Shown here one piece after another: positions 1-64,000 of a DNA stretch of 64,000 bases. The notes below the pieces were generated by a model. That model was given only the letters and a program-made list of their open reading frames with translations. It was not told where the DNA came from and did not search any database. The stretch comes from Octopus sinensis (Eukaryota). Position 1 is the stretch's first letter; the number at the start of each line of letters is the position of its first letter. The DNA lies in assembly GCF_006345805.1 (NCBI RefSeq), contig NC_043001.1, positions 117,986,001 to 118,050,000 of the forward strand, given 5' to 3'. The position numbers and the translations under genes were made by a program.

Positions 1-66
1 CTTTCATTTTGATTTCCGAGAAACAGAATCTTCACAAGTATTACTTTGTCATTACATACGTTCACT

Positions 67-714
67 ATGTTCATCACACTGTCTCCAAAAGAGATCCGCT
101 ACACTCAAGATTCTATTTCTTCATGTTTTCAAAATGGAAACGAAATACAAGATCTTATTTCAGACATTATCAAGGGTCAAACCACAATTAATGAAATTCG
201 AACAATCAGAGTTTTCCTTAAAGATGAGAAACATTATAGTGTAGACAATAGGAGACTTTACGTGTTCAAAGAAGTGCAACGGTTAAAGCAGCCATATTTG
301 AGGATAGGAGTCAAATTAATAGACGAAGCTGATTTTGACGCAGCTAAGTTCACTACAACGAGCGATGGTTTATATATAAAAGTAAGAAAGGGACCTACAA
401 ATAGAGTACCTAAACATACAACTGCGCCGACAAATATATATTCGTTTAGCGCAAGTCCCAGAAGAACTACATATGATGAAAGTCCCAGAACTGCATATGA
501 AGCAAGTCCCAGACCTACTTATGAAGCAAGTCCCAGACCTACTTATGAAGCAAGTACCAGAACTACTTATGCAACTGGATCTAGTTTCTCCAGTAGCTAT
601 GGAACGGATAACGTTTACAGACTGGACACTCCAAGAGTTCCGAATATTATACGTAAAGAACCCACAAAGCCAACACCAGAGAAATCCGATGATTCTTGGT
701 GTGTAATTCTTTAA
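67..714 (+). CDS. Copy A: uncharacterised 215-aa protein; putative ParB/Srx-like domain + 4x octapeptide repeat + CaaX (WCVIL)
   Basis: Uninterrupted ORF. The track start at 46 is TTG; the first ATG is at 67. Motifs PKEIRYTQDSI, YSVDNRRLYVF, KFTTT..G..IKVR; ends CVIL-stop; AATAAA at 960-965. The domain assignment rests on motif recognition only. Confidence 0.8.
   Translation: MFITLSPKEIRYTQDSISSCFQNGNEIQDLISDIIKGQTTINEIRTIRVFLKDEKHYSVDNRRLYVFKEVQRLKQPYLRIGVKLIDEADFDAAKFTTTSDGLYIKVRKGPTNRVPKHTTAPTNIYSFSASPRRTTYDESPRTAYEASPRPTYEASPRPTYEASTRTTYATGSSFSSSYGTDNVYRLDTPRVPNIIRKEPTKPTPEKSDDSWCVIL
466..561 (+). repeat. 24-bp coding minisatellite, 4 units (copy A)
   Basis: TTYDESPR TAYEASPR PTYEASPR PTYEASTR. 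Confidence 0.9.
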
Positions 715-1800
715 ACAGTCATCCTGATGCTACTGACTCAAAGGAATATCAATTTTAATTTTCTTGAATTTTGCTTGTTTTATTTGAGACGAAAATGGAA
801 CTTAAATTTAAATCTCTGATACTACGGATGTGAAGTAAGAACCTTCTAGTTTTCTTTACCTTTTTGGTAAAATTCTACCACCCCAACCCCACATTTTACA
901 ACAAAAAAAAAAGATTTAAAGTTACCGGTTTTCTTTTTACCTTTCATATTTTTACGGATAATAAAATACATGCGAAGCAAAATATTCAACAAAACACTTC
1001 ACAATGTATACAAATGGTATAAATATTGAAAAAGAAAAAAGAAAATATTAGAAATATTGGGATTTTAATTAAGTTTTCTTTATATATTCAAATTAATCAT
1101 TTAAACGATTTTACTGGTAAATTATGACAAACGGAATAAAATTTGAACATTATCGAAGGGAAGTCGTTCTATCCTCAGACACAGGAAAGCAACAATTGAC
1201 CTTTCATTTATTCTTTTGTCAAGTTATATAAAACATTATATATATATATATATATATATATATAATGTGTGTGTGTATGTATGTATGTATAAAAGGGACC
1301 GAGGTAAAAGAATACGCACACCACCCGTTTACGAAGTAACAAGGACCCTAGCCCCTAACACTGGTTGTACGTGTCCTTTACTTTCGCCATAAAAGGTTTT
1401 TGTTTCATTTAAACAATTTTAAAACGTCTAAATTATAAGTTTATCATTTAATAAACCTCCCCACACGCGGCAAAAGAGTTTCAACCTCTCTGTTACCAAC
1501 GAAAACGATAAGCTTCCTCGATATTATTATTGTGTAACCAGAAGCTTGTTACTTTTAAACGTTCTGGGGGGAAAAAAAACTTCCTTTTCTACACACCCAT
1601 ATTTTTCTTTTTCTTTTTGTTAATGTGTACATCTTAACCTTATGGGGTCATTCATATCGATTCATTTCAAGATGACAACGCCGTTACATAGCAATACTGA
1701 TTACACCCACAAAGGAATCTAAAAAAAAAGATTTTTTGCTTCGAAGTACCCTGAACTCCCAATATGCCACAAATCTCCCTTTTTTTATTTTCAGAAACAA

Positions 1801-2300
1801 AATTTCTTTATAATCCGAAAGCATGCCCTTTGAAAGGTATTTCTATAAAATTTCATTGAAAAAAAACCATTTTCCTAAAAGTTATGTGGGAAAAACTCGG
1901 ATTTCGTGAATTTTCCGAAGTCCTTTCCCCATCCCCGTTGGAAAAGATTTTCCTCACAAATTTCTTTATAATCGTAATCTATGCTGTTTGAAAGGTATTT
2001 CTATAAAATTTCATTGAAGAAACCCCATTTTCCTAAAAGTTACGAGGGAAAAACTCGGATCTTATAAATTTTCCAAAGTCCTCCCCCCACCCTCCCGTTT
2101 CTTTGCGCGCATTTTTTTTTTTTTTCATATTCGTTTCCTGCCCATTGCTTTACATCCATCCCAGTACTTTTTTTTTTGGTGTGTGTGTGTGGAGGGGGTG
2201 ATTTTCATTTCCGGATCAAGATTAACCCGAATTTCTTTATAATCGTAATCTATGCCATTTGAAAGGGACCTATATAAAATTTCACGGATTTGTTCAGTTT
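1801..2300 (+). repeat. Degenerate satellite-like array (units of roughly 120-160 bp)
   Basis: Recurrent AATTTCTTTATAATC..GAAAGGTATTTCTATAAAATTTCATTGAAAAAA..CCATTTTCCTAAAAGTTA..GGAAAAACTCGGAT. Other blocks at about 2900-3000, 15060-15365 and 15600-15700 (+). Confidence 0.8.
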
Positions 2301-3594
2301 GGATCACTGATTTTTTTTATTCACTTTCTTTTTCAAACTTCGTATTTTTCTCACCCAGAACACGATTTACTTTGAACATTTTTGACAAAATTTGGTATTT
2401 TAGAAGTTATTTTGTGTTAAGGTTGTATTTGGGTACTTTCAACCCATCAACGACATGTATTCAGATTAAGAAAGCTACTGCTGCTTGCGATAGTAGTCGA
2501 GGAGGAACAACTTCCGGGTCATCTCTACTAAATGTCACCACTCTGTTCTATGTCCAGCAGCCACCTTTATCCTTTCTAGTCAGCACCGTGCATTCCTTAC
2601 TCTTTCCCTCCCTACTACACTATCAACTAGCAACCAGCCAGCGAACTTGTTACTGCACTGCAGTTACCGTATTTTCAGGTGTATAAGCCGCTATTTTTCT
2701 TTTACCGTCAGGTTTTAATAATGCTATTTTTCATCTAATAAAGACTTTTATATTGACGAAATATGTTTGTTGTTGATTATAGTAAGATAAAATCGTGACA
2801 ATGACAATACATCTCATAGTTAGAAAATAAGGCATTTTGAAACTACATACACGTCAAGGATCTGTTCAGTTTGGCTCAAACACTGAAGAGATCCAATTTC
2901 ATTGCAAGATATCCATTTTCCTAAAGGTTATGAGGGGGAAAATTCGGATCGTGTGAATTTTCCGAAAGTCCTATTCCCGCCCCCGATTCGTTACTGCAAA
3001 TTTTTATTTTCATATTTCATTATTGCACATTTTTTTTTACACCTGTTACACTCGTTTTGATTTCTGTTTTGGTAACCAGTAGTAAAAGTAACATTAACCG
3101 ATAGAATACCAGGTTTCAAAAAATGAGCCCTGGGATCGATTCATTCGACTAAAAATTCTCCAAGGCGGTACCCCAGCATAGCCACAGGCTAATGACTCAA
3201 ACAAGATACAAGCAAAATATACTGAAATGATCTTAACGAAAGAAGGTGCAGTTACTCGGCTGATTAAAACTAGCAGCCAAATCTTATCCTACCTTTTCAC
3301 TTTAACATTTCTGAGAAAATATTACTTTCGTTTTTATTCCAAGAAGTGCTTACTTTAGATACAATGACCAGCAAAACTTTCCAAGTACAAACAGAGATTT
3401 CGTAGAAAAGTAATCTATGGAGCTGTTATAATAAATAGCAGTATTTCACAGGAGATAAATCATTAACTGCCTGATGCGTAATGAACTCAATTACACTGAC
3501 TTATTCCCCTTGTTCACAAGAATTTTAACTTTCATTTTGATTTCCGAGAAACAGAATCTTCACAAGTATTACTTTGTCATTACATACGTTCACT

Positions 3595-4338
3595 ATGTTC
3601 ATCACACTGTCTCCAAAAGAGATCCGCTACACTCAAGATTCTATTTCTTCATGTTTTCAAAATGGAAACGAAATACAAGATCTTATTTCAGACATTATCA
3701 AGGGTCAAACCACAATTAATGAAATTCGAACAATCAGAGTTTTCCTTAAACATGAGAAATATTATAGTGTAGACAATAGGAGACTTTACGTGTTCAAAGA
3801 AGTGCAACGGTTAAAGCAGCCAAATTTGAGGATAAGAGTCAAATTAATTCACCAAGTTGATTCTCACGTAGATAAGTTCACTACAACGACCGATGGTTTA
3901 CGTATAAAAGTAAGAAAGGGACTTGCAAATAGAGTACCTAAACATACAACTGCGCCGACAAATATATATTCGTTTAGCGCAAGTCCCAGAAGAACTACAT
4001 ATGAAGAAAGTCCCAGAACTACATACGAAGAAAGTCCCAGAACTGCATATGAAGAAAGTCCCAGAACTACATATGAAGAAAGTCCCAGAACTGCATATGA
4101 AGAAAGTCCCAGAACTGCATATGAAGAAAGTCCCAGAACTACATATGAAGAAAGTCCCAGACCTACTTATGAGGCAAGTACCAGAACTACTGATGCAACT
4201 GGATCTAGTTTCTCCAGTAGATATGGAACGGATAACGTTTACAGACTGGAGACTCCAATAGTTCCGAATATTATACTTGAAGAACCCACAAAGCCAACAC
4301 CAGAGAAATCCGATGATCGTTGTTGTGTAATTCTTTAA
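3595..4338 (+). CDS. Copy B: diverged 247-aa paralogue; 8x octapeptide repeat; ends RCCVIL
   Basis: Intact ORF paralogous to A and C; ATG at 3595; 23 amino-acid differences outside the repeat block; AATAAA at 4585-4590. Confidence 0.8.
   Translation: MFITLSPKEIRYTQDSISSCFQNGNEIQDLISDIIKGQTTINEIRTIRVFLKHEKYYSVDNRRLYVFKEVQRLKQPNLRIRVKLIHQVDSHVDKFTTTTDGLRIKVRKGLANRVPKHTTAPTNIYSFSASPRRTTYEESPRTTYEESPRTAYEESPRTTYEESPRTAYEESPRTAYEESPRTTYEESPRPTYEASTRTTDATGSSFSSRYGTDNVYRLETPIVPNIILEEPTKPTPEKSDDRCCVIL
3994..4185 (+). repeat. 24-bp coding minisatellite, 8 units (copy B)
   Basis: (T[T/A]YEESPR)x7 + PTYEASTR; accounts for the 32-aa length difference from A and C. Confidence 0.9.
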
Positions 4339-4902
4339 ACAGTCATCCTGATGCTACTGACTCAAAGGAATATCAATTTTAATTTTCTTGAATTTTGCTT
4401 GTTTTATTTGAGACGAAAATGGAACTTAAATTTAAATCTCTGATACTACGGATGTGAAGTAAGAACCTTCTAGTTTTCTTTACCTTTTTGGCAAAATTCT
4501 ACCACCTCAACCCCACATTTTACAACAAAAAAAAAAAGATTTAAAGTTACCGGTTTTCTTTTTACCTTTCATATTTTTACGGATAATAAAATACATGCGA
4601 AGCAAAATATTCAACAAAACACTTCACAATGTATACAAATGGTATAAATAATGAAAAAGAACAAAAAATATATTAGAAATATTGGGATTTTAATTAAGTT
4701 TTCTTTATATATTCAAATTAATTACATACACACACAAATTATATATATATAATGTTTTATATAACTTGAGAAAAGAATAAATGAAAGGTGATATACCAAT
4801 TGTTGCTTTCCTGTGTCTGAGGATAGAACGATTTCCCTTCGATAATGTTCAAATTTAATTCCGTTTGTCATAATTTACCAGTAAAATCGTTTAAATGATT
4901 AA

Positions 4903-6856
4903 TCTCTTATTATAAAAGGCAGATTTTATCTGCCTCCCTTTGTATCTTATAGAAATCTACAATATAGGATTTCTTCAATTACAATTTACCTAGCATTTTT
5001 AAGAGTAGAATGCATCGGGTCGTGCCAGGTCCGCTTTTTAAAATGTCAACCCCAATTAAGCAAAATTTACAGAAAACTCACATTGTGGTGTATGAGTCAA
5101 ATGCTTCTCTTAGTGTGGGATACAGCACACACAAACGCACACACACAGTGTGCAACGAATAAAGTGAAAGTAATTCACTTTCTGTAGTGAGTGACTCTTT
5201 CATTCTGCCTCCCACTTCCTCTTTACACACATAGACACGCAAATATATAAATAAAATTGTAACCTAACGTGCGTGTGTGTGAGTGTGTGTGTGGTGTGTG
5301 TGAGGGTGTGTGTGCGTGAGTGTGTGACAGGAAAGTTTTTTAGGACGAATATAAGACCTATATCCAAGTAGCAGAAAGATCGCCCAAAAGTGTATATAGA
5401 TATTTAAATGTATTTATATATTCATCTATACACAGATGTTTGTATAATGTGTGTGTATATATTTCCACAGAGGTAACCTTTCACTCCATACAAAGTTTTT
5501 TAGGACGAATATAAGATCTAAAGTATATACAAGTAGCAGAAAGATCGCCCAAAAGTGTATGTAGATATTTAAATGTATTTATATATTCATCTATACACAG
5601 ATGTATGTATAATGTGTGTGTATATATTTCTATAGACGTAACCATTCACTCCGCACAAAGTTTTTTAGAACGAAAATAAGATCTAAAGTTATCTCTAAGT
5701 AGCACAAAGATCGCCCAAAAGTGTATATAGATATATAAATGTATTTATATATTTATCTATGCACACATGTATGTATAACGTGTGTGTATATATTTCCATA
5801 GAGGTAACCATTCACTCCATACAAAGTTTTTTAGGACGAAAATAAGATCTAAAGTTATCTCTAAGAAACAGAAAGATCGCCCAAAAGTGTATATAGATAT
5901 TTAAATGTATTTATATATTCATCTATACACACATGTATGTATAATGTGCGTGTATATATTTCCATAGAGGTAACCATTCAATCCATACAAAGTTTTTTAG
6001 GACGAAAATATTTATATATAAAAGAAAGGTTGTGTGTCTGTCTACTCCGATTTAGATTCCTAACTACTCCCACATTTTGCGATGCAGTTTAACCAAAACC
6101 GGGTATCTTATAGTCGTGATTCAAATCGAGCCCTTCTGGGTATTAGCGCGCGTCTACGATGAGTCTATGATTTTACAAATAATTTACCATCATTTTTTTC
6201 CATTTTAATGCATATTTTTTTAATAAAGGGAAGTAACTCTCAAACTTCACACCAATATGCGTGCTCATATGCGACGTAATATCACATCAGCAGCATTTCC
6301 TCACACCCTCCTTGCACTTGGCGAAGGCAAAATACCAGGGGATGAAAATGGTAATATTGCCATCGATTCCATTTGTACCATTGTTAAGACGCCTTCTGAT
6401 CTCAGAGATGCAGTGTTCCCAGATCTACAAGCTAATTATCAGAATATGGATTGGATTGGCAAAAAGGCTATACTGGCCCCGAGGAATAAAACTGTTCACC
6501 ATATTAATGATGAAATGCTAAAACTCATTCCTGGGGAAGTCTATGTATATCAGTCTATCGATACAACTCCTGACCCAGAGGACGTCACATCAACTATCCA
6601 ATAGAGGTACTCAATTCCTTTGAGCACCCCGGACTACCACCACACTTTCTCAAACTTAAAGTTGGTGCCCCTATAATGCTCATCAGAAATTTGGTTCCCC
6701 CAAAACAATGCAATGGCACACATTTGATCGTTAAGTCCTTATCTCCCACCGTAAACTTATATCAATATTTGCCTGAATAATCATCATAATTCAGTGCAAT
6801 CATTAACAGTACTTTCAAGCAATTCAGCCCCGAGCAACGCCGGGCAATTCTGCTAG
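4903..6856 (+). mobile_element. Non-autonomous Helitron with a PIF1-type helicase remnant
   Basis: 5' A|TCTCTTATTATAAAAGG; 3' hairpin CCCGAGCAACGCCGGG then CTAG|T at 6853-6856. Remnant at about 6250-6755 reads ...AILAPRNKTVHHIN...[21 protein letters not shown]...CNGT with frame disruptions. Absent from the paralogous flanks of A and C. Confidence 0.85.
5332..6010 (+). repeat. About 165-bp tandem repeat, about 4 units, inside the Helitron
   Basis: AAAGTTTTTTAGGACGAA recurs at about 5332, 5492, 5657, 5823 and 5989. Confidence 0.9.
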
Positions 6857-7904
6857 TGTATGTATAAAAGGGACCGAGGTAAAAGAATACGCTCACCACC
6901 CGTTTTCGGCGTAACAAGGACCCTAGCCCCTAACACTGGTTGTACGTGTCCTTTACTTTCGCCATAAAAGGTTTTTGTTTCATTTAAACAATTTTAAAAC
7001 GTCTAAATTATAAGTTTATCATTTAATAAACCTCCCCACACGCGGCAAAATGTTTCAATCTCTCTGTTACCAACGAAAACGATAAGCTTCCTCGATATTA
7101 TTATTGTGTAACCAGAAGCTTGTTACTTTTAAACGTTCAGGGGGAAAAAAAACTTCCTTTTCTACACACCCATATTTTTCTTTTTCTTTTTGTTAATGTG
7201 TACATCTTAACCTTATGGGGTCATTCATATCGATTCATTTCAAGATGACAACGCCGTTACATAGCAATACTGATTACACCCACAAAGGAATCTAAAAAAA
7301 AAGATTTTTTGCTTCGAAGTACCCTGAACTCCCAATATGCCACAAATCTCCCTTTTTTTATTTTCAGAAACAAAGGGAGGGTAGTGCTGGGGGAGCTTGG
7401 AATTACTCCCGAAAGTCCCAGGTCCACCACCACATAAACGGCTCCTTTCTACTGAAAATGGAAGATTTGGCTGCTATTTCTAGCACGCGCTGCTACCACG
7501 TAACAGCTATTTGCGATAGCAGCATGTCCTTTATCGCAAATACCTGTTCAGTGGTAGCAGGACGTGCTAGAAATACCAGCCTAATCGGTTCATAACAACG
7601 TTTCACATTGTTTCGCTTTAATTACAACTAGGGAGGGGGAGGGGGGTGATCTGCTGTTCCTGTCATTATTAAAGTGTTGCCTAAAAATGCACCTGGTTTT
7701 TACCCCTTGATTTGCCTTTTCCCACTGGTCAACGGTTTCTGTAGATTGTATTTGTATAATGTCACTTCCTGCTTTTTCTTAAAATACTGCGAAATGTGCT
7801 CCACATACAAAGAAGTTACATTTTAATTCAAACGAATTAACCAGTTCTTGAATCTTTCAGAAAATTAATAAAAGAAAAGTGGTGCGCTTTCGTATGTGAA
7901 AATA

Positions 7905-8570
7905 ATCTTTTGTCACTAAACACTTTCAAACTTCGGACACGGGTGGAAAGGCGTGATTCAACTGAATAAAATGACTGCCGTCGTTTGTCAACAAGAACTT
8001 CCGGCGGTGTATATTTCGTCTGTCACTGTTAATGACAACCCTTAACCACCCTTTCCTTACTGTATTTCTGTTGAGATGCTCTCTGTTTCTTTCAATTACT
8101 TTAAAAAAACAAAGAATTTAGTAAAGTAACTTAGTTATCATTCAGCTGGTTTTAGGAATATAGATTGTGACTAAGGATTGGTGGAAGATTTTAATTCAAA
8201 ACTTATGAAAACAAGACATTTGTACTCAGAGCCACAGCCGGTTTCAGCCGGGTTGGTCACGAAAGGGTTAAAACTAGTACAAACGCACGATATGTCATAA
8301 ATAGCAATTACAAACGAAAAACCCACCGCCAATAGTTTTTGTTGACAAACAACAGCAGTAATTTTATTCAGCTGAATACACGTCATTGATTGGTTGAAAT
8401 TACCGAAATACGAAAACTTTGAGACGTGAAATAACTTCGTAAATAGGTTTTTCACAAAAATGCTAAGAGTAAAAGATATTTCATATGACACATTCTACCA
8501 GTGTCCGAAGTTTGAAACTGTTTAGTTACAAAAGATTATTTTTTAAATCTGTCGGTCAAAAGGTAAAGAT
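7905..8570. mobile_element. Foldback MITE split by a TTAA-flanked piggyBac-like MITE (about 8043-8270); duplicated at about 18580-19245
   Basis: Arms match the element at 11131-11740. The inner element ends GAAAGGGTTAA and matches the family at 53002-53230. Confidence 0.6.
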
Positions 8571-8604
8571 CCGCAACCAGTTGCTCAGACAGCCGGCACA
8601 TACC

Positions 8605-8835
8605 TATTTCTTTACTACCCACAAGGGGCTAAACACAGAGGGGACAAACAAGGACAGACGTAGGTATTAAGTCGATTACATCGACCCCAGTGCGTAACTG
8701 GTACATAATATATCGACCCCGAAAGGATGAAAGGTAAAGTCGACATGGGCGGAATTTGAACTCACAACGTAACGGCAGACGAAATACCGCTAAGCATTTC
8801 GCCCGGCGTGCTAACGGTTCTGCCAGCTCGCCGCC
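8605..8835 (-). mobile_element. tRNA-like SINE with an 18-bp TSD
   Basis: TSD AGACAGCCGGCACATACC at 8587-8604 and 8836-8853; B-box-like GTTCAAATTCC on the minus strand. Confidence 0.85.
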
Positions 8836-9544
8836 AGACAGCCGGCACATACCATTTCGCTAGCCACAAAGGGAGCACAGGATGACAGTCAGCCCAAACC
8901 GTCGCTATGCTGTATCTCTTCTTTCCTCTGTCTGTCTCTCTTATTAAGAAGATGTATGTATATTGTGCTAAGATTCGTTATCAAAAGTTATCCTTACTGA
9001 GAAGAAGCAGTCAAAAGCAACCACCACATACAATCACCAAACATCTCCACTACTTAACACCGTCCAAGTTAACCTGCTTCACCTTTTCAACTGACATGAA
9101 ACACTACGAGGAAAAGCAACCATTTTAATTTAGCCAAAAAAGAGAAAAAATCGATTGCTATGAAAACGCGTAAAATTTGAGGGTTAATAATCTTAAATCT
9201 TTAGTTACAGTTTCTCATTCAAACTACATAATAAGCAGAATTGTCAGATTAAGACAGTGGGGTGTTTTGAGGGAGATTTGGCTGCTGTTTCTACTAGGTC
9301 TAGCTACCATGTAGAAGTCTCCCTTATTGGCTCATACATACATATATGCATAAACTCGAAATAAAATACATAAAGCAACAGGCGTCAAATACAAATGCCG
9401 AGGTTCATGCAGTGTCATGAGCCCAAATATTTCCAACTTCTAGTCTAATGCGAGCCCAGAGCAATCTCTTATCTCTTACACTATTTCAGTATTATGTCTG
9501 TATTGTAATGCGAGATAATACTTTCAGTTTGAAAGAAGTCTGTC

Positions 9545-9583
<39 letters not shown>

Positions 9584-9584
<1 letters not shown>

Positions 9585-10141
9585 CTTATATAAAATCCGT
9601 TCTGTCTGCTTGTGTGTGTGTGTCTTCTCTGATCTCGGGCATCCTCCATCCGATTGCGCTCAAATTTGATATGTAGATACCGACGGTATCAGGGCATGTA
9701 TAAGTCTTGAAACAACTACAAAAATCGATTCCAGGTGAGAATGCGATCAATAAAGCCGTTATTTCCGTCAACCTGTACATAACTGCACCTTCCATTTTTT
9801 TGTTGGTTTTGTACTGCTTAAAGACACGTTTCGTTCCTGCCAAGTTTACTGTTTAAACCGTGTCTGTGTTCTCCCAGTTAAAAGCCTATTCATTACTGGT
9901 ACTTTAAAATCTTTGGTTGCATATTTGTGTGAATAAAATCGTTTTTCTTTGGAATAGAAAAAAGTTTATCGTTATTTCTTCTTTTGCTGGTGTCTCAAAT
10001 TTAGATTAAATCAGTGTTTCCCAAATGTGAGGCCTATGGGACGGACGGACAAGTTTTGAGAATATTTGGTGTCAATGTTTGACAACTCAGCACCGTCCAT
10101 TGGACAGGGGGCGTTTTGCTCGTGTGTGTATGTATATATAT

Positions 10142-10176
<35 letters not shown>

Positions 10177-10992
10177 TCCTTATGCATTCTAAAACCGAGT
10201 TATAGATTTTCACGAATGGGGTATCAAAAGATTCAGTACTATTTCGGTAACAAATTAAGCAGGTATGTTCCATACCATTCTTATAAAAATGATAACTCTG
10301 TCCAAATTGGTGTGCTAAACACAAATTGGTGTTTCTGTAGAGCTTTAAAATTTTCAAGTGAAACAAATGGTATGTGCTGCTCAGGTGGTCAGGTAACATT
10401 GCCAGCACTACCAGCTCCTTCTCAACCACTTATGGATCTTCTAGAAGGCACTTCCATCCAGTCAAAGGATTTTCTGAACAATATCAGGTAATACAACTCT
10501 GCATTTCAAATGACATCGTTTGGTGCATCTAAGAAGATAAACACGAGTTTACGCTGACGTCAAAGTTCAAGGGCAAGTCCATCACCTTATTGGTTCCCTG
10601 TGGCCCAGAAATGAACAACCACAGATCCTCCAAATTTACTTTATGAGTGATGTAGGACAACAAACCCGAAGGAGGTATTAAATTTTCCGATGATGGGTCG
10701 TGTTAGACACAGCGTTGACTGCTGCAAAAGAGAGTATATCCACTGACAGCTTTTCTGTGCGTTCAAAACTCACATGACCCCCATCCCAAATTTTCCATGA
10801 AGGGTTAGGGCCTGAAATACTCCAAACGGATGCATAGCATGTTGCTTTGTCGAATTAGCGCAGCATTTACTCCACAAATGTTTTGTTGTCAATGCTTCAC
10901 TTTCCCATATCACCTCTTTCAACATAATCTGTAATATGTTACATACAAACTATGCCATTTTAATCCCGAGCAACGCCGGGTGCCTCTGCTAG
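9584..10992 (+). mobile_element. Non-autonomous Helitron with a remnant of the N-terminal Rep-helicase region
   Basis: 5' A|TCTTATATAAAATCCG; 3' CCCGAGCAACGCCGGG..CTAG|T. Remnant reads CFCRALKFSSETNGMCCSGGQVTLP...SKDFLNNIR*YNSAFQMTSFG. Confidence 0.85.
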
Positions 10993-11130
10993 TAAACTCA
11001 TATAAGCACATATATCCACATGCATTTATATATTAACGATGTACGCAAATACACGACAGGTAAACATAATACTGAAGTACGCATGAAGTAAACACATAAA
11101 GATAAATATAACAAACAACGCAGAGACAAA

Positions 11131-11740
11131 GCATCTTTACCTTTTGACCGACAGATTAAAAAATATTTTTTTGTAACTAAACACTTTCAAACTTCGGACA
11201 CAGGTAGAATGTGTCATATAAAATATCTTTTACTCTTAGCATTTTTGGGAAAAACTTACATTTACGAAATTATTTCACGTTAAAGTAGTCCTATTTCGGT
11301 AATTTCAACCAATCAATGACGTGTATTCAGCTGAATAAAATTACTGCCATTGTTTGTCAACAAAAACTATCGGCGGTGGGTTTTTCCTTTGTCACTGTTA
11401 TTTGTGACATCGTTCGTGCGTTTGTACTGGTTTTAACTTGAGGGTTTTAAGGTTAGGATTTTAGGGTTGTCATAAATAACAGTGACAAACGAAATATACA
11501 CCGCCGGAAGTTCTTGTTGACAAACAACAGCAGTAATTTTATTCAGCTGAATACACGTCATCGATTGGTTGAAATTACCGAAATAGAACAACTTTAACGT
11601 GAAATAACTTCGTAAATATAAGTTTTTCTCAAAAATACTAAGAGTAAAAGACGTTTTATAAGACACATTCTACCAGTATTCGAAGTTTGAAAGTGTTTGG
11701 TTAAAAAAAAATATTTTTCAAATCTGAGACAAAAGAAACA
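11131..11740. mobile_element. Foldback MITE with inverted arms of about 270 bp
   Basis: 11131-11415 is the approximate reverse complement of 11469-11740. Confidence 0.7.
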
Positions 11741-12099
11741 GTAAGATGATACATGTTGATTTTATTAGGTATTTCCATTTATTTAGAAACCTACAATGAA
11801 CAGGTCAGACGCTAAACTCTAAATTCCACAGGGTACAACCTTAAAGTTAACATCGCTCCGCTGAATTATAGCCGATTTTCAGATTTTTTACTGTGTTTTA
11901 AAAAATGCTTACTTTACGAATGAAAAAAACTAGATCCGAAAAAGGTTTTTAACAAGATCCGATGTATCATGGTGAGAGAAACAAATTCATAAATAAGGTG
12001 TTGAATATAGTTTCACTGTGGGAAAAATGTTAAGGTCAATTTAGCTGTTGCTTTTAGCGCATCACTACAATTGGGATCTTTAAAAAAACTCATACCTTT

Positions 12100-12415
12100 T
12101 AGGAGAATGGGTTTTTTTTTCAATGAAATTTTATAGAAATACCTTTCATACGGCATACATTACGATTATAAAGAAATTTCTGGGGAAAATCTTTTCCAAG
12201 GAGGTGGGGAGAGAACATCGGAAAATTTACAAAATCCGAGTTTTTTCTCATAACTTTCAGGAAAATGGGTCTTTTTTTTTTTTTCAATGAAATTTTATAG
12301 AAATATCTCTGCAACGGCATACATTACGATTATAAAGTAATTTGTGGGGAAAATCTTTTCCGAAGGGTGGGGAGAGGACTTTGGAAAATTCACAAGATGC
12401 AAGTCATTCCCTCAT
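12100..12415 (-). repeat. Same satellite in inverted orientation
   Basis: TTTTTCAATGAAATTTTATAGAAATACCTTTCA is the reverse complement of the unit above; present twice. Confidence 0.8.
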
Positions 12416-12439
12416 AATTGTATATATATATATATATAT

Positions 12440-13603
12440 ATGGGATACCTCGAGAAAATACTATACCGGATGACACTCGAGAAATATGGAAACACCTTCG
12501 CCACCTATATCCATAACAACTGGAAAAGATACCTCGATGACTGTTTCATCATCTGGGACAAAGGCATAGAGAAACTTGAGGAATTTAAAATTCTATTAAA
12601 TGGAATAAATGACAATATACAATTCACGATGGACCACAACGAAAAAGAATTACCATTTTTAGACATCCTCATTAAGAAAACCGGCAACAAAATAGAGACA
12701 GATATCTACTATAAACCGACAGACTCTAAACAGTACCTACCCTTTGATTCATGCCACCCACGACACACTAGAATGAATGTCCCTTTTTGTTTAGCTAGAA
12801 GGATTTGCACCATAATATCAGACACAAACACCCGACACACACGTCTCCAGGAACTTAGAACCACACTCACAAATAGAAACTATCCACAGCCCCTAATAGA
12901 CAGTGCAATCCAACGGGTACTTAAATTAAGTATAGAAGACCTGAGACAAACAAAACCAAAAAAGAAAGAACAATTAAAAACCCTTCCCTACATCTCTACA
13001 CACAACCCACTCAACAATGAGGCCTTCAACACCATACTACAAAGCACAGCCCTACTAAAGGGAGACCCAAAGATGAACCGGATCCTCGAAACACACACCA
13101 TCATTAAAAGTAAACGGCAACCAAAATCCTTGAAAAGGATTTTAACCCAAGCTACACTGCACTCAACATCAACCACAAAACCAGCAGTTAGAAAATGTGG
13201 AAGGCCCAACTGCGGAATCTGTGTCATCTTGAAAGAAGGATCAGAATTTATACTGGAACAAGGCCACCAGTTCACCATTAGAACAAACTTCACCTGCGCA
13301 TCAGAAAACTTAATTTACGTCATAACATGCGCAGGCTGCAATAGGCAGTATATAGGCCATACAAAAAATAGCTTACGTAACAGGATGGCGGTGCATAAAT
13401 CACAAATTAGAAACCCTGATTACCGCAAAATACCGGTCAGCGGACACATAGATAGATGTGCTGGAAATGTAAATCCGAAATTTACAACTAACCCGCTCTA
13501 TAAATTCAGTGACAACGCAACCTTCACACAACGCCAAAATAAAGAACTATATTTCATAAAAAAATTTAGACCAAGTTTAAACACCCTGGGCCAGGAATAC
13601 TAA
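12440..13603 (+). CDS. 5'-truncated Penelope-like element ORF: RT C-terminal half, thumb and GIY-YIG endonuclease
   Basis: WKRYLDDCFIIW, LPFLDILI, IYYKPTDSKQYL..SCHP; Zn-knuckle-like CGRPNCGIC; NLIYVITC..C..QYIGHT..LRNRM..H. It begins abruptly after a (TA)n tract, so the track's N-terminus from 12344 is read-through of satellite and microsatellite. Confidence 0.9.
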   Translation: MGYLEKILYRMTLEKYGNTFATYIHNNWKRYLDDCFIIWDKGIEKLEEFKILLNGINDNIQFTMDHNEKELPFLDILIKKTGNKIETDIYYKPTDSKQYLPFDSCHPRHTRMNVPFCLARRICTIISDTNTRHTRLQELRTTLTNRNYPQPLIDSAIQRVLKLSIEDLRQTKPKKKEQLKTLPYISTHNPLNNEAFNTILQSTALLKGDPKMNRILETHTIIKSKRQPKSLKRILTQATLHSTSTTKPAVRKCGRPNCGICVILKEGSEFILEQGHQFTIRTNFTCASENLIYVITCAGCNRQYIGHTKNSLRNRMAVHKSQIRNPDYRKIPVSGHIDRCAGNVNPKFTTNPLYKFSDNATFTQRQNKELYFIKKFRPSLNTLGQEY

Positions 13604-13771
13604 AACAAAAGATAAGTCCTCCGAAAAGGAGAACCAAATTTCACCACGGCCGCTACTTCAAACAGACACTCACTCTGACGGAAATATGCCTTAGTAAAAA
13701 AGGAAAGAAATTCTTTCGTGCAAATCTCACCCTGATACATACGATACAGCTAAGGGTCAGACCCGACTCTG

Positions 13772-14235
13772 ATTGGTCAACAAGTTGATGACGTCTAGCT
13801 CTGCTAGAATGGACAGGATACAAACAGGGGACAGTCATTAGTCAGAATATTGATGACGTCCTTTTCTGCTTGAATAGTCACCTAACAAGTACAGACAGGT
13901 GGCAGATCTAATGTAGCTATAAGTCGTGATTGGGCAGAATCTGGATGACGTCCCGCTCTGCTTGACTAACGAAGCGACTGGTCAAAACAGGAAACAAACA
14001 AGAGGCAGATATAATGCAGCGATTGGTCAAAATAATGATGACGTCCCGTTCTACTTGACTAACGAAGCGACTGGTCAAAACAGGAAACAAACAAGAGGGA
14101 GTTATAATGCAGCGATTGGTCAAAATAATGATGACGTCCCGTTCTACTTGATTAAAGCCACCTAACGAAATGATTGGTCAAAACATTGATGACGTCACGC
14201 TACGCTAGATTGACCACCTAACAGGCATTATAAAA
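13772..14235 (+). promoter_or_regulatory. Six ATTGG-N12-TGACGT composite sites followed by TATAAAA
   Basis: ATTGG/TGACGT pairs at 13772/13789, 13837 (ATTAG)/13854, 13929/13946, 14022/14039, 14115/14132 and 14173/14190 (full TGACGTCA); TATAAAA at 14229-14235. Confidence 0.7.
13961..14146 (+). repeat. 93-bp tandem duplication within the Penelope promoter region
   Basis: CTTGACTAACGAAGCGACTGGTC at 13961 and 14054. Confidence 0.9.
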
Positions 14236-14672
14236 CCGAGCATTTCACAAAAACTCACTAGAACCACCCAGCGAACTTCCACCATGGGTCATCACAATTG
14301 CTTAAGGTAAAAATGAATTCCTCGCTCTTTCGGAACATCAATCTTCTGTATTGACCGCTTTCCACCACTTTGATCTGTTTTTTGTATTGAATACGTATCG
14401 CCACCGTGGGCCACTGCATCGAACACTTTGAACATATACTTCAAACTATATATCAACTATACATGAACTATATATCAACTATACATGAACTCTAAGATGT
14501 CTGACTCCGTTGTGTATTATAAATGAATTTCTTGTGTTTGACGGCATGAGCTGTCTCTTTTTATATATAACTTTTTTTGATAAAGTTCATTTCAGGAACT
14601 GAAACATGTTATAATGTATATATAAAAATTAAAAATTGTATAATACAGCAGCATTTTCGAACTTCATTTTTT

Positions 14673-14719
<47 letters not shown>

Positions 14720-14823
14720 ATATATATACATATATATAAGTATGTGTGTGCGTATCTATCTATCTCTCTCTCTCTCTCGTTGCTGTGTTTTTTTCTGTGT
14801 TTTCTTGTTTGGATTAACTCTCA

Positions 14824-14857
<34 letters not shown>

Positions 14858-16130
14858 TATATATATATTATATATATATATAATATATATATATATAAAG
14901 AGAGAGAGAGAGAGAGAGAAAGTAATAAAGAGTGAATGAGAATAATTGAAAATGAAACAAAATTGAAGCCAAATAACTAAAAATTATAGAAAGTGGGTAG
15001 AAATAAACACTACGTAGTGTAGTAGTACTACGCTAGGGTATGTGTAGAAAGTTGAACGTGATTTCGGAATATAATGAGGAAAAATTCGGATCTTGGGGAT
15101 TTTCCGAAAGTTCGCTACCAACATCAAGATTTTCCCTACAACTTACTTTATAGTTGTAATGAATGCCGTTTCAATAGTATTTCTATAAAATTTCATTGAA
15201 AAAAACCCATTTTCCTAAAACTTGTGAGGGAAAAACTCGGATTTTGTGAATTTTCCGAAGTTCTCTCCCCACCGAGTTGGATAAGATTTTCCACACAAAT
15301 TTCTTTATAATCCCAAAGCATGCCGTTTGAAAGGTATTTCTATAAAATTTCATTGAAAAAACCCCAGTTACCGTATTTTCAGGTGTATAAGCCGCTATTT
15401 TTCTTTTACCGTCAGGTTTTAATAATGCTATTTTTCATCTAATAAAGACTTTTATATTGACGAAATATGTTTGTTGTTGATTATAGTAAGATAAAATCGT
15501 GACAATGACAATACATCTCATAGTTAGAAAATAAGGCATTTTGAAACTACATACACGTCAAAGATCTGTTCAGTTTGGCTCAAACACTGAAGAGATCCAA
15601 TTTCATTGCAAGATATCCATTTTCCTAAAGGTTATGAGGGGGAAAATTCGGATCGTGTGAATTTTCCGAAAGTCCTATTCTCGCCCCCGATTCGTTACTG
15701 CAAATTTTTATTTTCATATTTCATTATTGCACATTTTTTTTTACACCTGTTACACTCGTTTTGATTTCTGTTTTGGTAACCAGTAGTAAAAGTAACGTTA
15801 ACCGATAGAATACCAGGTTTCAAAAAATGAGCCCTGGGATCGATTCATTCGACTAAAAATTCTCCAAGGCGGTACCCCAGCATAGCCACAGGCTAATGAC
15901 TCAAACAAGATACAAGCAAAATATACTGAAATGATCTTAACGAAAGAAGGTGCAGTTACTCGGCTGATTAAAACTAGCAGCCAAATCTTATCCTACCTTT
16001 TCACTTTAACATTTCTGAGAAAATATTACTTTCGTTTTTATTTCCAAGAAGTGCTTACTTTAGATACTATGACCAGCAAAACTTTCCAAGTACAAACAGA
16101 GATTTCGTAGGAAAGTAATCTATGGAGCTG

Positions 16131-16170
16131 TTATAATAAATAGCAGTATTTCACAGGAGATAAATCATTA
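16131..16170 (+). promoter_or_regulatory. Possible TATA/Inr-like core promoter of copy C (equivalent at about 3426-3465 for copy B)
   Basis: TATAATAAATAG about 35 nt before TCATT and about 170 nt upstream of the ATG; weak evidence in an AT-rich background. Confidence 0.25.
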
Positions 16171-16299
16171 ACTGCCTGATGCGTAATGAACTCAATTACA
16201 CTGACTTATTCCCCTTGTTCACAAGAATTTTTACTTTCATTTTGATTTCCGAGAAACAGAATCTTCACAAGTATTACTTTGTCATTACATACGTTCACT

Positions 16300-16947
16300 A
16301 TGTTCATCACACTGTCTCCAAAAGAGATCCGCTACACTCAAGATTCTATTTCTTCATGTTTTCAAAATGGAAACGAAATACAAGATCTTATTTCAGACAT
16401 TATCAAGGGTCAAACCACAATTAATGAAATTCGAACAATCAGAGTTTTCCTTAAAGATGAGAAACATTATAGTGTAGACAATAGGAGACTTTACGTGTTC
16501 AAAGAAGTGCAACGGTTAAAGCAGCCATATTTGAGGATAGGAGTCAAATTAATAGACGAAGCTGATTTTGACGCAGCTAAGTTCACTACAACGAGCGATG
16601 GTTTATATATAAAAGTAAGAAAGGGACCTACAAATAGAGTACCTAAACATACAACTGCGCCGACAAATATATATTCGTTTAGCGCAAGTCCCAGAAGAAC
16701 TACATATGATGAAAGTCCCAGAACTGCATATGAAGCAAGTCCCAGACCTACTTATGAAGCAAGTCCCAGACCTACTTATGAAGCAAGTACCAGAACTACT
16801 TATGCAACTGGATCTAGTTTCTCCAGTAGCTATGGAACGGATAACGTTTACAGACTGGACACTCCAAGAGTTCCGAATATTATACGTAAAGAACCCACAA
16901 AGCCAACACCAGAGAAATCCGATGATTCTTGGTGTGTAATTCTTTAA
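16300..16947 (+). CDS. Copy C: 215-aa protein, coding sequence identical to copy A
   Basis: Same translation as A in the ORF track, and I saw no nucleotide difference in the CDS; AATAAA at 17194-17199. Confidence 0.8.
   Translation: MFITLSPKEIRYTQDSISSCFQNGNEIQDLISDIIKGQTTINEIRTIRVFLKDEKHYSVDNRRLYVFKEVQRLKQPYLRIGVKLIDEADFDAAKFTTTSDGLYIKVRKGPTNRVPKHTTAPTNIYSFSASPRRTTYDESPRTAYEASPRPTYEASPRPTYEASTRTTYATGSSFSSSYGTDNVYRLDTPRVPNIIRKEPTKPTPEKSDDSWCVIL
16699..16794 (+). repeat. 24-bp coding minisatellite, 4 units (copy C)
   Basis: Identical to the block in copy A. Confidence 0.9.
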
Positions 16948-17468
16948 ACAGTCATCCTGATGCTACTGACTCAAAGGAATATCAATTTTAATTTTCTTGA
17001 ATTTTGCTTGTTTTATTTGAGACGAAAATGGAACTTAAATTTAAATCTCTGATACCACGGATGTGAAGTAAGAACCTTCTAGTTTTCTTTACCTTTTTGG
17101 TAAAATTCTACCACCTCAACCCCACATTTTACAACAAAAAAAAAAAGATTTAAAGTTACCGGTTTTCTTTTTACCTTTCATATTTTTACGGATAATAAAA
17201 TACATGCGAAGCAAAATATTCAACAAAACACTTCACAATGTATACAAATGGTATAAATATTGAAAAAGAAAAAAGAAAATATTAGAAATATTGGGATTTT
17301 AATTAAGTTTTCTTTATATATTCAAATTAATCATTTAAACGATTTTACTGGTAAATTATGACAAACGGAATAAAATTTGAACATTATCGAAGGGAAGTCG
17401 TTCTATCCTCAGACACAGGAAAGCAACAATTGACCTTTCATTTATTCTTTTGTCAAGTTATATAAAAC

Positions 17469-17516
<48 letters not shown>

Positions 17517-19278
17517 GTGTGTGTATGTATGTATGTATAAAAGGGACCGAGGTAAAAGAATACGCACACCACCCGTTTACGAAGTAACAAGGACCCTAGC
17601 CCCTAACACTGGTTGTACGTGTCCTTTACTTTCGCCATAAAAGGTTTTTGTTTCATTTAAACAATTTTAAAACGTCTAAATTATAAGTTTATCATTTAAT
17701 AAACCTCCCCACACGCGGCAAAAGAGTTTCAACCTCTCTGTTACCAACGAAAACGATAAGCTTCCTCGATATTATTATTGTGTAACCAGAAGCTTGTTAC
17801 TTTTAAACGTTCTGGGGGGAAAAAAAACTTCCTTTTCTACACACCCATATTTTTCTTTTTCTTTTTGTTAATGTGTACATCTTAACCTTATGGGGTCATT
17901 CATATCGATTCATTTCAAGATGACAACGCCGTTACATAGCAATACTGATTACACCCACAAAGGAATCTAAAAAAAAAGATTTTTTGCGTCGAAGTACCCT
18001 GAACTCCCAATATGCCACAAATCTCCCTTTTTTTATTTTCAGAAACAAAGGGAGGGTAGTGCTGGGGGAGCTTGGAATTACTCCCGAAAGTCCCAGGTCC
18101 ACCACCACATAAACGGCTCCTTTCTACTGAAAATGGAAGATTTGGCTGCTATTTCTAGCACGCGCTGCTACCACGTAACAGCTATTTGCGATAGCAGCAT
18201 GTCCTTTATCGCAAATACCTGTTCAGTGGTAGCAGGACGTGCTAGAAATACCAGCCTAATCGGTTCATAACAACGTTTCACATTGTTTCGCTTTAATTAC
18301 AACTAGGGAGGGGGAGGGGGGTGATCTGCTGTTCCTGTCATTATTAAAGTGTTGCCTAAAAATGCACCTGGTTTTTACCCCTTGATTTGCCTTTTCCCAC
18401 TGGTCAACGGTTTCTGTAGATTGTATTTGTATAATGTCACTTCCTGCTTTTTCTTAAAATACTGCGAAATGTGCTCCACATACAAAGAAGTTACATTTTA
18501 ATTCAAACGAATTAACCAGTTCTTGAATCTTTCAGAAAATTAATAAAAGAAAAGTGGTGCGCTTTCGTATGTGAAAATAATCTTTTGTCACTAAACACTT
18601 TCAAACTTCGGACACGGGTGGAAAGGCGTGATTCAACTGAATAAAATGACTGCCGTCGTTTGTCAACAAGAACTTCCGGCGGTGTATATTTCGTCTGTCA
18701 CTGTTAATGACAACCCTTAACCACCCTTTCCTTACTGTATTTCTGTTGAGATGCTCTCTGTTTCTTTCAATTACTTTAAAAAAACAAAGAATTTAGTAAA
18801 GTAACTTAGTTATCATTCAGCTGGTTTTAGGAATATAGATTGTGACTAAGGATTGGTGGAAGATTTTAATTCAAAACTTATGAAAACAAGACATTTGTAC
18901 TCAGAGCCACAGCCGGTTTCAGCCGGGTTGGTCACGAAAGGGTTAAAACTAGTACAAACGCACGATATGTCATAAATAGCAATTACAAACGAAAAACCCA
19001 CCGCCATAGTTTTTGTTGACAAACAACAGCAGTAATTTTATTCAGCTGAATACACGTCATTGATTGGTTGAAATTACCGAAATACGAAAACTTTGAGACG
19101 TGAAATAACTTCGTAAATAGGTTTTTCACAAAAATGCTAAGAGTAAAAGATATTTCATATGACACATTCTACCAGTGTCCGAAGTTTGAAACTGTTTAGT
19201 TACAAAAGATTATTTTTTAAATCTGTCGGTCAAAAGGTAAAGATCCGCAACCAGTTGCTCAGACAGCCGGCACATACC

Positions 19279-19508
19279 TATTTCTTTACTACCCACAAGG
19301 GGCTAAACACAGAGGGGACAAACAAGGACAGACGTAGGTATTAAGTCGATTACATCGACCCCAGTGCGTAACTGGTACATAATATATCGACCCCGAAAGG
19401 ATGAAGGTAAAGTCGACATGGGCGGAATTTGAACTCACAACGTAACGGCAGACGAAATACCGCTAAGCATTTCGCCCGGCGTGCTAACGGTTCTGCCAGC
19501 TCGCCGCC
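19279..19508 (-). mobile_element. Same SINE insertion in the copy C flank
   Basis: Same TSD and same position in the duplicated segment. Confidence 0.85.
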
Positions 19509-22500
19509 AGACAGCCGGCACATACCATTTCGCTAGCTACAGGGGGAGCACAGGATGACAGTCAGCCCAAACCGTCGCTATGCTGTATCTCTTCTTTCCT
19601 CTGTCTGTCTCTCTTATTAAGAAGATGTATGTATATTGTGCTAAGATTCGTTATCAAAAGTTATCCTTACTGAGAAGAAGCAGTCAAAAGCAACCACCAC
19701 ATACAATCACCAAACATCTCCACTACTTAACACCGTCCAAGTTAACCTGCTTCGCCTTTTCAGTTGACATAAAAAAGCGAGGAAAAGGCAATCATTTTAA
19801 TTAAGCAAAAGAAAAAGAGAAAAAATTGATTGCTATTAAAACGCGTAAAATTTTATCGTTAATAATCTTAATCTTTAGTTTCATTCAAACTATATAACAG
19901 GCAGAATTGTCGGATTAAGATAGTAGGGTGTTTTGAGGGAGATTTGGCTGCTGTTTCAACCAGGTCTAGCTACCATGTAGAGGACTCCCTCATTGGCTCA
20001 TACATATATACATATCGAAAAACATACTTAAAGCAACAGGCGTCAAATACAAAAGTCAAGGTCCATGCAGTGTCATGGGCCAAAAAAAATCTCCAACTTC
20101 ATGCCTGATGCGAGTCCAGAGCAATCTTTTATTTCTTACACTATTTCAGTAATACGTCTCTATTGTAATAATTTCAGTCTGAATTTTGACGTATGAGGTA
20201 TCAGAAGATTCAATACTATTTCAGGTACAAATTAAACTTAATTTCCATTCAGATATTTGCATTTCAAACATTTAAAATTATAATCTTTTTCATAAATCAA
20301 CGATCGTAAACATTTTATATGACGACGTCACATTTCCTATGTGTGTGTACCTTAAAAGACATCAGTCATCACGACACACACCTTCACTCACTCTATCTCT
20401 CTCATACGCACACACACACACACGTCCATTTCATATAGGCCTACATACATCTTTCACTTTCTTACTCTGCCCTTTTCGCTTTCTCTTTCAATTTCTGCTC
20501 ACTTCAAATAATTTTTTAAGGATACAACTGCTTACAAAAACAGGGATTAATGTATAATTTCTTTTTGTGTTCATAATTCTTTGTTTATAATACTGAAAAA
20601 AATATGTCACCAAAGAACAAACGCAATCTCTCCAGAAACAAGTATAAAGCAAGGAGGATTGTAGAAAACCGAAGGTGAGAGTCTGAACAGAGAAGTGAGA
20701 TGAGATTTTCTCAAGATCAGCAAATGCATGTTGCAGCACTTAATGCTGGATCATTAAATCAATGTTTTAATGATTAGACAGAGGTCCAGTAGAATAGCTC
20801 TCAGAAACAGACAAGAGAAACTGAAAAGATGCTGGCTGGACATCTAATAATAGTTTGAAAGACCGCTGGCTGAATGCACTATCAGAAACAGGAATCGAGG
20901 GAGAGAGATGCTGTATGCGTCGATGGTCCCCGACCCTCAGAAATGAGAAAGGAAATAGGTAAAGCAAGGCAATGTGTGTGTATGCTCGTGCACGTGTATA
21001 TATGTGCATATATATGTATATGCTTGTTTATATATTTACGTCTGTGTGTGAGTGTGCGCATAATATATGTGTGTGTATAATGTGTTAAGAGATACTAGGG
21101 ATTGGTGTGAATGGCAAAGTTGATGTTAAATGCCTAGGGGAGGGGATTATATAGGCAATGGTATTGTCACCAAGGTTGTTCATGAAAATTTTGAAATGAT
21201 AGGTGGAGCAACATTTTCTCCCCACGCCACACTCCTTCCCTAAAACCACACCCCCACCTCCATCCCTTTACACATCCAGCCAAAAGATTCTTTTGTGTTT
21301 TAAATGTCTGTTCCCTTTTTTCTTCACTTTTATTGCGGCAACTGTTGATGTCTCAAAGGGCAGATGAAGGCAGGTGTGAAGTGATGTGTGTGTGTATTCC
21401 CTGTTGCATCCTGTTATAATTAGTTATTTTGTGATAACTTGGCATGAATTGGAAGATAGGTGTGTCTGTGTGTTGTAAAGCAGTATTTGCTTTCTTTCTA
21501 TTCAAATATACAAATGGTGTGTGTGTGTGTATATATATATATTATCACCCATGTGGATCGTGATTGAAAAAAGGGGAAAATAATAAGATAGAGAAAATTC
21601 TTTAGCGTATTTATAATGTAACAGGATGTTTTGTGATTTTGTGCCCTTTTGGTTCATAAAAACATTGTTAAAAAACAATTATAAAGAAACTTGTATTGCT
21701 CACCACCAGCTTTTTTCGTTGTTTTTCTCACAATCTGCTGCATAGATTTATAGGTGTACCTCTATTTTTTTTCAAACGGTTCTCATGTTGTGTATACACA
21801 CACATGACTCATAATATTTATGAGTCACTGAAACACCTTTGTAAATGTAGACTTTGTTTCTTAACTTATTTAAAAATCCTTGAATGGGTCACCTTCGTCA
21901 TGATGTCTGTTACACTATAGCTGCAACCAGTTTACTTCGAAGGGAATATTCTAGTAAATAGTTTTATCAAACGACGCAATATTTTACGCGTGTCATGTTG
22001 GAAATCCTAAACTGATGAACAACAGATCAGCCCATAATGATATTCCCTTGACCTAAGCTTTATCGCCGTCTCAGTTTTTGATTTTTCCAGTTTCAGCTTA
22101 TGAGCTGTGGCCATGCTCATGTGAATTTTTTGAGAACATGTATGTGTGTTTATGTAATGTTTTTAGAAATATGTATTTATATAAACATATATGAATATAT
22201 GGCTGTGTATAACCTTTATAAACTACAAAAAAAAAAAAAAAAAAAACCCCGAGAAATAAACCATTTCAACACACACTTGTCTGTCATTGTAAGTATAGCT
22301 TATAATGAAAGAAGTTTGGCTGTTTTTATATTCATATACACTTTTATTATTTACTCACACTGACATTCCCTATCCTCAGTCACTGTATGTATTAGTGCAT
22401 GAAGCAATTCAAAATCAGCTCAGTCTTTTTCTTCTTGAGCTCCAGTTGGAAGCATTCATTTAATGATACTTTTGAGGCACATAATGTTGTTGTTTAACTC

Positions 22501-24379
22501 CAGATCAAATTTTTATGAAGTCCACTTATAATGGAAGACGTTTCATAGGGACCCTCTGGTTTTTGTACATATTTGTGTTTTCTTTCTTTATTCTAAGACT
22601 GCTGTTTTAAACAGGCTGAACCACTGCCCAGTGGTTCCAAGTTACTTGACCATATAATGTAGAGAGGAACATGGAAGATGATTGATCTGAAGACTCTTAA
22701 AAGCCCATGCTATTAATTTTCCTTATGTCAATGTGTTTCAATTTAGCTTCTATTATAATACCTAGAAACACTACAGAATACATAAAACACGGGTGCGCTT
22801 GTACTGTGAGCATTTAAAGGTTAACCAGTGTGCCACCATGGGATGGTGTGAAACAGCGATAAATCCAGTGGTATTCATAAGGAGGATGGTAGCAGCAGCT
22901 TAGACATTACTATTCCAGTATATATATATTTCTTTACTGCCCGCAAGGGGCTAAACAAGGACAGACGAAGGGATTGAGTCGATTAATCGCCCCCAGTGCG
23001 AAACTGGTACTTTATTTATCGACCCCGAAAGGATATAAATACTGAAACTATGGTTTCAGTATTGTTTCTCTCTCTCTCTCTCTCTTCAGATCACTCACAT
23101 TCTGTATCACCCAATCTGCCACATTAAATAGATATGTCATATTGATGTGCGAAAATATATATATATAATTGGCATCATTGTTTTTATGTTCACTTTTTCC
23201 ATCCTGATATGTCTTTAACTAGAATTCTTTGAAGCAGTGTTCTTCAGCTGAATGCCTTTCATGTTGCTAACCTTTACCTTTCTTTAAACAAGCCACTTTT
23301 ATTCCACTTGTCTTCACATGTTGAAACTGCTGGTTGTAGTGTAGTAATGTAGACGTGACATTGCTACCATTCAAATATCCAAGCGTGAAGACATGCTAGG
23401 AGATGAAAAAATTTACACACACACATTGTGCGTACGTACACACACATTGAACAGCCGTCTGCACAATTTCATATACCAGTTTGACGTAGAAAGCATGGCT
23501 GTAGTAGAAGATACGTGCTCATGGTTCCACATGTGAGAATCAAAACCACATGGTTCAAATGAGAACGTCTTAATCCACATAACTCATAGTGTGTGTGAAT
23601 TTATATTTAATGAGGATGGTGAAGCTCTGATAAAATGACATTAAGATATAACGTTAACCCGAAGTATACCATCTGATATGTGCCACTGTTTCAAGACACT
23701 AGGCTGTCAAGAGAGGTCGATTTTAGCTGTTATTTTTCTCAGCTTGAATGTACAACCAGTGTGTGTGTATCAGTATTTACCGATTATGTACGTGTGTTTA
23801 TACGTTGTTAATGCAAGGAAATAAACAGTGACAGAACGTGATATGTCACTCTTGACTCTTCGATATCACCTGTGTACAACAGCCAGCCACGTATTGCTTG
23901 TGGTAGAGATACCGTATCAGTCAATATGTGCAGTTTGGACCGAATTGAAAAGTTACACTTACGCCTGTATAGCTTTTGCTATAACACACTCTGTAACTAA
24001 CGAAAATGTTTTTTTTTATAATACAAGTTATATAATAAGTACTAGTGTAACTGTATACACATTTTTTCTGGCAAGACTTCCTTTTGTACCCTCTCCAAAA
24101 CACCACTTTTTTTATTTAATATTTTTTTTCTACACAAACCCCCGTTTTCACCTATGGAGAATACGAGCCTGCAACAAAATTTGGGAAAAAAAATCAGCAT
24201 TTTTAAATTACACCCACCCCCCCACTAAAATTCATTATCAACTTTCAACTTGTCTTCTTTTCCCATTGACTCTTCTTTATAGGACATTAGTGCTGAGGTT
24301 CTGTGACCTAATGACATGCCCAAAATTCTGCAGCCTTTTCTTTCTAACAGTTGCCAAAATTTCTCCTTTTGTTATTTCC

Positions 24380-24990
24380 TCAAATACAGGCTTGCTCAAT
24401 GGTCAGTCCAACTGATCCACAGTACTCTTCAGTCACACTGAGTTTGGCAATGACATTTGCCCTTAGGGCCCTGCTTTCACCAGCATACAATGCAACAGGC
24501 CAAACTAGTGTCTTCAGGAGCTTTTAATTTAATGTTCTTGTTAAGAGCTGTCTTTTTAGATTGCATTGAGTAATTTTTAAACTGACCTTGCAGCCCCAAA
24601 CCATACTCTTATTTCATGACCTCTGTCTCTTGATTGTCCAATATTGGGCACCCAGATATCTGAGTTGGGTGACGATTTTCTAAAGTAAGTTCCTTGGCAT
24701 TGGATGTTGAGTTACTCTGGTGTTTTTATCACTGCTCTGACTGTTGTCTTCCTTGTACTGATTTCTAGCCAGTATTTGAAGCACATGGGTGAAACAAGAC
24801 AACCTTGACAAACTCCTTTCTTCATACAGAACTATCTATATGTTCCTTCTCCACTCTGAAGGCTGCTTGTTGGTTCTTGTAGAGATTACGAAATAGAGTG
24901 ACAGCTTTACTGTTCACACCCATCCTTTTCAAGATGAACAAGAGGGATATATGTCGCACTGAGTAGAATAGTTTTTTGTAATCTATAAAG
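24380..24990 (-). mobile_element. Degenerate LINE reverse-transcriptase fragment
   Basis: IAFIDYKKLFYSVRH..LL.ILKRMGV...V.LFRNLYKNQQAAFRVE in ORF 24822-25052. Confidence 0.6.
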
Positions 24991-26329
24991 GCTATGGATA
25001 AAAGGACACACACACACACACACAGATATATATATATATAGAGAGAGAGCAATTATTGCCATCATTTAATGCCCAGCTCCCATGTACATATGAAAAAAAA
25101 ATAATATATATAAACCTACAAGAAAATTCCATAGTAGATTACATATATATGTATGGGAAAGGCATCCAGCTGTAGAAACCATGACAAAGTAGACACTGGA
25201 GTATGACATATTCCTCAAAGAATGTCATACTAAAGAACTCTCTCTGACTTATAATATTTCCAGTCATTAACCAACCACTTTACAGAATGTGCTGAGTGCA
25301 TTTTGTTGTGGAACCAGTAGAAGAGAGGTTGTCTTGTCCTATTTAAAAATATAGCAACTTCTCTATTCTATAATGTCTCTGTGCATTTAAGATGTTTTGA
25401 GCTTTCAAAGAAAGAGGGAGCAGACTTGAATAAAATTATACTACTTTTAAAAATAATAAAACAAATATGAGATATCAGAGAAGTGAAATAATGCATTAGT
25501 CTCAAACAGAAGATAAATAGACCAATTGTGGATGAAGAGTAGGAGAGAAAGAGAAGCCTTCAGAAAGAAGATATAAGAAAACATAGCCCCTCACATAAAA
25601 AAAAAAAAAAAAGATGGATGGTCACAACTGAAAAGCTTTCACCATTCTGCTTAATCAGGTTTGACCTTGGGCTAAATAACAACTTTGTTTTCAGTGAACA
25701 AGAAATCCTCTATTTTCCTCTGTCCTATATCAATCACGTGTTCGTCTCGCTAGATCATGGGTTTGATTCCTAGACTTGGTGATGCATTATGTTCTCAAGC
25801 AACACCCTTCATTTCACATTGCTCCAGACCCCACTTTTGATCAACATGGAAATAAGGCCTGCTCGCCTGGCCAGCTGGGTGGCATCATTTGAAAGCTAAA
25901 ATGATGCAATGTGCATCGTGACCAATGATGTGTAACGACATCTGATAGTTTGGTCGGTCACGTGATCACATGTCTGTATATGTATACACACACACACATA
26001 TATATATATATAACAGGCAGAGAGAGACAGATATACTAGCATACATTTAATCATGTTACGTCTATGTGTACGTACATACAAAAAAGAAGAAACAGAAAGA
26101 GATTTTAAATGGCTGACACAGAATTAAGAAGCCTGAATTGTTGTCCTGGAGGCAGCAGCTATACAAGCTACACCTGGTTATACCCTGTATTCTACTTTGA
26201 CTTCATCTTTCTAGTGATGGAGATTTATTAGAAAACAAACTACGATAAGGGAGGGAGCAAATGAGGAAGGAAGGAAAAGAAATGAAATGCTTAATATAGC
26301 AGACTAACACAAATAATATCTGCGCCTGG

Positions 26330-26566
26330 CCCCGTGCCGGTGGCACATAAAAAGCACCATCCGTTTGTAGTCATTTGCCAGCTCTGTCTGGCACGTAAAA
26401 AGCACCCACTACACTCACGGAGTGGTTGGCGTTAGGAAGGGCATCCAGCCGTAGAAACACTGCCAGATTTGACTGGAGCCTGGTGCAGCCTTCTGGCTTC
26501 ACAGACCCCAGTGGAACCGTCCAACCCATGCTAGCATGGAAAGCAGACGCTAAACGATGATGATGA
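26330..26566 (+). mobile_element. High-copy RTE-3'-tail/SINE-like repeat ending in (GAT)n; further copies at about 27790-28110 (-), 28820-29255, 29860-30330, 30990-31170 (-), 31440-31620, 34860-35080 and 45790-46120
   Basis: Shared GGCACGTAAAAAGCACC..GGTTGGCGTTAGGAAGGGCATCCAGC..AACCCATGCTAGCATGG..AAACGATGATGATG; the same sequence forms the tail of the RTE at about 44870-45247. Confidence 0.8.
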
Positions 26567-29399
26567 AATATAAAAGAGGAGAGGAGGGGACAAATAATTT
26601 CCTGAAAGAACATGGGAAGGTGAGGGCAGCAAGGAGAGAAGTGAGAATGAAATACATGTAGGGAAAATTAAGAGAAAGTGATGATAAAGCTAAAAGTGAG
26701 AAATCATCAAAGAGAAATGAAAGTGAGAGTGCTTATCCTGAGGATAACTATATTTAAAAAGTAAGGAAAAATGCTGAGGGTGAGCAAGAGTAAACTTGAA
26801 GAAACACTGTTGTAGTTATTACTACATGCACACACATTGGTTTGGTTGTTTTACATTTGTTTTCCTATGTTGGCAAAGATTGAACTTTTACTCCTTTGAG
26901 GTGGTATTTTGAATGCTCTTCCTGTCACAAACCCTTACTGCTTTTATAAGTTTGTTTTTTTTTATCCCACTACTTCAAGATTGTGTAACAAAGGGACATA
27001 ATGCTCACAAACAATGTAAAAACACATCATTCATTTTTGTTGTGCTGATTTCATAAAAGAAGAAAAAAGACATTTTCATTACACATACACACATTTATAC
27101 AACAAATTTTCATAAAGTTCCCATCTACCAATTCACTCACAGACCATTAGTCAGCCTAAAGCAATAGCAGAAGACACTTGTCCAAGGTGCTATACAGTGG
27201 GACTGAATCTAAGTGGTTGCAAAGCATACTACTTAATAACACAGCCACGTCTATATGCAAGTATGCATACACACACATATACATACATAGTAAATAGAAG
27301 CATACACCAGGACAAAAAGACATACAGTAATAATCTAAGCCAGAATTTAGCCACACTGTTAAGTAAACAGAGGTTTTTCTCAATGTGGCTACAAGAGGAG
27401 ATTGATCAATCAAGCTTCAGCATTTATTAACATCATATCTATTAATTATTCCTGTCTACAGCAGCCTCTAGCTATTCATAATGTATGTAAACTTGGACAG
27501 AACTAAACTCATCTGCCTATTTTGCCTAATAGTACAAACATTGACAATACGAATTAATAAGTCACTATATAAGGCCAGGAATGTGATAAGCCAGTAAGCC
27601 AATGATATCAACCCAAATACCTGACTGGTATTTTTCTTTTAACTCTGATGGAATGCCCTTTTGTCAACAACTCTCACATGTTTCAAAGCCAGACAATCTT
27701 TCACAGAATACTGAAAATGAATGACACTGCTTATATGACAGGGACCATGTAATGTCAAAACAAGGAGATGCAAATATGCACACACTCACATCATCATCAT
27801 CGTTTAACATCCGTTCTCCATGCTAGCATGGGTTGGACGGTTCGACCGGGGTCTGGGAAGCCAGAAGGCTGCACCAGGTTCTAGTCTGATCTGGCAATGT
27901 TTCTACAGCTGGATGCCCTTCCTAATGCCAACCACTCTGTGAGTGTAGTGGGTGCTTTTTACGTGCCACCTGCACTGGTGCCAGGCGAGGCTGGCATCGG
28001 CCATGATCGGATTGGTGCATTTTACGTGCCACCTGCACGGAAACCAGTCGAGGCGGCAATGGCTTCGGCCACGATTCGGATGGTGCTTTTTACGTGCCAC
28101 TGACACGGAAGCCACATACATACATATACATGTTTGTGTATATATACAGTGCTCAAGCATGGCCACAGTCATATGACTGAAACAAGTAAAAGAATAAATA
28201 CATACACACATGCAATGATAGGCTTCTTTCGATTTCTGCTCACAAGACTTTGATTAGCCTGAGGAGTGACACACTGAGGATTGAATATGAAATTACATAC
28301 GTGGCTGGGAAACAAACTTTTCAATTATATGCACAAGCCCACACCTAAAATACAATATTAGTGGTTCACAGGTTTTTGTTCTGTACTAGTATGGATTCAT
28401 ATTTACATAAATTCTGTTATGTGGGTGTGGTGCACATGTATGTACTTACAGGTGTAAAAGGGTGCACCAAGTTTCATATCTTTACATCTACTTGTTTATG
28501 CAATAAATAACAATTGATGAATTATGCACTTGAGTGAGTTACCAAGTCTCTTGCAACCAGTTGATGTAAGTTGTTTAACAACCTGAATACACAAGAGCAA
28601 TAGTAAAGAAAACCCAGCAGTTGTTCGTGACAAAGTTTGCATTGATATCATGTTCAAAAAAATTGTCAATCGTAAACAAATAATGAAGAGTTCAAAAAAA
28701 TAGGTTAATCACAAGTGGAACATCTTTGACCATGAGTCTGTTAAATCAGGACTGATGTAGGGTTATACAATAACAATTATCTACGTCTTATGACAGAAAT
28801 ATTTTCTGTTAACAAACTTAGTACGTAAAAGCACCATCTGTTCGTGTTCGTTGCCAGCCTCGCCTGGCCCCGTGCCGGTGACACGTAAAAACACCATCCG
28901 TTCGTGGCCGTTTGCCAACCCTGTCTGGCCCCCATGTCGGTGGCATGTAAAAGCACCATCCGTTCGTGTCCGTTGCCAGCCTCGCCTGGCCCCGTGCCGG
29001 TGACACGTAAAAGCACCATCCGTTTGTGGCCGTTTGCCAGAGCTCTGTCTGGCACCTGTGTGGGTGGCACGTAAAAAGCACCCACTACACTCACGGAGTG
29101 GTTGGCGTTAGGAAGGGCATCCAGCCGTAGAAACACTGCCAGATCAGACTGGGCCTGGTGCAGCCTTCCAGCTTCACAGACCCCAGTTGAACCGTCCAAC
29201 CCATGCTCGCATGGAGAACGGACGCTAAATGATGATGATGATGATGATGATGATGAGTACAGGAAATAAAAAATGACAGGATCAGATAAAACAACAGCAA
29301 TATCTTATTGGTACTTACCTTACCAGTATTAAATGGGTAAAAATCAAAATGATTTCCAGTGTGAAACAGAAAATAGTTAGGAATTAATGCTGATGCACA

Positions 29400-29830
29400 C
29401 AGAGGCAGATTGTATGATGTTGGTGTGTGAACAGCCATGCTGCATGGCAATGAAACATGGGCTGTGACCACTGATGACATGCATAGGCTTCAAAGAAATG
29501 AAGCTAGTATGCTTCGCTGAATGTGCAATGTCAGTGTGATGTATGACAGATTGTAAGCATCCTGAGAGAAAAGTTGAGAATAAGAGGCATCAGATGTGGT
29601 GTGCAAGAGACAACTGCACTGGTATGGTCATGTGATGCATATGGATGAGGACAGCAGTGTAAAGAAGTGCCAATCTCTAAATGTGCAGGGAACTTGTGGA
29701 AGAGGTAGAGCCAGGAAGACATGGGACAAGATGGTAAAGCATGATCTTCAAACATTGGGCCTCACGGAGGCAATGACAAGTGACCAAGGCTTTTGACAAT
29801 ATGCCGTGCCTGAGACGACTTGTCTAGCCA
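29400..29830 (+). mobile_element. RTE LINE 3' coding fragment
   Basis: RQLHWYGHVMHMDEDSSVKKC...GTCGRGRARKTW matches the end of the RTE ORF at 43527-44681. Confidence 0.75.
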
Positions 29831-30026
29831 AGTGAAATCATAGTCATGGCCAATACTGGTTCTCACATAACTGGCACAGAAAAGAACCCTTTGCCTGCAA
29901 CAGGTAAAAAGCACCCATTACAGTTTTGGGGTGGTTGACGTTAGGAAGGGCATGCAGCCATAGAAACCATGCCAAACCAGACTGGAACTTGGTCAAGCTC
30001 TCCAGCTGACCAATTCCACTCAAACC

Positions 30027-30259
30027 TATTTCTTTATTGCCCACAAGGGGCTAAACACAGAGGGGACAAACAAGGACAGACATAGGTATTAAGTCGATTA
30101 CATCGACCCAAGTGCGTAACTGGTACTTAATTTATCGACCCCGAAAGGATGAAAGGCAAAGTCGACCTCGGCGGAATTTGAACTCACAACGTAACGCAGA
30201 CGAAATACCGCTAAGCATTTCGCCCGGCGTGCTAACGTTTCTGCCAGCTCGCCACCTTA
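30027..30259 (-). mobile_element. tRNA-like SINE (same family as 8605) with a 15-bp TSD, nested in an RTE-tail repeat
   Basis: TSD AATTCCACTCAAACC at 30012-30026 and 30260-30274. Confidence 0.85.
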
Positions 30260-33200
30260 AATTCCACTCAAACCATCTTACCCATGCCAGTATGGAAACC
30301 AGATGCTAAATGATGATAATGATGATGATTACTGAGCCCATCATCTAGACACCACTTATAAGGATAATTCCCAACATAGGCACAAAGTCATATAAATTTG
30401 TAAGGAAGAGATACAATTAATTGAACTAATTAACGATTATGTTTTACACATTGAAATAACAAATGTCAAAAAATCAACTATGACAATAATTAAACTCAAG
30501 ACAAAGAAATTAATAGCTAAATAGTGTTTGATAATGATAAAAATAATGATACTCTCTTTGACATTTTATTACTGATTATTAACAAGACTTGAATAAGACA
30601 TGAATAATGATTTTTAACATAGGTGCAAAGCTGCAAACTTTGGAAGAATATACAATCAAATCAATAACAGTATTTACTAGTATTGTATTTTACTGACCAA
30701 GGAAAACAAAGTTGACTTTGACAAAATTGAGCTCAGAATATAAAGCCCTGTAGCTAAAGACCACTTCAGTGTACAAATATTACGAATAAAAGACCACCTC
30801 GGCATACAAATATTATGAATAAATAGAATTAAGATAACAATGTTTCTTACAAGCTCATCTGTGATGGTTTTCCAGGCAAGAATATGTTAGACTATGACAC
30901 AGCTTGACTTAGTGACATGTGAAAGGAACAGCTCACAACCTTAACTTGCTAAAAGATTTATTTTGATTTGAACATGATCGTCACATTTCATCATCATCAT
31001 CATCGCTTAACATCTGCCTTCCATGCTGACATAGCTGGAATGGTTTGACAGGAGCTGGGCAGACAGAAGCCTGCACCAGATTCTGCATCTGTTTTGGCAG
31101 GATTTTGACAGGTGGATGCCCTTCCTAACACCAACCACTCAGCAAAGTGGACTTAGTGCTTTTTTCGTGGCACAAGCACAGGCGATGTTCTGGCACCTCA
31201 TCACCACTACATTTACCTCCCTTTGCTGCACCACTCCAGCAACCCCCTCCCCAGCTTCTTATAAAATTCAAAATAGCCATGAATTTTCTCCACAATAAAC
31301 TTGTCCTTAACCCAACTTCTTCCATAATAAACTAACTTCTCAACACCTCACATAAAGTGACACTATCGCCTGTTTTCCCTTTCAGGAAAAGGTGAAGATG
31401 CCTTGTAACTTACTTTGCAAATGACAAGGCAACCTCACTTGTGCTGGTGCCAAGAAAAACGCACCCAACACATGGTTGATGCCAAGAAGAACTCCCAACT
31501 ATAGAAACCATACCAAAACCGAGATAGTGAAGCAAGTCATGGTTCTTCAAACTGTTGGATTCTGTTTAACTGTCCAATCCATGCTAGCATGAAAAGCAGA
31601 AGTAAAAATGATGACAATGACATTCTTAATGAGTTTACCCTGTGATATTGAAGGGAAGAGGCCTGAAGAGAAGAAGAAGAAAAAATGAATTTGCTGCTAA
31701 CTTTTTCTCTCTTTTTCGTTTCAATCTGACCATTTCCCTGGTATTCAATACCAACATGAGCATAACAATGAAAATAATAAAAATAAACTAAAAAACTAAA
31801 GGCTGCAATCCCCATAAGCTGTTGTTTTAATACTAAACAGTTATAAATATGCATGGTTGTTCAAATAAGATATTGAAAACAAAATCTCGTTTTTCTACTT
31901 AGATATTATGCTACCACTATTTCTAAATTGCTTGCCTCAAAATAACTAGTTACACACACAAAAAAAAGAAGTTACCTCTTCTAAATTAAATATTCATAAA
32001 ACACCATTGTTTCTTCCTTTCTTGTTTCAAAATGAAACTTTCTGATGTAACTCTCATCTAATCCAGATATGTACCAAAATAACTGAAAACTCAGAGCTCA
32101 GATTTCTCTTTGGGTTCAAATTTTATGCAGGGTTGCCATCCACTTATAATGTACTACAAAGAATCAATGCTCCAATTTAATTCATATTGTTACATTGGAT
32201 CTTGTAACTATCTAACCTCTGGATAAATTAACAGTTTGAACTGAGTAACAAACTGGACAGAAATTTTTTTTTAACCACCAAATTGTGCACACACAGTCTA
32301 ACATTATATAGCATTAAACCAAATTGAAGTATGATATACAAGTTTGCTTGATTGTTATGTCATTCCTGTGGTTGGTCAGCTGGCTTATCAAGCAAACCTA
32401 AATTTAGGATATTCAAAATCAAATGGGGGTACTGTTTTTTCATTTCACCTTTGAGTGGGTGATGTTAGAAATTGCATCCAACAGTAAAACAGCTGCCCCA
32501 AAATATTTCTGGAATCCTCTAGTGTATGCTAGTTTGGTAAAACACATAAAATTGAAAGTAAAAGAAAAAAAAAACTATTATTTTACGGCTTTGATTTAAA
32601 GTTTATAGATATCACAAAAATATTAAAAAAGACAAAACATTTATTACACTATATCTCAAGCACTCATCCACTTTCAGTTTAAACCAGACAGACAACCCAC
32701 ATCTTCTGAGAAACTATTTAAATAAAAATCACTCAGATCTATTTTAAAATAAGATATTGCAGCTGGAAATAATGTATATAGAAAGAAAGGTTTTAAAATA
32801 TATATATATATATCAAAACAGATCTAAGGCAAAAGAAAACAATAAAAAGATGTAGAAAAAATATCATTATTATTATTATTATTATAGCCACTATCATTGC
32901 TACAATCATTTTTATTCAGCTTCCAAAAAAAATTTTTTAAGTTACATGACACAAAATAAGGAAATTCTGAAGAATGTTGTTACAATTTAAAATATGTATA
33001 TTTTTCTACATAAACTCACTTTAATAATCTAAAGTACATGTATTTACATGCCTACTTGTATATGTGTGTAATGTCAACATTTTTTTAAAACACACATTGC
33101 ATTTAATTCATCAATCTTTTTAGAAGATTCATGCATCAAAAGATTCTATAAAATTGGAAAATCATTTCAAACATCTATGATTATTTTCCTTCATTACACT

Positions 33201-35159
33201 TAGGAAGAGTAAGCCGAGTTATCAGAGAGGACAGTGGGAGAGAGAGGTGATAAGAAGAAAAAGACAAGAAAAGAAAAAGACAACACTAGGAGTAGAAATG
33301 AGGTGAACATATCAGTGCTGATAAGGGACACCTTCCAAGACACACCAATTAGCAGTCTTTGTCACCACCAATTGGCACATCACAAAACATGCCTACTCTT
33401 TACAAAAGCACTCTAAAAATAATTGAGGGAGGAAAAAAATTAACAAAACAAAACATAAATTAAATTAAGATAAATATAAATGAAAATCTATTTGCAAAGG
33501 GAAAGTGAGAAAAATTGGAAGATGCCTCAAGGGGAGAAATATTTAAAAGGGCTACTAAGTATTCAGGGAAGAACAGAGTAAGAAGTTGAAAAATATAGGT
33601 TAAATTAATAGAAATCAAACAAGACTCATTTTGTAAAAGAAGAAAAGTGTGTTGAAGTCACAGACCAAACCTTTGTTTCAAAGATACCGTTTCCTTGTTT
33701 CATTTTTCTTGCCTTTTTCATTTTAAAACAACAGACACCAACTAAATTGGCAGCTATTATGATCAATGCTAAGCTAGATTAAGGTGAGACAATGCAGACA
33801 GCAAATGAGAAATCAAAGAAACAACAATTTCTTGAAATGAAAACAGAAACAAAAGAGGCAGATGAATAAATATATCAAGAGATATAATGAATAAATAAAT
33901 ATATAAATAAATCGAGTGAAGAATAATATTCCACCTCAAGGAGAAATCAGTAAGACAAAAGACGAAGCGGCGAAAAGGAGGGAAGGAAGATGAAGATAAA
34001 GAAGAATAAGGAGATGAAGAAAAAGAAGACAATGATTGGAATTGTTTTGTTTTTTGTCACATAGGCATATGAAAAAGGGATATTTAAGGGATATGAAAAA
34101 GGAAGTTGTGATGTAAATAAGGTAATAGTAATAATAACAATAGGGTGCTTATCTTTTGGTTATTGCAATATTCTTAAAAAGTGCTAGGGCTTTACAGATG
34201 AATTCTAAGGAAAACTAAGAGAAAATGTAAAAGAGGTCTTTAAGTTAAAACATATTCTACAATGTAGGAATCAATGCAAAGAAGTTTCCTTAACAAACAG
34301 CCACAAGAGAATCCACTGTTCTTTTGTTTCATTCTACTGATATGAAAGACACATTACAACAAAGTCAAAGATTTCAACAACCACAACTATTACTGCATTT
34401 TTCCACTCTTAATATAACATTCATACTATAAAATTTACTTCCCTTTCAAACACAGAAATCCATCTTCAACAAGATGTCTATCTCTTTCACATACACTCAC
34501 TGTTACATGCATATACACACTTAAGAACATGCAGTACTCATTCACACAAGATAGAGAGGAGTTAAAACAAAATTACTGGTAGTCGCGGTCTCAAAGCGAT
34601 GAAAATATCTTGACAAATTAAATTTAAATGTTGAAGTGAATCTAACGGTTTTGTGTGTTTCTTAAATGGCTTATAAACACCTTCCACGCTGCAATTGTTT
34701 TCGTTCCAGCACACGATCTCAGATCAAGTCACTCGCTATGTAAGTACATCTCCGTAAAACTGGTAATATGTTCTTAGGTAAATACTGTAGAGATCAAAAA
34801 GACCCATCCCCCACAGCAGACGTGTTAAGGCTGCTCCACCTGATGAAGTGGATTAGCCTGCAAGAGTCTTGTGCCAGTGCCATGTAAAAACCATTCATGC
34901 AGGTGCTACATTAAAAGTACCCTGCACACACTGCAAAATGGTTGGCATTAGGAAGGGCATCTAGCTATATAAACCAAACCAAATCAGACTGGAACCTGGT
35001 GCAGTTCTCTGGCTTGCCAGCTCTAGTCACACTGTCAAACCCATGCCAGCATGATAAGCAGATATTAAAGGATGATGAAATTCCTTGCTAAAACTCCACC
35101 AAACTTTTGGCTACCATGATAAGGTATGCCCAACATAACTGATAATCAAACAAGAAATG

Positions 35160-35555
35160 CAAGTGGTAAGTAGCTTGCTAACCAACCACATGGTTCCGGG
35201 TTCAGTCCCACTGCGTGGCATCTTGGGCAAGTGTCTTCTGCTATAGCCCCGGGCCGACCAATGCCTTGTGAGTGGATTTGGTAGACGGAAACTGAAAGAA
35301 GCCTGTCATATATATGTATATGTATATAAGTGTGTGTGTGTGTATGTGTTTGTGTGTCTGTGTTTGTCCCCCTAGCATTGCTTGACAACCGATGCTGGTG
35401 TGTTTACGTCCCCGTCACTTAGCGGTTCGGCAAAAAGAGACCGATAGAATAAGTATTGGGCTTACAAAGAATAAGTCCCGGGGTAGTGTTGCTTGACTAA
35501 AGGCGGTGCTCCAGCATGGCCACAGTCAAATGACTGAAACATGTAAAAGAGTAAA
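35160..35555 (+). mobile_element. Second SINE family (tRNA-like head, internal CA/TA tract); inverted copy at about 46191-46560
   Basis: GTGGTAAGTAGCTTGCTAACCAACCACATGGTTCCGGGTTCAGTCCCACTGCGTGGCA..CCAGCATGGCC.CAGTCAAATGACTGAAAC. Confidence 0.8.
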
Positions 35556-36349
35556 GCAACTGAATTATAAGGACCCTACAATTATGAACACACATGAAGT
35601 TCTTGATTTATAAAAAAAAATTTTCTAATTTATGCCAGCCTTGAAATATGGGATAACCATTAACACCAAAGTTTAATGTAATTAGCAATAAAGGCAATGG
35701 AAAATAAGTATGCCTCACTAACGAGAAAGCACAGGATGGAGGCAAATATAATAGTTATACCATGCTGAAGATATATTGGAGTAAATATAGTTATATCATG
35801 TAGCTGATACACCAAAACAAATATAAATATATATGTCATGTTGCAGACATACTGAAACTAAGTTACATGGTGTTGTAGACATATCATGACAGATAAAGGT
35901 ATACCATGTCCATATTACGACCATATGGATATTGAAATGATGAGGATAACTGTAGTTCAAGTATATTTAACATACTGCTAAATATAGGCCTCTACAATAC
36001 AAACCAGACAATGATACTTGACCCCAATAAGCATTTAAATGAGTTTTAACATACTTTTTTCTTATTTCTTATATCACAGTACATGAATAATAACATCACT
36101 GGTAACAGATTTCCAATGGCCAGTTATAAAGTTACATTTCAAAGAGCACGAGTAGTAGGAGAATGCCTAACTCAGTATAAAACAAATATCACTGAAGATA
36201 TATTGTTGGTACTGGTTCTTCAGTCTCCTAACCAATGCTTACACCTTTTGCCAAAAGATACATACACACACTACACACATGTACTGGTCAATCTAAGGCT
36301 TCAATAGAAGACACTTGTCCAAGGTGCCATGCCATGGGATCAGGGATGG

Positions 36350-37525
36350 GTTAAACTACCTGCATCAACTTGCTGTAAAAGCAGATAGGAATTTTATCTT
36401 GTTCTTATTCTCAGTGCAAGTTTTAAAGAGTGCAGTTCGATTTTAACAGTTATTTTTCAAATGGAAGTGTCAAAGGAGCATATTTGGTATATTTTGCTTT
36501 ATCAGTTCAATAAAGGCAACAACGCAACGGAAAGTGCAAGGATTATTAATGCAGTATATGGGGATCGGACAATAAGCATAAGCCAGTGTCAACGGTGGTT
36601 CCAGAAATTCCAAGACTGTAAACTACAGCCTAGAAGACAAGCCTCGTCCTGGAAGATCTGTAGAGCTCAACAAGGACATCCTGCAAACCCTGGTGGAACA
36701 AAATACCATTGTAACTGTTGAGGAATTAGCAGAGAAGCTTGAATTTATTCATTTAACCATTCATCAACACCCGCGTGCCATCATAAAAGTTAGCATATTG
36801 GGTCAATGGGTTTCTCACAAACTTTCTGAGTCCAATCATGCACAGAGAGTGGACGTGTGCTCTTCCTTGTAGTCGCATCTCACAAATGAACCTTTTATGG
36901 ACCGAATAGTGGGTTCTCTATAAAAATGTCAAGTGTCGAAGACAGTGGGTAGGGAAAGGAGAAACACCAGCACCCCAGGCTAAAGGTGTTGTTATCTGTT
37001 TGGTGGGTATGAAAGGTTTAGTCCACTTTGAACTTTTAAACCTAAACCAAATGATAACAAAGGAGATCCACTGCAAACAACTTGGGTGGCTTCAGTCAGT
37101 GCTAGAAGCAAAATGACCTTCTTTGGTTTCAAGACAAAAGGTGTTCTTCCATCAGCATTATGCTTGGCCATATACACCAAGGATGATATTTCAAAGGCTG
37201 AAGAAGTTTGAATGGGAAACAATGCCCCACCCACCATATTCACCGGACATTGCCCCATCTCATTATCATTTATTCCGTAGTCTTCAAAATCATTTGGATG
37301 GAAAAAATATATGTAGATGAGGTCAGAACAGTACTGGAGGAGTATTTTTCATCACAGACAAGTGAATTTTGCAAGAGGGGGCCTTGCAAATCTAGCAGAT
37401 TTATGGAAGAGCATTGTAGAAAATGAAGGAGAGTATATTTTAGATTTTTAAAAAAAATTTGTTTATCTTAATTTTGAAAAATAAAAGTATAAAAAAAAGC
37501 GCATTATTTATGGGATGACCCAATA
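36350..37525 (+). mobile_element. Degenerate mariner transposon
   Basis: MEVSKEHIWYILLYQFNKGNNATE..I..VYGD....QCQRWFQKF; HPPYSPDIAPSHYHLFRSLQNHL; right TIR-like GCATTATTTATGGGATGACCCAATA; frameshifts and stops. Confidence 0.85.
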
Positions 37526-38338
37526 AATCACAGGAAATAAAATAAGAGCCCTTACAAGAGAATGCCATAAAAGCAAACTATAACTTGGCTTCAAATGGCA
37601 CTTTCTCAGAAGTAAGACACACTGTATCTCATGATTACATGTACACTAGGCCTTGTCCTACATCTAAACCTCACAGTCACAATCTCACACATTATGACAT
37701 CATTTTATTTCAGAAAAAAAAACAATGAACCTCACAATCTGATATTACCCCAAACCAATGAGCCTAAAGCTATTCACTCTGCACCCACAAATTAATATTA
37801 GAACCCTTATTGACCAAAGCATAACTACTAACAAAAGAGATTATGGATATCCTTCCCCAACACATGACAATGCAATGATTAAAATGAAGGTGGTAATAAT
37901 TGCAAGTGAAAAGGTGCAATGGTGATCATGAAAAAGATTGCAAGAAATATTTCAAAAGACTATTCTATAATTATAATCCTTGAAACCCATCCTTAAATAG
38001 TAATTAATATGCTATCTGAAGTCCTTCAGTCCTGTTAGAAAAAAAAACACACACGAATAGAAAGCATCATAAATTAAGCATATCAAAAAGATCACAGTCA
38101 AGTTTGTAAAATATGTCTGGAATTCCTTTCTAAGAAATAAAAGAAAACAAAAGCAATAAAACAAAGGATGTTAATTGTATATGGTTTCAAAACATAATTA
38201 ACAGCTTGTTTCAACATTTCCTCATTGAAATATAATAAAATAAAAAATGTTTGTATGCATATTGGATATATGCATCAATGGGTCCATTTCCTAATGGCAT
38301 AGTGCATGTGTGTGTTTATCCTCACACACACACACATG

Positions 38339-38375
<37 letters not shown>

Positions 38376-38619
38376 ATGTTACAATTGAGAAACCAGTCTT
38401 CCTAGAAGCATATACTATTAAAAATACTTTATAATGCATTTTTAAATATCTACCATCACTTGACAATTCTTTAGTTTCAGAACAACAATAAATAGATCCC
38501 TAAGTTGTAAAAAATAACTAAAAATTGAACTTAAATGCCTAAACTATAAAATATGGGAGATATACTATTGATTTTCTCTTCCTGGTAAGTATTTAGCCAA
38601 AAGTAAATAACTGTATTTG

Positions 38620-39830
38620 GCTTGCATCAGCCTGGAGAAAGACTTCGACAGGGTCACTTGCTCCCTCATCTGGTGGTCAGTGTGGAAGCTAGGAATAGAT
38701 GAATAGCTAGTGAGAGCCATTCAAGCCAAGTACAAAGGTGCTGTCAGTAAGGTGAAAGTTAACAATGAATACAGCTACAACTTTAGTATGCGGGTAGGAG
38801 TTCAGCAGAGCTTGGCTTTCAGTCCACCTATTTATGAAAGTCCTCCAGGCCATAACAGAAGAGTTTAAGTACAGTTGTATTTGGGAGCTCCTCAATGCTG
38901 ATGATCTTGTTTTTATAGCTGAACCTGTACAAGAATTAGAACAGAAATTCCAGGTGTGAAAGCAAAAGACCTAAGACATTGTAACCAAGAAAACACAGTA
39001 CACTAATCCTTTCTGGAAACAGCATCATTTGACATGTAGAAAAGGTACAAGTAGAAATTCCATATGGTGTACTCAGTGCAAGCAATGGACACACAAAAGA
39101 AACAGTGGATGTAGTGGAATCACAGAATAGGTTGATAGTGAAACTTCCTTTGTGGGAGATGCACATGAGCAATAAACACGAAGGACACATTTGAAATAGA
39201 TTTTCTCAAATTTCCAGAAATATCTTTAGAGATAGTAGATAGCTCCTGTTACCTAGGTGACTGAATTAGCAGTGAAGGTGGAGGTTTAGAAAGTATAGCT
39301 TCTAGAAAATGAAGCAGCTGGACACAATTCAGAAAGCTATAATCTCTGTTGGTAACAACAGGCCTCTCTCTCAGGCCGAAAGGCAGCTAGTATGATGCTT
39401 ATGAACAAACAACAATGCTACATTGTAGGGAAATATGAGTCAAGAATGCAGGGGATATGCCAAGATTAAAAAAAATTGAAGCTAGCATGCTTTGCTGGAT
39501 ATGCAAAGCCAGTGTGTGTGTATGGCAAAATGAGAATGTAGTGAGAGAAAAATTAGGGATTGAGAGGCATCAGATGTAATGCACAAGAGAGAATACTGCA
39601 CTGGTATAGACATGTGATGCACATGGATGAAAATAGCTGCCAAAAAGAAGTACCAATTGTTAAATATGGATAGAACTTGTAGAAAAGGGAGACCTAGAAA
39701 GACACAGGAGAAAGTAGTGAAGACAACCGTAGCTTATTGAGCTTCATATTAGTTATAACAAAGGACTAATATGATTGGTGATTCACTGTGTTTAAGAAGA
39801 CAATCCATCCCAGAAAAAAAAATGAGGTTC
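38620..39830 (+). mobile_element. Old, decayed RTE LINE fragment
   Basis: Colinear nucleotide similarity to 43540-44700 (GAGAAAGACTTCGACAGGGTC.., CTCCTCAATGCTGATGAT..). Confidence 0.75.
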
Positions 39831-40308
39831 TAAAACAAATCAATTATGAATATACCTCAATGCCCAATCCGTACCTGTCAAACGTTCCTTGTAACTCATC
39901 TTCATAACACCTATCTCTCCTCATCCTTCTAACTGCAACACTATTTCTTTAGCTGTTGTAATCGTATGAGAGTAGAACAGCATATTTCATCACTACTCTT
40001 CTGCTACCAGTTACCTCCTTGGAACCACTTCCCTTGTCACCCATCCTGCATTCAACATCATCCGTTGCCCATCTCCCCTGAACACCCTCTCACATCTACC
40101 ACTGATGTCCCTCCCTTAATCTTTTCATCACTTGCTACATCCATCTCTACATAACACTGGCCTCCATCTCTGTTAACTGTACATCATCTTATTTCCCATC
40201 CAGACAGTATTTGGAGAAATACAACAGTAAGTACAAGAGGGGAGATAGAGACTAGTTGGTAGTGAAGGTATATATATAACAGAGCAGTTAAGGGGATGTA
40301 TATAGACA

Positions 40309-40351
<43 letters not shown>

Positions 40352-40374
40352 TCACATATATTCACAAACATATA

Positions 40375-41658
40375 CAGTGGTTAGTTACTTTTCTCTATTC
40401 ACAAAACATCTTTCTTGGGTCAATTTTTTTTTTATTCATATTTTTTGTGAATAATTAATTGCCACTGCTGTTGGATTTACCTTCAATCTAAGATGTCTGG
40501 AAAGACGCTGTCTTGTAAAACTGAAGGTAATCGTGCAAAAAGGAACCGTAAAGGGAATACACTGGATATTAAACTTGATGTTTTAGAAAACTTGATGTGA
40601 GAGAAAAACTAAGTTATAGTGCCAAAACATTAAATCTTGCAACATCTACAGTGTGAGCAATGTGTGACAACAGAGAGAAAATTATGTAAAATGCTCAAGA
40701 AGACACTCCAGACCTTATTTTTCTATAGACCTAATGTAATGCTTGGGCCAAGGATCAGAATTGGCATAATGTGCCAATAAACATGATGATATTTAAAAAA
40801 AAATGCCTAAAGTTTATATGAGGATTTTCAGAAAAAGGAAGGTGAAACTTTTAATGAAAACCCTCTTATATTAGTAAAGGTTGGTTTGAAAAGTTTAAGA
40901 AGTGTAGGAATTTACCAACATAAAAATCACAGATGAAAAAGCAAGCACTGACACAGAGGCTGCTACTAATTACCATGAGCAGTTATAATAATAACTGAAG
41001 GTAACTACACAAGAGGAAGTATATAATGTTGATGAGACTTCACTTTACTGGAAGCCTACTAGAACTTTAATTTCTCAACAAGAAAAATCAGCACCAGGAT
41101 CTAAAGCTTCCAAAAATTGTCTGATGCTTCTTTTCAAGGAAATATCAGTGGTAATACGAAATTCAAGCTCCTACTCTTGTATCACTCCAAAAATCCAAGG
41201 GCTTTCAAAGGTTATACAAAGTTTAATCTGTCTCTGATTTGGCCTTCAAATAAGAAGGCATGGATGACTAAGAGCCTTTTCAAAGAGTGATTTACAAATG
41301 TTTTTGTCCTACTGTAGTAAAATACAATGCCATACAATATTTCCAGCAAAGCATTACTTCTTATAGACATGCACTGAGCCACCCAGTGAATGTAGATTAC
41401 TTTTTTGATACTGCGAGAGTAGAATATATCTCTAAGAATATAACTTCTTTACTCCAGTCAATGGATCGAGGTGAAATAACTAACTTCAAAGACATATTGT
41501 TTGAGAAAACTTTCAAACAACTTATGAAAGCAATTGTTAGGAAGAATAAACCTACAGTAAAGATTTTTGGGTGAAATTCAACATAATAGTTGCTGTGGAT
41601 AATATAGCTGAGTCATAGGATGAAGTGAAACTTTTAACAATGTTTGGTAAAATATATG
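40375..41658 (+). mobile_element. Degenerate Tigger/pogo transposase, 5' part
   Basis: TACAGT start; MSGK..KRNRKGNTLDIKLDVLEN (HTH), EEVYNVDETSLYWK, LLYHSKNPRAFKG, SNKKAWMTKSLF, QSMDRGEITNFK. Confidence 0.8.
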
Positions 41659-44600
41659 CGAGTTTTCTCAAATGCGAGTTTTCTTTTCAGGTACATGAAG
41701 CCAAATGCGAGTTTTCTTTTCTTTTTCTTCTCTTCAGATACATGAAGCCACTGTCCCCCGTCGCAGGGTCTTACAGGCCCATACCTCCCACACCCTCAGG
41801 GTTGGCACACTGAAAGGTAGGTCTAGTGAGATTGTTGAGATGCTTGAACAGAGATGTGTTGATATATGCTGCATCCAAGAAGTAAGGTGGAGAGGAGGTT
41901 CTGCTAGGTTCCTCACAGGCAAAGAACGCAGGTACAAGATTTTCTGGGCAGGGAACACTGACGGGGTCGGGGGCGTTGGTATACTTCTCGCTGAAAAATG
42001 GGTAGATAAGGTAATTGAGGTAGTCAGAGTATGTAACAGAATACTTAAGATTAGATTAGATGCTTCACCATGGGTTAGCAACCATTATATCGGCCTATGC
42101 CCCTCAGCTGAGGCCACCCGATGGACAGAAAGACCGATTCTATGACACCCTACTGCAGACTACCTCGTTGACGAACGACAGGGACCTTCTTTTTGTGGCT
42201 GGTGATTTCAATGGACAGCATACAGTAGGCTTCCATGGCATACATGGAGGCTACGGCTATGGTTCCCGCAACGTGGAGGGAACCAGGCTGCTGGAGTTCT
42301 GCGATGCAAATGATCTTATGGTTTGCAATACTAACTTCAGGAAGCCTACCAGTCACCTACCGATCGGGCTGACATACTAGCAAAATTGACTACATCCTTG
42401 CCAGAAAAAGGGAAAGATGGCTGCTTATAAAAGCCAAAACCTTCCCATGTGAAGAATGTACCCCACAACATAGACTAGTAGTTAGTGACTTTAGGATCAG
42501 GACTAAGTGGACGCCCAGAAGATGACCAACATGGAAAAGTAGGGTCTGGAAGCTTAAAGATCTTGCAAATGGACAGAGATTTAGAGACATCTATTTCATC
42601 AAAGGCTTCGAGTAATATGAGGATATAGATTCACATAGTGTAGAAGACAACTGGAGGTTTCTATAGGACAACCTGCTGAGAGCCACTGACCAGATCTGTG
42701 GATGGTGCAAAGTCCCCTCTTGACCCAAAATAACATGGTGGTGGAACAATGTTGCAGACAGGGCTATTAGAGAAAAGAGACAGGCTTGGAAGGACTGGAA
42801 GAATAGTGGTAGCAGGGAATTGTATCAGACTGCCAAAAGAGAAGCTAGGAGACAGGTTTATTTAGCCAGAGGGGAAGCAGATAAGAAAAAATTTGCCAAT
42901 GTTCTGCGCCGTGAGGACCAAAGACTTGAGGTATTTCATGTTGCAAGGCAGTGTGAGAGAGAGAATCGTGATGTGGTAGGAGAGAAAAATGAGGATGCAA
43001 AGAGAGAGGTTTGGAAACGCCACTATGAAAGGTTGCTGAACAAAGAAAATGAATGGGATAAAGATAGTCTGCCGAATGTCGACCCAACAGAGGGACCATC
43101 TATCCGAGTTGACAGTTCCTTGGTAGTTAAGGCAATTAGAAGCATGAAGACAGGAAAAGCCCCAGGCTCATCAGGTATTACTGCAGAGATGCTAAAAATA
43201 TCTGGCAGTGTCGGCTATAGCCTAGTCACCAGTATAGTCAACCAGGTGATACACGAACGAGTCATACCCAATGACCGGTGTAGCAGCATAATAGTCAACT
43301 GCTACAAAGGTAAAGGTGACGCCCTAGATACAAATAATTACAGAGGTATCAAGCTGTTGGATCAGGTAATGAAGGTTACGGAGAGGGTCATAGCCCAACT
43401 AATCAGAGAGAGAGTTAGTTCAGATGAGATGCAGTTTGGGTTCGTGCCAGGGAAAAGTACCACTGATGCTATATTCCTGGTAAGACAGCTGCAGGAGAAA
43501 TACCTAGCCAAAGATAAGCCCTGTACTTGACTTTCGTTGACATGGAGAAAGCCTTCGACAGGGTCCCCAGATCCCTTGTCTGGTGGTCAATGAAGAAACT
43601 AGGGATAGATGAATGGTTAGTGAGAGCTGTGCGAGCCATGTACAGTGACGCTGCTAGTAAGGTGAGGGTTGGCAACGAGTACAGTGAAGAATTCTGGGTA
43701 GAGGTAGGGGTCCACCAAGGTTCAGTCCTCAGCCCCCTCCTATTTATCATAGTCCTCCAAGCAATAACGGAGGAATTCAAGACAGGATGCCCCTGGGAGC
43801 TCCTCTATGCTGATGACCCTGCTCTAATTGCAGAGTCACTATCAGAACTGGAGGAGAAGTTTCAGGTGTGGAAGCAAGGATTAGAATCGAAGGGCCTTAG
43901 AGTCAACCTAGCTAAAACCAAAGTCCTAATAAGTGGGAAGGTAGACAAATCACAAACGCCTTCAGGTAGATGGCCCTGCTCGATCTGTAGAAAAGGTGTA
44001 GGTAGAAACTCTATAAGATGCACCAAGTGTAAGCAATGGACACATAAGAGGTGCAGCAATGTCAAAGGAAGGCTAACTAGGAAGATAGTTTTTGTATGTG
44101 GCAGATGCTCAGGAGCAATAAACACTGAAAATGCGCAGAGACCAACTTCCGCCACATTCCAGGGAGAAAAACTAGAAATTGTTGATAGCTTCCGTTACCT
44201 AGGTGACCAAGTCAGTAGTGGGGGTGGGTGTGCTGAAAGTGTAACTGCTAGAGTAAGAATAGCTTGGGCAAAGTTCAGAGAACTCTTACCTCTGCTGGTG
44301 ACAAAAGGCCTCTCACTCAGAGTAAAAGGCAGACTGTATGACGCATGTGTACGAACAGCCATGCTACATGGCAGTGAAACATGGGCCGTGACTGCTGAGG
44401 ATATGCGTAAGCTCGCAAGAAATGAAGCCAGTATGCTCCGATGGATGTGTAATGTCAGTGTTCATACCCGACAGAGTGTAAGTACCTTGAGAGAAAAGTT
44501 GGACCTAAGGAGCATCAGTTGTGGTGTGCAAGAGAGACGTCTGTGCTGGTATGGTCATGTGGCGAGAATGGATGACGATAGCTGTGTGAAAAAGTGCCAC

Positions 44601-45247
44601 ACCCTAGCGGTTGCGGGAACCTGTGGAAGAGGTAGACCCAGGAAAACCTGGAATTTTTGGTCTCACCGAGGAAATGATTAGAGACCGAGACCTTTGGAAG
44701 TATGCTGTGCGTGAGAAGACCCAGCAGGACAAATGAGACCACAACCCGTGGCCTCTACCTGGGATGTAGCCAGTCCACTTATGCATACCTTTCCTTCTTG
44801 GGACACAAAACTCTACTTGCGAAGACCTGTTGAGGCAAGTGAAAATGAAAATCAAAATCGATCAACATCAATGGAAATTGTAGCTGTGATACAAGAGAAC
44901 CGTCCGAACGTGGCCATTGCCAATACCACCCTGACGGGCCTCTGTGCCGGTGGCATGTAAAAATTACCATCCGTGGCCGTTGCCAGGCTCGCCTGGCCTC
45001 CGTGCCGGTGGCACGTAAAAAGCACCGTCCGATCATGGCCGTTTGCCAGCCTTGTCAGGCACCTGTGCCGGTGGCATGTAAAAAGCACCCGCTACACTCT
45101 CGGAGTGGTTGGCGTTAGGAAGAGCATCCAGCCGTAGAAACATTGTCAAATCAGACTGGGCCTGGTGCAGCCTTCTGGCTTCCCAGACCCTAGTTGAACC
45201 ATCCAACCCATGCTAACATGGAGAACGGACGTTAAACGATGATGATG
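41659..45247 (+). mobile_element. Near-full-length RTE-clade LINE (APE endonuclease + RT + Cys-rich insert), disrupted
   Basis: VGTLKGR..DICCIQEVRWRG, AGDFNG, KGDALD..NYRGIKLL, QFGFVPGKSTTDAIF, FVDMEKAFDRVP, GVHQGSVLSPLLF, ELLYADD, CSIC..C..C..H..C; ATATG at both ends; (GAT)n tail; frameshifts and stops. Confidence 0.9.
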
Positions 45248-45780
45248 ATATGGCTAGACTGTATGTGTGATATTACAAGTTTTCCTCAAGCAGAAAATCT
45301 GCATCAAATTCGGAAAGATAACGCGACATTTGCAAAGGATGTAGGATTGAAGAAGTCATAGAGGATGATGTGATTGAGTTGCTGGTGTCCCAGAGAGAAA
45401 GTTTATCTTACAAGGAGCTGATGCTGTTAGAAAAAGTACAAGCTGAGAATAGAGATGAGACAACGGAAGTTCCACCTACACCACTTAAATTAATACCAAA
45501 AATTACTGTTAAACAGTTGGCTATTATAGAGACGGGTCTGCAGATTTTCAATCGTGATCGTAACGCAAAAATTACAAGTAGTTTACAATGAACTCAGTTC
45601 CTACACTGAGCTGTACAAAGAGATGATGCTTCATAAACAAACAACTTCATAAACAACAAACAACTTCTCAGACTGACGTTGGTGATAATGAATTGTAAAT
45701 ACTGTCCCGCATCATCTCAGTACCGCTCATTCTACCACCAATCTTCACAATGTAGTCAACATCTTTTGTGGTAAGAACAC
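45248..45780 (+). mobile_element. Tigger/pogo 3' part resuming after the RTE
   Basis: Joining 41658 to 45253 restores VW*NIWLDCMCD; then EDDVIELLVSQRESLSYKELMLLE. The right boundary is approximate. Confidence 0.7.
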
Positions 45781-48398
45781 AAAACTCTACTTGTGAAGAC
45801 CTGAGGCAAGTGAGAAATCAAAATCGATCAACATCAATGGAAATTGTAGCTGTGATACCAGTGCCAGTGGCGCGTAAGCGAACCATCCGAACGTGGCCGT
45901 TGCCAGCGCAACCCTGATGGGCCTTCGTGGCACGTAAAAAGCACCATCCAACCGTGGCCGTTTGCCAGCCCCGTCTGGCATGTAAAAAGCACCCACTACA
46001 CTCACAGAAACATTGCCAAATCAGACTGGGCCTGGTGCAACCTTCTGGCTTCCCAGACCCCAGTTGAACCTTCCAACCCATGCCAGCATGGAAAGCGGAT
46101 GCTAACGGATGATGATGATGAATGTACTTTTATGATATTACGATTCATATTAATTCGCTAAATGTTATTGTTTTTATGTATCTATATTGTACTCTCTTTA
46201 CTTGTTTCAGTCATTTGACTGCGGCCATGCTGGAGCACCGCCTTTAGTCAAGCAAATCGACCCCGGGACTTATTCTTTGTAAGCCCAGTACTCATTCTAT
46301 CGGTCTCTTTTGCCGAACTGCTAAGTGACGGGGACGTGAACACACCAGCATCGGACAAACACAGACACACAAACTCACACACATACATATATATACATAT
46401 ATACGACAGGCTTCTTTCAGGTTCCGTCTACTAAATCCACTCACAAGGCATTGGTCGGCCCGGGGCTATAGCAGAAGACACTCGCCCAAGGTGCCACGCA
46501 GTGGGACTGAACCCGGAACCATGTGGTTGGTTAGCAAGCTACTTACCACACAGCCACTCCTGCGCCTACTGTGTGTGCTTAAAAATTGTTATTTTCATGT
46601 ATAAAGGTGATCGTGTTTGCCTGTTCTCTGTTGTTTACATGTGCTTTTTTTTTTTTTTGTTATTTCAAAAATGTCTGCAAGAACGCAAACTCACTTGATA
46701 ACAAGAAAATCATTAAGAAAATTAATTTCCCATTCTGAGATTTCTCGTTACGACCAGATTTTCTGGAACGCATTATTTTCGTAAAGCAAAGCATTCCTAT
46801 ATTTCTATATGAATGTTCCTCAAAACATCTACCTGCATCCCAAGAATTTAAAAAGAAAATTTCTTCACCGCACAAGAGATAAGGGAAGTAATTCTATAAG
46901 TTTAAGTCAATTACTTCCCCTTCGTAAACTTATCCATTTGTATGTGTATTTAAATAGACTGTTTCACTGCTCTTTTTATGCCTGCAGTTTGTTTAGTTTG
47001 AAACAACTGGATATATATTTCATTTGCGTCTTCTAAATAACACAGGTTATTTGCTCTGAAGAATGAGAAACTTATAAAACATGTAGAAGTATTCTTTTAT
47101 TTGTTTCAGGCATTACATTGCACCCATGCTGGTGCACCACATTGATGGGTTTAATCAATCAAATTGATACCTGCAATTATTTTAAATCTAGTGATTACTC
47201 TATTGGTCTCTTTTTGCTAACTGCTATGTTATTATAAGGAACACAAACAAACATCAATTGTCAAAGGGTATGAGACACACACACACTCACACACACACAC
47301 ACACTCACACACACACAGTTTCCATTTCCAAGTTCACTCATGGGTCATGCAATGGAATCAAACCTTACACCACATGATTGCAAAGCAAACTTCTGAACCA
47401 CAGCTGAGCCTACAGTAATAAATAAGTTTTAAATGATTAAACCCTACTAAATATACTGAGTACTTTCTTTTTTCATTTGCACATCAAAAAGATATAAATG
47501 TACATTTACAAACCCTTAGGTTCAGGTAGTTGTTTATGTCACATATGACAAGCTGCCCCAAATGTTTTTTCTTAATATTTTATGACCATTCTGGAAATAT
47601 ACATTCTCTTAATATGTAGAGACACATTTTCAACTTGCTCAATATCTTCATCAAAAATGCACACCAAATTATATTTGTGCGTTCTTACTGAGCAGAATAT
47701 TCTATTGCAAAACTGGTTAAATTCACCCTTAAACCATTGTAAGGCAACAGAAACCAAACCAATTCTGTTAAAAAATAGTACAGAATCATTGTTTGGCTGT
47801 TATTTAATGGATAAAAGGCAGCATACATAGCCTTTTTTCAGGACTTCAGTGACTGATGGGAGGAAGGTATCCAATGGCCACAGAACTAAGCCAAATGCCA
47901 GAAATGAAGAGGACTCTGTTGAAATCACCTGAATGCCCAGCATTGGTACTAAACCAAGTAGCACATTATGTATACCAACCAAGAACTAGTAACAATCCAT
48001 CCAATGATCTTACACAGGGTCCCTCTATCAAATCTAACTAACAAGGCTTTGTATAACCTGAAGTAATAGTAGAGGATACTGGGCCAAGAGGAATCAGCCT
48101 TGTAACTATGTAATAGTGAAGTAAACTTCTTAGTCATATTGTCAAGCTCTGTGCAATTGACTTCTGTGCTTGTTGAAATGACAGAATTGTAAGATAAATC
48201 TGTTGTACGAAACTCCTGCAGAGTCACATTGCTATGTAAAAACAGTTGTTAAATGTGAGTTGATTGCAGTGGTTCAATTATTTAGAGCTCCAAAAGGAGA
48301 GGAAATAAAGGAATTTTAAAATTAGTAGCATCTGCTCTCATGGATAACCATCAAAAGACAAGATTGACAAACAAAATCCAGTGAATTGAAAGATGTCA

Positions 48399-48683
<285 letters not shown>

Positions 48684-49071
48684 TTAAAAGAAAGAACATG
48701 AAAAATGTTTCAGTTTCAAGTTAGAGTTTAAAATGACTTTTAAAATGACATTTTATTTTTTCCTCCCATTTTCATAGTTTTGAAAACTATGAAAGCAAGA
48801 AAGTGAAATAGCCACAGACTAATATTTTATAATTTCTTAACATGTAAGAGACAGTCAACAGAAACTATTCCATGACGATATGGAATAATTTCTATTAGGA
48901 ATACTAAAATTCATATACAAAATTAATCCTTCTGAACTGATTTACTCCATTCATTTAAAAAGTATTAATGCCAGATTTAGGTGGTTAAAAGTTTTTGTAT
49001 TACCAACCCTGACAAATGTACAAAACATGAGACCAGAGTCACTGAGATTATTCTATTATTCAAACTGATAT

Positions 49072-49615
49072 TTTGATGGATGGAAATGCTGTTGAGGTAC
49101 CTGTTGTGTAAGTGTGAGTATACCTGTATGCTTATATCTCTTGCCAATGTATATTAAAGAAGGATGTGAATATGAGCAAATGAATGAATTTCACCAATGT
49201 TCCGTTATCACCCCTTGCTGTCAGAAATGTAATGAACCAGTGATTAGTTCATTGGGGTCCTGTAACCAATCCCTTTGAGCCCTGTTCTTACACAAGTAAT
49301 TTCTATTTACTTAACAATACATCAAGTTACACTGATGGTATATCTGAAATATCATTACACTTAATACACATTTAATTGTTTTATATTTGATATCACAATC
49401 TGTAAACAAAATGCATGATTGGTTATGTCTCCAATGAACTAATCACTGGTTCATTACCTTTCTGACAGCAAGGGGTGATAAGGGAACATTGGTGAAATTC
49501 ATTCATTTGCTCATGTTCACGTCCTTCTTTAATATGCATTGGCAAAAAGATATAAGCATACAGGCATACTCACACGTACACAACAGGTACCTGAACAGCA
49601 GTTCCATCTATCAAA
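49072..49615. mobile_element. Foldback MITE with inverted arms of about 200 bp in a NUDT21 intron
   Basis: 49072-49271 is the approximate reverse complement of 49417-49615 (roughly 90% identity by eye). Confidence 0.8.
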
Positions 49616-50883
49616 GACACTTTATAAAGTATTGGTCAACTTGAGACTATAGCAGAAGACACACAAGCAAAGTGGAGCACACTGAAACTGAACCCAGAAA
49701 CACATGGTTGCATGATGAAATTCTATATCACACAGCCATTCCTGCATCCATTTACCTGCTGATCCATGAACAGACTGCAAAAGTTTCAAAAGGTAAGCAC
49801 CAGAAAGGTTTTTATTCCATTCCTTACCAGTACAGTCCACCTACTTTTCTAAGCTTCAAACTTTAGCTGTTTCACTGAGCATGCTACATAGCTTTTACAG
49901 ATAACTATGATTATAAACTCTAGTCAGATAAGATTATGATGAGCACATAACCAAACACCAAATCATTACCAAAGTATGATGTTAATCCTAAATACTTCTT
50001 TCACTTCTTCAGGAATCTTTCATTTCATGAAGGCCAAATTATATCATACTGGTTCCTGTTAAACATTAAAGGCTATTAGGCTGTTTTTACCAAATGTTTG
50101 GATGCGGGAATGATTGAGTGTTTGAGAATGTTTTACAATTGGTTTCAATCCCACAATGCAACACTTCAAACAAGTGTCTTCTACTACAGCCTTGAGATGA
50201 CCAAAACCATATGAATAAAATTTGGTAGATGGAAGCAGTATGGAGGCCTATCAGGTGGACCATTCTTGTTTTAGGGTGACAGACAATTTCTAGCCTGATT
50301 TCCTACTGCCACCTGGATCTGACAGCACCTACAGTTGCAAGTATTTGGGCCAGATCCCTGGTCTAAGGATAACTTTTACCCTTCCTCTCCCCAATCACAG
50401 ATGCCCTCAAAAGGGTCTTGGATATTGCCGTTCTTCCTCTAACTATGCAATTAAAAAAATATTACAATTAGCACATCCTTTTTGTGAAGTTGACAAGTGC
50501 CAGCTGCCATTGTGAAATCTAGATAAATCTTATCCATTTTACTGCAGAAATCAGATATAGCCAATCAAAATTTCATTACCTTTAACTGTGGAAAGCAGTT
50601 TTATACACCAGTCTATGTTTTGTTGCAGAATGTGATGTTTGAAACTATTTTCTGTCAAGGTATGTCGAGTTTATTGAGGAAATATGACTTGCAGAAAATA
50701 CCAATTCTATTGTTTGTTATATTTTTAACATCATTACTGGAAATTCAGATGCCAGAGACCAAGCCATACTTTTCAAACATTAAAACTTACTTAACATCTT
50801 CAATATGTCATCCACATACAGCCTAATAATTATCTGAATACACTATAAAATGATTACAGAGTAGCAAGACCAAATCTACTTAC

Positions 50884-50959
50884 CTTTTTCAGGAAGTTGA
50901 ACTAAAAATAGTCTTTTGTGTTCTTTGGGTTTTGTTATGTGAGCTGGTACATAAGGATA
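50884..50959 (-). CDS. NUDT21: NUDT21/CPSF5 internal exon, 76 nt
   Basis: tttttag|YPYVPAHITKPKEHKRLFLVQLPEK|gtaagt; phase-compatible with both neighbouring exons. Confidence 0.95.
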
Positions 50960-51251
50960 CTAAAAACAGAAAAAATTAAACAAAATGTATCCTTCGTGGA
51001 TATTTCACAATATAAAGTTCAGGCTAACAATATTCTGTTTGTCAAAAACCTAAGATCAGAATTACAGCAATTAATTTCTTCTTAAATAAAAGCATTTATT
51101 ATTTCTTTAAAATAGCTACTTGATGGCTGGTCTCTTTTTTTCACTAATACAAACCACTACTAACAAGTTACTGTTTAGCCTCAAGTCAGGCCTGATTGTG
51201 CAGACTTTACAAAAAGGTTTCTAGCTGTAGCCATCCAATCTTTTTGTATAT

Positions 51252-51480
51252 TTAACCCTTTAGCATTTAAACTGGCCATATCCGGCCCAAAATATTCTGC
51301 CTGTTTTATGTTCAAACTGACCAGATCTGGTCTCTCACACCAACCCTACAATATCATCTTAAAAATTAACAGCTACCTCATCAAAATCTCATAGCTACAA
51401 GATAATGCATGATTAATTAAAAACAATGTGGATGAAGAAGCATTAATTTTGGCAGAATAATGTGAACACTAAAGGGTTAA
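51252..51480. mobile_element. TTAA-flanked piggyBac-like MITE (related element at about 53002-53230)
   Basis: TTAACCCTTTAG...CTAAAGGGTTAA termini. Confidence 0.7.
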
Positions 51481-52139
51481 GACTACAGTGTGCAATGACA
51501 ATAGGATATGATTTGAGGGGTATTTTGCTGGTGTTTCAAGTAGGTGAAGTAAACATGTAACACAGGCTAAATTTTTTTCAATGGCAACAACTAATTAGTT
51601 AAAACCATCAGTTTCTTACTGTATCTCTTTAATTAGTGCTTCTAGTCCCAATATCAGTATTACTGTAACTAATTTGAATACAATACAGAAAACAAAAGGC
51701 TTAATGTGCTTTGGGCACAGCCTTTGCTTACATTTGAAATGAACTGATGCTTGTTTGACAGCTATAGGATATAGTTTCTACATATTGCTCTTTTTATAGT
51801 TGGACTATAACACCTGCAGATGGGCAATCAAGAAGTACAAGCAACTGAATCAACCCCAGCTTATTACTGGCATTTAGTTTACCAACATAATGGGTATCAC
51901 AAGAGAATTCAAATTATATATATCATCATATATATATAAAAACACTATATGGTTTTTTACTCAACCAAACTTGTTTTAGCATGTTCATGAAACAATATCT
52001 TAACAGAAAATGAAAGAGCTGTTTTGTTCAACACCAAGAATAATAGTAAAAACTGTAGAAATTGAATGACGTTAAACGATGATGATGATGATGATGAGAA
52101 TTAAATTAAAATATGTCTTCTGAATAATCATGTGAACTA

Positions 52140-52304
<165 letters not shown>

Positions 52305-54295
52305 TCAGAAAAACATTTATTAAGAAGGCATAGCAAAAATAAAAGGACATTCAATATCAACATTACAGCAATATTTTACATGAAAAATATTTTCGTTTAT
52401 AATTATTTCAGCAAAATTTGATTGTAATCATTTGCAGTTTAGCTGGAATTCTGATAAATAAAAATTAAATAAAATATCTAATGGGGGACTAGAATATTAA
52501 AAAATATTAAAACAGAATGTTTTAACATTTTATTCTATAGAATATCTTCATATTATATGCAAATAACATATAATCACCATTTGTTTAAAAAAACTATATA
52601 AACTATGGAAACATAAATAAAATTAGATACAAAAATATAAAAATCAAAAGTATTCTGAGCTAAATACAACAAACCAAAATGATAAATGTAAATATATGAG
52701 TATTCTCATATGATTCATAAAGAATTTCCTTAAACTTCAAGAAAGCCTTGCTATTTAACACTTCCTTATTCAATGGCTGTGTGCTTAACAAGTCACTTTG
52801 CAACAATGTGGTTTAACTACTATGCAACATCTTTAGGCAAGTGCCTCCAATCAATAGATTTGGTCTGACCAAAGCCTAATTAGTGAAATTTGATAGATGG
52901 AAATTGTATGGAAGCCATTTGGAAGGATCATTCTCATTGTGAACGATAGATTTAATCAGTTACCTTGTTTAACACTATAACTACTTGACTTTTGAGTGCA
53001 ATTAACCTTTTCGGTACCAACCCAGCTGAAACCAGCTCTGGCCTTGTTTTCATAAGTTTTGAATTAAAATCCACCAAACCTTAGTCACAATTTATGTTTC
53101 TAACACCAGCTTAATGATAACTAAGTTATTTTACTAATTTCTTTGTTATATTTAAAATTAATTGAAAGAAACACAGAGCATCTCAAGATAAATACAGTAA
53201 CGAAAGGGTTAAGTGTTTACTCTGTAGCAAGCATTCAGGCTACATCTCTAGTTTGATGATAACTTTATTTCCTCTTACAAGTCTCAGGTCATGTGTGTTG
53301 CCCTTCATATTCTGATTAAACCATTAAAATTACAGAGAAAAACTAAAAACAAATTAGTTGAACTATGTCTGATAAGTATAATATTGTGTCCAAGTGAGTC
53401 TTGACTATGAATGTAGATCTGAAATACTTGTACAGTATTAGCTTAATGTAACATAACAGATGTGCAGGGCTGACCTTTGAAAATGGCATAGAATACTCTA
53501 AGAGAGCAACTAAGTTCTGAATGCATTGAGAGTTGTTTGCAGAGAGAGAGGGGAGAGAGAGAGAGAGATGTACAAGTTTTGATATGAGGTGTGAATGGAT
53601 GCAGCAAGCTAAATAAAAATGTTGGGTATGTTAGATATCATAGCAGAAGCAAACCAAAGGAGACACAGGGATGAGGAAGAAGTCAAGAGAGATCACCCCT
53701 AAAGTATTTTGTTTCACAGAAGAAAGAAGCCAAGAAAAAAGACATAAGAAATAAGATGCTGAATTAAAATCCCATCAAACCCACTCAGTATGGAAGACCA
53801 ATGTTGTGCGCGCGTGTGTGTGTGTGTGTGTGTTCGCATGGGTCAGACAAAATTTATGGAGACAGATTTACTAGGACTGGGTGTGCTTCCTGCCACCAAC
53901 CCTAACTTTCTTCTAAACAAGGTAACAATTGCCCTAATCCTTCAAACATGACCAGCTCAATAGATGGACATGTTTCCACTATTTTTGTATGAAGGTGACT
54001 ATTTACACTCAGTAAGCAAGTGTCAAGGTCAAGAAAAGGAGACACAACCACACACATACACACAACAGACTTGTTAAAGTTTCCATCTACCAAATCCACT
54101 CCCAATTCATTTGGTCAGCCCAGGACTATAATAAAAGACACCCAAAACACAATGCAATGGAACTGAACTCAAAGCCATGTGGTTGTGAAGCAAACGTTTT
54201 AACTCTACCTGCACAATCATGTTTGCACTTGTGTGTGTATGCATTTATATATCTATATATATATATGTGTGTATGTATATATATATATATATATA

Positions 54296-54752
54296 TTTTC
54301 ACCTATCACGGAGGGTTTTGGAATGTAACACCCATGATAGTTGAGGGATTACTGTATGTATATATATATATATATATATATATTTATAAAGTTAATCCAA
54401 ACAAGAAAGCACAAAAAAAAAACAACAGCGCGAGGACATGGAACAAATATAGTATTATTGGACGCTCAGGAAAGAAGGAAGGAAGGTTTAACGTTTCGAG
54501 CGGAGCTCTTCGTCGGAAATATAGGAGAAGGGAAGACAGAGGAAATCCCTCAACTATCATGGGTGTTACATTCCAAAACCCTCCGCGATAGGTGAAAATC
54601 CGCAAAGTAGAAACAGTACTGTATATTTTAATTATTTCAATTTGTATATATTTATTTTATTCTAAATGCAAAACAACACCGTGGAGGAATCAATGTAAGC
54701 TTAAATAATAAACCGCGATAGGGGAACCACAATATGGCAAGGGATTACTGTA
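54296..54752. mobile_element. Rearranged pogo/Tigger-type MITE with an inverted duplicate of its left end and an inserted Penelope-tail-like fragment
   Basis: 54296-54354 is the reverse complement of 54546-54600; both outer pieces end GGGATTACTGTA. Confidence 0.6.
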
Positions 54753-55553
54753 TGAGGGTGAGGTGTGAATATACGTTATAACTTTGTCATTTCTATGTTC
54801 ACTTTTAACACACTAGCATGGATTCAGAAATTAAATGAGAGATTTGTTGAGGCAGTTTCTATGACAGAATACCTTTCATGTCACCAACTCTTACTTGTTT
54901 CCAAGTAAGATATTATTTTCCTGTCCTTTGCACAACCAAGCACTGAAAACCCGAACATGATTTTATTGCAAGCTGCATTAATGGTGACACATCACACTAA
55001 GAATGTAAACAATATATGATACAAATGAGACAACACAAACACACATGGTGACTGCCACTTCTTTACAGAAGGCCACCTCTTCAATTAGTAAATGCCATCA
55101 TGAGATCTCATATGAGTAGCAAGTCCAACTTTATGCAAACAGACCCTAATATAGATGTTACAAACATTTTCAGGCAGGAAGGTGTCTGGGATTGAAGTCA
55201 AGTCCTGTTTATGAAATGTTTGCTTCAAAGAGGTAGCATTCAATTCTTCAGATTTCAAATGCTTTACAACCATTATAGATCACTTCGGCATTTCTAAACC
55301 AATTGATCTTTCCATCATCTGCTCCCAGTCTTTAACATCCACATTAAGAGTCATACGAACATACAAATACAGATAACAGGCTTCTGCCTAATCTCTGCCT
55401 ACCATTTACAATTACAATGCAATGGTCAGCTTAAGGCTACAAAAGATACTTGCACACAGTGCTACACATGGAGAATGATTCTGTAATCACATGGCTTCAA
55501 AATGAACTTCTTAACAAAATGATCATGAGACTGTGTGTGTGTGTGTGTGTGTG

Positions 55554-55585
<32 letters not shown>

Positions 55586-56388
55586 GCGCATGCGTGGTAT
55601 ACACCATCCAGCAAAGCAGGCTCACTTCATTTCTTTCTACTCACAGTATTCATTCTCTGCTCTTCCATCATCTCCATGATACTTTCCTACCTAACTTTCA
55701 CTACATCCATCTACTGCACACCTAGCCATCCTCCACTTTCTCTCAATAACCCAGACATGCAGCATCTCTGCTGCCTCAACACCGTTTCATCTCCCTCTCT
55801 CTGCCTACCTTCATCTTTAGCACCCTTCAGCTCACTGATCTTCTACTTACAGGTTCTCCAGCTTCTCACCACCCTCATCTGTATCCTTTTCATGCTTCCC
55901 TCCACCCACTCCACCTGTTTATATTCTCCTTAATACCAAGGGATAGCACTGGACCCTGCTATTCAATCCACTCCCACTCACACCAATAACTTCTTTCAAC
56001 ACCTTTCCCAGATGTCACACTCCTTTTCTCCCCCATCAGCTGTGGGCCTCTGCAGTGTTGGTGCCACAAAATAACACCCAGTCTACTTACTCTACCAAGT
56101 GATTAGGGAGTGAAGCAGAGACAATGCAACAGTGAAAGGATTCTTCAGCCTTGTCAAGCAAGGACTCACTGGTGCTACAAAGAATACATGCAGTAAAGTG
56201 GCTAATGTTAGAGCATCAAGCCATAGAAACCATACTGACACAGACATTCAAGCAAAATGTCATCCTGGCTCACAAATCCTGTCAAATTATCCAACCCATG
56301 CCAGCATGGAAAGTGGAAGTGAAATGATGTCATGAAAAGTTTACTTAAAAGCTACAAGCTAATCTATACAAAATTATTAGGGCTTTGT

Positions 56389-56912
56389 TTCTGCTTGTCT
56401 TCACCTCTTTTTGTACTGTCAGTCATTACTACTCTACTCCCAACTCATATATCATTAGTCACCCTCTTCACTTATGTCCACCACAGATTACTACCACTCA
56501 TCAACCCTACACAATCTTTACAGTCAGTGTATATGATGTATAACTCTGCGTGTGTGTTTGTATGAAAAGACTTGAGAATAGTTAAATTTTCAAATACAAT
56601 TCTTCTACAATAAATTAGTTATAATTATCAAAAGATGTAACTGCCATCAGATTACTAAAGATAAAATGACCATTAGCAAACATCAAGTAGCAAGTTAATT
56701 TTAAAGCGCATCAAATAAGTGTCCACCATCAAGAACAACTAACAAGTAAAAGCTGGTACATGTTGTCGTGAGTATTGGCATTGGTAATTTATTTATGCCT
56801 GATTTTACGATCCAAGGACTGTGTTCTGTCCAAAAACCAAGATTTCAGACAATAAAACTCTGGTTATATAACTGCTACATGCTTCCCATTTTTAAGAATC
56901 ATCATTTGGCAT
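56389..56912 (+). repeat. About 524-bp direct duplication (partner 58068-58590)
   Basis: Near-identical; I saw a 1-bp indel and a few substitutions. Confidence 0.9.
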
Positions 56913-56919
56913 GTGTATG

Positions 56920-56950
<31 letters not shown>

Positions 56951-59308
56951 CATTTTATCAATCAGACTATCAGATGTTATACAGCACAGGTCAGAAATGT
57001 GCTTCATATTGTTGCAGCTTTCAAATTATGCCATCCTGCTAGCAAGGTAGGCAGGTCAACATTCCCCCTGAACAGAGCACCAGTTCATTTACAGGGTTAC
57101 CTATTTACAGCTGAGTGGTCAGGAGCAACAGGAAATGAAGTGTTTTGCTCAAGAACACAATGCACCACTGGCCTGAGAAGGAAAATCATGATGTTGTGAT
57201 CACAGTGCAACCTCACTAGCCACGAGACTTTGTGTGATTACACGCACACACGTGTGTGTGTGTGTGTTGCATGCCATGCACATGGGTGCAGTTCTGCATG
57301 CATGTGTAGGGACACGCATACAAATGCGTAAATCAAATTTTTTTAAAATTATTATGTATTACCATTTGTGAACAATAATATCAATTCTTATAAGTTTGCA
57401 ATAGTTCTGCCAATGGTTTGCTATCGTGAAGTGATAAAGAAGTGTCTATAACTCAATAAAGAACAAATATTTCTCGAGTCTTTACTCATGAAGCTCTAGT
57501 TTTTCAGGTTCCCCAGCTATGTTTATATATTTTTTTGTAAACAAGAGACATCAATGAAACTCAAACAGCCACACATGACAGACTTACACAGTTTTTGTCT
57601 GCCAAATTCCCTTCAGAAGCCATTAATCAACTAGAGACTATAATAGAAGAAACTTGTCCAAGATACTACACACTGAAATTGAATCCAGAACCTTGTAAGA
57701 AAGAAAGCTTTTTACCATATAGCCATCCATAGTAGCCTTGAGTATCTTACATACACAAACACTTATCTTATATATCCAAACTCGCATCTCTATCCATATA
57801 TTACTGGCAGCGTAATCGTCATTATCACCATTCTTGTTTTCATGTCATTTTTTCCCCCATGCTGGCATAAGTTATATCAAACCTAGTCAGACAGATTTGT
57901 TAACTGGAGACAGTATATGAATCCAGTTTTTCATTCAAAGAGTACTAATGATGACATGCCGAATTGATATTTACATCCAAACAAGAAAAAAAGTGGAATC
58001 CATCCATCCACTAATCTTATCCCTTTTCCTCATCCTTCCCTTATCTACTGTATTATTATTATTACTATTCTGCTTGTCTTCACCTCTTTTAGTACTGTCA
58101 GTCATTACTACTCTACTCCCAACTCATATATCATTAGTCACCCTCTTCACTTATGTCCACCACAGATTACTACCACTCATCAACCCTACATAATCTTTAC
58201 AGTCAGTGTATATGATGTATAACTCTGCGTGTGTGTTTGTATGAAAAGACTTGAGAATAGTTAAATTTTCAAGTACAATTCTTCTACAATAAATTAGTTA
58301 TAATTATCAAAAGATGTAACTGCCATCAGATTACTAAAGATAAAATGACCATTAGCAAACATCAAGTAGCAAGTTAATTTTAAAGCGCATCAAATAAGTG
58401 TCCACCATCAAGAACAACTAACAAGTAAAAGCTGGTACATGTTGTCGTGAGTATTGGCATTGTAATTTATTTATGCCTGATTTTACGATCCAAGGACTGT
58501 GTTCTGTCCAAAAACCAAGATTTCAGACAATAAAACTCTGGTTATATAACTGCTACATGCTTCCCATTTTTAAGAATCATCATTTGGCATTACATGACAG
58601 TCACATGATATACAAAAGTTCTATGTAGAATAAAATGTCAATGAAATATTTTCTCAGGAGAACAAGTGATTTCCTACATGCATAAATCCTTACATTAGAA
58701 GAAAAAGCAAATGTATAATGAAAGAACAATCCATTTCCTGACCAGATCATAAACCACGAAATTTTCATGTAATACAAATAAAATATTACCAATTTCCTAA
58801 ATTGCTACTCATTCTGAGAAAAGTATTATGCAATGTAGCTGAAGATAAATTACTTTAGAGCCGTTCATTAATATCAGGTTAAACAACATCAGTCACAAGA
58901 ACTACCATGAAATTACACAGTAAAAGGTCAAAATAGTTAAACTTTCTAACTAATATGTAATTTTGAGTCTAGAAAAAGCCACCAAGCCTAATTCTTTTTG
59001 AACTTTGAAAAACTTTTCATTCAAAAAGAAGTGGAAATGTAATTAATCTATAAAATAAAACTTGAGAAATTAGGTTTTATAAAATATAATATATATATGA
59101 GGGGGGGGTGCTATATGTATGTAACTGTGTACATGTGTGTATATGTAGATATGTATGTATATACATATATGTATTTATAAACACATGTATCTACATACAT
59201 ACATACATATATATCATCATCATTAAAGCAGACTAATTATGAATAGTGGTTTGGCCTTGATAACGAGGTTGTAGTCCTGACACACACACACCACACACAC
59301 ACACACAC

Positions 59309-59707
59309 ATGTACCTTTTTTCTGTAAACTGCTGAAAATGACATCACTTTGAATATGTATTCCCACTCTGAGTGAAATGATGAGAGGATTTAACGAAATA
59401 TTTTATACCTTGGATGTATGATAATTATAACACAGCATTTACAGGTGTAAAAATGTGTCAAAATAATTGCAGTGGTTTAAATAAAGAATGCCATTCATCC
59501 TATTTTCTACCATTCATCTATTTATATAACACACACATATAATTATATGTATGTGTATATATATATAGCTATATATGCATATATATATAACTGTATGTAT
59601 GTATATATATTCATATATATATATATATATTCATATATATATATATACATATATTCATTGTCTGTGTGTGTATATATCATTATATATACACACACACATT
59701 TCGCTAT

Positions 59708-59738
<31 letters not shown>

Positions 59739-60137
59739 CCTTTTTTCTGTAAACTGCTGAAAATGACATCACTTTGAATATGTATTCCCACTCTGAGTGA
59801 AATGATGAGAGGATTTAACGAAATATTTTATACCTTGGATGTATGATAATTATAACACAGCATTTACAGGTGTAAAAATGTGTCAAAATAATTGCAGTGA
59901 TTTAAATAAAGAATGCCATTCATCCTATTTTCTACCATTCATCTATTATATAACACACACATATAATTATATGTATGTGTATATATATATAGCTATATGC
60001 ATATATATATATATAACTGTATGTATGTATATATATTCATATATATATATATATATATTCATATATATATATATATACATATATTCATTGTCTGTGTGTG
60101 TATATATCATTATATATACACACACACATTTCGCTAT

Positions 60138-60160
<23 letters not shown>
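59309..60160 (+). repeat. 425-bp tandem duplication bounded by (CA)n tracts
   Basis: ATGTACCTTTTTTCTGTAAACTGC at 59309 and 59734. Confidence 0.9.
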
Positions 60161-60173
<13 letters not shown>

Positions 60174-61416
60174 GTTCTTTTAGATATGTGAGACAACCGA
60201 AACTACAAGTATTTGATTTCCAAGGGTAATTAAATAAAAAAAGAAAAGTGAAGATTAAATCAAATTTTTAAACATTTGAATTCAACTCAATTAAAATATG
60301 TTTGCCAAATTAAAAAAAAAAAAAAAAAAAGAGTATAAAAAAAAATTAATCCACATTTAGGAAAGGAATGTATCTTTTCTTTTATAGTGTTCTTATCATT
60401 TGTGGTCATGCTGGAGCACAATGTTTTCCAAGCAGAAAATCATTTCTAAACTAAAGCATAATGATGCAAATTTGAAAGAGAAGGAAAAGGGAAGCAGAGA
60501 GATTGTGTGACATTAATGCCAATCTGAATGGCATCAGGGGAAGTAAACTGACTTTAACTGAGTATCAAAATAGATTTCACTCAACATCAGCTTACTTCTT
60601 GATCTATGCCACTAGTTTCATTAGTTAAACTGTCACCAAGACAAAGGAATAGAGAAGAAAGATGTTATAAAGTTTTGCTTTAGTTTTTAACTCATCAACA
60701 ATTTTCACCAGGTTTTAAGATCAAAGATTTTGAAATTAGTAGTGGAATGTGTAAATAAAAAAGAAAACAGGGGAGGAATTAACAGCTATTAAGTGTGAAT
60801 TCTTCTAAGTTTTCAAAATAAATATCTTTCAAAAATCATTAATTCCCTGTTCTAAACAAATAAGTGTATAAGTGATCTGTGCATGCATGTGTGTGCATAT
60901 ATAAACACACATAAATGTGAAAAAAAAGGTATGTGTGTGTATAAGTATATATGTGTATAGGTGTAACTGATTTAATACCTATTATTTTTATTGGTATGAT
61001 TTTAGCAAGTTTGGAATAACTTCCACAGACTCAGGAATAGCTCTGTGGTTAAGACATTTGAGTCACGGCCTCATGAATCAGAATATGACTCCTTTGCACA
61101 GCACCTTGGACAAGGATAATCTAATTAGCCTTGGGTTGACCAATGCTTTCTGACTGGAATTTAGTATATGTTAACTGTGAAGTTAGTCACACACACTATA
61201 TATATATAACAGGCTTCTTTCAGTTTCTGTCAACCAAATCCACTCAGAAGATTTTGGATGTCCCAGATCTATGGCAGAAGACGCATGCCAAAGGTGCCTT
61301 GCATGGGACTGAACCCAGTCACATGGTTGAGAAGCTAACATCTTGCCACACACCCACGCCTGCAACTCTCTCTCCTTATATATATATCATCATCATCATC
61401 GTTTAACGTCCGTTCT

Positions 61417-61452
<36 letters not shown>

Positions 61453-61577
61453 GGGGGTGGGTATACCCTACACACACACACACAATTGGCTGAAGCTATT
61501 AATAACTTTCTCTTCTGCCACCCTCTTACACTGATTTTCTTGCATCTCTCTCTCTCTCTATCTATCTCTCTCTCTCT

Positions 61578-61624
<47 letters not shown>

Positions 61625-62571
61625 ACCAGGGATAAAACTTCCTCTGGTGCTGGTGAACAAACAAACAAACAAGACAATGCTGAGTCAAGAGGACATTTTC
61701 AGCCATATTGAGCAACCCTTCTGGTGCTGGTGCATAATAATAAAATGCCCAAGCTGCAGCATGTAAAACTGTTGGTACATAAACAGAGATAACTGTTTAG
61801 TCTTACCAGGATTATGAAAGCTTCTCTAGAGCAAGTGCCACAATAAGATGTACCCAATAGGTTGTAAAGTAACAAGAAGGGCATTGAGCTGAAGAAACCA
61901 TGCCAAAAATGCACATACAAGGCATGATCTCCAACCCATCGAAGAAGGTTTTAACTCCAAAATAAAATTACTGAATCTGTGATGATACAGCCAACCCATG
62001 TCAGCATAGAAAAGTAGATGTAAAATGATGACGATGATAAGATGTGTATGTGCGTGCGTGTAACTTTTTTTCACGTATTAACAAAAATGTAAACATTGGA
62101 AGGGAAACAGAAAAACTAATGTTTTCAAATGAAAATATCTTGTATGGCATTTGTTCGATCTGAGTTGCCATCAGGTAATGAACAAGTAACCAATGACATT
62201 ATTCCTCAGCAACTGTAACATTAAATGATGGAAGATCAGTTACAGTAGCAGATTAGACTATGTTTCAAGGTACGTTGTTTTACTGCTATTTCTTCATCTA
62301 GATGTGTGTGTGTGTGTGTGTGTGTATAAAACAAAATAATTTTAACATCAATTTGAAGCCAACGGCATAAACAGTTTGAAAAGCAACAACATTCTGAACA
62401 CGTGTGCGTGTGCATGCATGCACACGCACATGCTTTTTAACTCATGAGTGAGAATGTCAGCCAACATTAATAGCTGGATGCACAAAACTCATAGATACGA
62501 GTATGGAATCCAGATAATCTCACACACGCAATTGAACTGATTGAACAAAATTATATAAATATACATATACA

Positions 62572-63810
62572 CAGGGTGTTCCAAAAAAATGTATACTCAA
62601 ATTCAACAATTATAAAGTCAGCATTTATTAAAATAAATTTCATTTGCAAAATTTTGACTTAATTTACAGACAGAATTTAATTTTTATCAACATTTGTTTT
62701 CAAACTGATGCGTATCCTGGTTCGGGTCCTGCTGATAATGCAAAGCAATGGAATCACAAACGTCAACAAACAGTTCATCCTGTATCTCGTCACACTCTTT
62801 CAATGGCTGCCTTCAATTCATTGTCACCAGTTTTGTACTGTAAACTTTATCTTCCAAGTATCCCCATAAAAACGTCTAGTAGTGTGCAATCCAGTGAACG
62901 TACAGGGTATTTTACTGAACCTCTTCATCCAATCTACCTGTTTGACAAGGTAAGTCCTTTCATTATTCTGGTAGAGTGGGGGGCTGCTCCATCTTGTTGG
63001 AAATAAAACACCATGTCTTCGTGTCCTCTTGAATGTGTAGCATGGTAGATTGTCACAGCATGTTCAACTAAATGGGAACAGTCAGAGTACTGCCAAAAAA
63101 GAATGGTCCAATTAATCCTTTTGATAATAAGTCGCATCATATTGTAACTCCTGGTAAATTAGCATGAAATTCCTCTGTAATATGCAGCTTCCAAGGTCTC
63201 CAGTAAATGCAACTGTGGTATTAAATTGAATCATTTAATTCAACTGTAATTCATCACTCCAAACAATCTTTGTTGGAAAGCGTGCCTCTTATACATCTTG
63301 CCAAATACCACATGCAAAAGCCCACTCTTCGGTCGGCACCAGCTTCACTGAGAGCATCGACTATTCTTAGAATATAACTTTTTCAATGATAGCACTCCAA
63401 AATGCAACAGATGCTTAATTTTAAAATTCCTATCTCAGAACCCACTTGTCATACAGATTTTCTTGAACTATAGCAATATGGTTCTAGTACCTTTTCTTGT
63501 TTTGTGGGGATTGTCGATGTAGGTGCACTTCTGGAATGTTTTCTGCAGACATTCTGAACAGTTCTATCTGCTTCAAACTTATCTCTAATTCAAATGATAT
63601 TAAATTGCAGTGGGTTTGCTTGAAACTTCCAACCAAATTCTCTTTGCACTCCAACTATATTTTCAAACTTCCAGTAGCATTTTAGGATAATTTTCCTTTG
63701 TTCAAAGCTTAATCAGGCTTTCTTCATTATTTCTAATGAGGTAAATCTAAAAAGAAATCAAAATTGAGTTATCAGCTGTTAAGTGTGTATACATTTTTTG
63801 GGATCCCCTG
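62572..63810 (-). mobile_element. Degenerate Tc1/mariner-superfamily element with both TIRs
   Basis: TIRs CAGGGTGTTCCAAAAAAATGTATAC (left) and CAGGGGATCCCAAAAAATGTATAC (right, reverse complement). Minus-strand remnants LSFEQRKIILKCYWKFENIV.VQREF and FYFQQDGAAPHS. Confidence 0.85.
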
Positions 63811-64000
63811 TATATATTAAACTTTTGATTCAAAAGAAAGAAAATAAAAAAAGTTTCAAAAAATTAAAAAGAAAGGAAATGCAATTTTGCACTACTTGAG
63901 TGAAAAATAATTTTCAGTAAATTTAGTCACAAAGAAAAATATAGCTATTTATAAAGCCAATATAAATTGAAGTAATATTGACGACAGTGTTTGAAGTCAG

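Follow-up and report, generated by a model that had tools for sequence, protein, structure and literature searches.

The stretch of DNA analyzed here (the window) comprises 64,000 nucleotides of Octopus sinensis chromosome CM016863.1. It raises the question of what kind of protein is encoded by a small group of closely related reading frames. A first-pass annotation had read them as membrane-anchored enzymes with a ParB/sulfiredoxin (Srx)-like fold that bind or degrade nucleotides, and had suggested an undescribed effector or immune-conflict system.

Three intact genes in duplicated blocks

There are three intact single-exon ORFs on the + strand of the window, here called A, B and C, with coordinates counted from the first ATG. 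They are the three paralogues that the annotation had described, at 67–714, 3595–4338 and 16300–16947. Each has an N-terminal domain of ~110 aa (the head) including the sequences IRYTQDSI, YSVDNRRLYVF and KFTT..G..IKVR, followed by a repeat and a terminal CVIL. The features are as follows.

67–714, +, copy A, complete CDS of 215 aa: ParBL1 head, repeat linker and CVIL
67–396, +, ParBL1 (ParB/Srx-fold) domain of copy A, residues 1–110 (AF2 pLDDT ~98; Foldseek; conservation)
319–345, +, hypervariable patch, codons 85–93, just before the KFTT motif (A/B differences; family-variable columns)
463–571, +, 24-nt tandem repeat of copy A, 4.5 copies, SPRTTYE[EA], predicted disordered linker
700–711, +, CaaX box CVIL of copy A (TGT GTA ATT CTT), then TAA
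960–965, +, AATAAA polyadenylation-like signal, ~246 nt past the stop codon of A
2661–4722, +, duplicated unit around B: 934 bp upstream, CDS and 384 bp downstream; matches 15365–17331, flanks 0.9% diverged
3595–4338, +, copy B, complete CDS of 247 aa, C-terminal end CCVIL
3595–3924, +, ParBL1 domain of copy B; 16 nonsynonymous and 1 synonymous differences from A
3991–4190, +, 24-nt tandem repeat of copy B, 8.3 copies, SPRTTYE[EA]
4324–4335, +, CaaX box CVIL of copy B, then TAA
15365–20169, +, duplicated block around C, collinear with 1–1801 plus 6857–9509
16300–16947, +, copy C, complete CDS of 215 aa, identical to A
16696–16804, +, 24-nt tandem repeat of copy C, 4.5 copies, SPRTTYE[EA]
16933–16944, +, CaaX box CVIL of copy C, then TAA
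4585 and 17194, +, AATAAA equivalents for B and C

A and C are the same at 648 of 648 nt. Codons 85–93 read IDEADFDAA in A and C and IHQVDSHVD in B, and in B an additional cysteine adjoins that of the CaaX box. Each ATG has an in-frame stop codon 57 nt upstream, and A at −3. These are not chance ORFs, because a profile of the domain matches 978 cluster representatives at E ≤ 1e-10. The sole NCBI gene model annotated at the locus is chimeric, made from A and B, and there is no UTR-bearing or copy-specific model for any of the three. On exact-sequence look-up proteins A and B were not in the gene index, and A, B and the O. bimaculoides homologue P0154 gave no contigs.

The duplicated blocks are 1–1801 with 16234–18049 (98.95% identity), 2661–4099 with 15365–16804 (97.4%) and 6857–9509 with 17530–20169 (96.8%). 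The near flanks of A and C are 99.6% identical, and these two copies may be a single locus duplicated in the assembly. A 520-bp direct repeat (1282–1801 and 6857–7374) flanks a nested tandem duplication, an arrangement that indicates unequal crossing-over. Repeats of ~160 bp lie at the edges of the blocks. The window contains no N runs (gaps). No fourth copy is present in the remaining window or the 10 kb upstream, so that 74 kb contain three copies; the nearest relative beyond these lies 545 kb away.

The duplicated unit carries this ORF only, with neither transposase nor reverse transcriptase (RT). Two other ORFs, one of 81 aa (3474–3719, overlapping) and one of 144 aa (2252–2686), matched no family, and a reading of those at 6257–6604 and 10066–10491 as Helitron remnants found no support in Pfam. 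No gene or sequence resembling a partner, an inhibitor or DUF7660 was found in the window. The window also holds a Penelope-like GIY-YIG ORF at 12344–13603 and a LINE at 41.7–44.7 kb.

Fold, relatives and tail of the proteins

The AF2 model of the head has a pLDDT of ~98, and comparison using Foldseek bore out the predicted fold, giving ParB/Srx matches almost exclusively. The top 30 matches in the PDB are ParB, Noc, sulfiredoxin, SbnI, SerK or KorB, and nearly all matches in the viral library BFVD are ParB/Srx proteins. At the level of sequence, scans of the octopus proteins with Pfam, NCBIfam, PADLOC and PHROGs gave nothing meaningful, phmmer found chance matches only among PDB sequences, and a profile of the head matched none of these at E ≤ 10. 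Residues 112–215 are modelled as a disordered, repeat-rich tail that lacks secondary structure, with a mean pLDDT of 47–71 per 10-residue block.

DNRRL had been proposed as the arginine motif of the nucleotide-binding fold. In the model it lies at the N-terminus of the helix 61–73, directly past a β-hairpin. We take this to be the likely place of the GERR motif in ParB structures and the GCHR motif in sulfiredoxin structures. The proposal probably holds on grounds of position, and R63 would be positionally equivalent to the GxxR arginine of the toxin ToxB. No other motif in the family is as well conserved as DNRRL. Over 176 domains the conservation is 98% for N61, 97% for R62, 96% for R63 and 100% for L64, with 91% for Q14 and 84% for S16. 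Nineteen family-conserved residues are intact in A, B and C (P7, I10, R11, Q14, D15, S16, I17, F21, G24, I47, V49, N61, R62, R63, L64, T96, T97, G101 and R107); T13 and D60 are also listed among the conserved sites of copy A.

A word-indexed search starting from one sequence recovered no more than two relatives, and an exhaustive profile search was required, which gave 3,368 cluster representatives at E ≤ 1e-3. Unannotated, expanded animal families are found among the relatives, as the annotation had supposed, and O. vulgaris and O. bimaculoides have orthologues and paralogues of the same architecture. PF02195 matches 1 of 150 relatives (E = 0.0048). Related loci were sought with an alignment of eight sequences as the query, and tblastn gave 55 bacterial loci with E down to 2e-21. 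The bacterial relatives are 36–45% identical to the octopus head across the whole domain. In bacterial members it makes up the final ~100 residues of RHS/HINT polymorphic toxins. In 23 bacterial reading frames the domain ends 0–5 aa from the stop codon, or 14 aa in one locus. Eight of these frames are longer than 1,400 aa and continue past the edge of the locus; RHS repeats were found in both of the large frames scanned, and PT-HINT and RHS domains are present in members of the family. The association with the tips of bacterial polymorphic toxins, made in the annotation, is thus supported. A small DUF7660 (PF24693) gene lies downstream in ~20 of the 23 loci, and none of four downstream genes scanned was SUKH or Imm44.

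The domain itself is not undescribed, since it fits Tox-ParBL1, a class predicted in 2012 with metazoans already among its hosts (Zhang, de Souza, Anantharaman, Iyer and Aravind 2012, PMC3482391). Tox-ParBL1 is defined by a predicted ParB fold and a conserved N-terminal Ser/Thr that is absent from classical ParB, with a motif [NT][RT][RT], mostly RR, equivalent to the DGHHR of Tox-ParB. It forms the C-terminal tip of polymorphic toxins whose N-terminal regions are RHS, HINT or filamentous, and is paired in bacteria with Imm-SUKH or Imm44 immunity genes; the type protein is Neisseria gonorrhoeae NGK_2271 (PMC3482391). In the octopus proteins T13 and S16 fall within IRYTQDSI, so the N-terminal Ser/Thr is present. 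Judged by the published definition of motif and context, the sequence of the head fits Tox-ParBL1. We know of no member of ParBL1 that has been biochemically characterized. Nuclease or other phosphoester chemistry would be an equally good fit.

A CaaX box with X = Leu is a substrate for GGTase-I, as click-chemistry labelling and imaging showed for the CTIL of OAS1 p46 (PMC8357416, PMC7612834). In A, B and C the sequence Cys-aliphatic-aliphatic-Leu lies right before the stop codon. Among 147 other top representatives 15 have a CaaX end, with X = L in 13 of the 15, six more end in poly-Cys and four have a transmembrane tail. The CaaL ends are CVIL, CTIL, CIIL or CNIL, and those proteins with a CaaX tail whose source is named are from Ciona, Styela, Sinanodonta, Liolophura and Octopus. 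The tail singled out by the annotation therefore recurs in homologues from several phyla. As read from the sequences, this recurrence of putative C-terminal membrane anchors in tunicate, bivalve, chiton and octopus relatives appears to be new.

Divergence of A and B and the likely role

Comparison of A with B gives 29 nonsynonymous and 3 synonymous changes, and dN/dS is 2.8 overall and 4.45 in the domain. Their nonsynonymous divergence is 5.8%, compared with 0.9% in 1,318 bp of flanks, i.e. ~six-fold greater (Fisher p = 7.5e-9). The value of dN/dS > 1 is based on 32 differences, and for the synonymous deficit alone p = 0.055. Eight of the 32 lie within the 27 nt of 319–345, and these clustered changes could come from one complex event. 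The changes sit on family-variable columns (p = 1.5e-4), and the family-conserved residues are all kept. Over longer times dN/dS is lower, ~0.55 for the two octopus subfamilies compared with each other and 0.13 for orthologues of O. vulgaris and O. sinensis, and in the second octopus subfamily the domain has no recent divergence. The copies are thus diversifying as had been claimed, with a signature of positive selection between A and B. Such rapid nonsynonymous divergence with retention of family-conserved residues appears to be new, and suggests a role in defense or conflict.

We propose that A, B and C are recently duplicated, intronless genes of Tox-ParBL1, a divergent branch of the ParB/sulfiredoxin fold. 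The head would bind a nucleoside triphosphate through D-N-R-R at the start of helix 2, the likely counterpart of GERR in ParB, GCHR in sulfiredoxin and GNHR in the ATPase toxin ToxB, and would then hydrolyze it or transfer its phosphate. The disordered S/T/P/Y-rich spacer, variable in length, would act as a flexible leash. The CVIL sequence (a CaaL box) would be geranylgeranylated by GGTase-I, with the neighboring cysteine probably palmitoylated too in the CCVIL copies, and the lipid tail would keep the head at the cytosolic face of a membrane. The proteins are then most likely host effectors whose partner or inhibitor keeps changing; we infer the conflict role from the concentration of amino acid-changing A/B substitutions in a surface patch next to KFTT. 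The patch is placed relative to the putative nucleotide pocket from the order of secondary structure in the model. That these genes encode an NTP-dependent ParBL1 enzyme, predicted to be tethered by a geranylgeranyl group and to act in conflict or immunity, has, we judge, an even chance of being correct.

A more specific version is tentative. Animals, molluscs and tunicates among them, might have domesticated the ParBL1 warhead of bacterial polymorphic toxins to give a family of lipid-anchored innate-immune effectors, with a head that consumes NTP or attacks nucleic acid. The geranylgeranyl tail and leash would station the head on endomembranes close to intracellular pathogens or viral replication organelles, and changes in the hypervariable patch next to the active site would let the head evade pathogen-encoded inhibitors resembling bacterial immunity proteins.

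The proteins might alternatively be ordinary cellular regulators, either membrane-tethered nucleotide switches or small-molecule or protein kinases, with no role in conflict. The divergence of A and B would then reflect relaxed constraint after duplication. Switches and kinases do occur among the characterized ParB/Srx-fold proteins (Noc, SerK, SbnI and sulfiredoxin), and Noc, which is among the best structural matches, is a ParB-like protein of nucleoid occlusion with CTP-dependent membrane binding. The long-term dN/dS < 1 and the quiet domain of the second subfamily are also in keeping with a regulator. Yet relaxation alone is not enough to account for a nonsynonymous divergence six times that of the flanks, because a relaxed rate cannot exceed the neutral rate. 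Moreover, the nearest relatives in sequence are toxin tips beside likely immunity genes, not housekeeping enzymes, and lineage-specific tandem expansion with repeat-length polymorphism is typical of conflict genes. We regard a purely regulatory role as unlikely.

It is improbable that the ORFs are decaying or artefactual, i.e. neutrally drifting young duplicates that express no protein and are partly misassembled, with A and C as uncollapsed haplotypes. The near-identity of A and C and the state of the gene models would be explained in this way, and an intact ORF at 6% divergence is weak evidence of constraint. However, all 19 family-conserved residues survive in A, B and C and are spared by the changes, the coding rate exceeds that of the flanks, the reverse of the expectation for drift, and the architecture is shared with the other two octopus species. 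The distal block at 96.8% identity is too divergent to be allelic, and the window is free of gaps.

The bacterial domain is a toxin paired with a neutralizing gene, and tandem duplication with fast evolution would also suit a selfish toxin–antidote element, in which a ParBL1 toxin drives its own inheritance and the antidote is encoded nearby. We consider this very improbable, as the duplicated unit has no conserved second ORF (the 81-aa and 144-aa ORFs being unmatched), no DUF7660-like sequence lies in the window, and conservation of the architecture across phyla is unusual for drive elements. Transposition of a passenger or component ORF (e.g. Helitron capture or Penelope-like cargo) is scarcely credible despite the transposon-rich surroundings and the ~160 bp block-edge repeats, and was rejected on context: there is no linked transposase or RT and there are few copies, not many dispersed ones, the pattern is that of nested tandem duplication by unequal crossing-over, and in many animals the members of the family are host genes.

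If the proposed role in conflict is correct, an anchored, toxin-derived head under positive selection would offer a tractable entry to ParBL1 chemistry, and to the question of whether domains of bacterial toxins are put to use again by invertebrates, as immune effectors stationed at membranes. For biochemistry, the recurring partner of the bacterial domain, DUF7660, is a candidate inhibitor. The ParB-CTPase fold is under active study. A 2025 survey of it searched with Pfam PF02195 and had sulfiredoxin as its main eukaryotic representative; PF02195 misses ParBL1, with its thousands of cluster representatives and expanded unannotated animal families.

Comparison with known systems

The octopus head shares with Tox-ParBL1 the ParB-like fold, the N-terminal Ser/Thr (in TQDS) and the N-R-R motif. 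In the toxins the domain is the tip of a giant secreted protein, whereas here it is the N-terminal part of a short cytosolic one. Trafficking and pre-toxin domains are missing, no immunity gene lies alongside, and the protein has gained a repeat linker and a CaaX signal for a lipid anchor.

The only experimentally characterized ParB-fold toxin that we found in the literature is ToxB, a CdiA-CT ATPase toxin identified via PF02195, in which the arginine of GNHR is essential and which is toxic in plant cells too (bioRxiv 10.64898/2026.05.05.722872). It resembles the octopus head in having a ParB fold without the DNA-binding part, and a phosphate-binding motif in what is probably the same position. 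Unlike ToxB, the octopus head has no match to PF02195, carries the motifs DNRR, TQDS and KFTT, and belongs with a different immunity family.

A canonical ParB/Noc CTPase clamp was rejected, as the octopus proteins have no PF02195 (ParB_N, Box I/II/III) match, and their tail is disordered with no HTH DNA-binding or C-terminal dimerization domain. Sulfiredoxin is an ATP-dependent phosphotransferase, and the well-known eukaryotic enzyme with the ParB/Srx fold. It too is a single domain of ~100 aa and shares the fold of the octopus head (TM 0.58 normalized to Arabidopsis Srx). However, the octopus head has D60-N61-R62-R63 in place of GGCHR. The catalytic cysteine of that motif is missing and membership was rejected; there is no match in sequence, and the architecture and evolutionary origin are different.

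In human OAS1 p46, a prenylated innate-immune enzyme ending in CTIL, a geranylgeranylated CaaL sequence tethers the enzyme head, which uses nucleotides, to endomembranes (PMC8357416, PMC7612834). Its fold and chemistry are unrelated to those of the octopus proteins, and the analogy is one of function only.

Three tandem ParBL1-CaaX genes

Over the 14,338 bases available for comparison, the window agrees without mismatch with Octopus sinensis assembly GCA_006345805.1, chromosome CM016863.1, from about position 117,986,001. The first-pass annotation had described three intact paralogues in tandem. That description is correct, and the open reading frames, motifs and terminal CVIL were all found again at the coordinates it gave. 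They are, in window positions:

67-714, + strand, copy A, intact ORF from the first ATG, 215 aa
3595-4338, + strand, copy B, intact ORF from the first ATG, 247 aa
16300-16947, + strand, copy C, intact ORF from the first ATG, 215 aa

Copies A and C have the same sequence. All three contain IRYTQDSI, YSVDNRRLYVF and KFTT..G..IKVR, and each ends in CVIL followed by TAA. Between the head (the N-terminal domain) and the tail there is a tandem repeat whose 24-nt unit encodes SPRTTYE[EA], with 4.5 copies in A and C and 8.3 in B. In each ORF position −3 is A and the reading frame is closed by a stop 57 nt before the ATG, and AATAAA lies ~246 nt past each stop codon (960, 4585 and 17194). LOC115211823 (230 aa) is the only NCBI model over these copies, and runs from the start of A to the stop of B (window 67-4338; 10001-14272 in L001, the window plus 10 kb upstream). 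Its 'intron' lies between two of the 24-nt repeat arrays. It connects the head of A with the tail of B across these arrays, which suggests an error of annotation. No separate gene record for A, B or C turned up when the A/C and B proteins were looked up by exact sequence. An annotated minus-strand NUDIX_2 gene model spans the cluster, which would sit in its intron.

Self-comparison of the window revealed a nested duplication. The block 15365-20169, with copy C, is collinear with 1-1801 plus 6857-9509, with copy A. The A locus has an extra segment between 520-bp direct repeats (1282-1801 and 6857-7374), and this includes copy B and the 934-bp region upstream of it. The pattern fits unequal crossing-over. 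A repeat of ~160 bp is present at the edges of the duplicated blocks (1800-2089, 12112-12417 and 15126-15366), and may have mediated the unequal exchanges. Transposition was considered as the copying route; the pattern does not fit, and the duplicated unit lacks transposase and reverse transcriptase. The near flanks of the identical A and C coding sequences are 99.6% identical, but the distal block (6857-9509 vs 17530-20169) is just 96.8% identical. This may reflect gene conversion around the gene, or an assembly duplication that is partly artefactual. There is no additional copy in the 10 kb upstream of the window, and the next relative along this chromosome, LOC118763415, lies at a distance of 545 kb. 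The remaining features of the window are as follows:

5332-6010, 166-bp satellite, 4.1 copies, distinct from the ~160-bp edge repeat
12344-13603, + strand, 419-aa ORF combining a GIY-YIG endonuclease domain with a reverse-transcriptase-like YLDD motif, probably a Penelope-like retroelement that inserted between B and C
41705-44681, + strand, LINE-type retrotransposon remnant over three frames, with endonuclease/exonuclease/phosphatase, RVT_1 and PHD-finger domains
48552-48683, 50885-51049 and 52206-52298, − strand, exons like CPSF5/NUDT21 (NUDIX_2)

Two overlapping matches of the NUDT21-like exons to residues 127-182 suggest an exon duplication.

Fold and relatives of the head

The head matches no Pfam, NCBIfam, PADLOC or PHROGs model, and no sequence in the PDB. 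AlphaFold2, given a 150-sequence alignment, models residues 1-110 with pLDDT ~98 and the rest as disordered. The order of secondary structure in the head is β, β, α, β-hairpin, α, β. Foldseek matches are almost all ParB/sulfiredoxin-fold proteins; those in the PDB are Noc, ParB-CTP complexes, plant and human sulfiredoxin, SbnI, SerK, KorB and Atu1540, and those in the viral library are also ParB/Srx proteins. The model and its matches thus uphold the ParB/Srx-like fold proposed from sequence. D60-N61-R62-R63-L64 forms the start of the helix after the hairpin. By comparison with known structures of the fold, this is probably where ParB carries GERR and sulfiredoxin carries GCHR.

An exhaustive profile search over 1.84 billion cluster representatives returned 3,368 at E ≤ 1e-3 and 978 at E ≤ 1e-10. 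Every named animal member is labelled 'uncharacterized' or 'hypothetical'. These include cephalopods (Octopus sinensis, O. vulgaris and O. bimaculoides), bivalves (Mercenaria, Ruditapes, Mya, Tegillarca, Saccostrea and Sinanodonta), the chiton Liolophura, the annelid Dimorphilus and the tunicates Ciona and Styela, and there are members in dinoflagellate transcriptomes. A distinct subfamily (P0157, P0158 and P0159, from metagenome and other contigs) is marked by FTHSRIRP...FSLNNRRLYVLK motifs, with a helical extension at the C-terminus in place of the lipid anchor.

The octopus head is 36-45% identical to bacterial members over its full length. In the 23 bacterial loci inspected the domain ends 0-5 aa short of the stop (14 aa in one locus), and eight of the 23 reading frames are longer than 1,400 aa and extend past the edge of the locus. 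Both large frames scanned have RHS repeats, and further family members have PT-HINT or RHS domains. The homology claimed at first pass therefore holds, with relatives that include bacterial RHS/HINT toxin tips and unannotated invertebrate proteins. In ~20 of the 23 loci the gene immediately downstream is small, belongs to DUF7660 (PF24693) and has the motif WEN..L..FLEA..W..DMDGYY:

~4220-4600 in each of L002, L005-L009, L012, L015, L018, L020 and L022, DUF7660 gene
~4220-4600 in each of L024, L030, L036, L038, L040, L042, L043, L047, L048 and L053, DUF7660 gene

ParBL1 followed by DUF7660 is the usual layout of toxin and immunity genes, and DUF7660 is probably the cognate immunity family of the RHS-ParBL1 toxins. 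The literature searched has no mention of DUF7660, and it is absent from the partners listed in 2012 for Tox-ParBL1, which are Imm-SUKH and Imm44 (PMC3482391).

C-terminal tails and sequence divergence

Fifteen of 147 other top representatives end in a canonical CaaX box, with X = Leu in 13 of these; six end in a poly-Cys tail and four in a single hydrophobic helix. The frequency of CaaX ends is an enrichment (binomial p = 3e-7) under an assumed background of ~2% of proteins with a CaaX box. The sequence DDSWC[VT]IL recurs in distant relatives on mRNA-sized contigs. These (L057, from SRR2014689, and L058-L065) are single-gene contigs of 1-2 kb, and a T7 promoter tail at the start of one suggests that the library was made from RNA. 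Conservation of the acidic-Ser-Trp stretch that precedes the CaaX box hints that it may belong to a recognition motif going beyond prenylation. In copy B, as in many relatives, one or more additional Cys lie beside the CaaX Cys, a candidate second-lipid site. CaaX boxes ending in Leu are substrates of GGTase-I, with an experimental case in the CTIL of human OAS1 p46 (PMC8357416, PMC7612834), although OAS1 p46 with its prenyl group is no more than a functional parallel to the octopus proteins. Lipidation of A, B and C is predicted from their CaaL box.

Copies A and B have 32 aligned coding differences, 29 nonsynonymous and three synonymous. By the Nei-Gojobori method these few differences give dN/dS of 2.8 overall and, for the head, 4.45. 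Nonsynonymous divergence is 5.8%, compared with 0.9% in the flanks (12 differences in 1,318 bp; Fisher p = 7.5e-9). Synonymous divergence (2.1%) does not differ from the flanks, and the synonymous deficit taken alone has p = 0.055. Eight of the changes cluster at codons 85-93, directly before the conserved KFTT, and could be a single event. None of 19 family-conserved residues is altered between A and B, and the changes fall on family-variable columns (Mann-Whitney p = 1.5e-4).

The subfamily of LOC118763415 is a tandem pair of single-exon genes in O. vulgaris, of 441 and 279 aa, both ending CCVIL. The pair (L067, 10001-11326 and 17445-18284) is intact, and the two genes differ only in repeat number. 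The O. sinensis copy (L066, 10001-10959), which lies upstream of the window, is out of frame within the repeats in the assembly. Comparison of the two octopus subfamilies gives dN/dS of ~0.55, and within the second the orthologues from O. vulgaris and O. sinensis give 0.13. Over longer times the octopus ParBL1-CaaX genes are under constraint.

Proposed function and known systems

We propose that the head would bind NTP through the DNRR motif, and would then either hydrolyse it or employ it in phosphotransfer or in cleaving phosphoesters. Through a geranylgeranyl anchor and a disordered leash that varies in length, the head would be kept at the cytosolic face of the membrane. We favour a role in conflict, given descent from toxins, expansion in tandem, polymorphic length and adaptive change in a patch that we place next to the pocket. 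The proteins could then be host effectors against changing inhibitors or targets. It is unlikely that they are instead ordinary nucleotide-dependent regulators, and we give a distinctly lower probability to duplicates that are artefactual or have no function. A drive element of the toxin-antidote type is very improbable, and a passenger of a transposon is the least probable of these.

Tox-ParBL1 was defined by a predicted ParB fold, a conserved N-terminal Ser/Thr, an [NT][RT][RT] motif and occurrence at polymorphic-toxin tips (Zhang et al. 2012, PMC3482391). The fold, Ser/Thr, N-R-R motif and toxin-tip relatives of the octopus family match this definition. Metazoans and other eukaryotes are already among the hosts, and the eukaryotic members were read as acquired from bacterial toxin systems (PMC3482391). 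The suggestion that the family was undescribed is therefore not borne out, as the domain family has been known in silico since 2012; we found no paper with later use of the name. A 2025 survey of the ParB-CTPase fold, in which sulfiredoxin is the main eukaryotic representative, would have missed the ParBL1 family because PF02195 was its search model. ToxB, a CdiA tip, is the only ParB-fold toxin with experimental data that we found in the literature. It binds and hydrolyses ATP via a GNHR motif; with R108A hydrolysis is undetectable and ATP binding far weaker. Its immunity protein blocks the pocket, and ToxB is toxic in plant cells too (bioRxiv 10.64898/2026.05.05.722872). It belongs to the branch detectable with PF02195, and not to ParBL1. 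What is new here is the predicted lipid-anchored animal architecture, recurring across phyla, together with the octopus selection signature.

Follow-up and report, generated by a model that had tools for sequence, protein, structure and literature searches.

Excess of amino-acid-changing substitutions between young tandem octopus paralogues encoding a Tox-ParBL1-type domain and a CaaX box

Introduction

Tox-ParBL1 is a toxin tip found at the C-terminus of bacterial polymorphic toxins, for which a ParB fold has been predicted (Zhang, de Souza, Anantharaman, Iyer, Aravind 2012, PMC3482391). It displays a conserved N-terminal Ser/Thr that is not present in classical ParB, as well as an [NT][RT][RT] arginine motif, and it sits after HINT, RHS or FilH modules, with an adjacent immunity gene of the Imm-SUKH or Imm44 type (PMC3482391). 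ToxB, an ATPase toxin with a ParB-CTPase fold carried at CdiA C-termini, is delivered between bacteria and neutralized by an immunity protein; its activity needs the conserved arginine of the phosphate-binding motif, and it is toxic to plant cells too (bioRxiv 10.64898/2026.05.05.722872). Eukaryotic members of Tox-ParBL1, including metazoan ones, were already noted in 2012 (PMC3482391). In the literature that we searched, there was neither a later study of these eukaryotic proteins nor a report of their fast evolution.

Accelerated coding evolution in young duplicates is known from morpheus/NPIP in hominoid segmental duplications, crotaline venom PLA2, conotoxins and abalone lysin. In cases of the morpheus/NPIP type, divergence is several-fold higher in exons than in the non-coding DNA around them, dN/dS lies well above 1 between very young tandem or segmental duplicates, and conserved and hypervariable parts coexist in one protein. 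Guanylate-binding proteins, which are prenylated immune effectors, are CaaX-anchored NTPases encoded in tandem gene clusters.

Here, we analyze a 64,000-nucleotide window of Octopus sinensis chromosome CM016863.1, in which three tandem paralogues (A, B and C) encode a Tox-ParBL1-type domain followed by a repeat linker, a tail and a CaaX box, and in which B differs from A and C almost exclusively by amino-acid-changing substitutions.

Results

Three gene copies and their annotation

The three copies and the features discussed below are listed in Table 1. RefSeq gene LOC115211823 is a fusion of two paralogues (A and B), and copy C has no annotation, which makes both the gene counts and the expression estimates of this family wrong in O. 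sinensis. Protein P0001 of this species, in which residues 1-134 of A are joined to the last 96 residues of B over a 3.6-kb "intron" devoid of GT-AG, was considered as a natural A/B recombinant and rejected, since it is a gene model from the same assembly as the window. Look-ups of the exact proteins in the records returned no independent copy of A or B. The possibility that selection acts on a second, overlapping frame was rejected too, the +2-frame ORF at 3923-4261 being the repeat read out of frame. The coding exons of CPSF5/NUDT21, the host-gene annotation, lie >30 kb away from the cluster.

Table 1. Positions, in the window, of the three gene copies, the parts of copy B and its flanks
Feature	Position	Strand	Description
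Copy A	67..714	+	215 aa + stop; CDS identical to C
A repeat block	454..552	+	4 units; C equivalent 16687-16785
Upstream flank of B	2479..3594	+	3 substitutions + 1 indel vs A flank over 1117 nt
Copy B	3595..4338	+	Single-exon ORF, complete (247 aa + stop), with ParBL1-like domain, linker of 8 repeat units, tail and CaaX
ParB/Srx-fold (Tox-ParBL1-type) domain, B residues 1-118	3595..3948	+	AF2, Foldseek, motif conservation
Hyper-divergent tract of B	3751..4323	+	Holds all 26 non-repeat differences and those of the repeat block
Densest cluster	3849..3872	+	8 changes/24 nt, LIDEADFDAA > LIHQVDSHVD, residues 85-93, loop after strand 80-84
B repeat block	3982..4176	+	8 units x 24 nt (SPRTTYEE) vs 4 in A/C; in-frame +96 nt
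B C-terminal tail	4177..4323	+	9 nonsynonymous, 0 synonymous differences
CaaX box CVIL	4324..4335	+	Geranylgeranylation-type, X=L; also A 700-711, C 16933-16944
Downstream flank of B	4339..4722	+	5 B-specific substitutions, 4 clustered at 4651-4669; AATAAA at 4585
Displaced continuation of B duplication unit	6857..7374	+	= A 1282-1801, C 17530-18049; 7 B-specific substitutions, 2 indels
Copy C	16300..16947	+	215 aa + stop; CDS identical to A; no protein record

Coding differences between B and A/C

An earlier note on this DNA, made from the sequence alone, had counted 26 substitutions between B and A/C outside the repeat block, nearly all nonsynonymous, in an otherwise preserved frame. Our recount over the 546 non-repeat coding nt reproduced these figures, with 26 substitutions in 24 codons, i.e., 25 nonsynonymous nucleotide changes (23 codons) and a single synonymous one (ATA>ATT, codon 85), and the reading frame, IRYTQDSI, DNRRL and CVIL are indeed intact in A, B and C. 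All our selection statistics are based on two distinct sequences (the A/C type and the B type), one assembly and 26 changes. NG86, restricted to coding sites, yields S=120.8, N=425.2, dS=0.008 and dN=0.061, a ratio of 7.4 (Fisher p=0.011), with a wide 95% interval for dS (0.0002-0.046) that rests on one silent change. The excess also held in a codon-level dN/dS check, where an ML codon model applied to the two sequence types gave an omega of 7.7-10.1, significantly above 1 (2dlnL 6.8-9.0, p=0.003-0.009), with a profile-likelihood lower bound of ~1.5. Permutations gave P(<=1 silent)=0.006-0.008 when the mutation type was kept, and 0.018-0.030 when the trinucleotide context was kept.

The 26 differences are strongly clustered: 17 lie in 3751-3925 and 9 in 4192-4323, whereas the first 156 nt are free of them (0/156 vs 26/390 for this part and the remainder, p=0.0002). 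In the protein, they affect the loop at residues 85-93, the second half of the domain and the tail. The tract that holds them is bordered by 223 nt on its 5' side and 168 nt on its 3' side in which there is no B-specific change. The first 52 codons and all the family-invariant residues are free of changes, and the changed positions are enriched in high-entropy family columns (p=0.004). All changed codons except two are single-step differences, each changed codon of the densest cluster (3849-3872) included, and C<->G exchanges account for seven of the 26. Counting each cluster as one mutational event makes the coding-only test borderline (p=0.03-0.05; p=0.05 for clusters within 10 nt). GC-biased gene conversion was rejected, there being no bias between weak-to-strong (7) and strong-to-weak (10) changes, as were hard-wired A-to-I editing sites, with A<->G accounting for only 4/26 changes.

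Non-coding flanks and locus history

Silent divergence in the coding sequence equals that of the surrounding DNA, with a dS of 0.8% and a non-coding divergence of 0.8% (1/121 vs 16/2019 between B and A, not significant), while dN reaches 5.9% (25/425 vs 16/2019, p=3.6e-10). The earlier note had set coding divergence against ~0.6% in the upstream flank. The 6 substitutions behind this figure (2661-3594 vs 15365-16299) were confirmed, together with one 1-nt indel, and coding divergence exceeds that of both flanks, but the chosen yardstick is the lower of the two: B-specific change is ~1.3% downstream (12/902), which is higher than upstream (2/934, p=0.006). The downstream value is still ~4.5 times below dN (p=7e-6), and, measured against the ~2 kb of non-coding sequence in the flanks, dN is overall 4.5-8 times higher (p from 7e-6 to 4e-10).

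Differences in the upstream flank number 3 between A and B, 4 between A and C, and 6 between B and C, so that A and C are not grouped there, unlike in the CDS. The locus is composed of layers of different ages, one old layer that is 13% diverged (9081-9509) and adjoins 1.5 kb without any difference, and others that are 0-1.3% diverged. The locus shows concerted evolution, and its mosaic or conversion history is real. Four changes are packed within 19 nt of non-coding DNA at 4651-4669, and clustered mutation or micro-conversion is therefore at work at this locus.

Polarity of the changes and controls

While the excess had been ascribed to copy B, outgroup states reveal that B has changed but that the A/C lineage has changed too. 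By outgroup comparison, H56 and G81, among others, are derived in A/C, while H53, S90 and most of the tail changes are derived in B, comparison of the tail with O. bimaculoides showing most derived states to be carried by B. Two family-conserved residues have been replaced in both lineages, N99 by Ser in A/C and Thr in B, and S103 by Tyr in A/C and Arg in B. Three histidines (H53, H86 and H91) are common to B and an Argonauta homologue. Controls within the family show ordinary ratios. Copy A displays an omega of 0.52 against the distant paralogue P3, with 30% of the differences silent, and of ~0.17 against Argonauta; for two other members, the orthologues of O. sinensis and O. vulgaris are distinguished by only 3/197 and 3/272 residues; and a mussel tandem array, where 8 nonsynonymous differences stand against 3-4 synonymous ones, has an omega of 0.5-0.7.

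A Tox-ParBL1 domain, a repeat linker and a CaaX box

The N-terminal domain of the octopus protein belongs to the Tox-ParBL1 family, in which it is placed by the published definition (PMC3482391) rather than by a type sequence. An AF2 model of the domain (pLDDT 89.5, pTM 0.80) retrieves, when compared to the PDB with Foldseek, ~30 top matches that all exhibit a ParB/Srx fold (ParB/Noc/Srx/SbnI/KorB/SerK), with a probability of 0.9-0.99, a modest E (~0.01) and a TM of ~0.46. The IRYTQDSI (residues 10-17) and DNRRL (residues 60-64) motifs are the same in all copies. N61, R62, R63 and L64 are invariant in 114/114 aligned members, D60 is found in 112/114, and N61-R62-R63 corresponds to the [NT][RT][RT] arginine motif of Tox-ParBL1, the counterpart of DGHHR in ParB toxins. 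The N-terminal Ser/Thr is conserved as well, with S16 in 96/114 members (and Thr in 7 more), and T13 being Thr or Ser in 95/114. Searches with the octopus protein returned chance matches only, both in Pfam (no model at E<1, and none for ParBc or HTH) and among PDB sequences. The protein lacks the HTH and C-terminal dimerisation domain that follow the NTPase domain in the canonical ParB-CTPase clamp; the part of the model beyond residue ~112 is disordered, and low-complexity repeats make up its sequence.

Among bacterial homologues, PT-HINT scores above the Pfam cut-off in P0034, P0055, P0062, P0097 and P0200, P0222 is composed of RHS, PT-HINT and the domain, and many of the long proteins have the domain at their extreme C-terminus. 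A 127-aa ORF with no Pfam match overlaps the stop codon of P0055 on two contigs. No candidate partner gene of the immunity type was seen beside the octopus genes. The octopus protein represents a conflict (toxin) domain of bacteria that has been domesticated, and for which we infer an enzymatic activity.

As for the rest of the protein, the repeat units of B have shifted from YEA to YEE, and charge has been remodelled, from +5 to +10 in the domain and from 0 to -6 in the linker. B has gained an extra Cys beside the CaaX box (RC-CVIL vs SW-CVIL). CVIL also ends octopus paralogues and proteins of O. bimaculoides and O. vulgaris, and CxxL/M/C endings occur in 17 family members, tunicate P0128 included. 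The octopus protein has no signal peptide and, judging from its CVIL ending, would be prenylated.

Discussion

Positive selection between young tandem paralogues is the best explanation for these findings and probably the right one. Omega exceeds 1, dS matches the flanks and dN is several times higher, a combination that fits selection at the protein level rather than relaxed constraint or error. The earlier note had spoken of diversifying selection; the positive selection in this proposal stands, but its diversifying mode is not separable from a directional one. The pattern, based on 26 changes in one genome, suggests an evolutionary arms race. With three sequences from one genome and a mosaic history, conversion is not fully separable from selection.

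Conversion could account for the pattern if the 3751-4323 tract, either that of B or that of A/C, had been imported by ectopic conversion or recombination from an unsampled diverged paralogue or allele, and the flanks homogenised, a scenario that we consider unlikely. It would fit the sharp edges of the divergent block, the failure of the upstream flank to group A with C as the CDS does, the uneven divergence of the flanks (0.2% vs 1.3%), the presence in the Argonauta homologue of the three histidines of B, and the old 13% layer beside 1.5 kb without differences, which indicates repeated conversion or re-duplication. However, an ordinary donor from the family predicts ~30% silent differences (P(<=1 of 26)=0.0011), and a tract left over from the 9-13% layer should hold 8-11 silent differences, whereas 1 is seen (P<=0.004); the B tract as a relic of that old duplication layer was rejected on account of these missing silent differences. 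Near-universal single-step codon differences would also be unexpected from an old donor, and paralogue P3 does not match the B states. There is no donor in the ~105 kb examined, whether for the tract or for the clustered changes of B. Even for an imported tract, a 25:1 ratio would still require positive selection, in the donor lineage.

It is still less probable that about a dozen clustered complex mutations (multi-nucleotide or templated), in a redundant duplicate under relaxed constraint, happened by chance to be nearly all amino-acid-changing. Such events would produce the 8 changes in 24 nt, the several pairs or triplets within 2-6 nt, the C<->G share of 7/26 and the non-coding cluster at 4651-4669, and merging changes at <=10 nt leaves the coding-only test at P=0.05. 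Yet the density of events, even collapsed ones, is ~4.5 times higher in the coding sequence than outside it (12/546 vs ~10/2019, p=6e-4), purely silent events number 0 among 12-23, and a trinucleotide-matched null still gives P=0.02-0.03. Moreover, frame, start, stop, CaaX and all invariant residues have been kept, and the same conserved codons were hit independently in both lineages. An artefact of assembly or consensus, whether from repeats that were mis-polished or collapsed or from haplotypes placed in tandem, is hardly credible, for although the locus is rich in repeats, A and C have identical CDS, 1.5 kb are without differences, no independent assembly on record encodes the exact A or B and the RefSeq model fuses the two, errors would neither spare the frame nor avoid silent sites, long-read errors are mostly indels whereas B shows 26 substitutions and an exact in-frame addition of 96 nt (4 units), and the adjoining 1.1 kb is 99.7% identical to A, indicating a low local error.

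Under positive selection, the following picture could be drawn. A, B and C would have duplicated recently, their non-coding divergence being 0.3-1.3%, and gene conversion would keep the copies alike. Their product would be cytosolic and membrane-anchored, composed of the Tox-ParBL1 domain, a disordered SPRTTYEE linker and a CVIL box for geranylgeranylation. After duplication, selection for amino-acid change would have acted on the A/C and B lineages alike, leaving alone the predicted nucleotide-binding or catalytic core (IRYTQDSI, DNRRL, KFTT..G) and remodelling loop 85-93, nearby positions of the C-terminal domain half, the length and charge of the linker, and the tail beside the lipid anchor. 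The most likely driver would be co-evolution with a fast-changing partner, which might be an inhibitor or target encoded by a pathogen, or else an antidote or partner that is self-encoded; alternatively, the two protein types may have sub-specialised to different membranes or targets. The earlier note had put forward host-pathogen and gamete-recognition genes as parallels. Considering the toxin-domain origin, the absence of a signal peptide and the prenylation signal, which is a cytosolic one, a host-pathogen or conflict role therefore fits better, and gamete recognition fits less. Tentatively, A/C and B might be parts of a eukaryotic conflict system, in which a domesticated ParB-like (NTP-dependent) toxin domain, geranylgeranyl-tethered via a tunable acidic linker, would compete in an arms race, either as part of innate immunity, with an inhibitor or target of a pathogen, or as a selfish toxin-antidote element, with a self-encoded antidote, and concerted evolution would homogenise all but the contact surface.

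A very young cluster in which dN/dS is near 8, the core is untouched and a single loop has been remodelled is a pointer to the likely partner-contact surface, and A/C and B provide two natural protein variants for comparison. If the conflict reading is true, cephalopods would join the animals that reuse bacterial toxin domains for their own conflicts, and the locus would be a small, tractable system in which to study how selection resists gene conversion.

How do these genes compare to known systems? The octopus copies resemble the morpheus/NPIP-type cases in their exon excess, dN/dS and split between conserved and variable parts, but those cases comprise many paralogues, species or alleles and not two sequence types from one genome, and the octopus protein is intracellular and lipid-anchored, not secreted. 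With guanylate-binding proteins it would share a nucleotide-dependent enzyme fold combined with a C-terminal CaaX box and an organization in tandem clusters, although the folds are unrelated; by analogy, the octopus genes may have an immune role. Sulfiredoxin and the N-terminal domains of ParB/Noc/KorB have the same fold (7bnr, 7ol9, 6ky4, 3hy2, 1xw4) and likewise an arginine-containing motif at the N-terminus of the central helix. In contrast to them, the octopus protein shows no sequence-level similarity, has no HTH or dimerisation domains, and carries DNRRL rather than GGCHR, the Cys motif of Srx. ToxB and the octopus protein, likened here by fold and not by ParBL1 subfamily, both have a ParB-fold domain and no DNA-binding domains, but the octopus protein is endogenous and probably membrane-tethered. 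The closest match is Tox-ParBL1 itself, with which the octopus domain shares the ParB fold, S16 and N61-R62-R63, and its bacterial relatives are, as in Tox-ParBL1, C-terminal after RHS/PT-HINT, a small ORF following one of them. Unlike bacterial Tox-ParBL1, the octopus protein is stand-alone, with no delivery or HINT modules, and its domain is N-terminal, with a repeat linker and a CaaX box joined to it. In the conflict reading, such a system would represent an animal counterpart of the diversification of toxin and immunity proteins in bacteria.

Coding divergence of copy B

The coding sequences of copies A and C are identical. In the 546 nt left when the 24-nt repeat block is set aside, copy B departs from them at 26 nucleotides, spread over 24 codons. 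As an earlier note had counted exactly, these are 25 nonsynonymous changes, in 23 codons, and one synonymous change (ATA>ATT); 23 of the 182 non-repeat residues differ between the A and B proteins. The intact frame and the IRYTQDSI, DNRRL and CVIL motifs reported there are borne out, as are the 6 substitutions between the upstream flanks of B and C, to which a 1-nt indel is added. The differences are clustered: the first 156 nt are free of them, 3751-3925 has 17 (8 of these in 3849-3872) and 4192-4323 has 9.

This surplus of replacement changes is genuine and has statistical support. The NG86 method gives a dS of 0.008 and a dN of 0.061 (ratio 7.4; Fisher p=0.011), although the single silent change bounds dS only loosely, with an upper limit of 4.6%. 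When the observed mutation types are shuffled across the sequence, 5.8-6.1 silent changes are expected (P(<=1)=0.006-0.008), or 4.5-4.9 with trinucleotide context matched (P(<=1)=0.018-0.030), and a pairwise Goldman-Yang model returns an omega of 7.7-10.1 (2dlnL 6.8-9.0, p=0.003-0.009; profile lower bound ~1.5). As a neutral yardstick we used linked non-coding DNA, in which B differs from A by 16 substitutions in 2019 nt (0.8%), equal to dS with no significant difference. Nonsynonymous sites have changed far more (25/425, 5.9%; p=3.6e-10), which upholds the earlier claim that coding exceeds non-coding divergence.

Within the family, two paralogues have orthologues in O. sinensis and O. vulgaris that are separated by only 3/197 and 3/272 residues (0-1 in the domain), and tandemly arrayed ParBL1-like genes (115 aa) in the mussel Sinanodonta woodiana (CM100986.1, 8.8-kb period) show 8 nonsynonymous versus 3-4 synonymous changes (omega 0.5-0.7; flanks 2-4%). 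Since the orthologues are slow and the mussel ratio is ordinary, the octopus A/B pair is unusual within its own family. A compared with P3, a distant O. sinensis paralogue, gives an omega of 0.52, with ~30% of differences silent. Two of the mussel copies encode identical proteins, and a third has 6 residues of its own, grouped within 50-78.

A Tox-ParBL1 domain in a CaaX-terminated protein

Pfam and PDB sequence searches with the octopus protein were empty. A profile of its first ~117 residues retrieved 197 word-indexed relatives and, in an exhaustive search, 3562 representative clusters, mostly small bacterial or metagenomic proteins. Several have a pretoxin-HINT (PT-HINT) domain directly upstream, above the Pfam threshold, and one combines RHS repeats, PT-HINT and a ParBL1-like domain at 897-1002 of 1006 residues. 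The ~30 best PDB matches of an AlphaFold model built from 114 sequences (pLDDT 89.5, pTM 0.80) all have the ParB/sulfiredoxin fold (probability 0.9-0.99, E and TM modest). N61-R62-R63-L64 is invariant in 114/114 family sequences, and 96/114 have S16. Tox-ParBL1 is defined by a ParB-like fold, an N-terminal Ser, an [NT][RT][RT] motif and HINT/RHS/FilH delivery, with scattered eukaryotic members, metazoa included (PMC3482391), and the octopus domain family fits this definition.

On one metagenome contig (L003, 8001-8992), an overlapping 127-aa ORF comes after a bacterial PT-HINT + ParBL1-like cassette (202 aa); no Pfam family matched this ORF. The PT-HINT-domain gene and the 127-aa ORF overlapping its stop are paired again on a second contig (L004), and the ORF is a candidate new immunity protein. 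LRR and TIR-TPR-LRR proteins are among the neighbours of the cassette, which is an orphan. Four proteins of the dinoflagellate Amphidinium carterae (P0007, P0008, P0014 and P0038), which carry long low-complexity N-terminal extensions, resemble the octopus proteins more closely (E 1e-33 to 1e-42) than do most bacterial members. The patchy eukaryotic distribution hints at eukaryote-to-eukaryote transfer or repeated acquisition.

In the octopus proteins, the domain is followed by a disordered SPRTTYEE-repeat linker, with four units in A/C and eight in B, those of B being shifted from YEA to YEE, and by a short tail ending in CVIL, where the proteins are predicted to be prenylated. CaaX endings, mostly CxxL, occur in 17 of the family members examined, one tunicate protein among them, and this recurrence suggests that attachment to membranes belongs to the conserved architecture of the animal proteins. 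B has an extra Cys beside the prenylation-site Cys (RC-CVIL), likewise found in paralogues P0003 and P0005, which could be an added palmitoylation site.

Two protein types have diverged from each other

All 15 domain differences lie at residue 53 or beyond, and the loop that follows strand 80-84 holds seven of them (residues 86-93). Taken together, the domain differences fall in high-entropy family columns (p=0.004), and the motif residues are unchanged between copies. From A/C to B, net charge goes from +5 to +10 in the domain, 0 to -6 in the linker and +1 to -2 in the tail.

Using protein and nucleotide outgroups (O. bimaculoides P0002 and P0005, O. sinensis P3 on locus L002, and the Argonauta homologue on L005), we found derived states in B (H53, S90, A111 and most tail changes: R209, E219, I222, L228, R242) but also in A/C (H56, G81, K197). 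The two protein types have therefore diverged mutually, and the view of B as the changed copy holds only in part. At two positions conserved across the family, each type has its own substitute for the consensus residue: N99 (Asn in 94/114 members) has become Ser in A/C but Thr in B, and S103 (Ser in 85/114) has become Tyr in A/C but Arg in B; judging from these replacements in both types, enzymatic function may have shifted in the A/B/C octopus lineage. Codons 99 and 103 (window 3889-3903; A 361-375) lie within a KFTTxNxGxS motif.

A locus under concerted evolution

The window is AT-rich, with many microsatellites and retroelement fragments, and holds no copies beyond A, B and C in its 64 kb. 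Its positions 1-14338 are 100% identical to locus L001, fetched around LOC115211823, which places it on O. sinensis chromosome CM016863.1 (GCA_006345805.1) at about 117,986,001-118,050,000. None of the three is annotated as such: RefSeq model LOC115211823 (XP_036358910, 230 aa) joins residues 1-134 of A to the last 96 of B across a 3579-nt "intron" with AC..CA ends, both inside the 24-nt repeat. A 265-aa RefSeq isoform of CPSF5/NUDT21 is annotated antisense over the whole A/B cluster, reaching 7 kb upstream of the window.

Features of the locus, in window coordinates unless locus L001 (around LOC115211823) is named
Feature	Position	Strand	Description
Copy A	67-714		single-exon ORF
Copy B	3595-4338		single-exon ORF
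Copy C	16300-16947		single-exon ORF
B unit	2479-4722, 4723-6856, 6857-9509		after A's unit; middle part rearranged
C unit	15365-20169		uninterrupted
LOC115211823 fusion	67-4338 (L001 10001-14272)		RefSeq model
158-166-bp repeat arrays	1800-2089, 12112-12417, 15071-15366, 5332-6010, L001 8266-8886		directly upstream of each duplication unit and inside rearranged B unit
Penelope-like retroelement remnant	12344-13603		419-aa ORF, C-terminal GIY-YIG domain; between B and C units
Frameshifted non-LTR retroelement	42820-44681		two neighbouring ORFs, RVT_1 (reverse-transcriptase) and PHD-finger matches; GC-richer part of window
CPSF5/NUDT21 (NUDIX_2) 3' coding exons	48552-48683, 50885-51049, 52206-52298	minus	

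Since the B unit follows that of A, the two form a tandem duplication, with C a third copy 12.7 kb away. With A's upstream flank taken from L001, B differs from A by 3 substitutions in 1117 nt and C from A by 4 in 934; B is as close to A as C is, so the flank does not group A with C, whereas the coding sequence does. Downstream, B-specific change reaches 1.3% (5/384 and 7/518), significantly above upstream (p=0.006). The non-coding flank there holds a group of four B-specific substitutions in 19 nt (4651-4669), near the end of homology at 4722, indicating clustered mutation or micro-conversion outside the coding sequence too. Further on, a 1.5-kb stretch with zero differences (7357-8857 vs 18030-19530) lies beside the final ~430 nt of the homologous stretch (9081-9509 vs 19754-20169), which are ~13% diverged; 39 transitions and 21 transversions occur over 8857-9509. 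The locus is thus under concerted evolution: recent conversion or re-duplication has written over an older duplication layer, and a mosaic history of B's tract therefore competes seriously with selection. The 158-166-bp arrays are plausible substrates of the unequal recombination that produced the copies.

Selection and its alternatives

The best explanation, which we hold to be rather probable, is positive selection for divergence between two young paralogues that carry a domesticated toxin-type domain. The selection reading of the earlier note is thereby kept, for two types diverging rather than for B alone.

Import of B's tract, at a locus that demonstrably undergoes conversion, would account for an upstream flank without the A-C grouping of the coding sequence and agrees with the old layer adjoining unchanged DNA, but we judge it unlikely. 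A relic of the 9-13% layer predicts 8-11 silent differences in the tract, and one is found (P<=0.004); an ordinary family donor, with the silent fraction of A versus P3, would leave at most 1 silent difference in 26 with a chance of 0.0011. Moreover, nearly all changed codons are only one step apart, and ~105 kb searched contained no donor. Import from a paralogue itself under positive selection is possible.

Clustered mutation with relaxed constraint seems more doubtful still. Counting changes <=10 nt apart as one leaves 12 events, none purely silent, which weakens the test to P=0.05, but these merged events remain ~4.5x denser than comparable non-coding ones (p=6e-4). An assembly artefact is very improbable.

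Comparison with known systems

Octopus proteins differ from bacterial Tox-ParBL1 toxins in having no delivery module, and a signal peptide is also absent from them. A recent preprint shows ATPase activity for a ParB-fold CDI toxin, which needs the motif arginine to be toxic (bioRxiv 10.64898/2026.05.05.722872); its likeness to the octopus domain is at the level of the ParB fold and does not imply the same subfamily. In cephalopods, this family and its CaaX-anchored architecture are essentially unstudied. Exons far more diverged than their flanks are a known pattern in young duplicates, as in morpheus/NPIP and venom PLA2.
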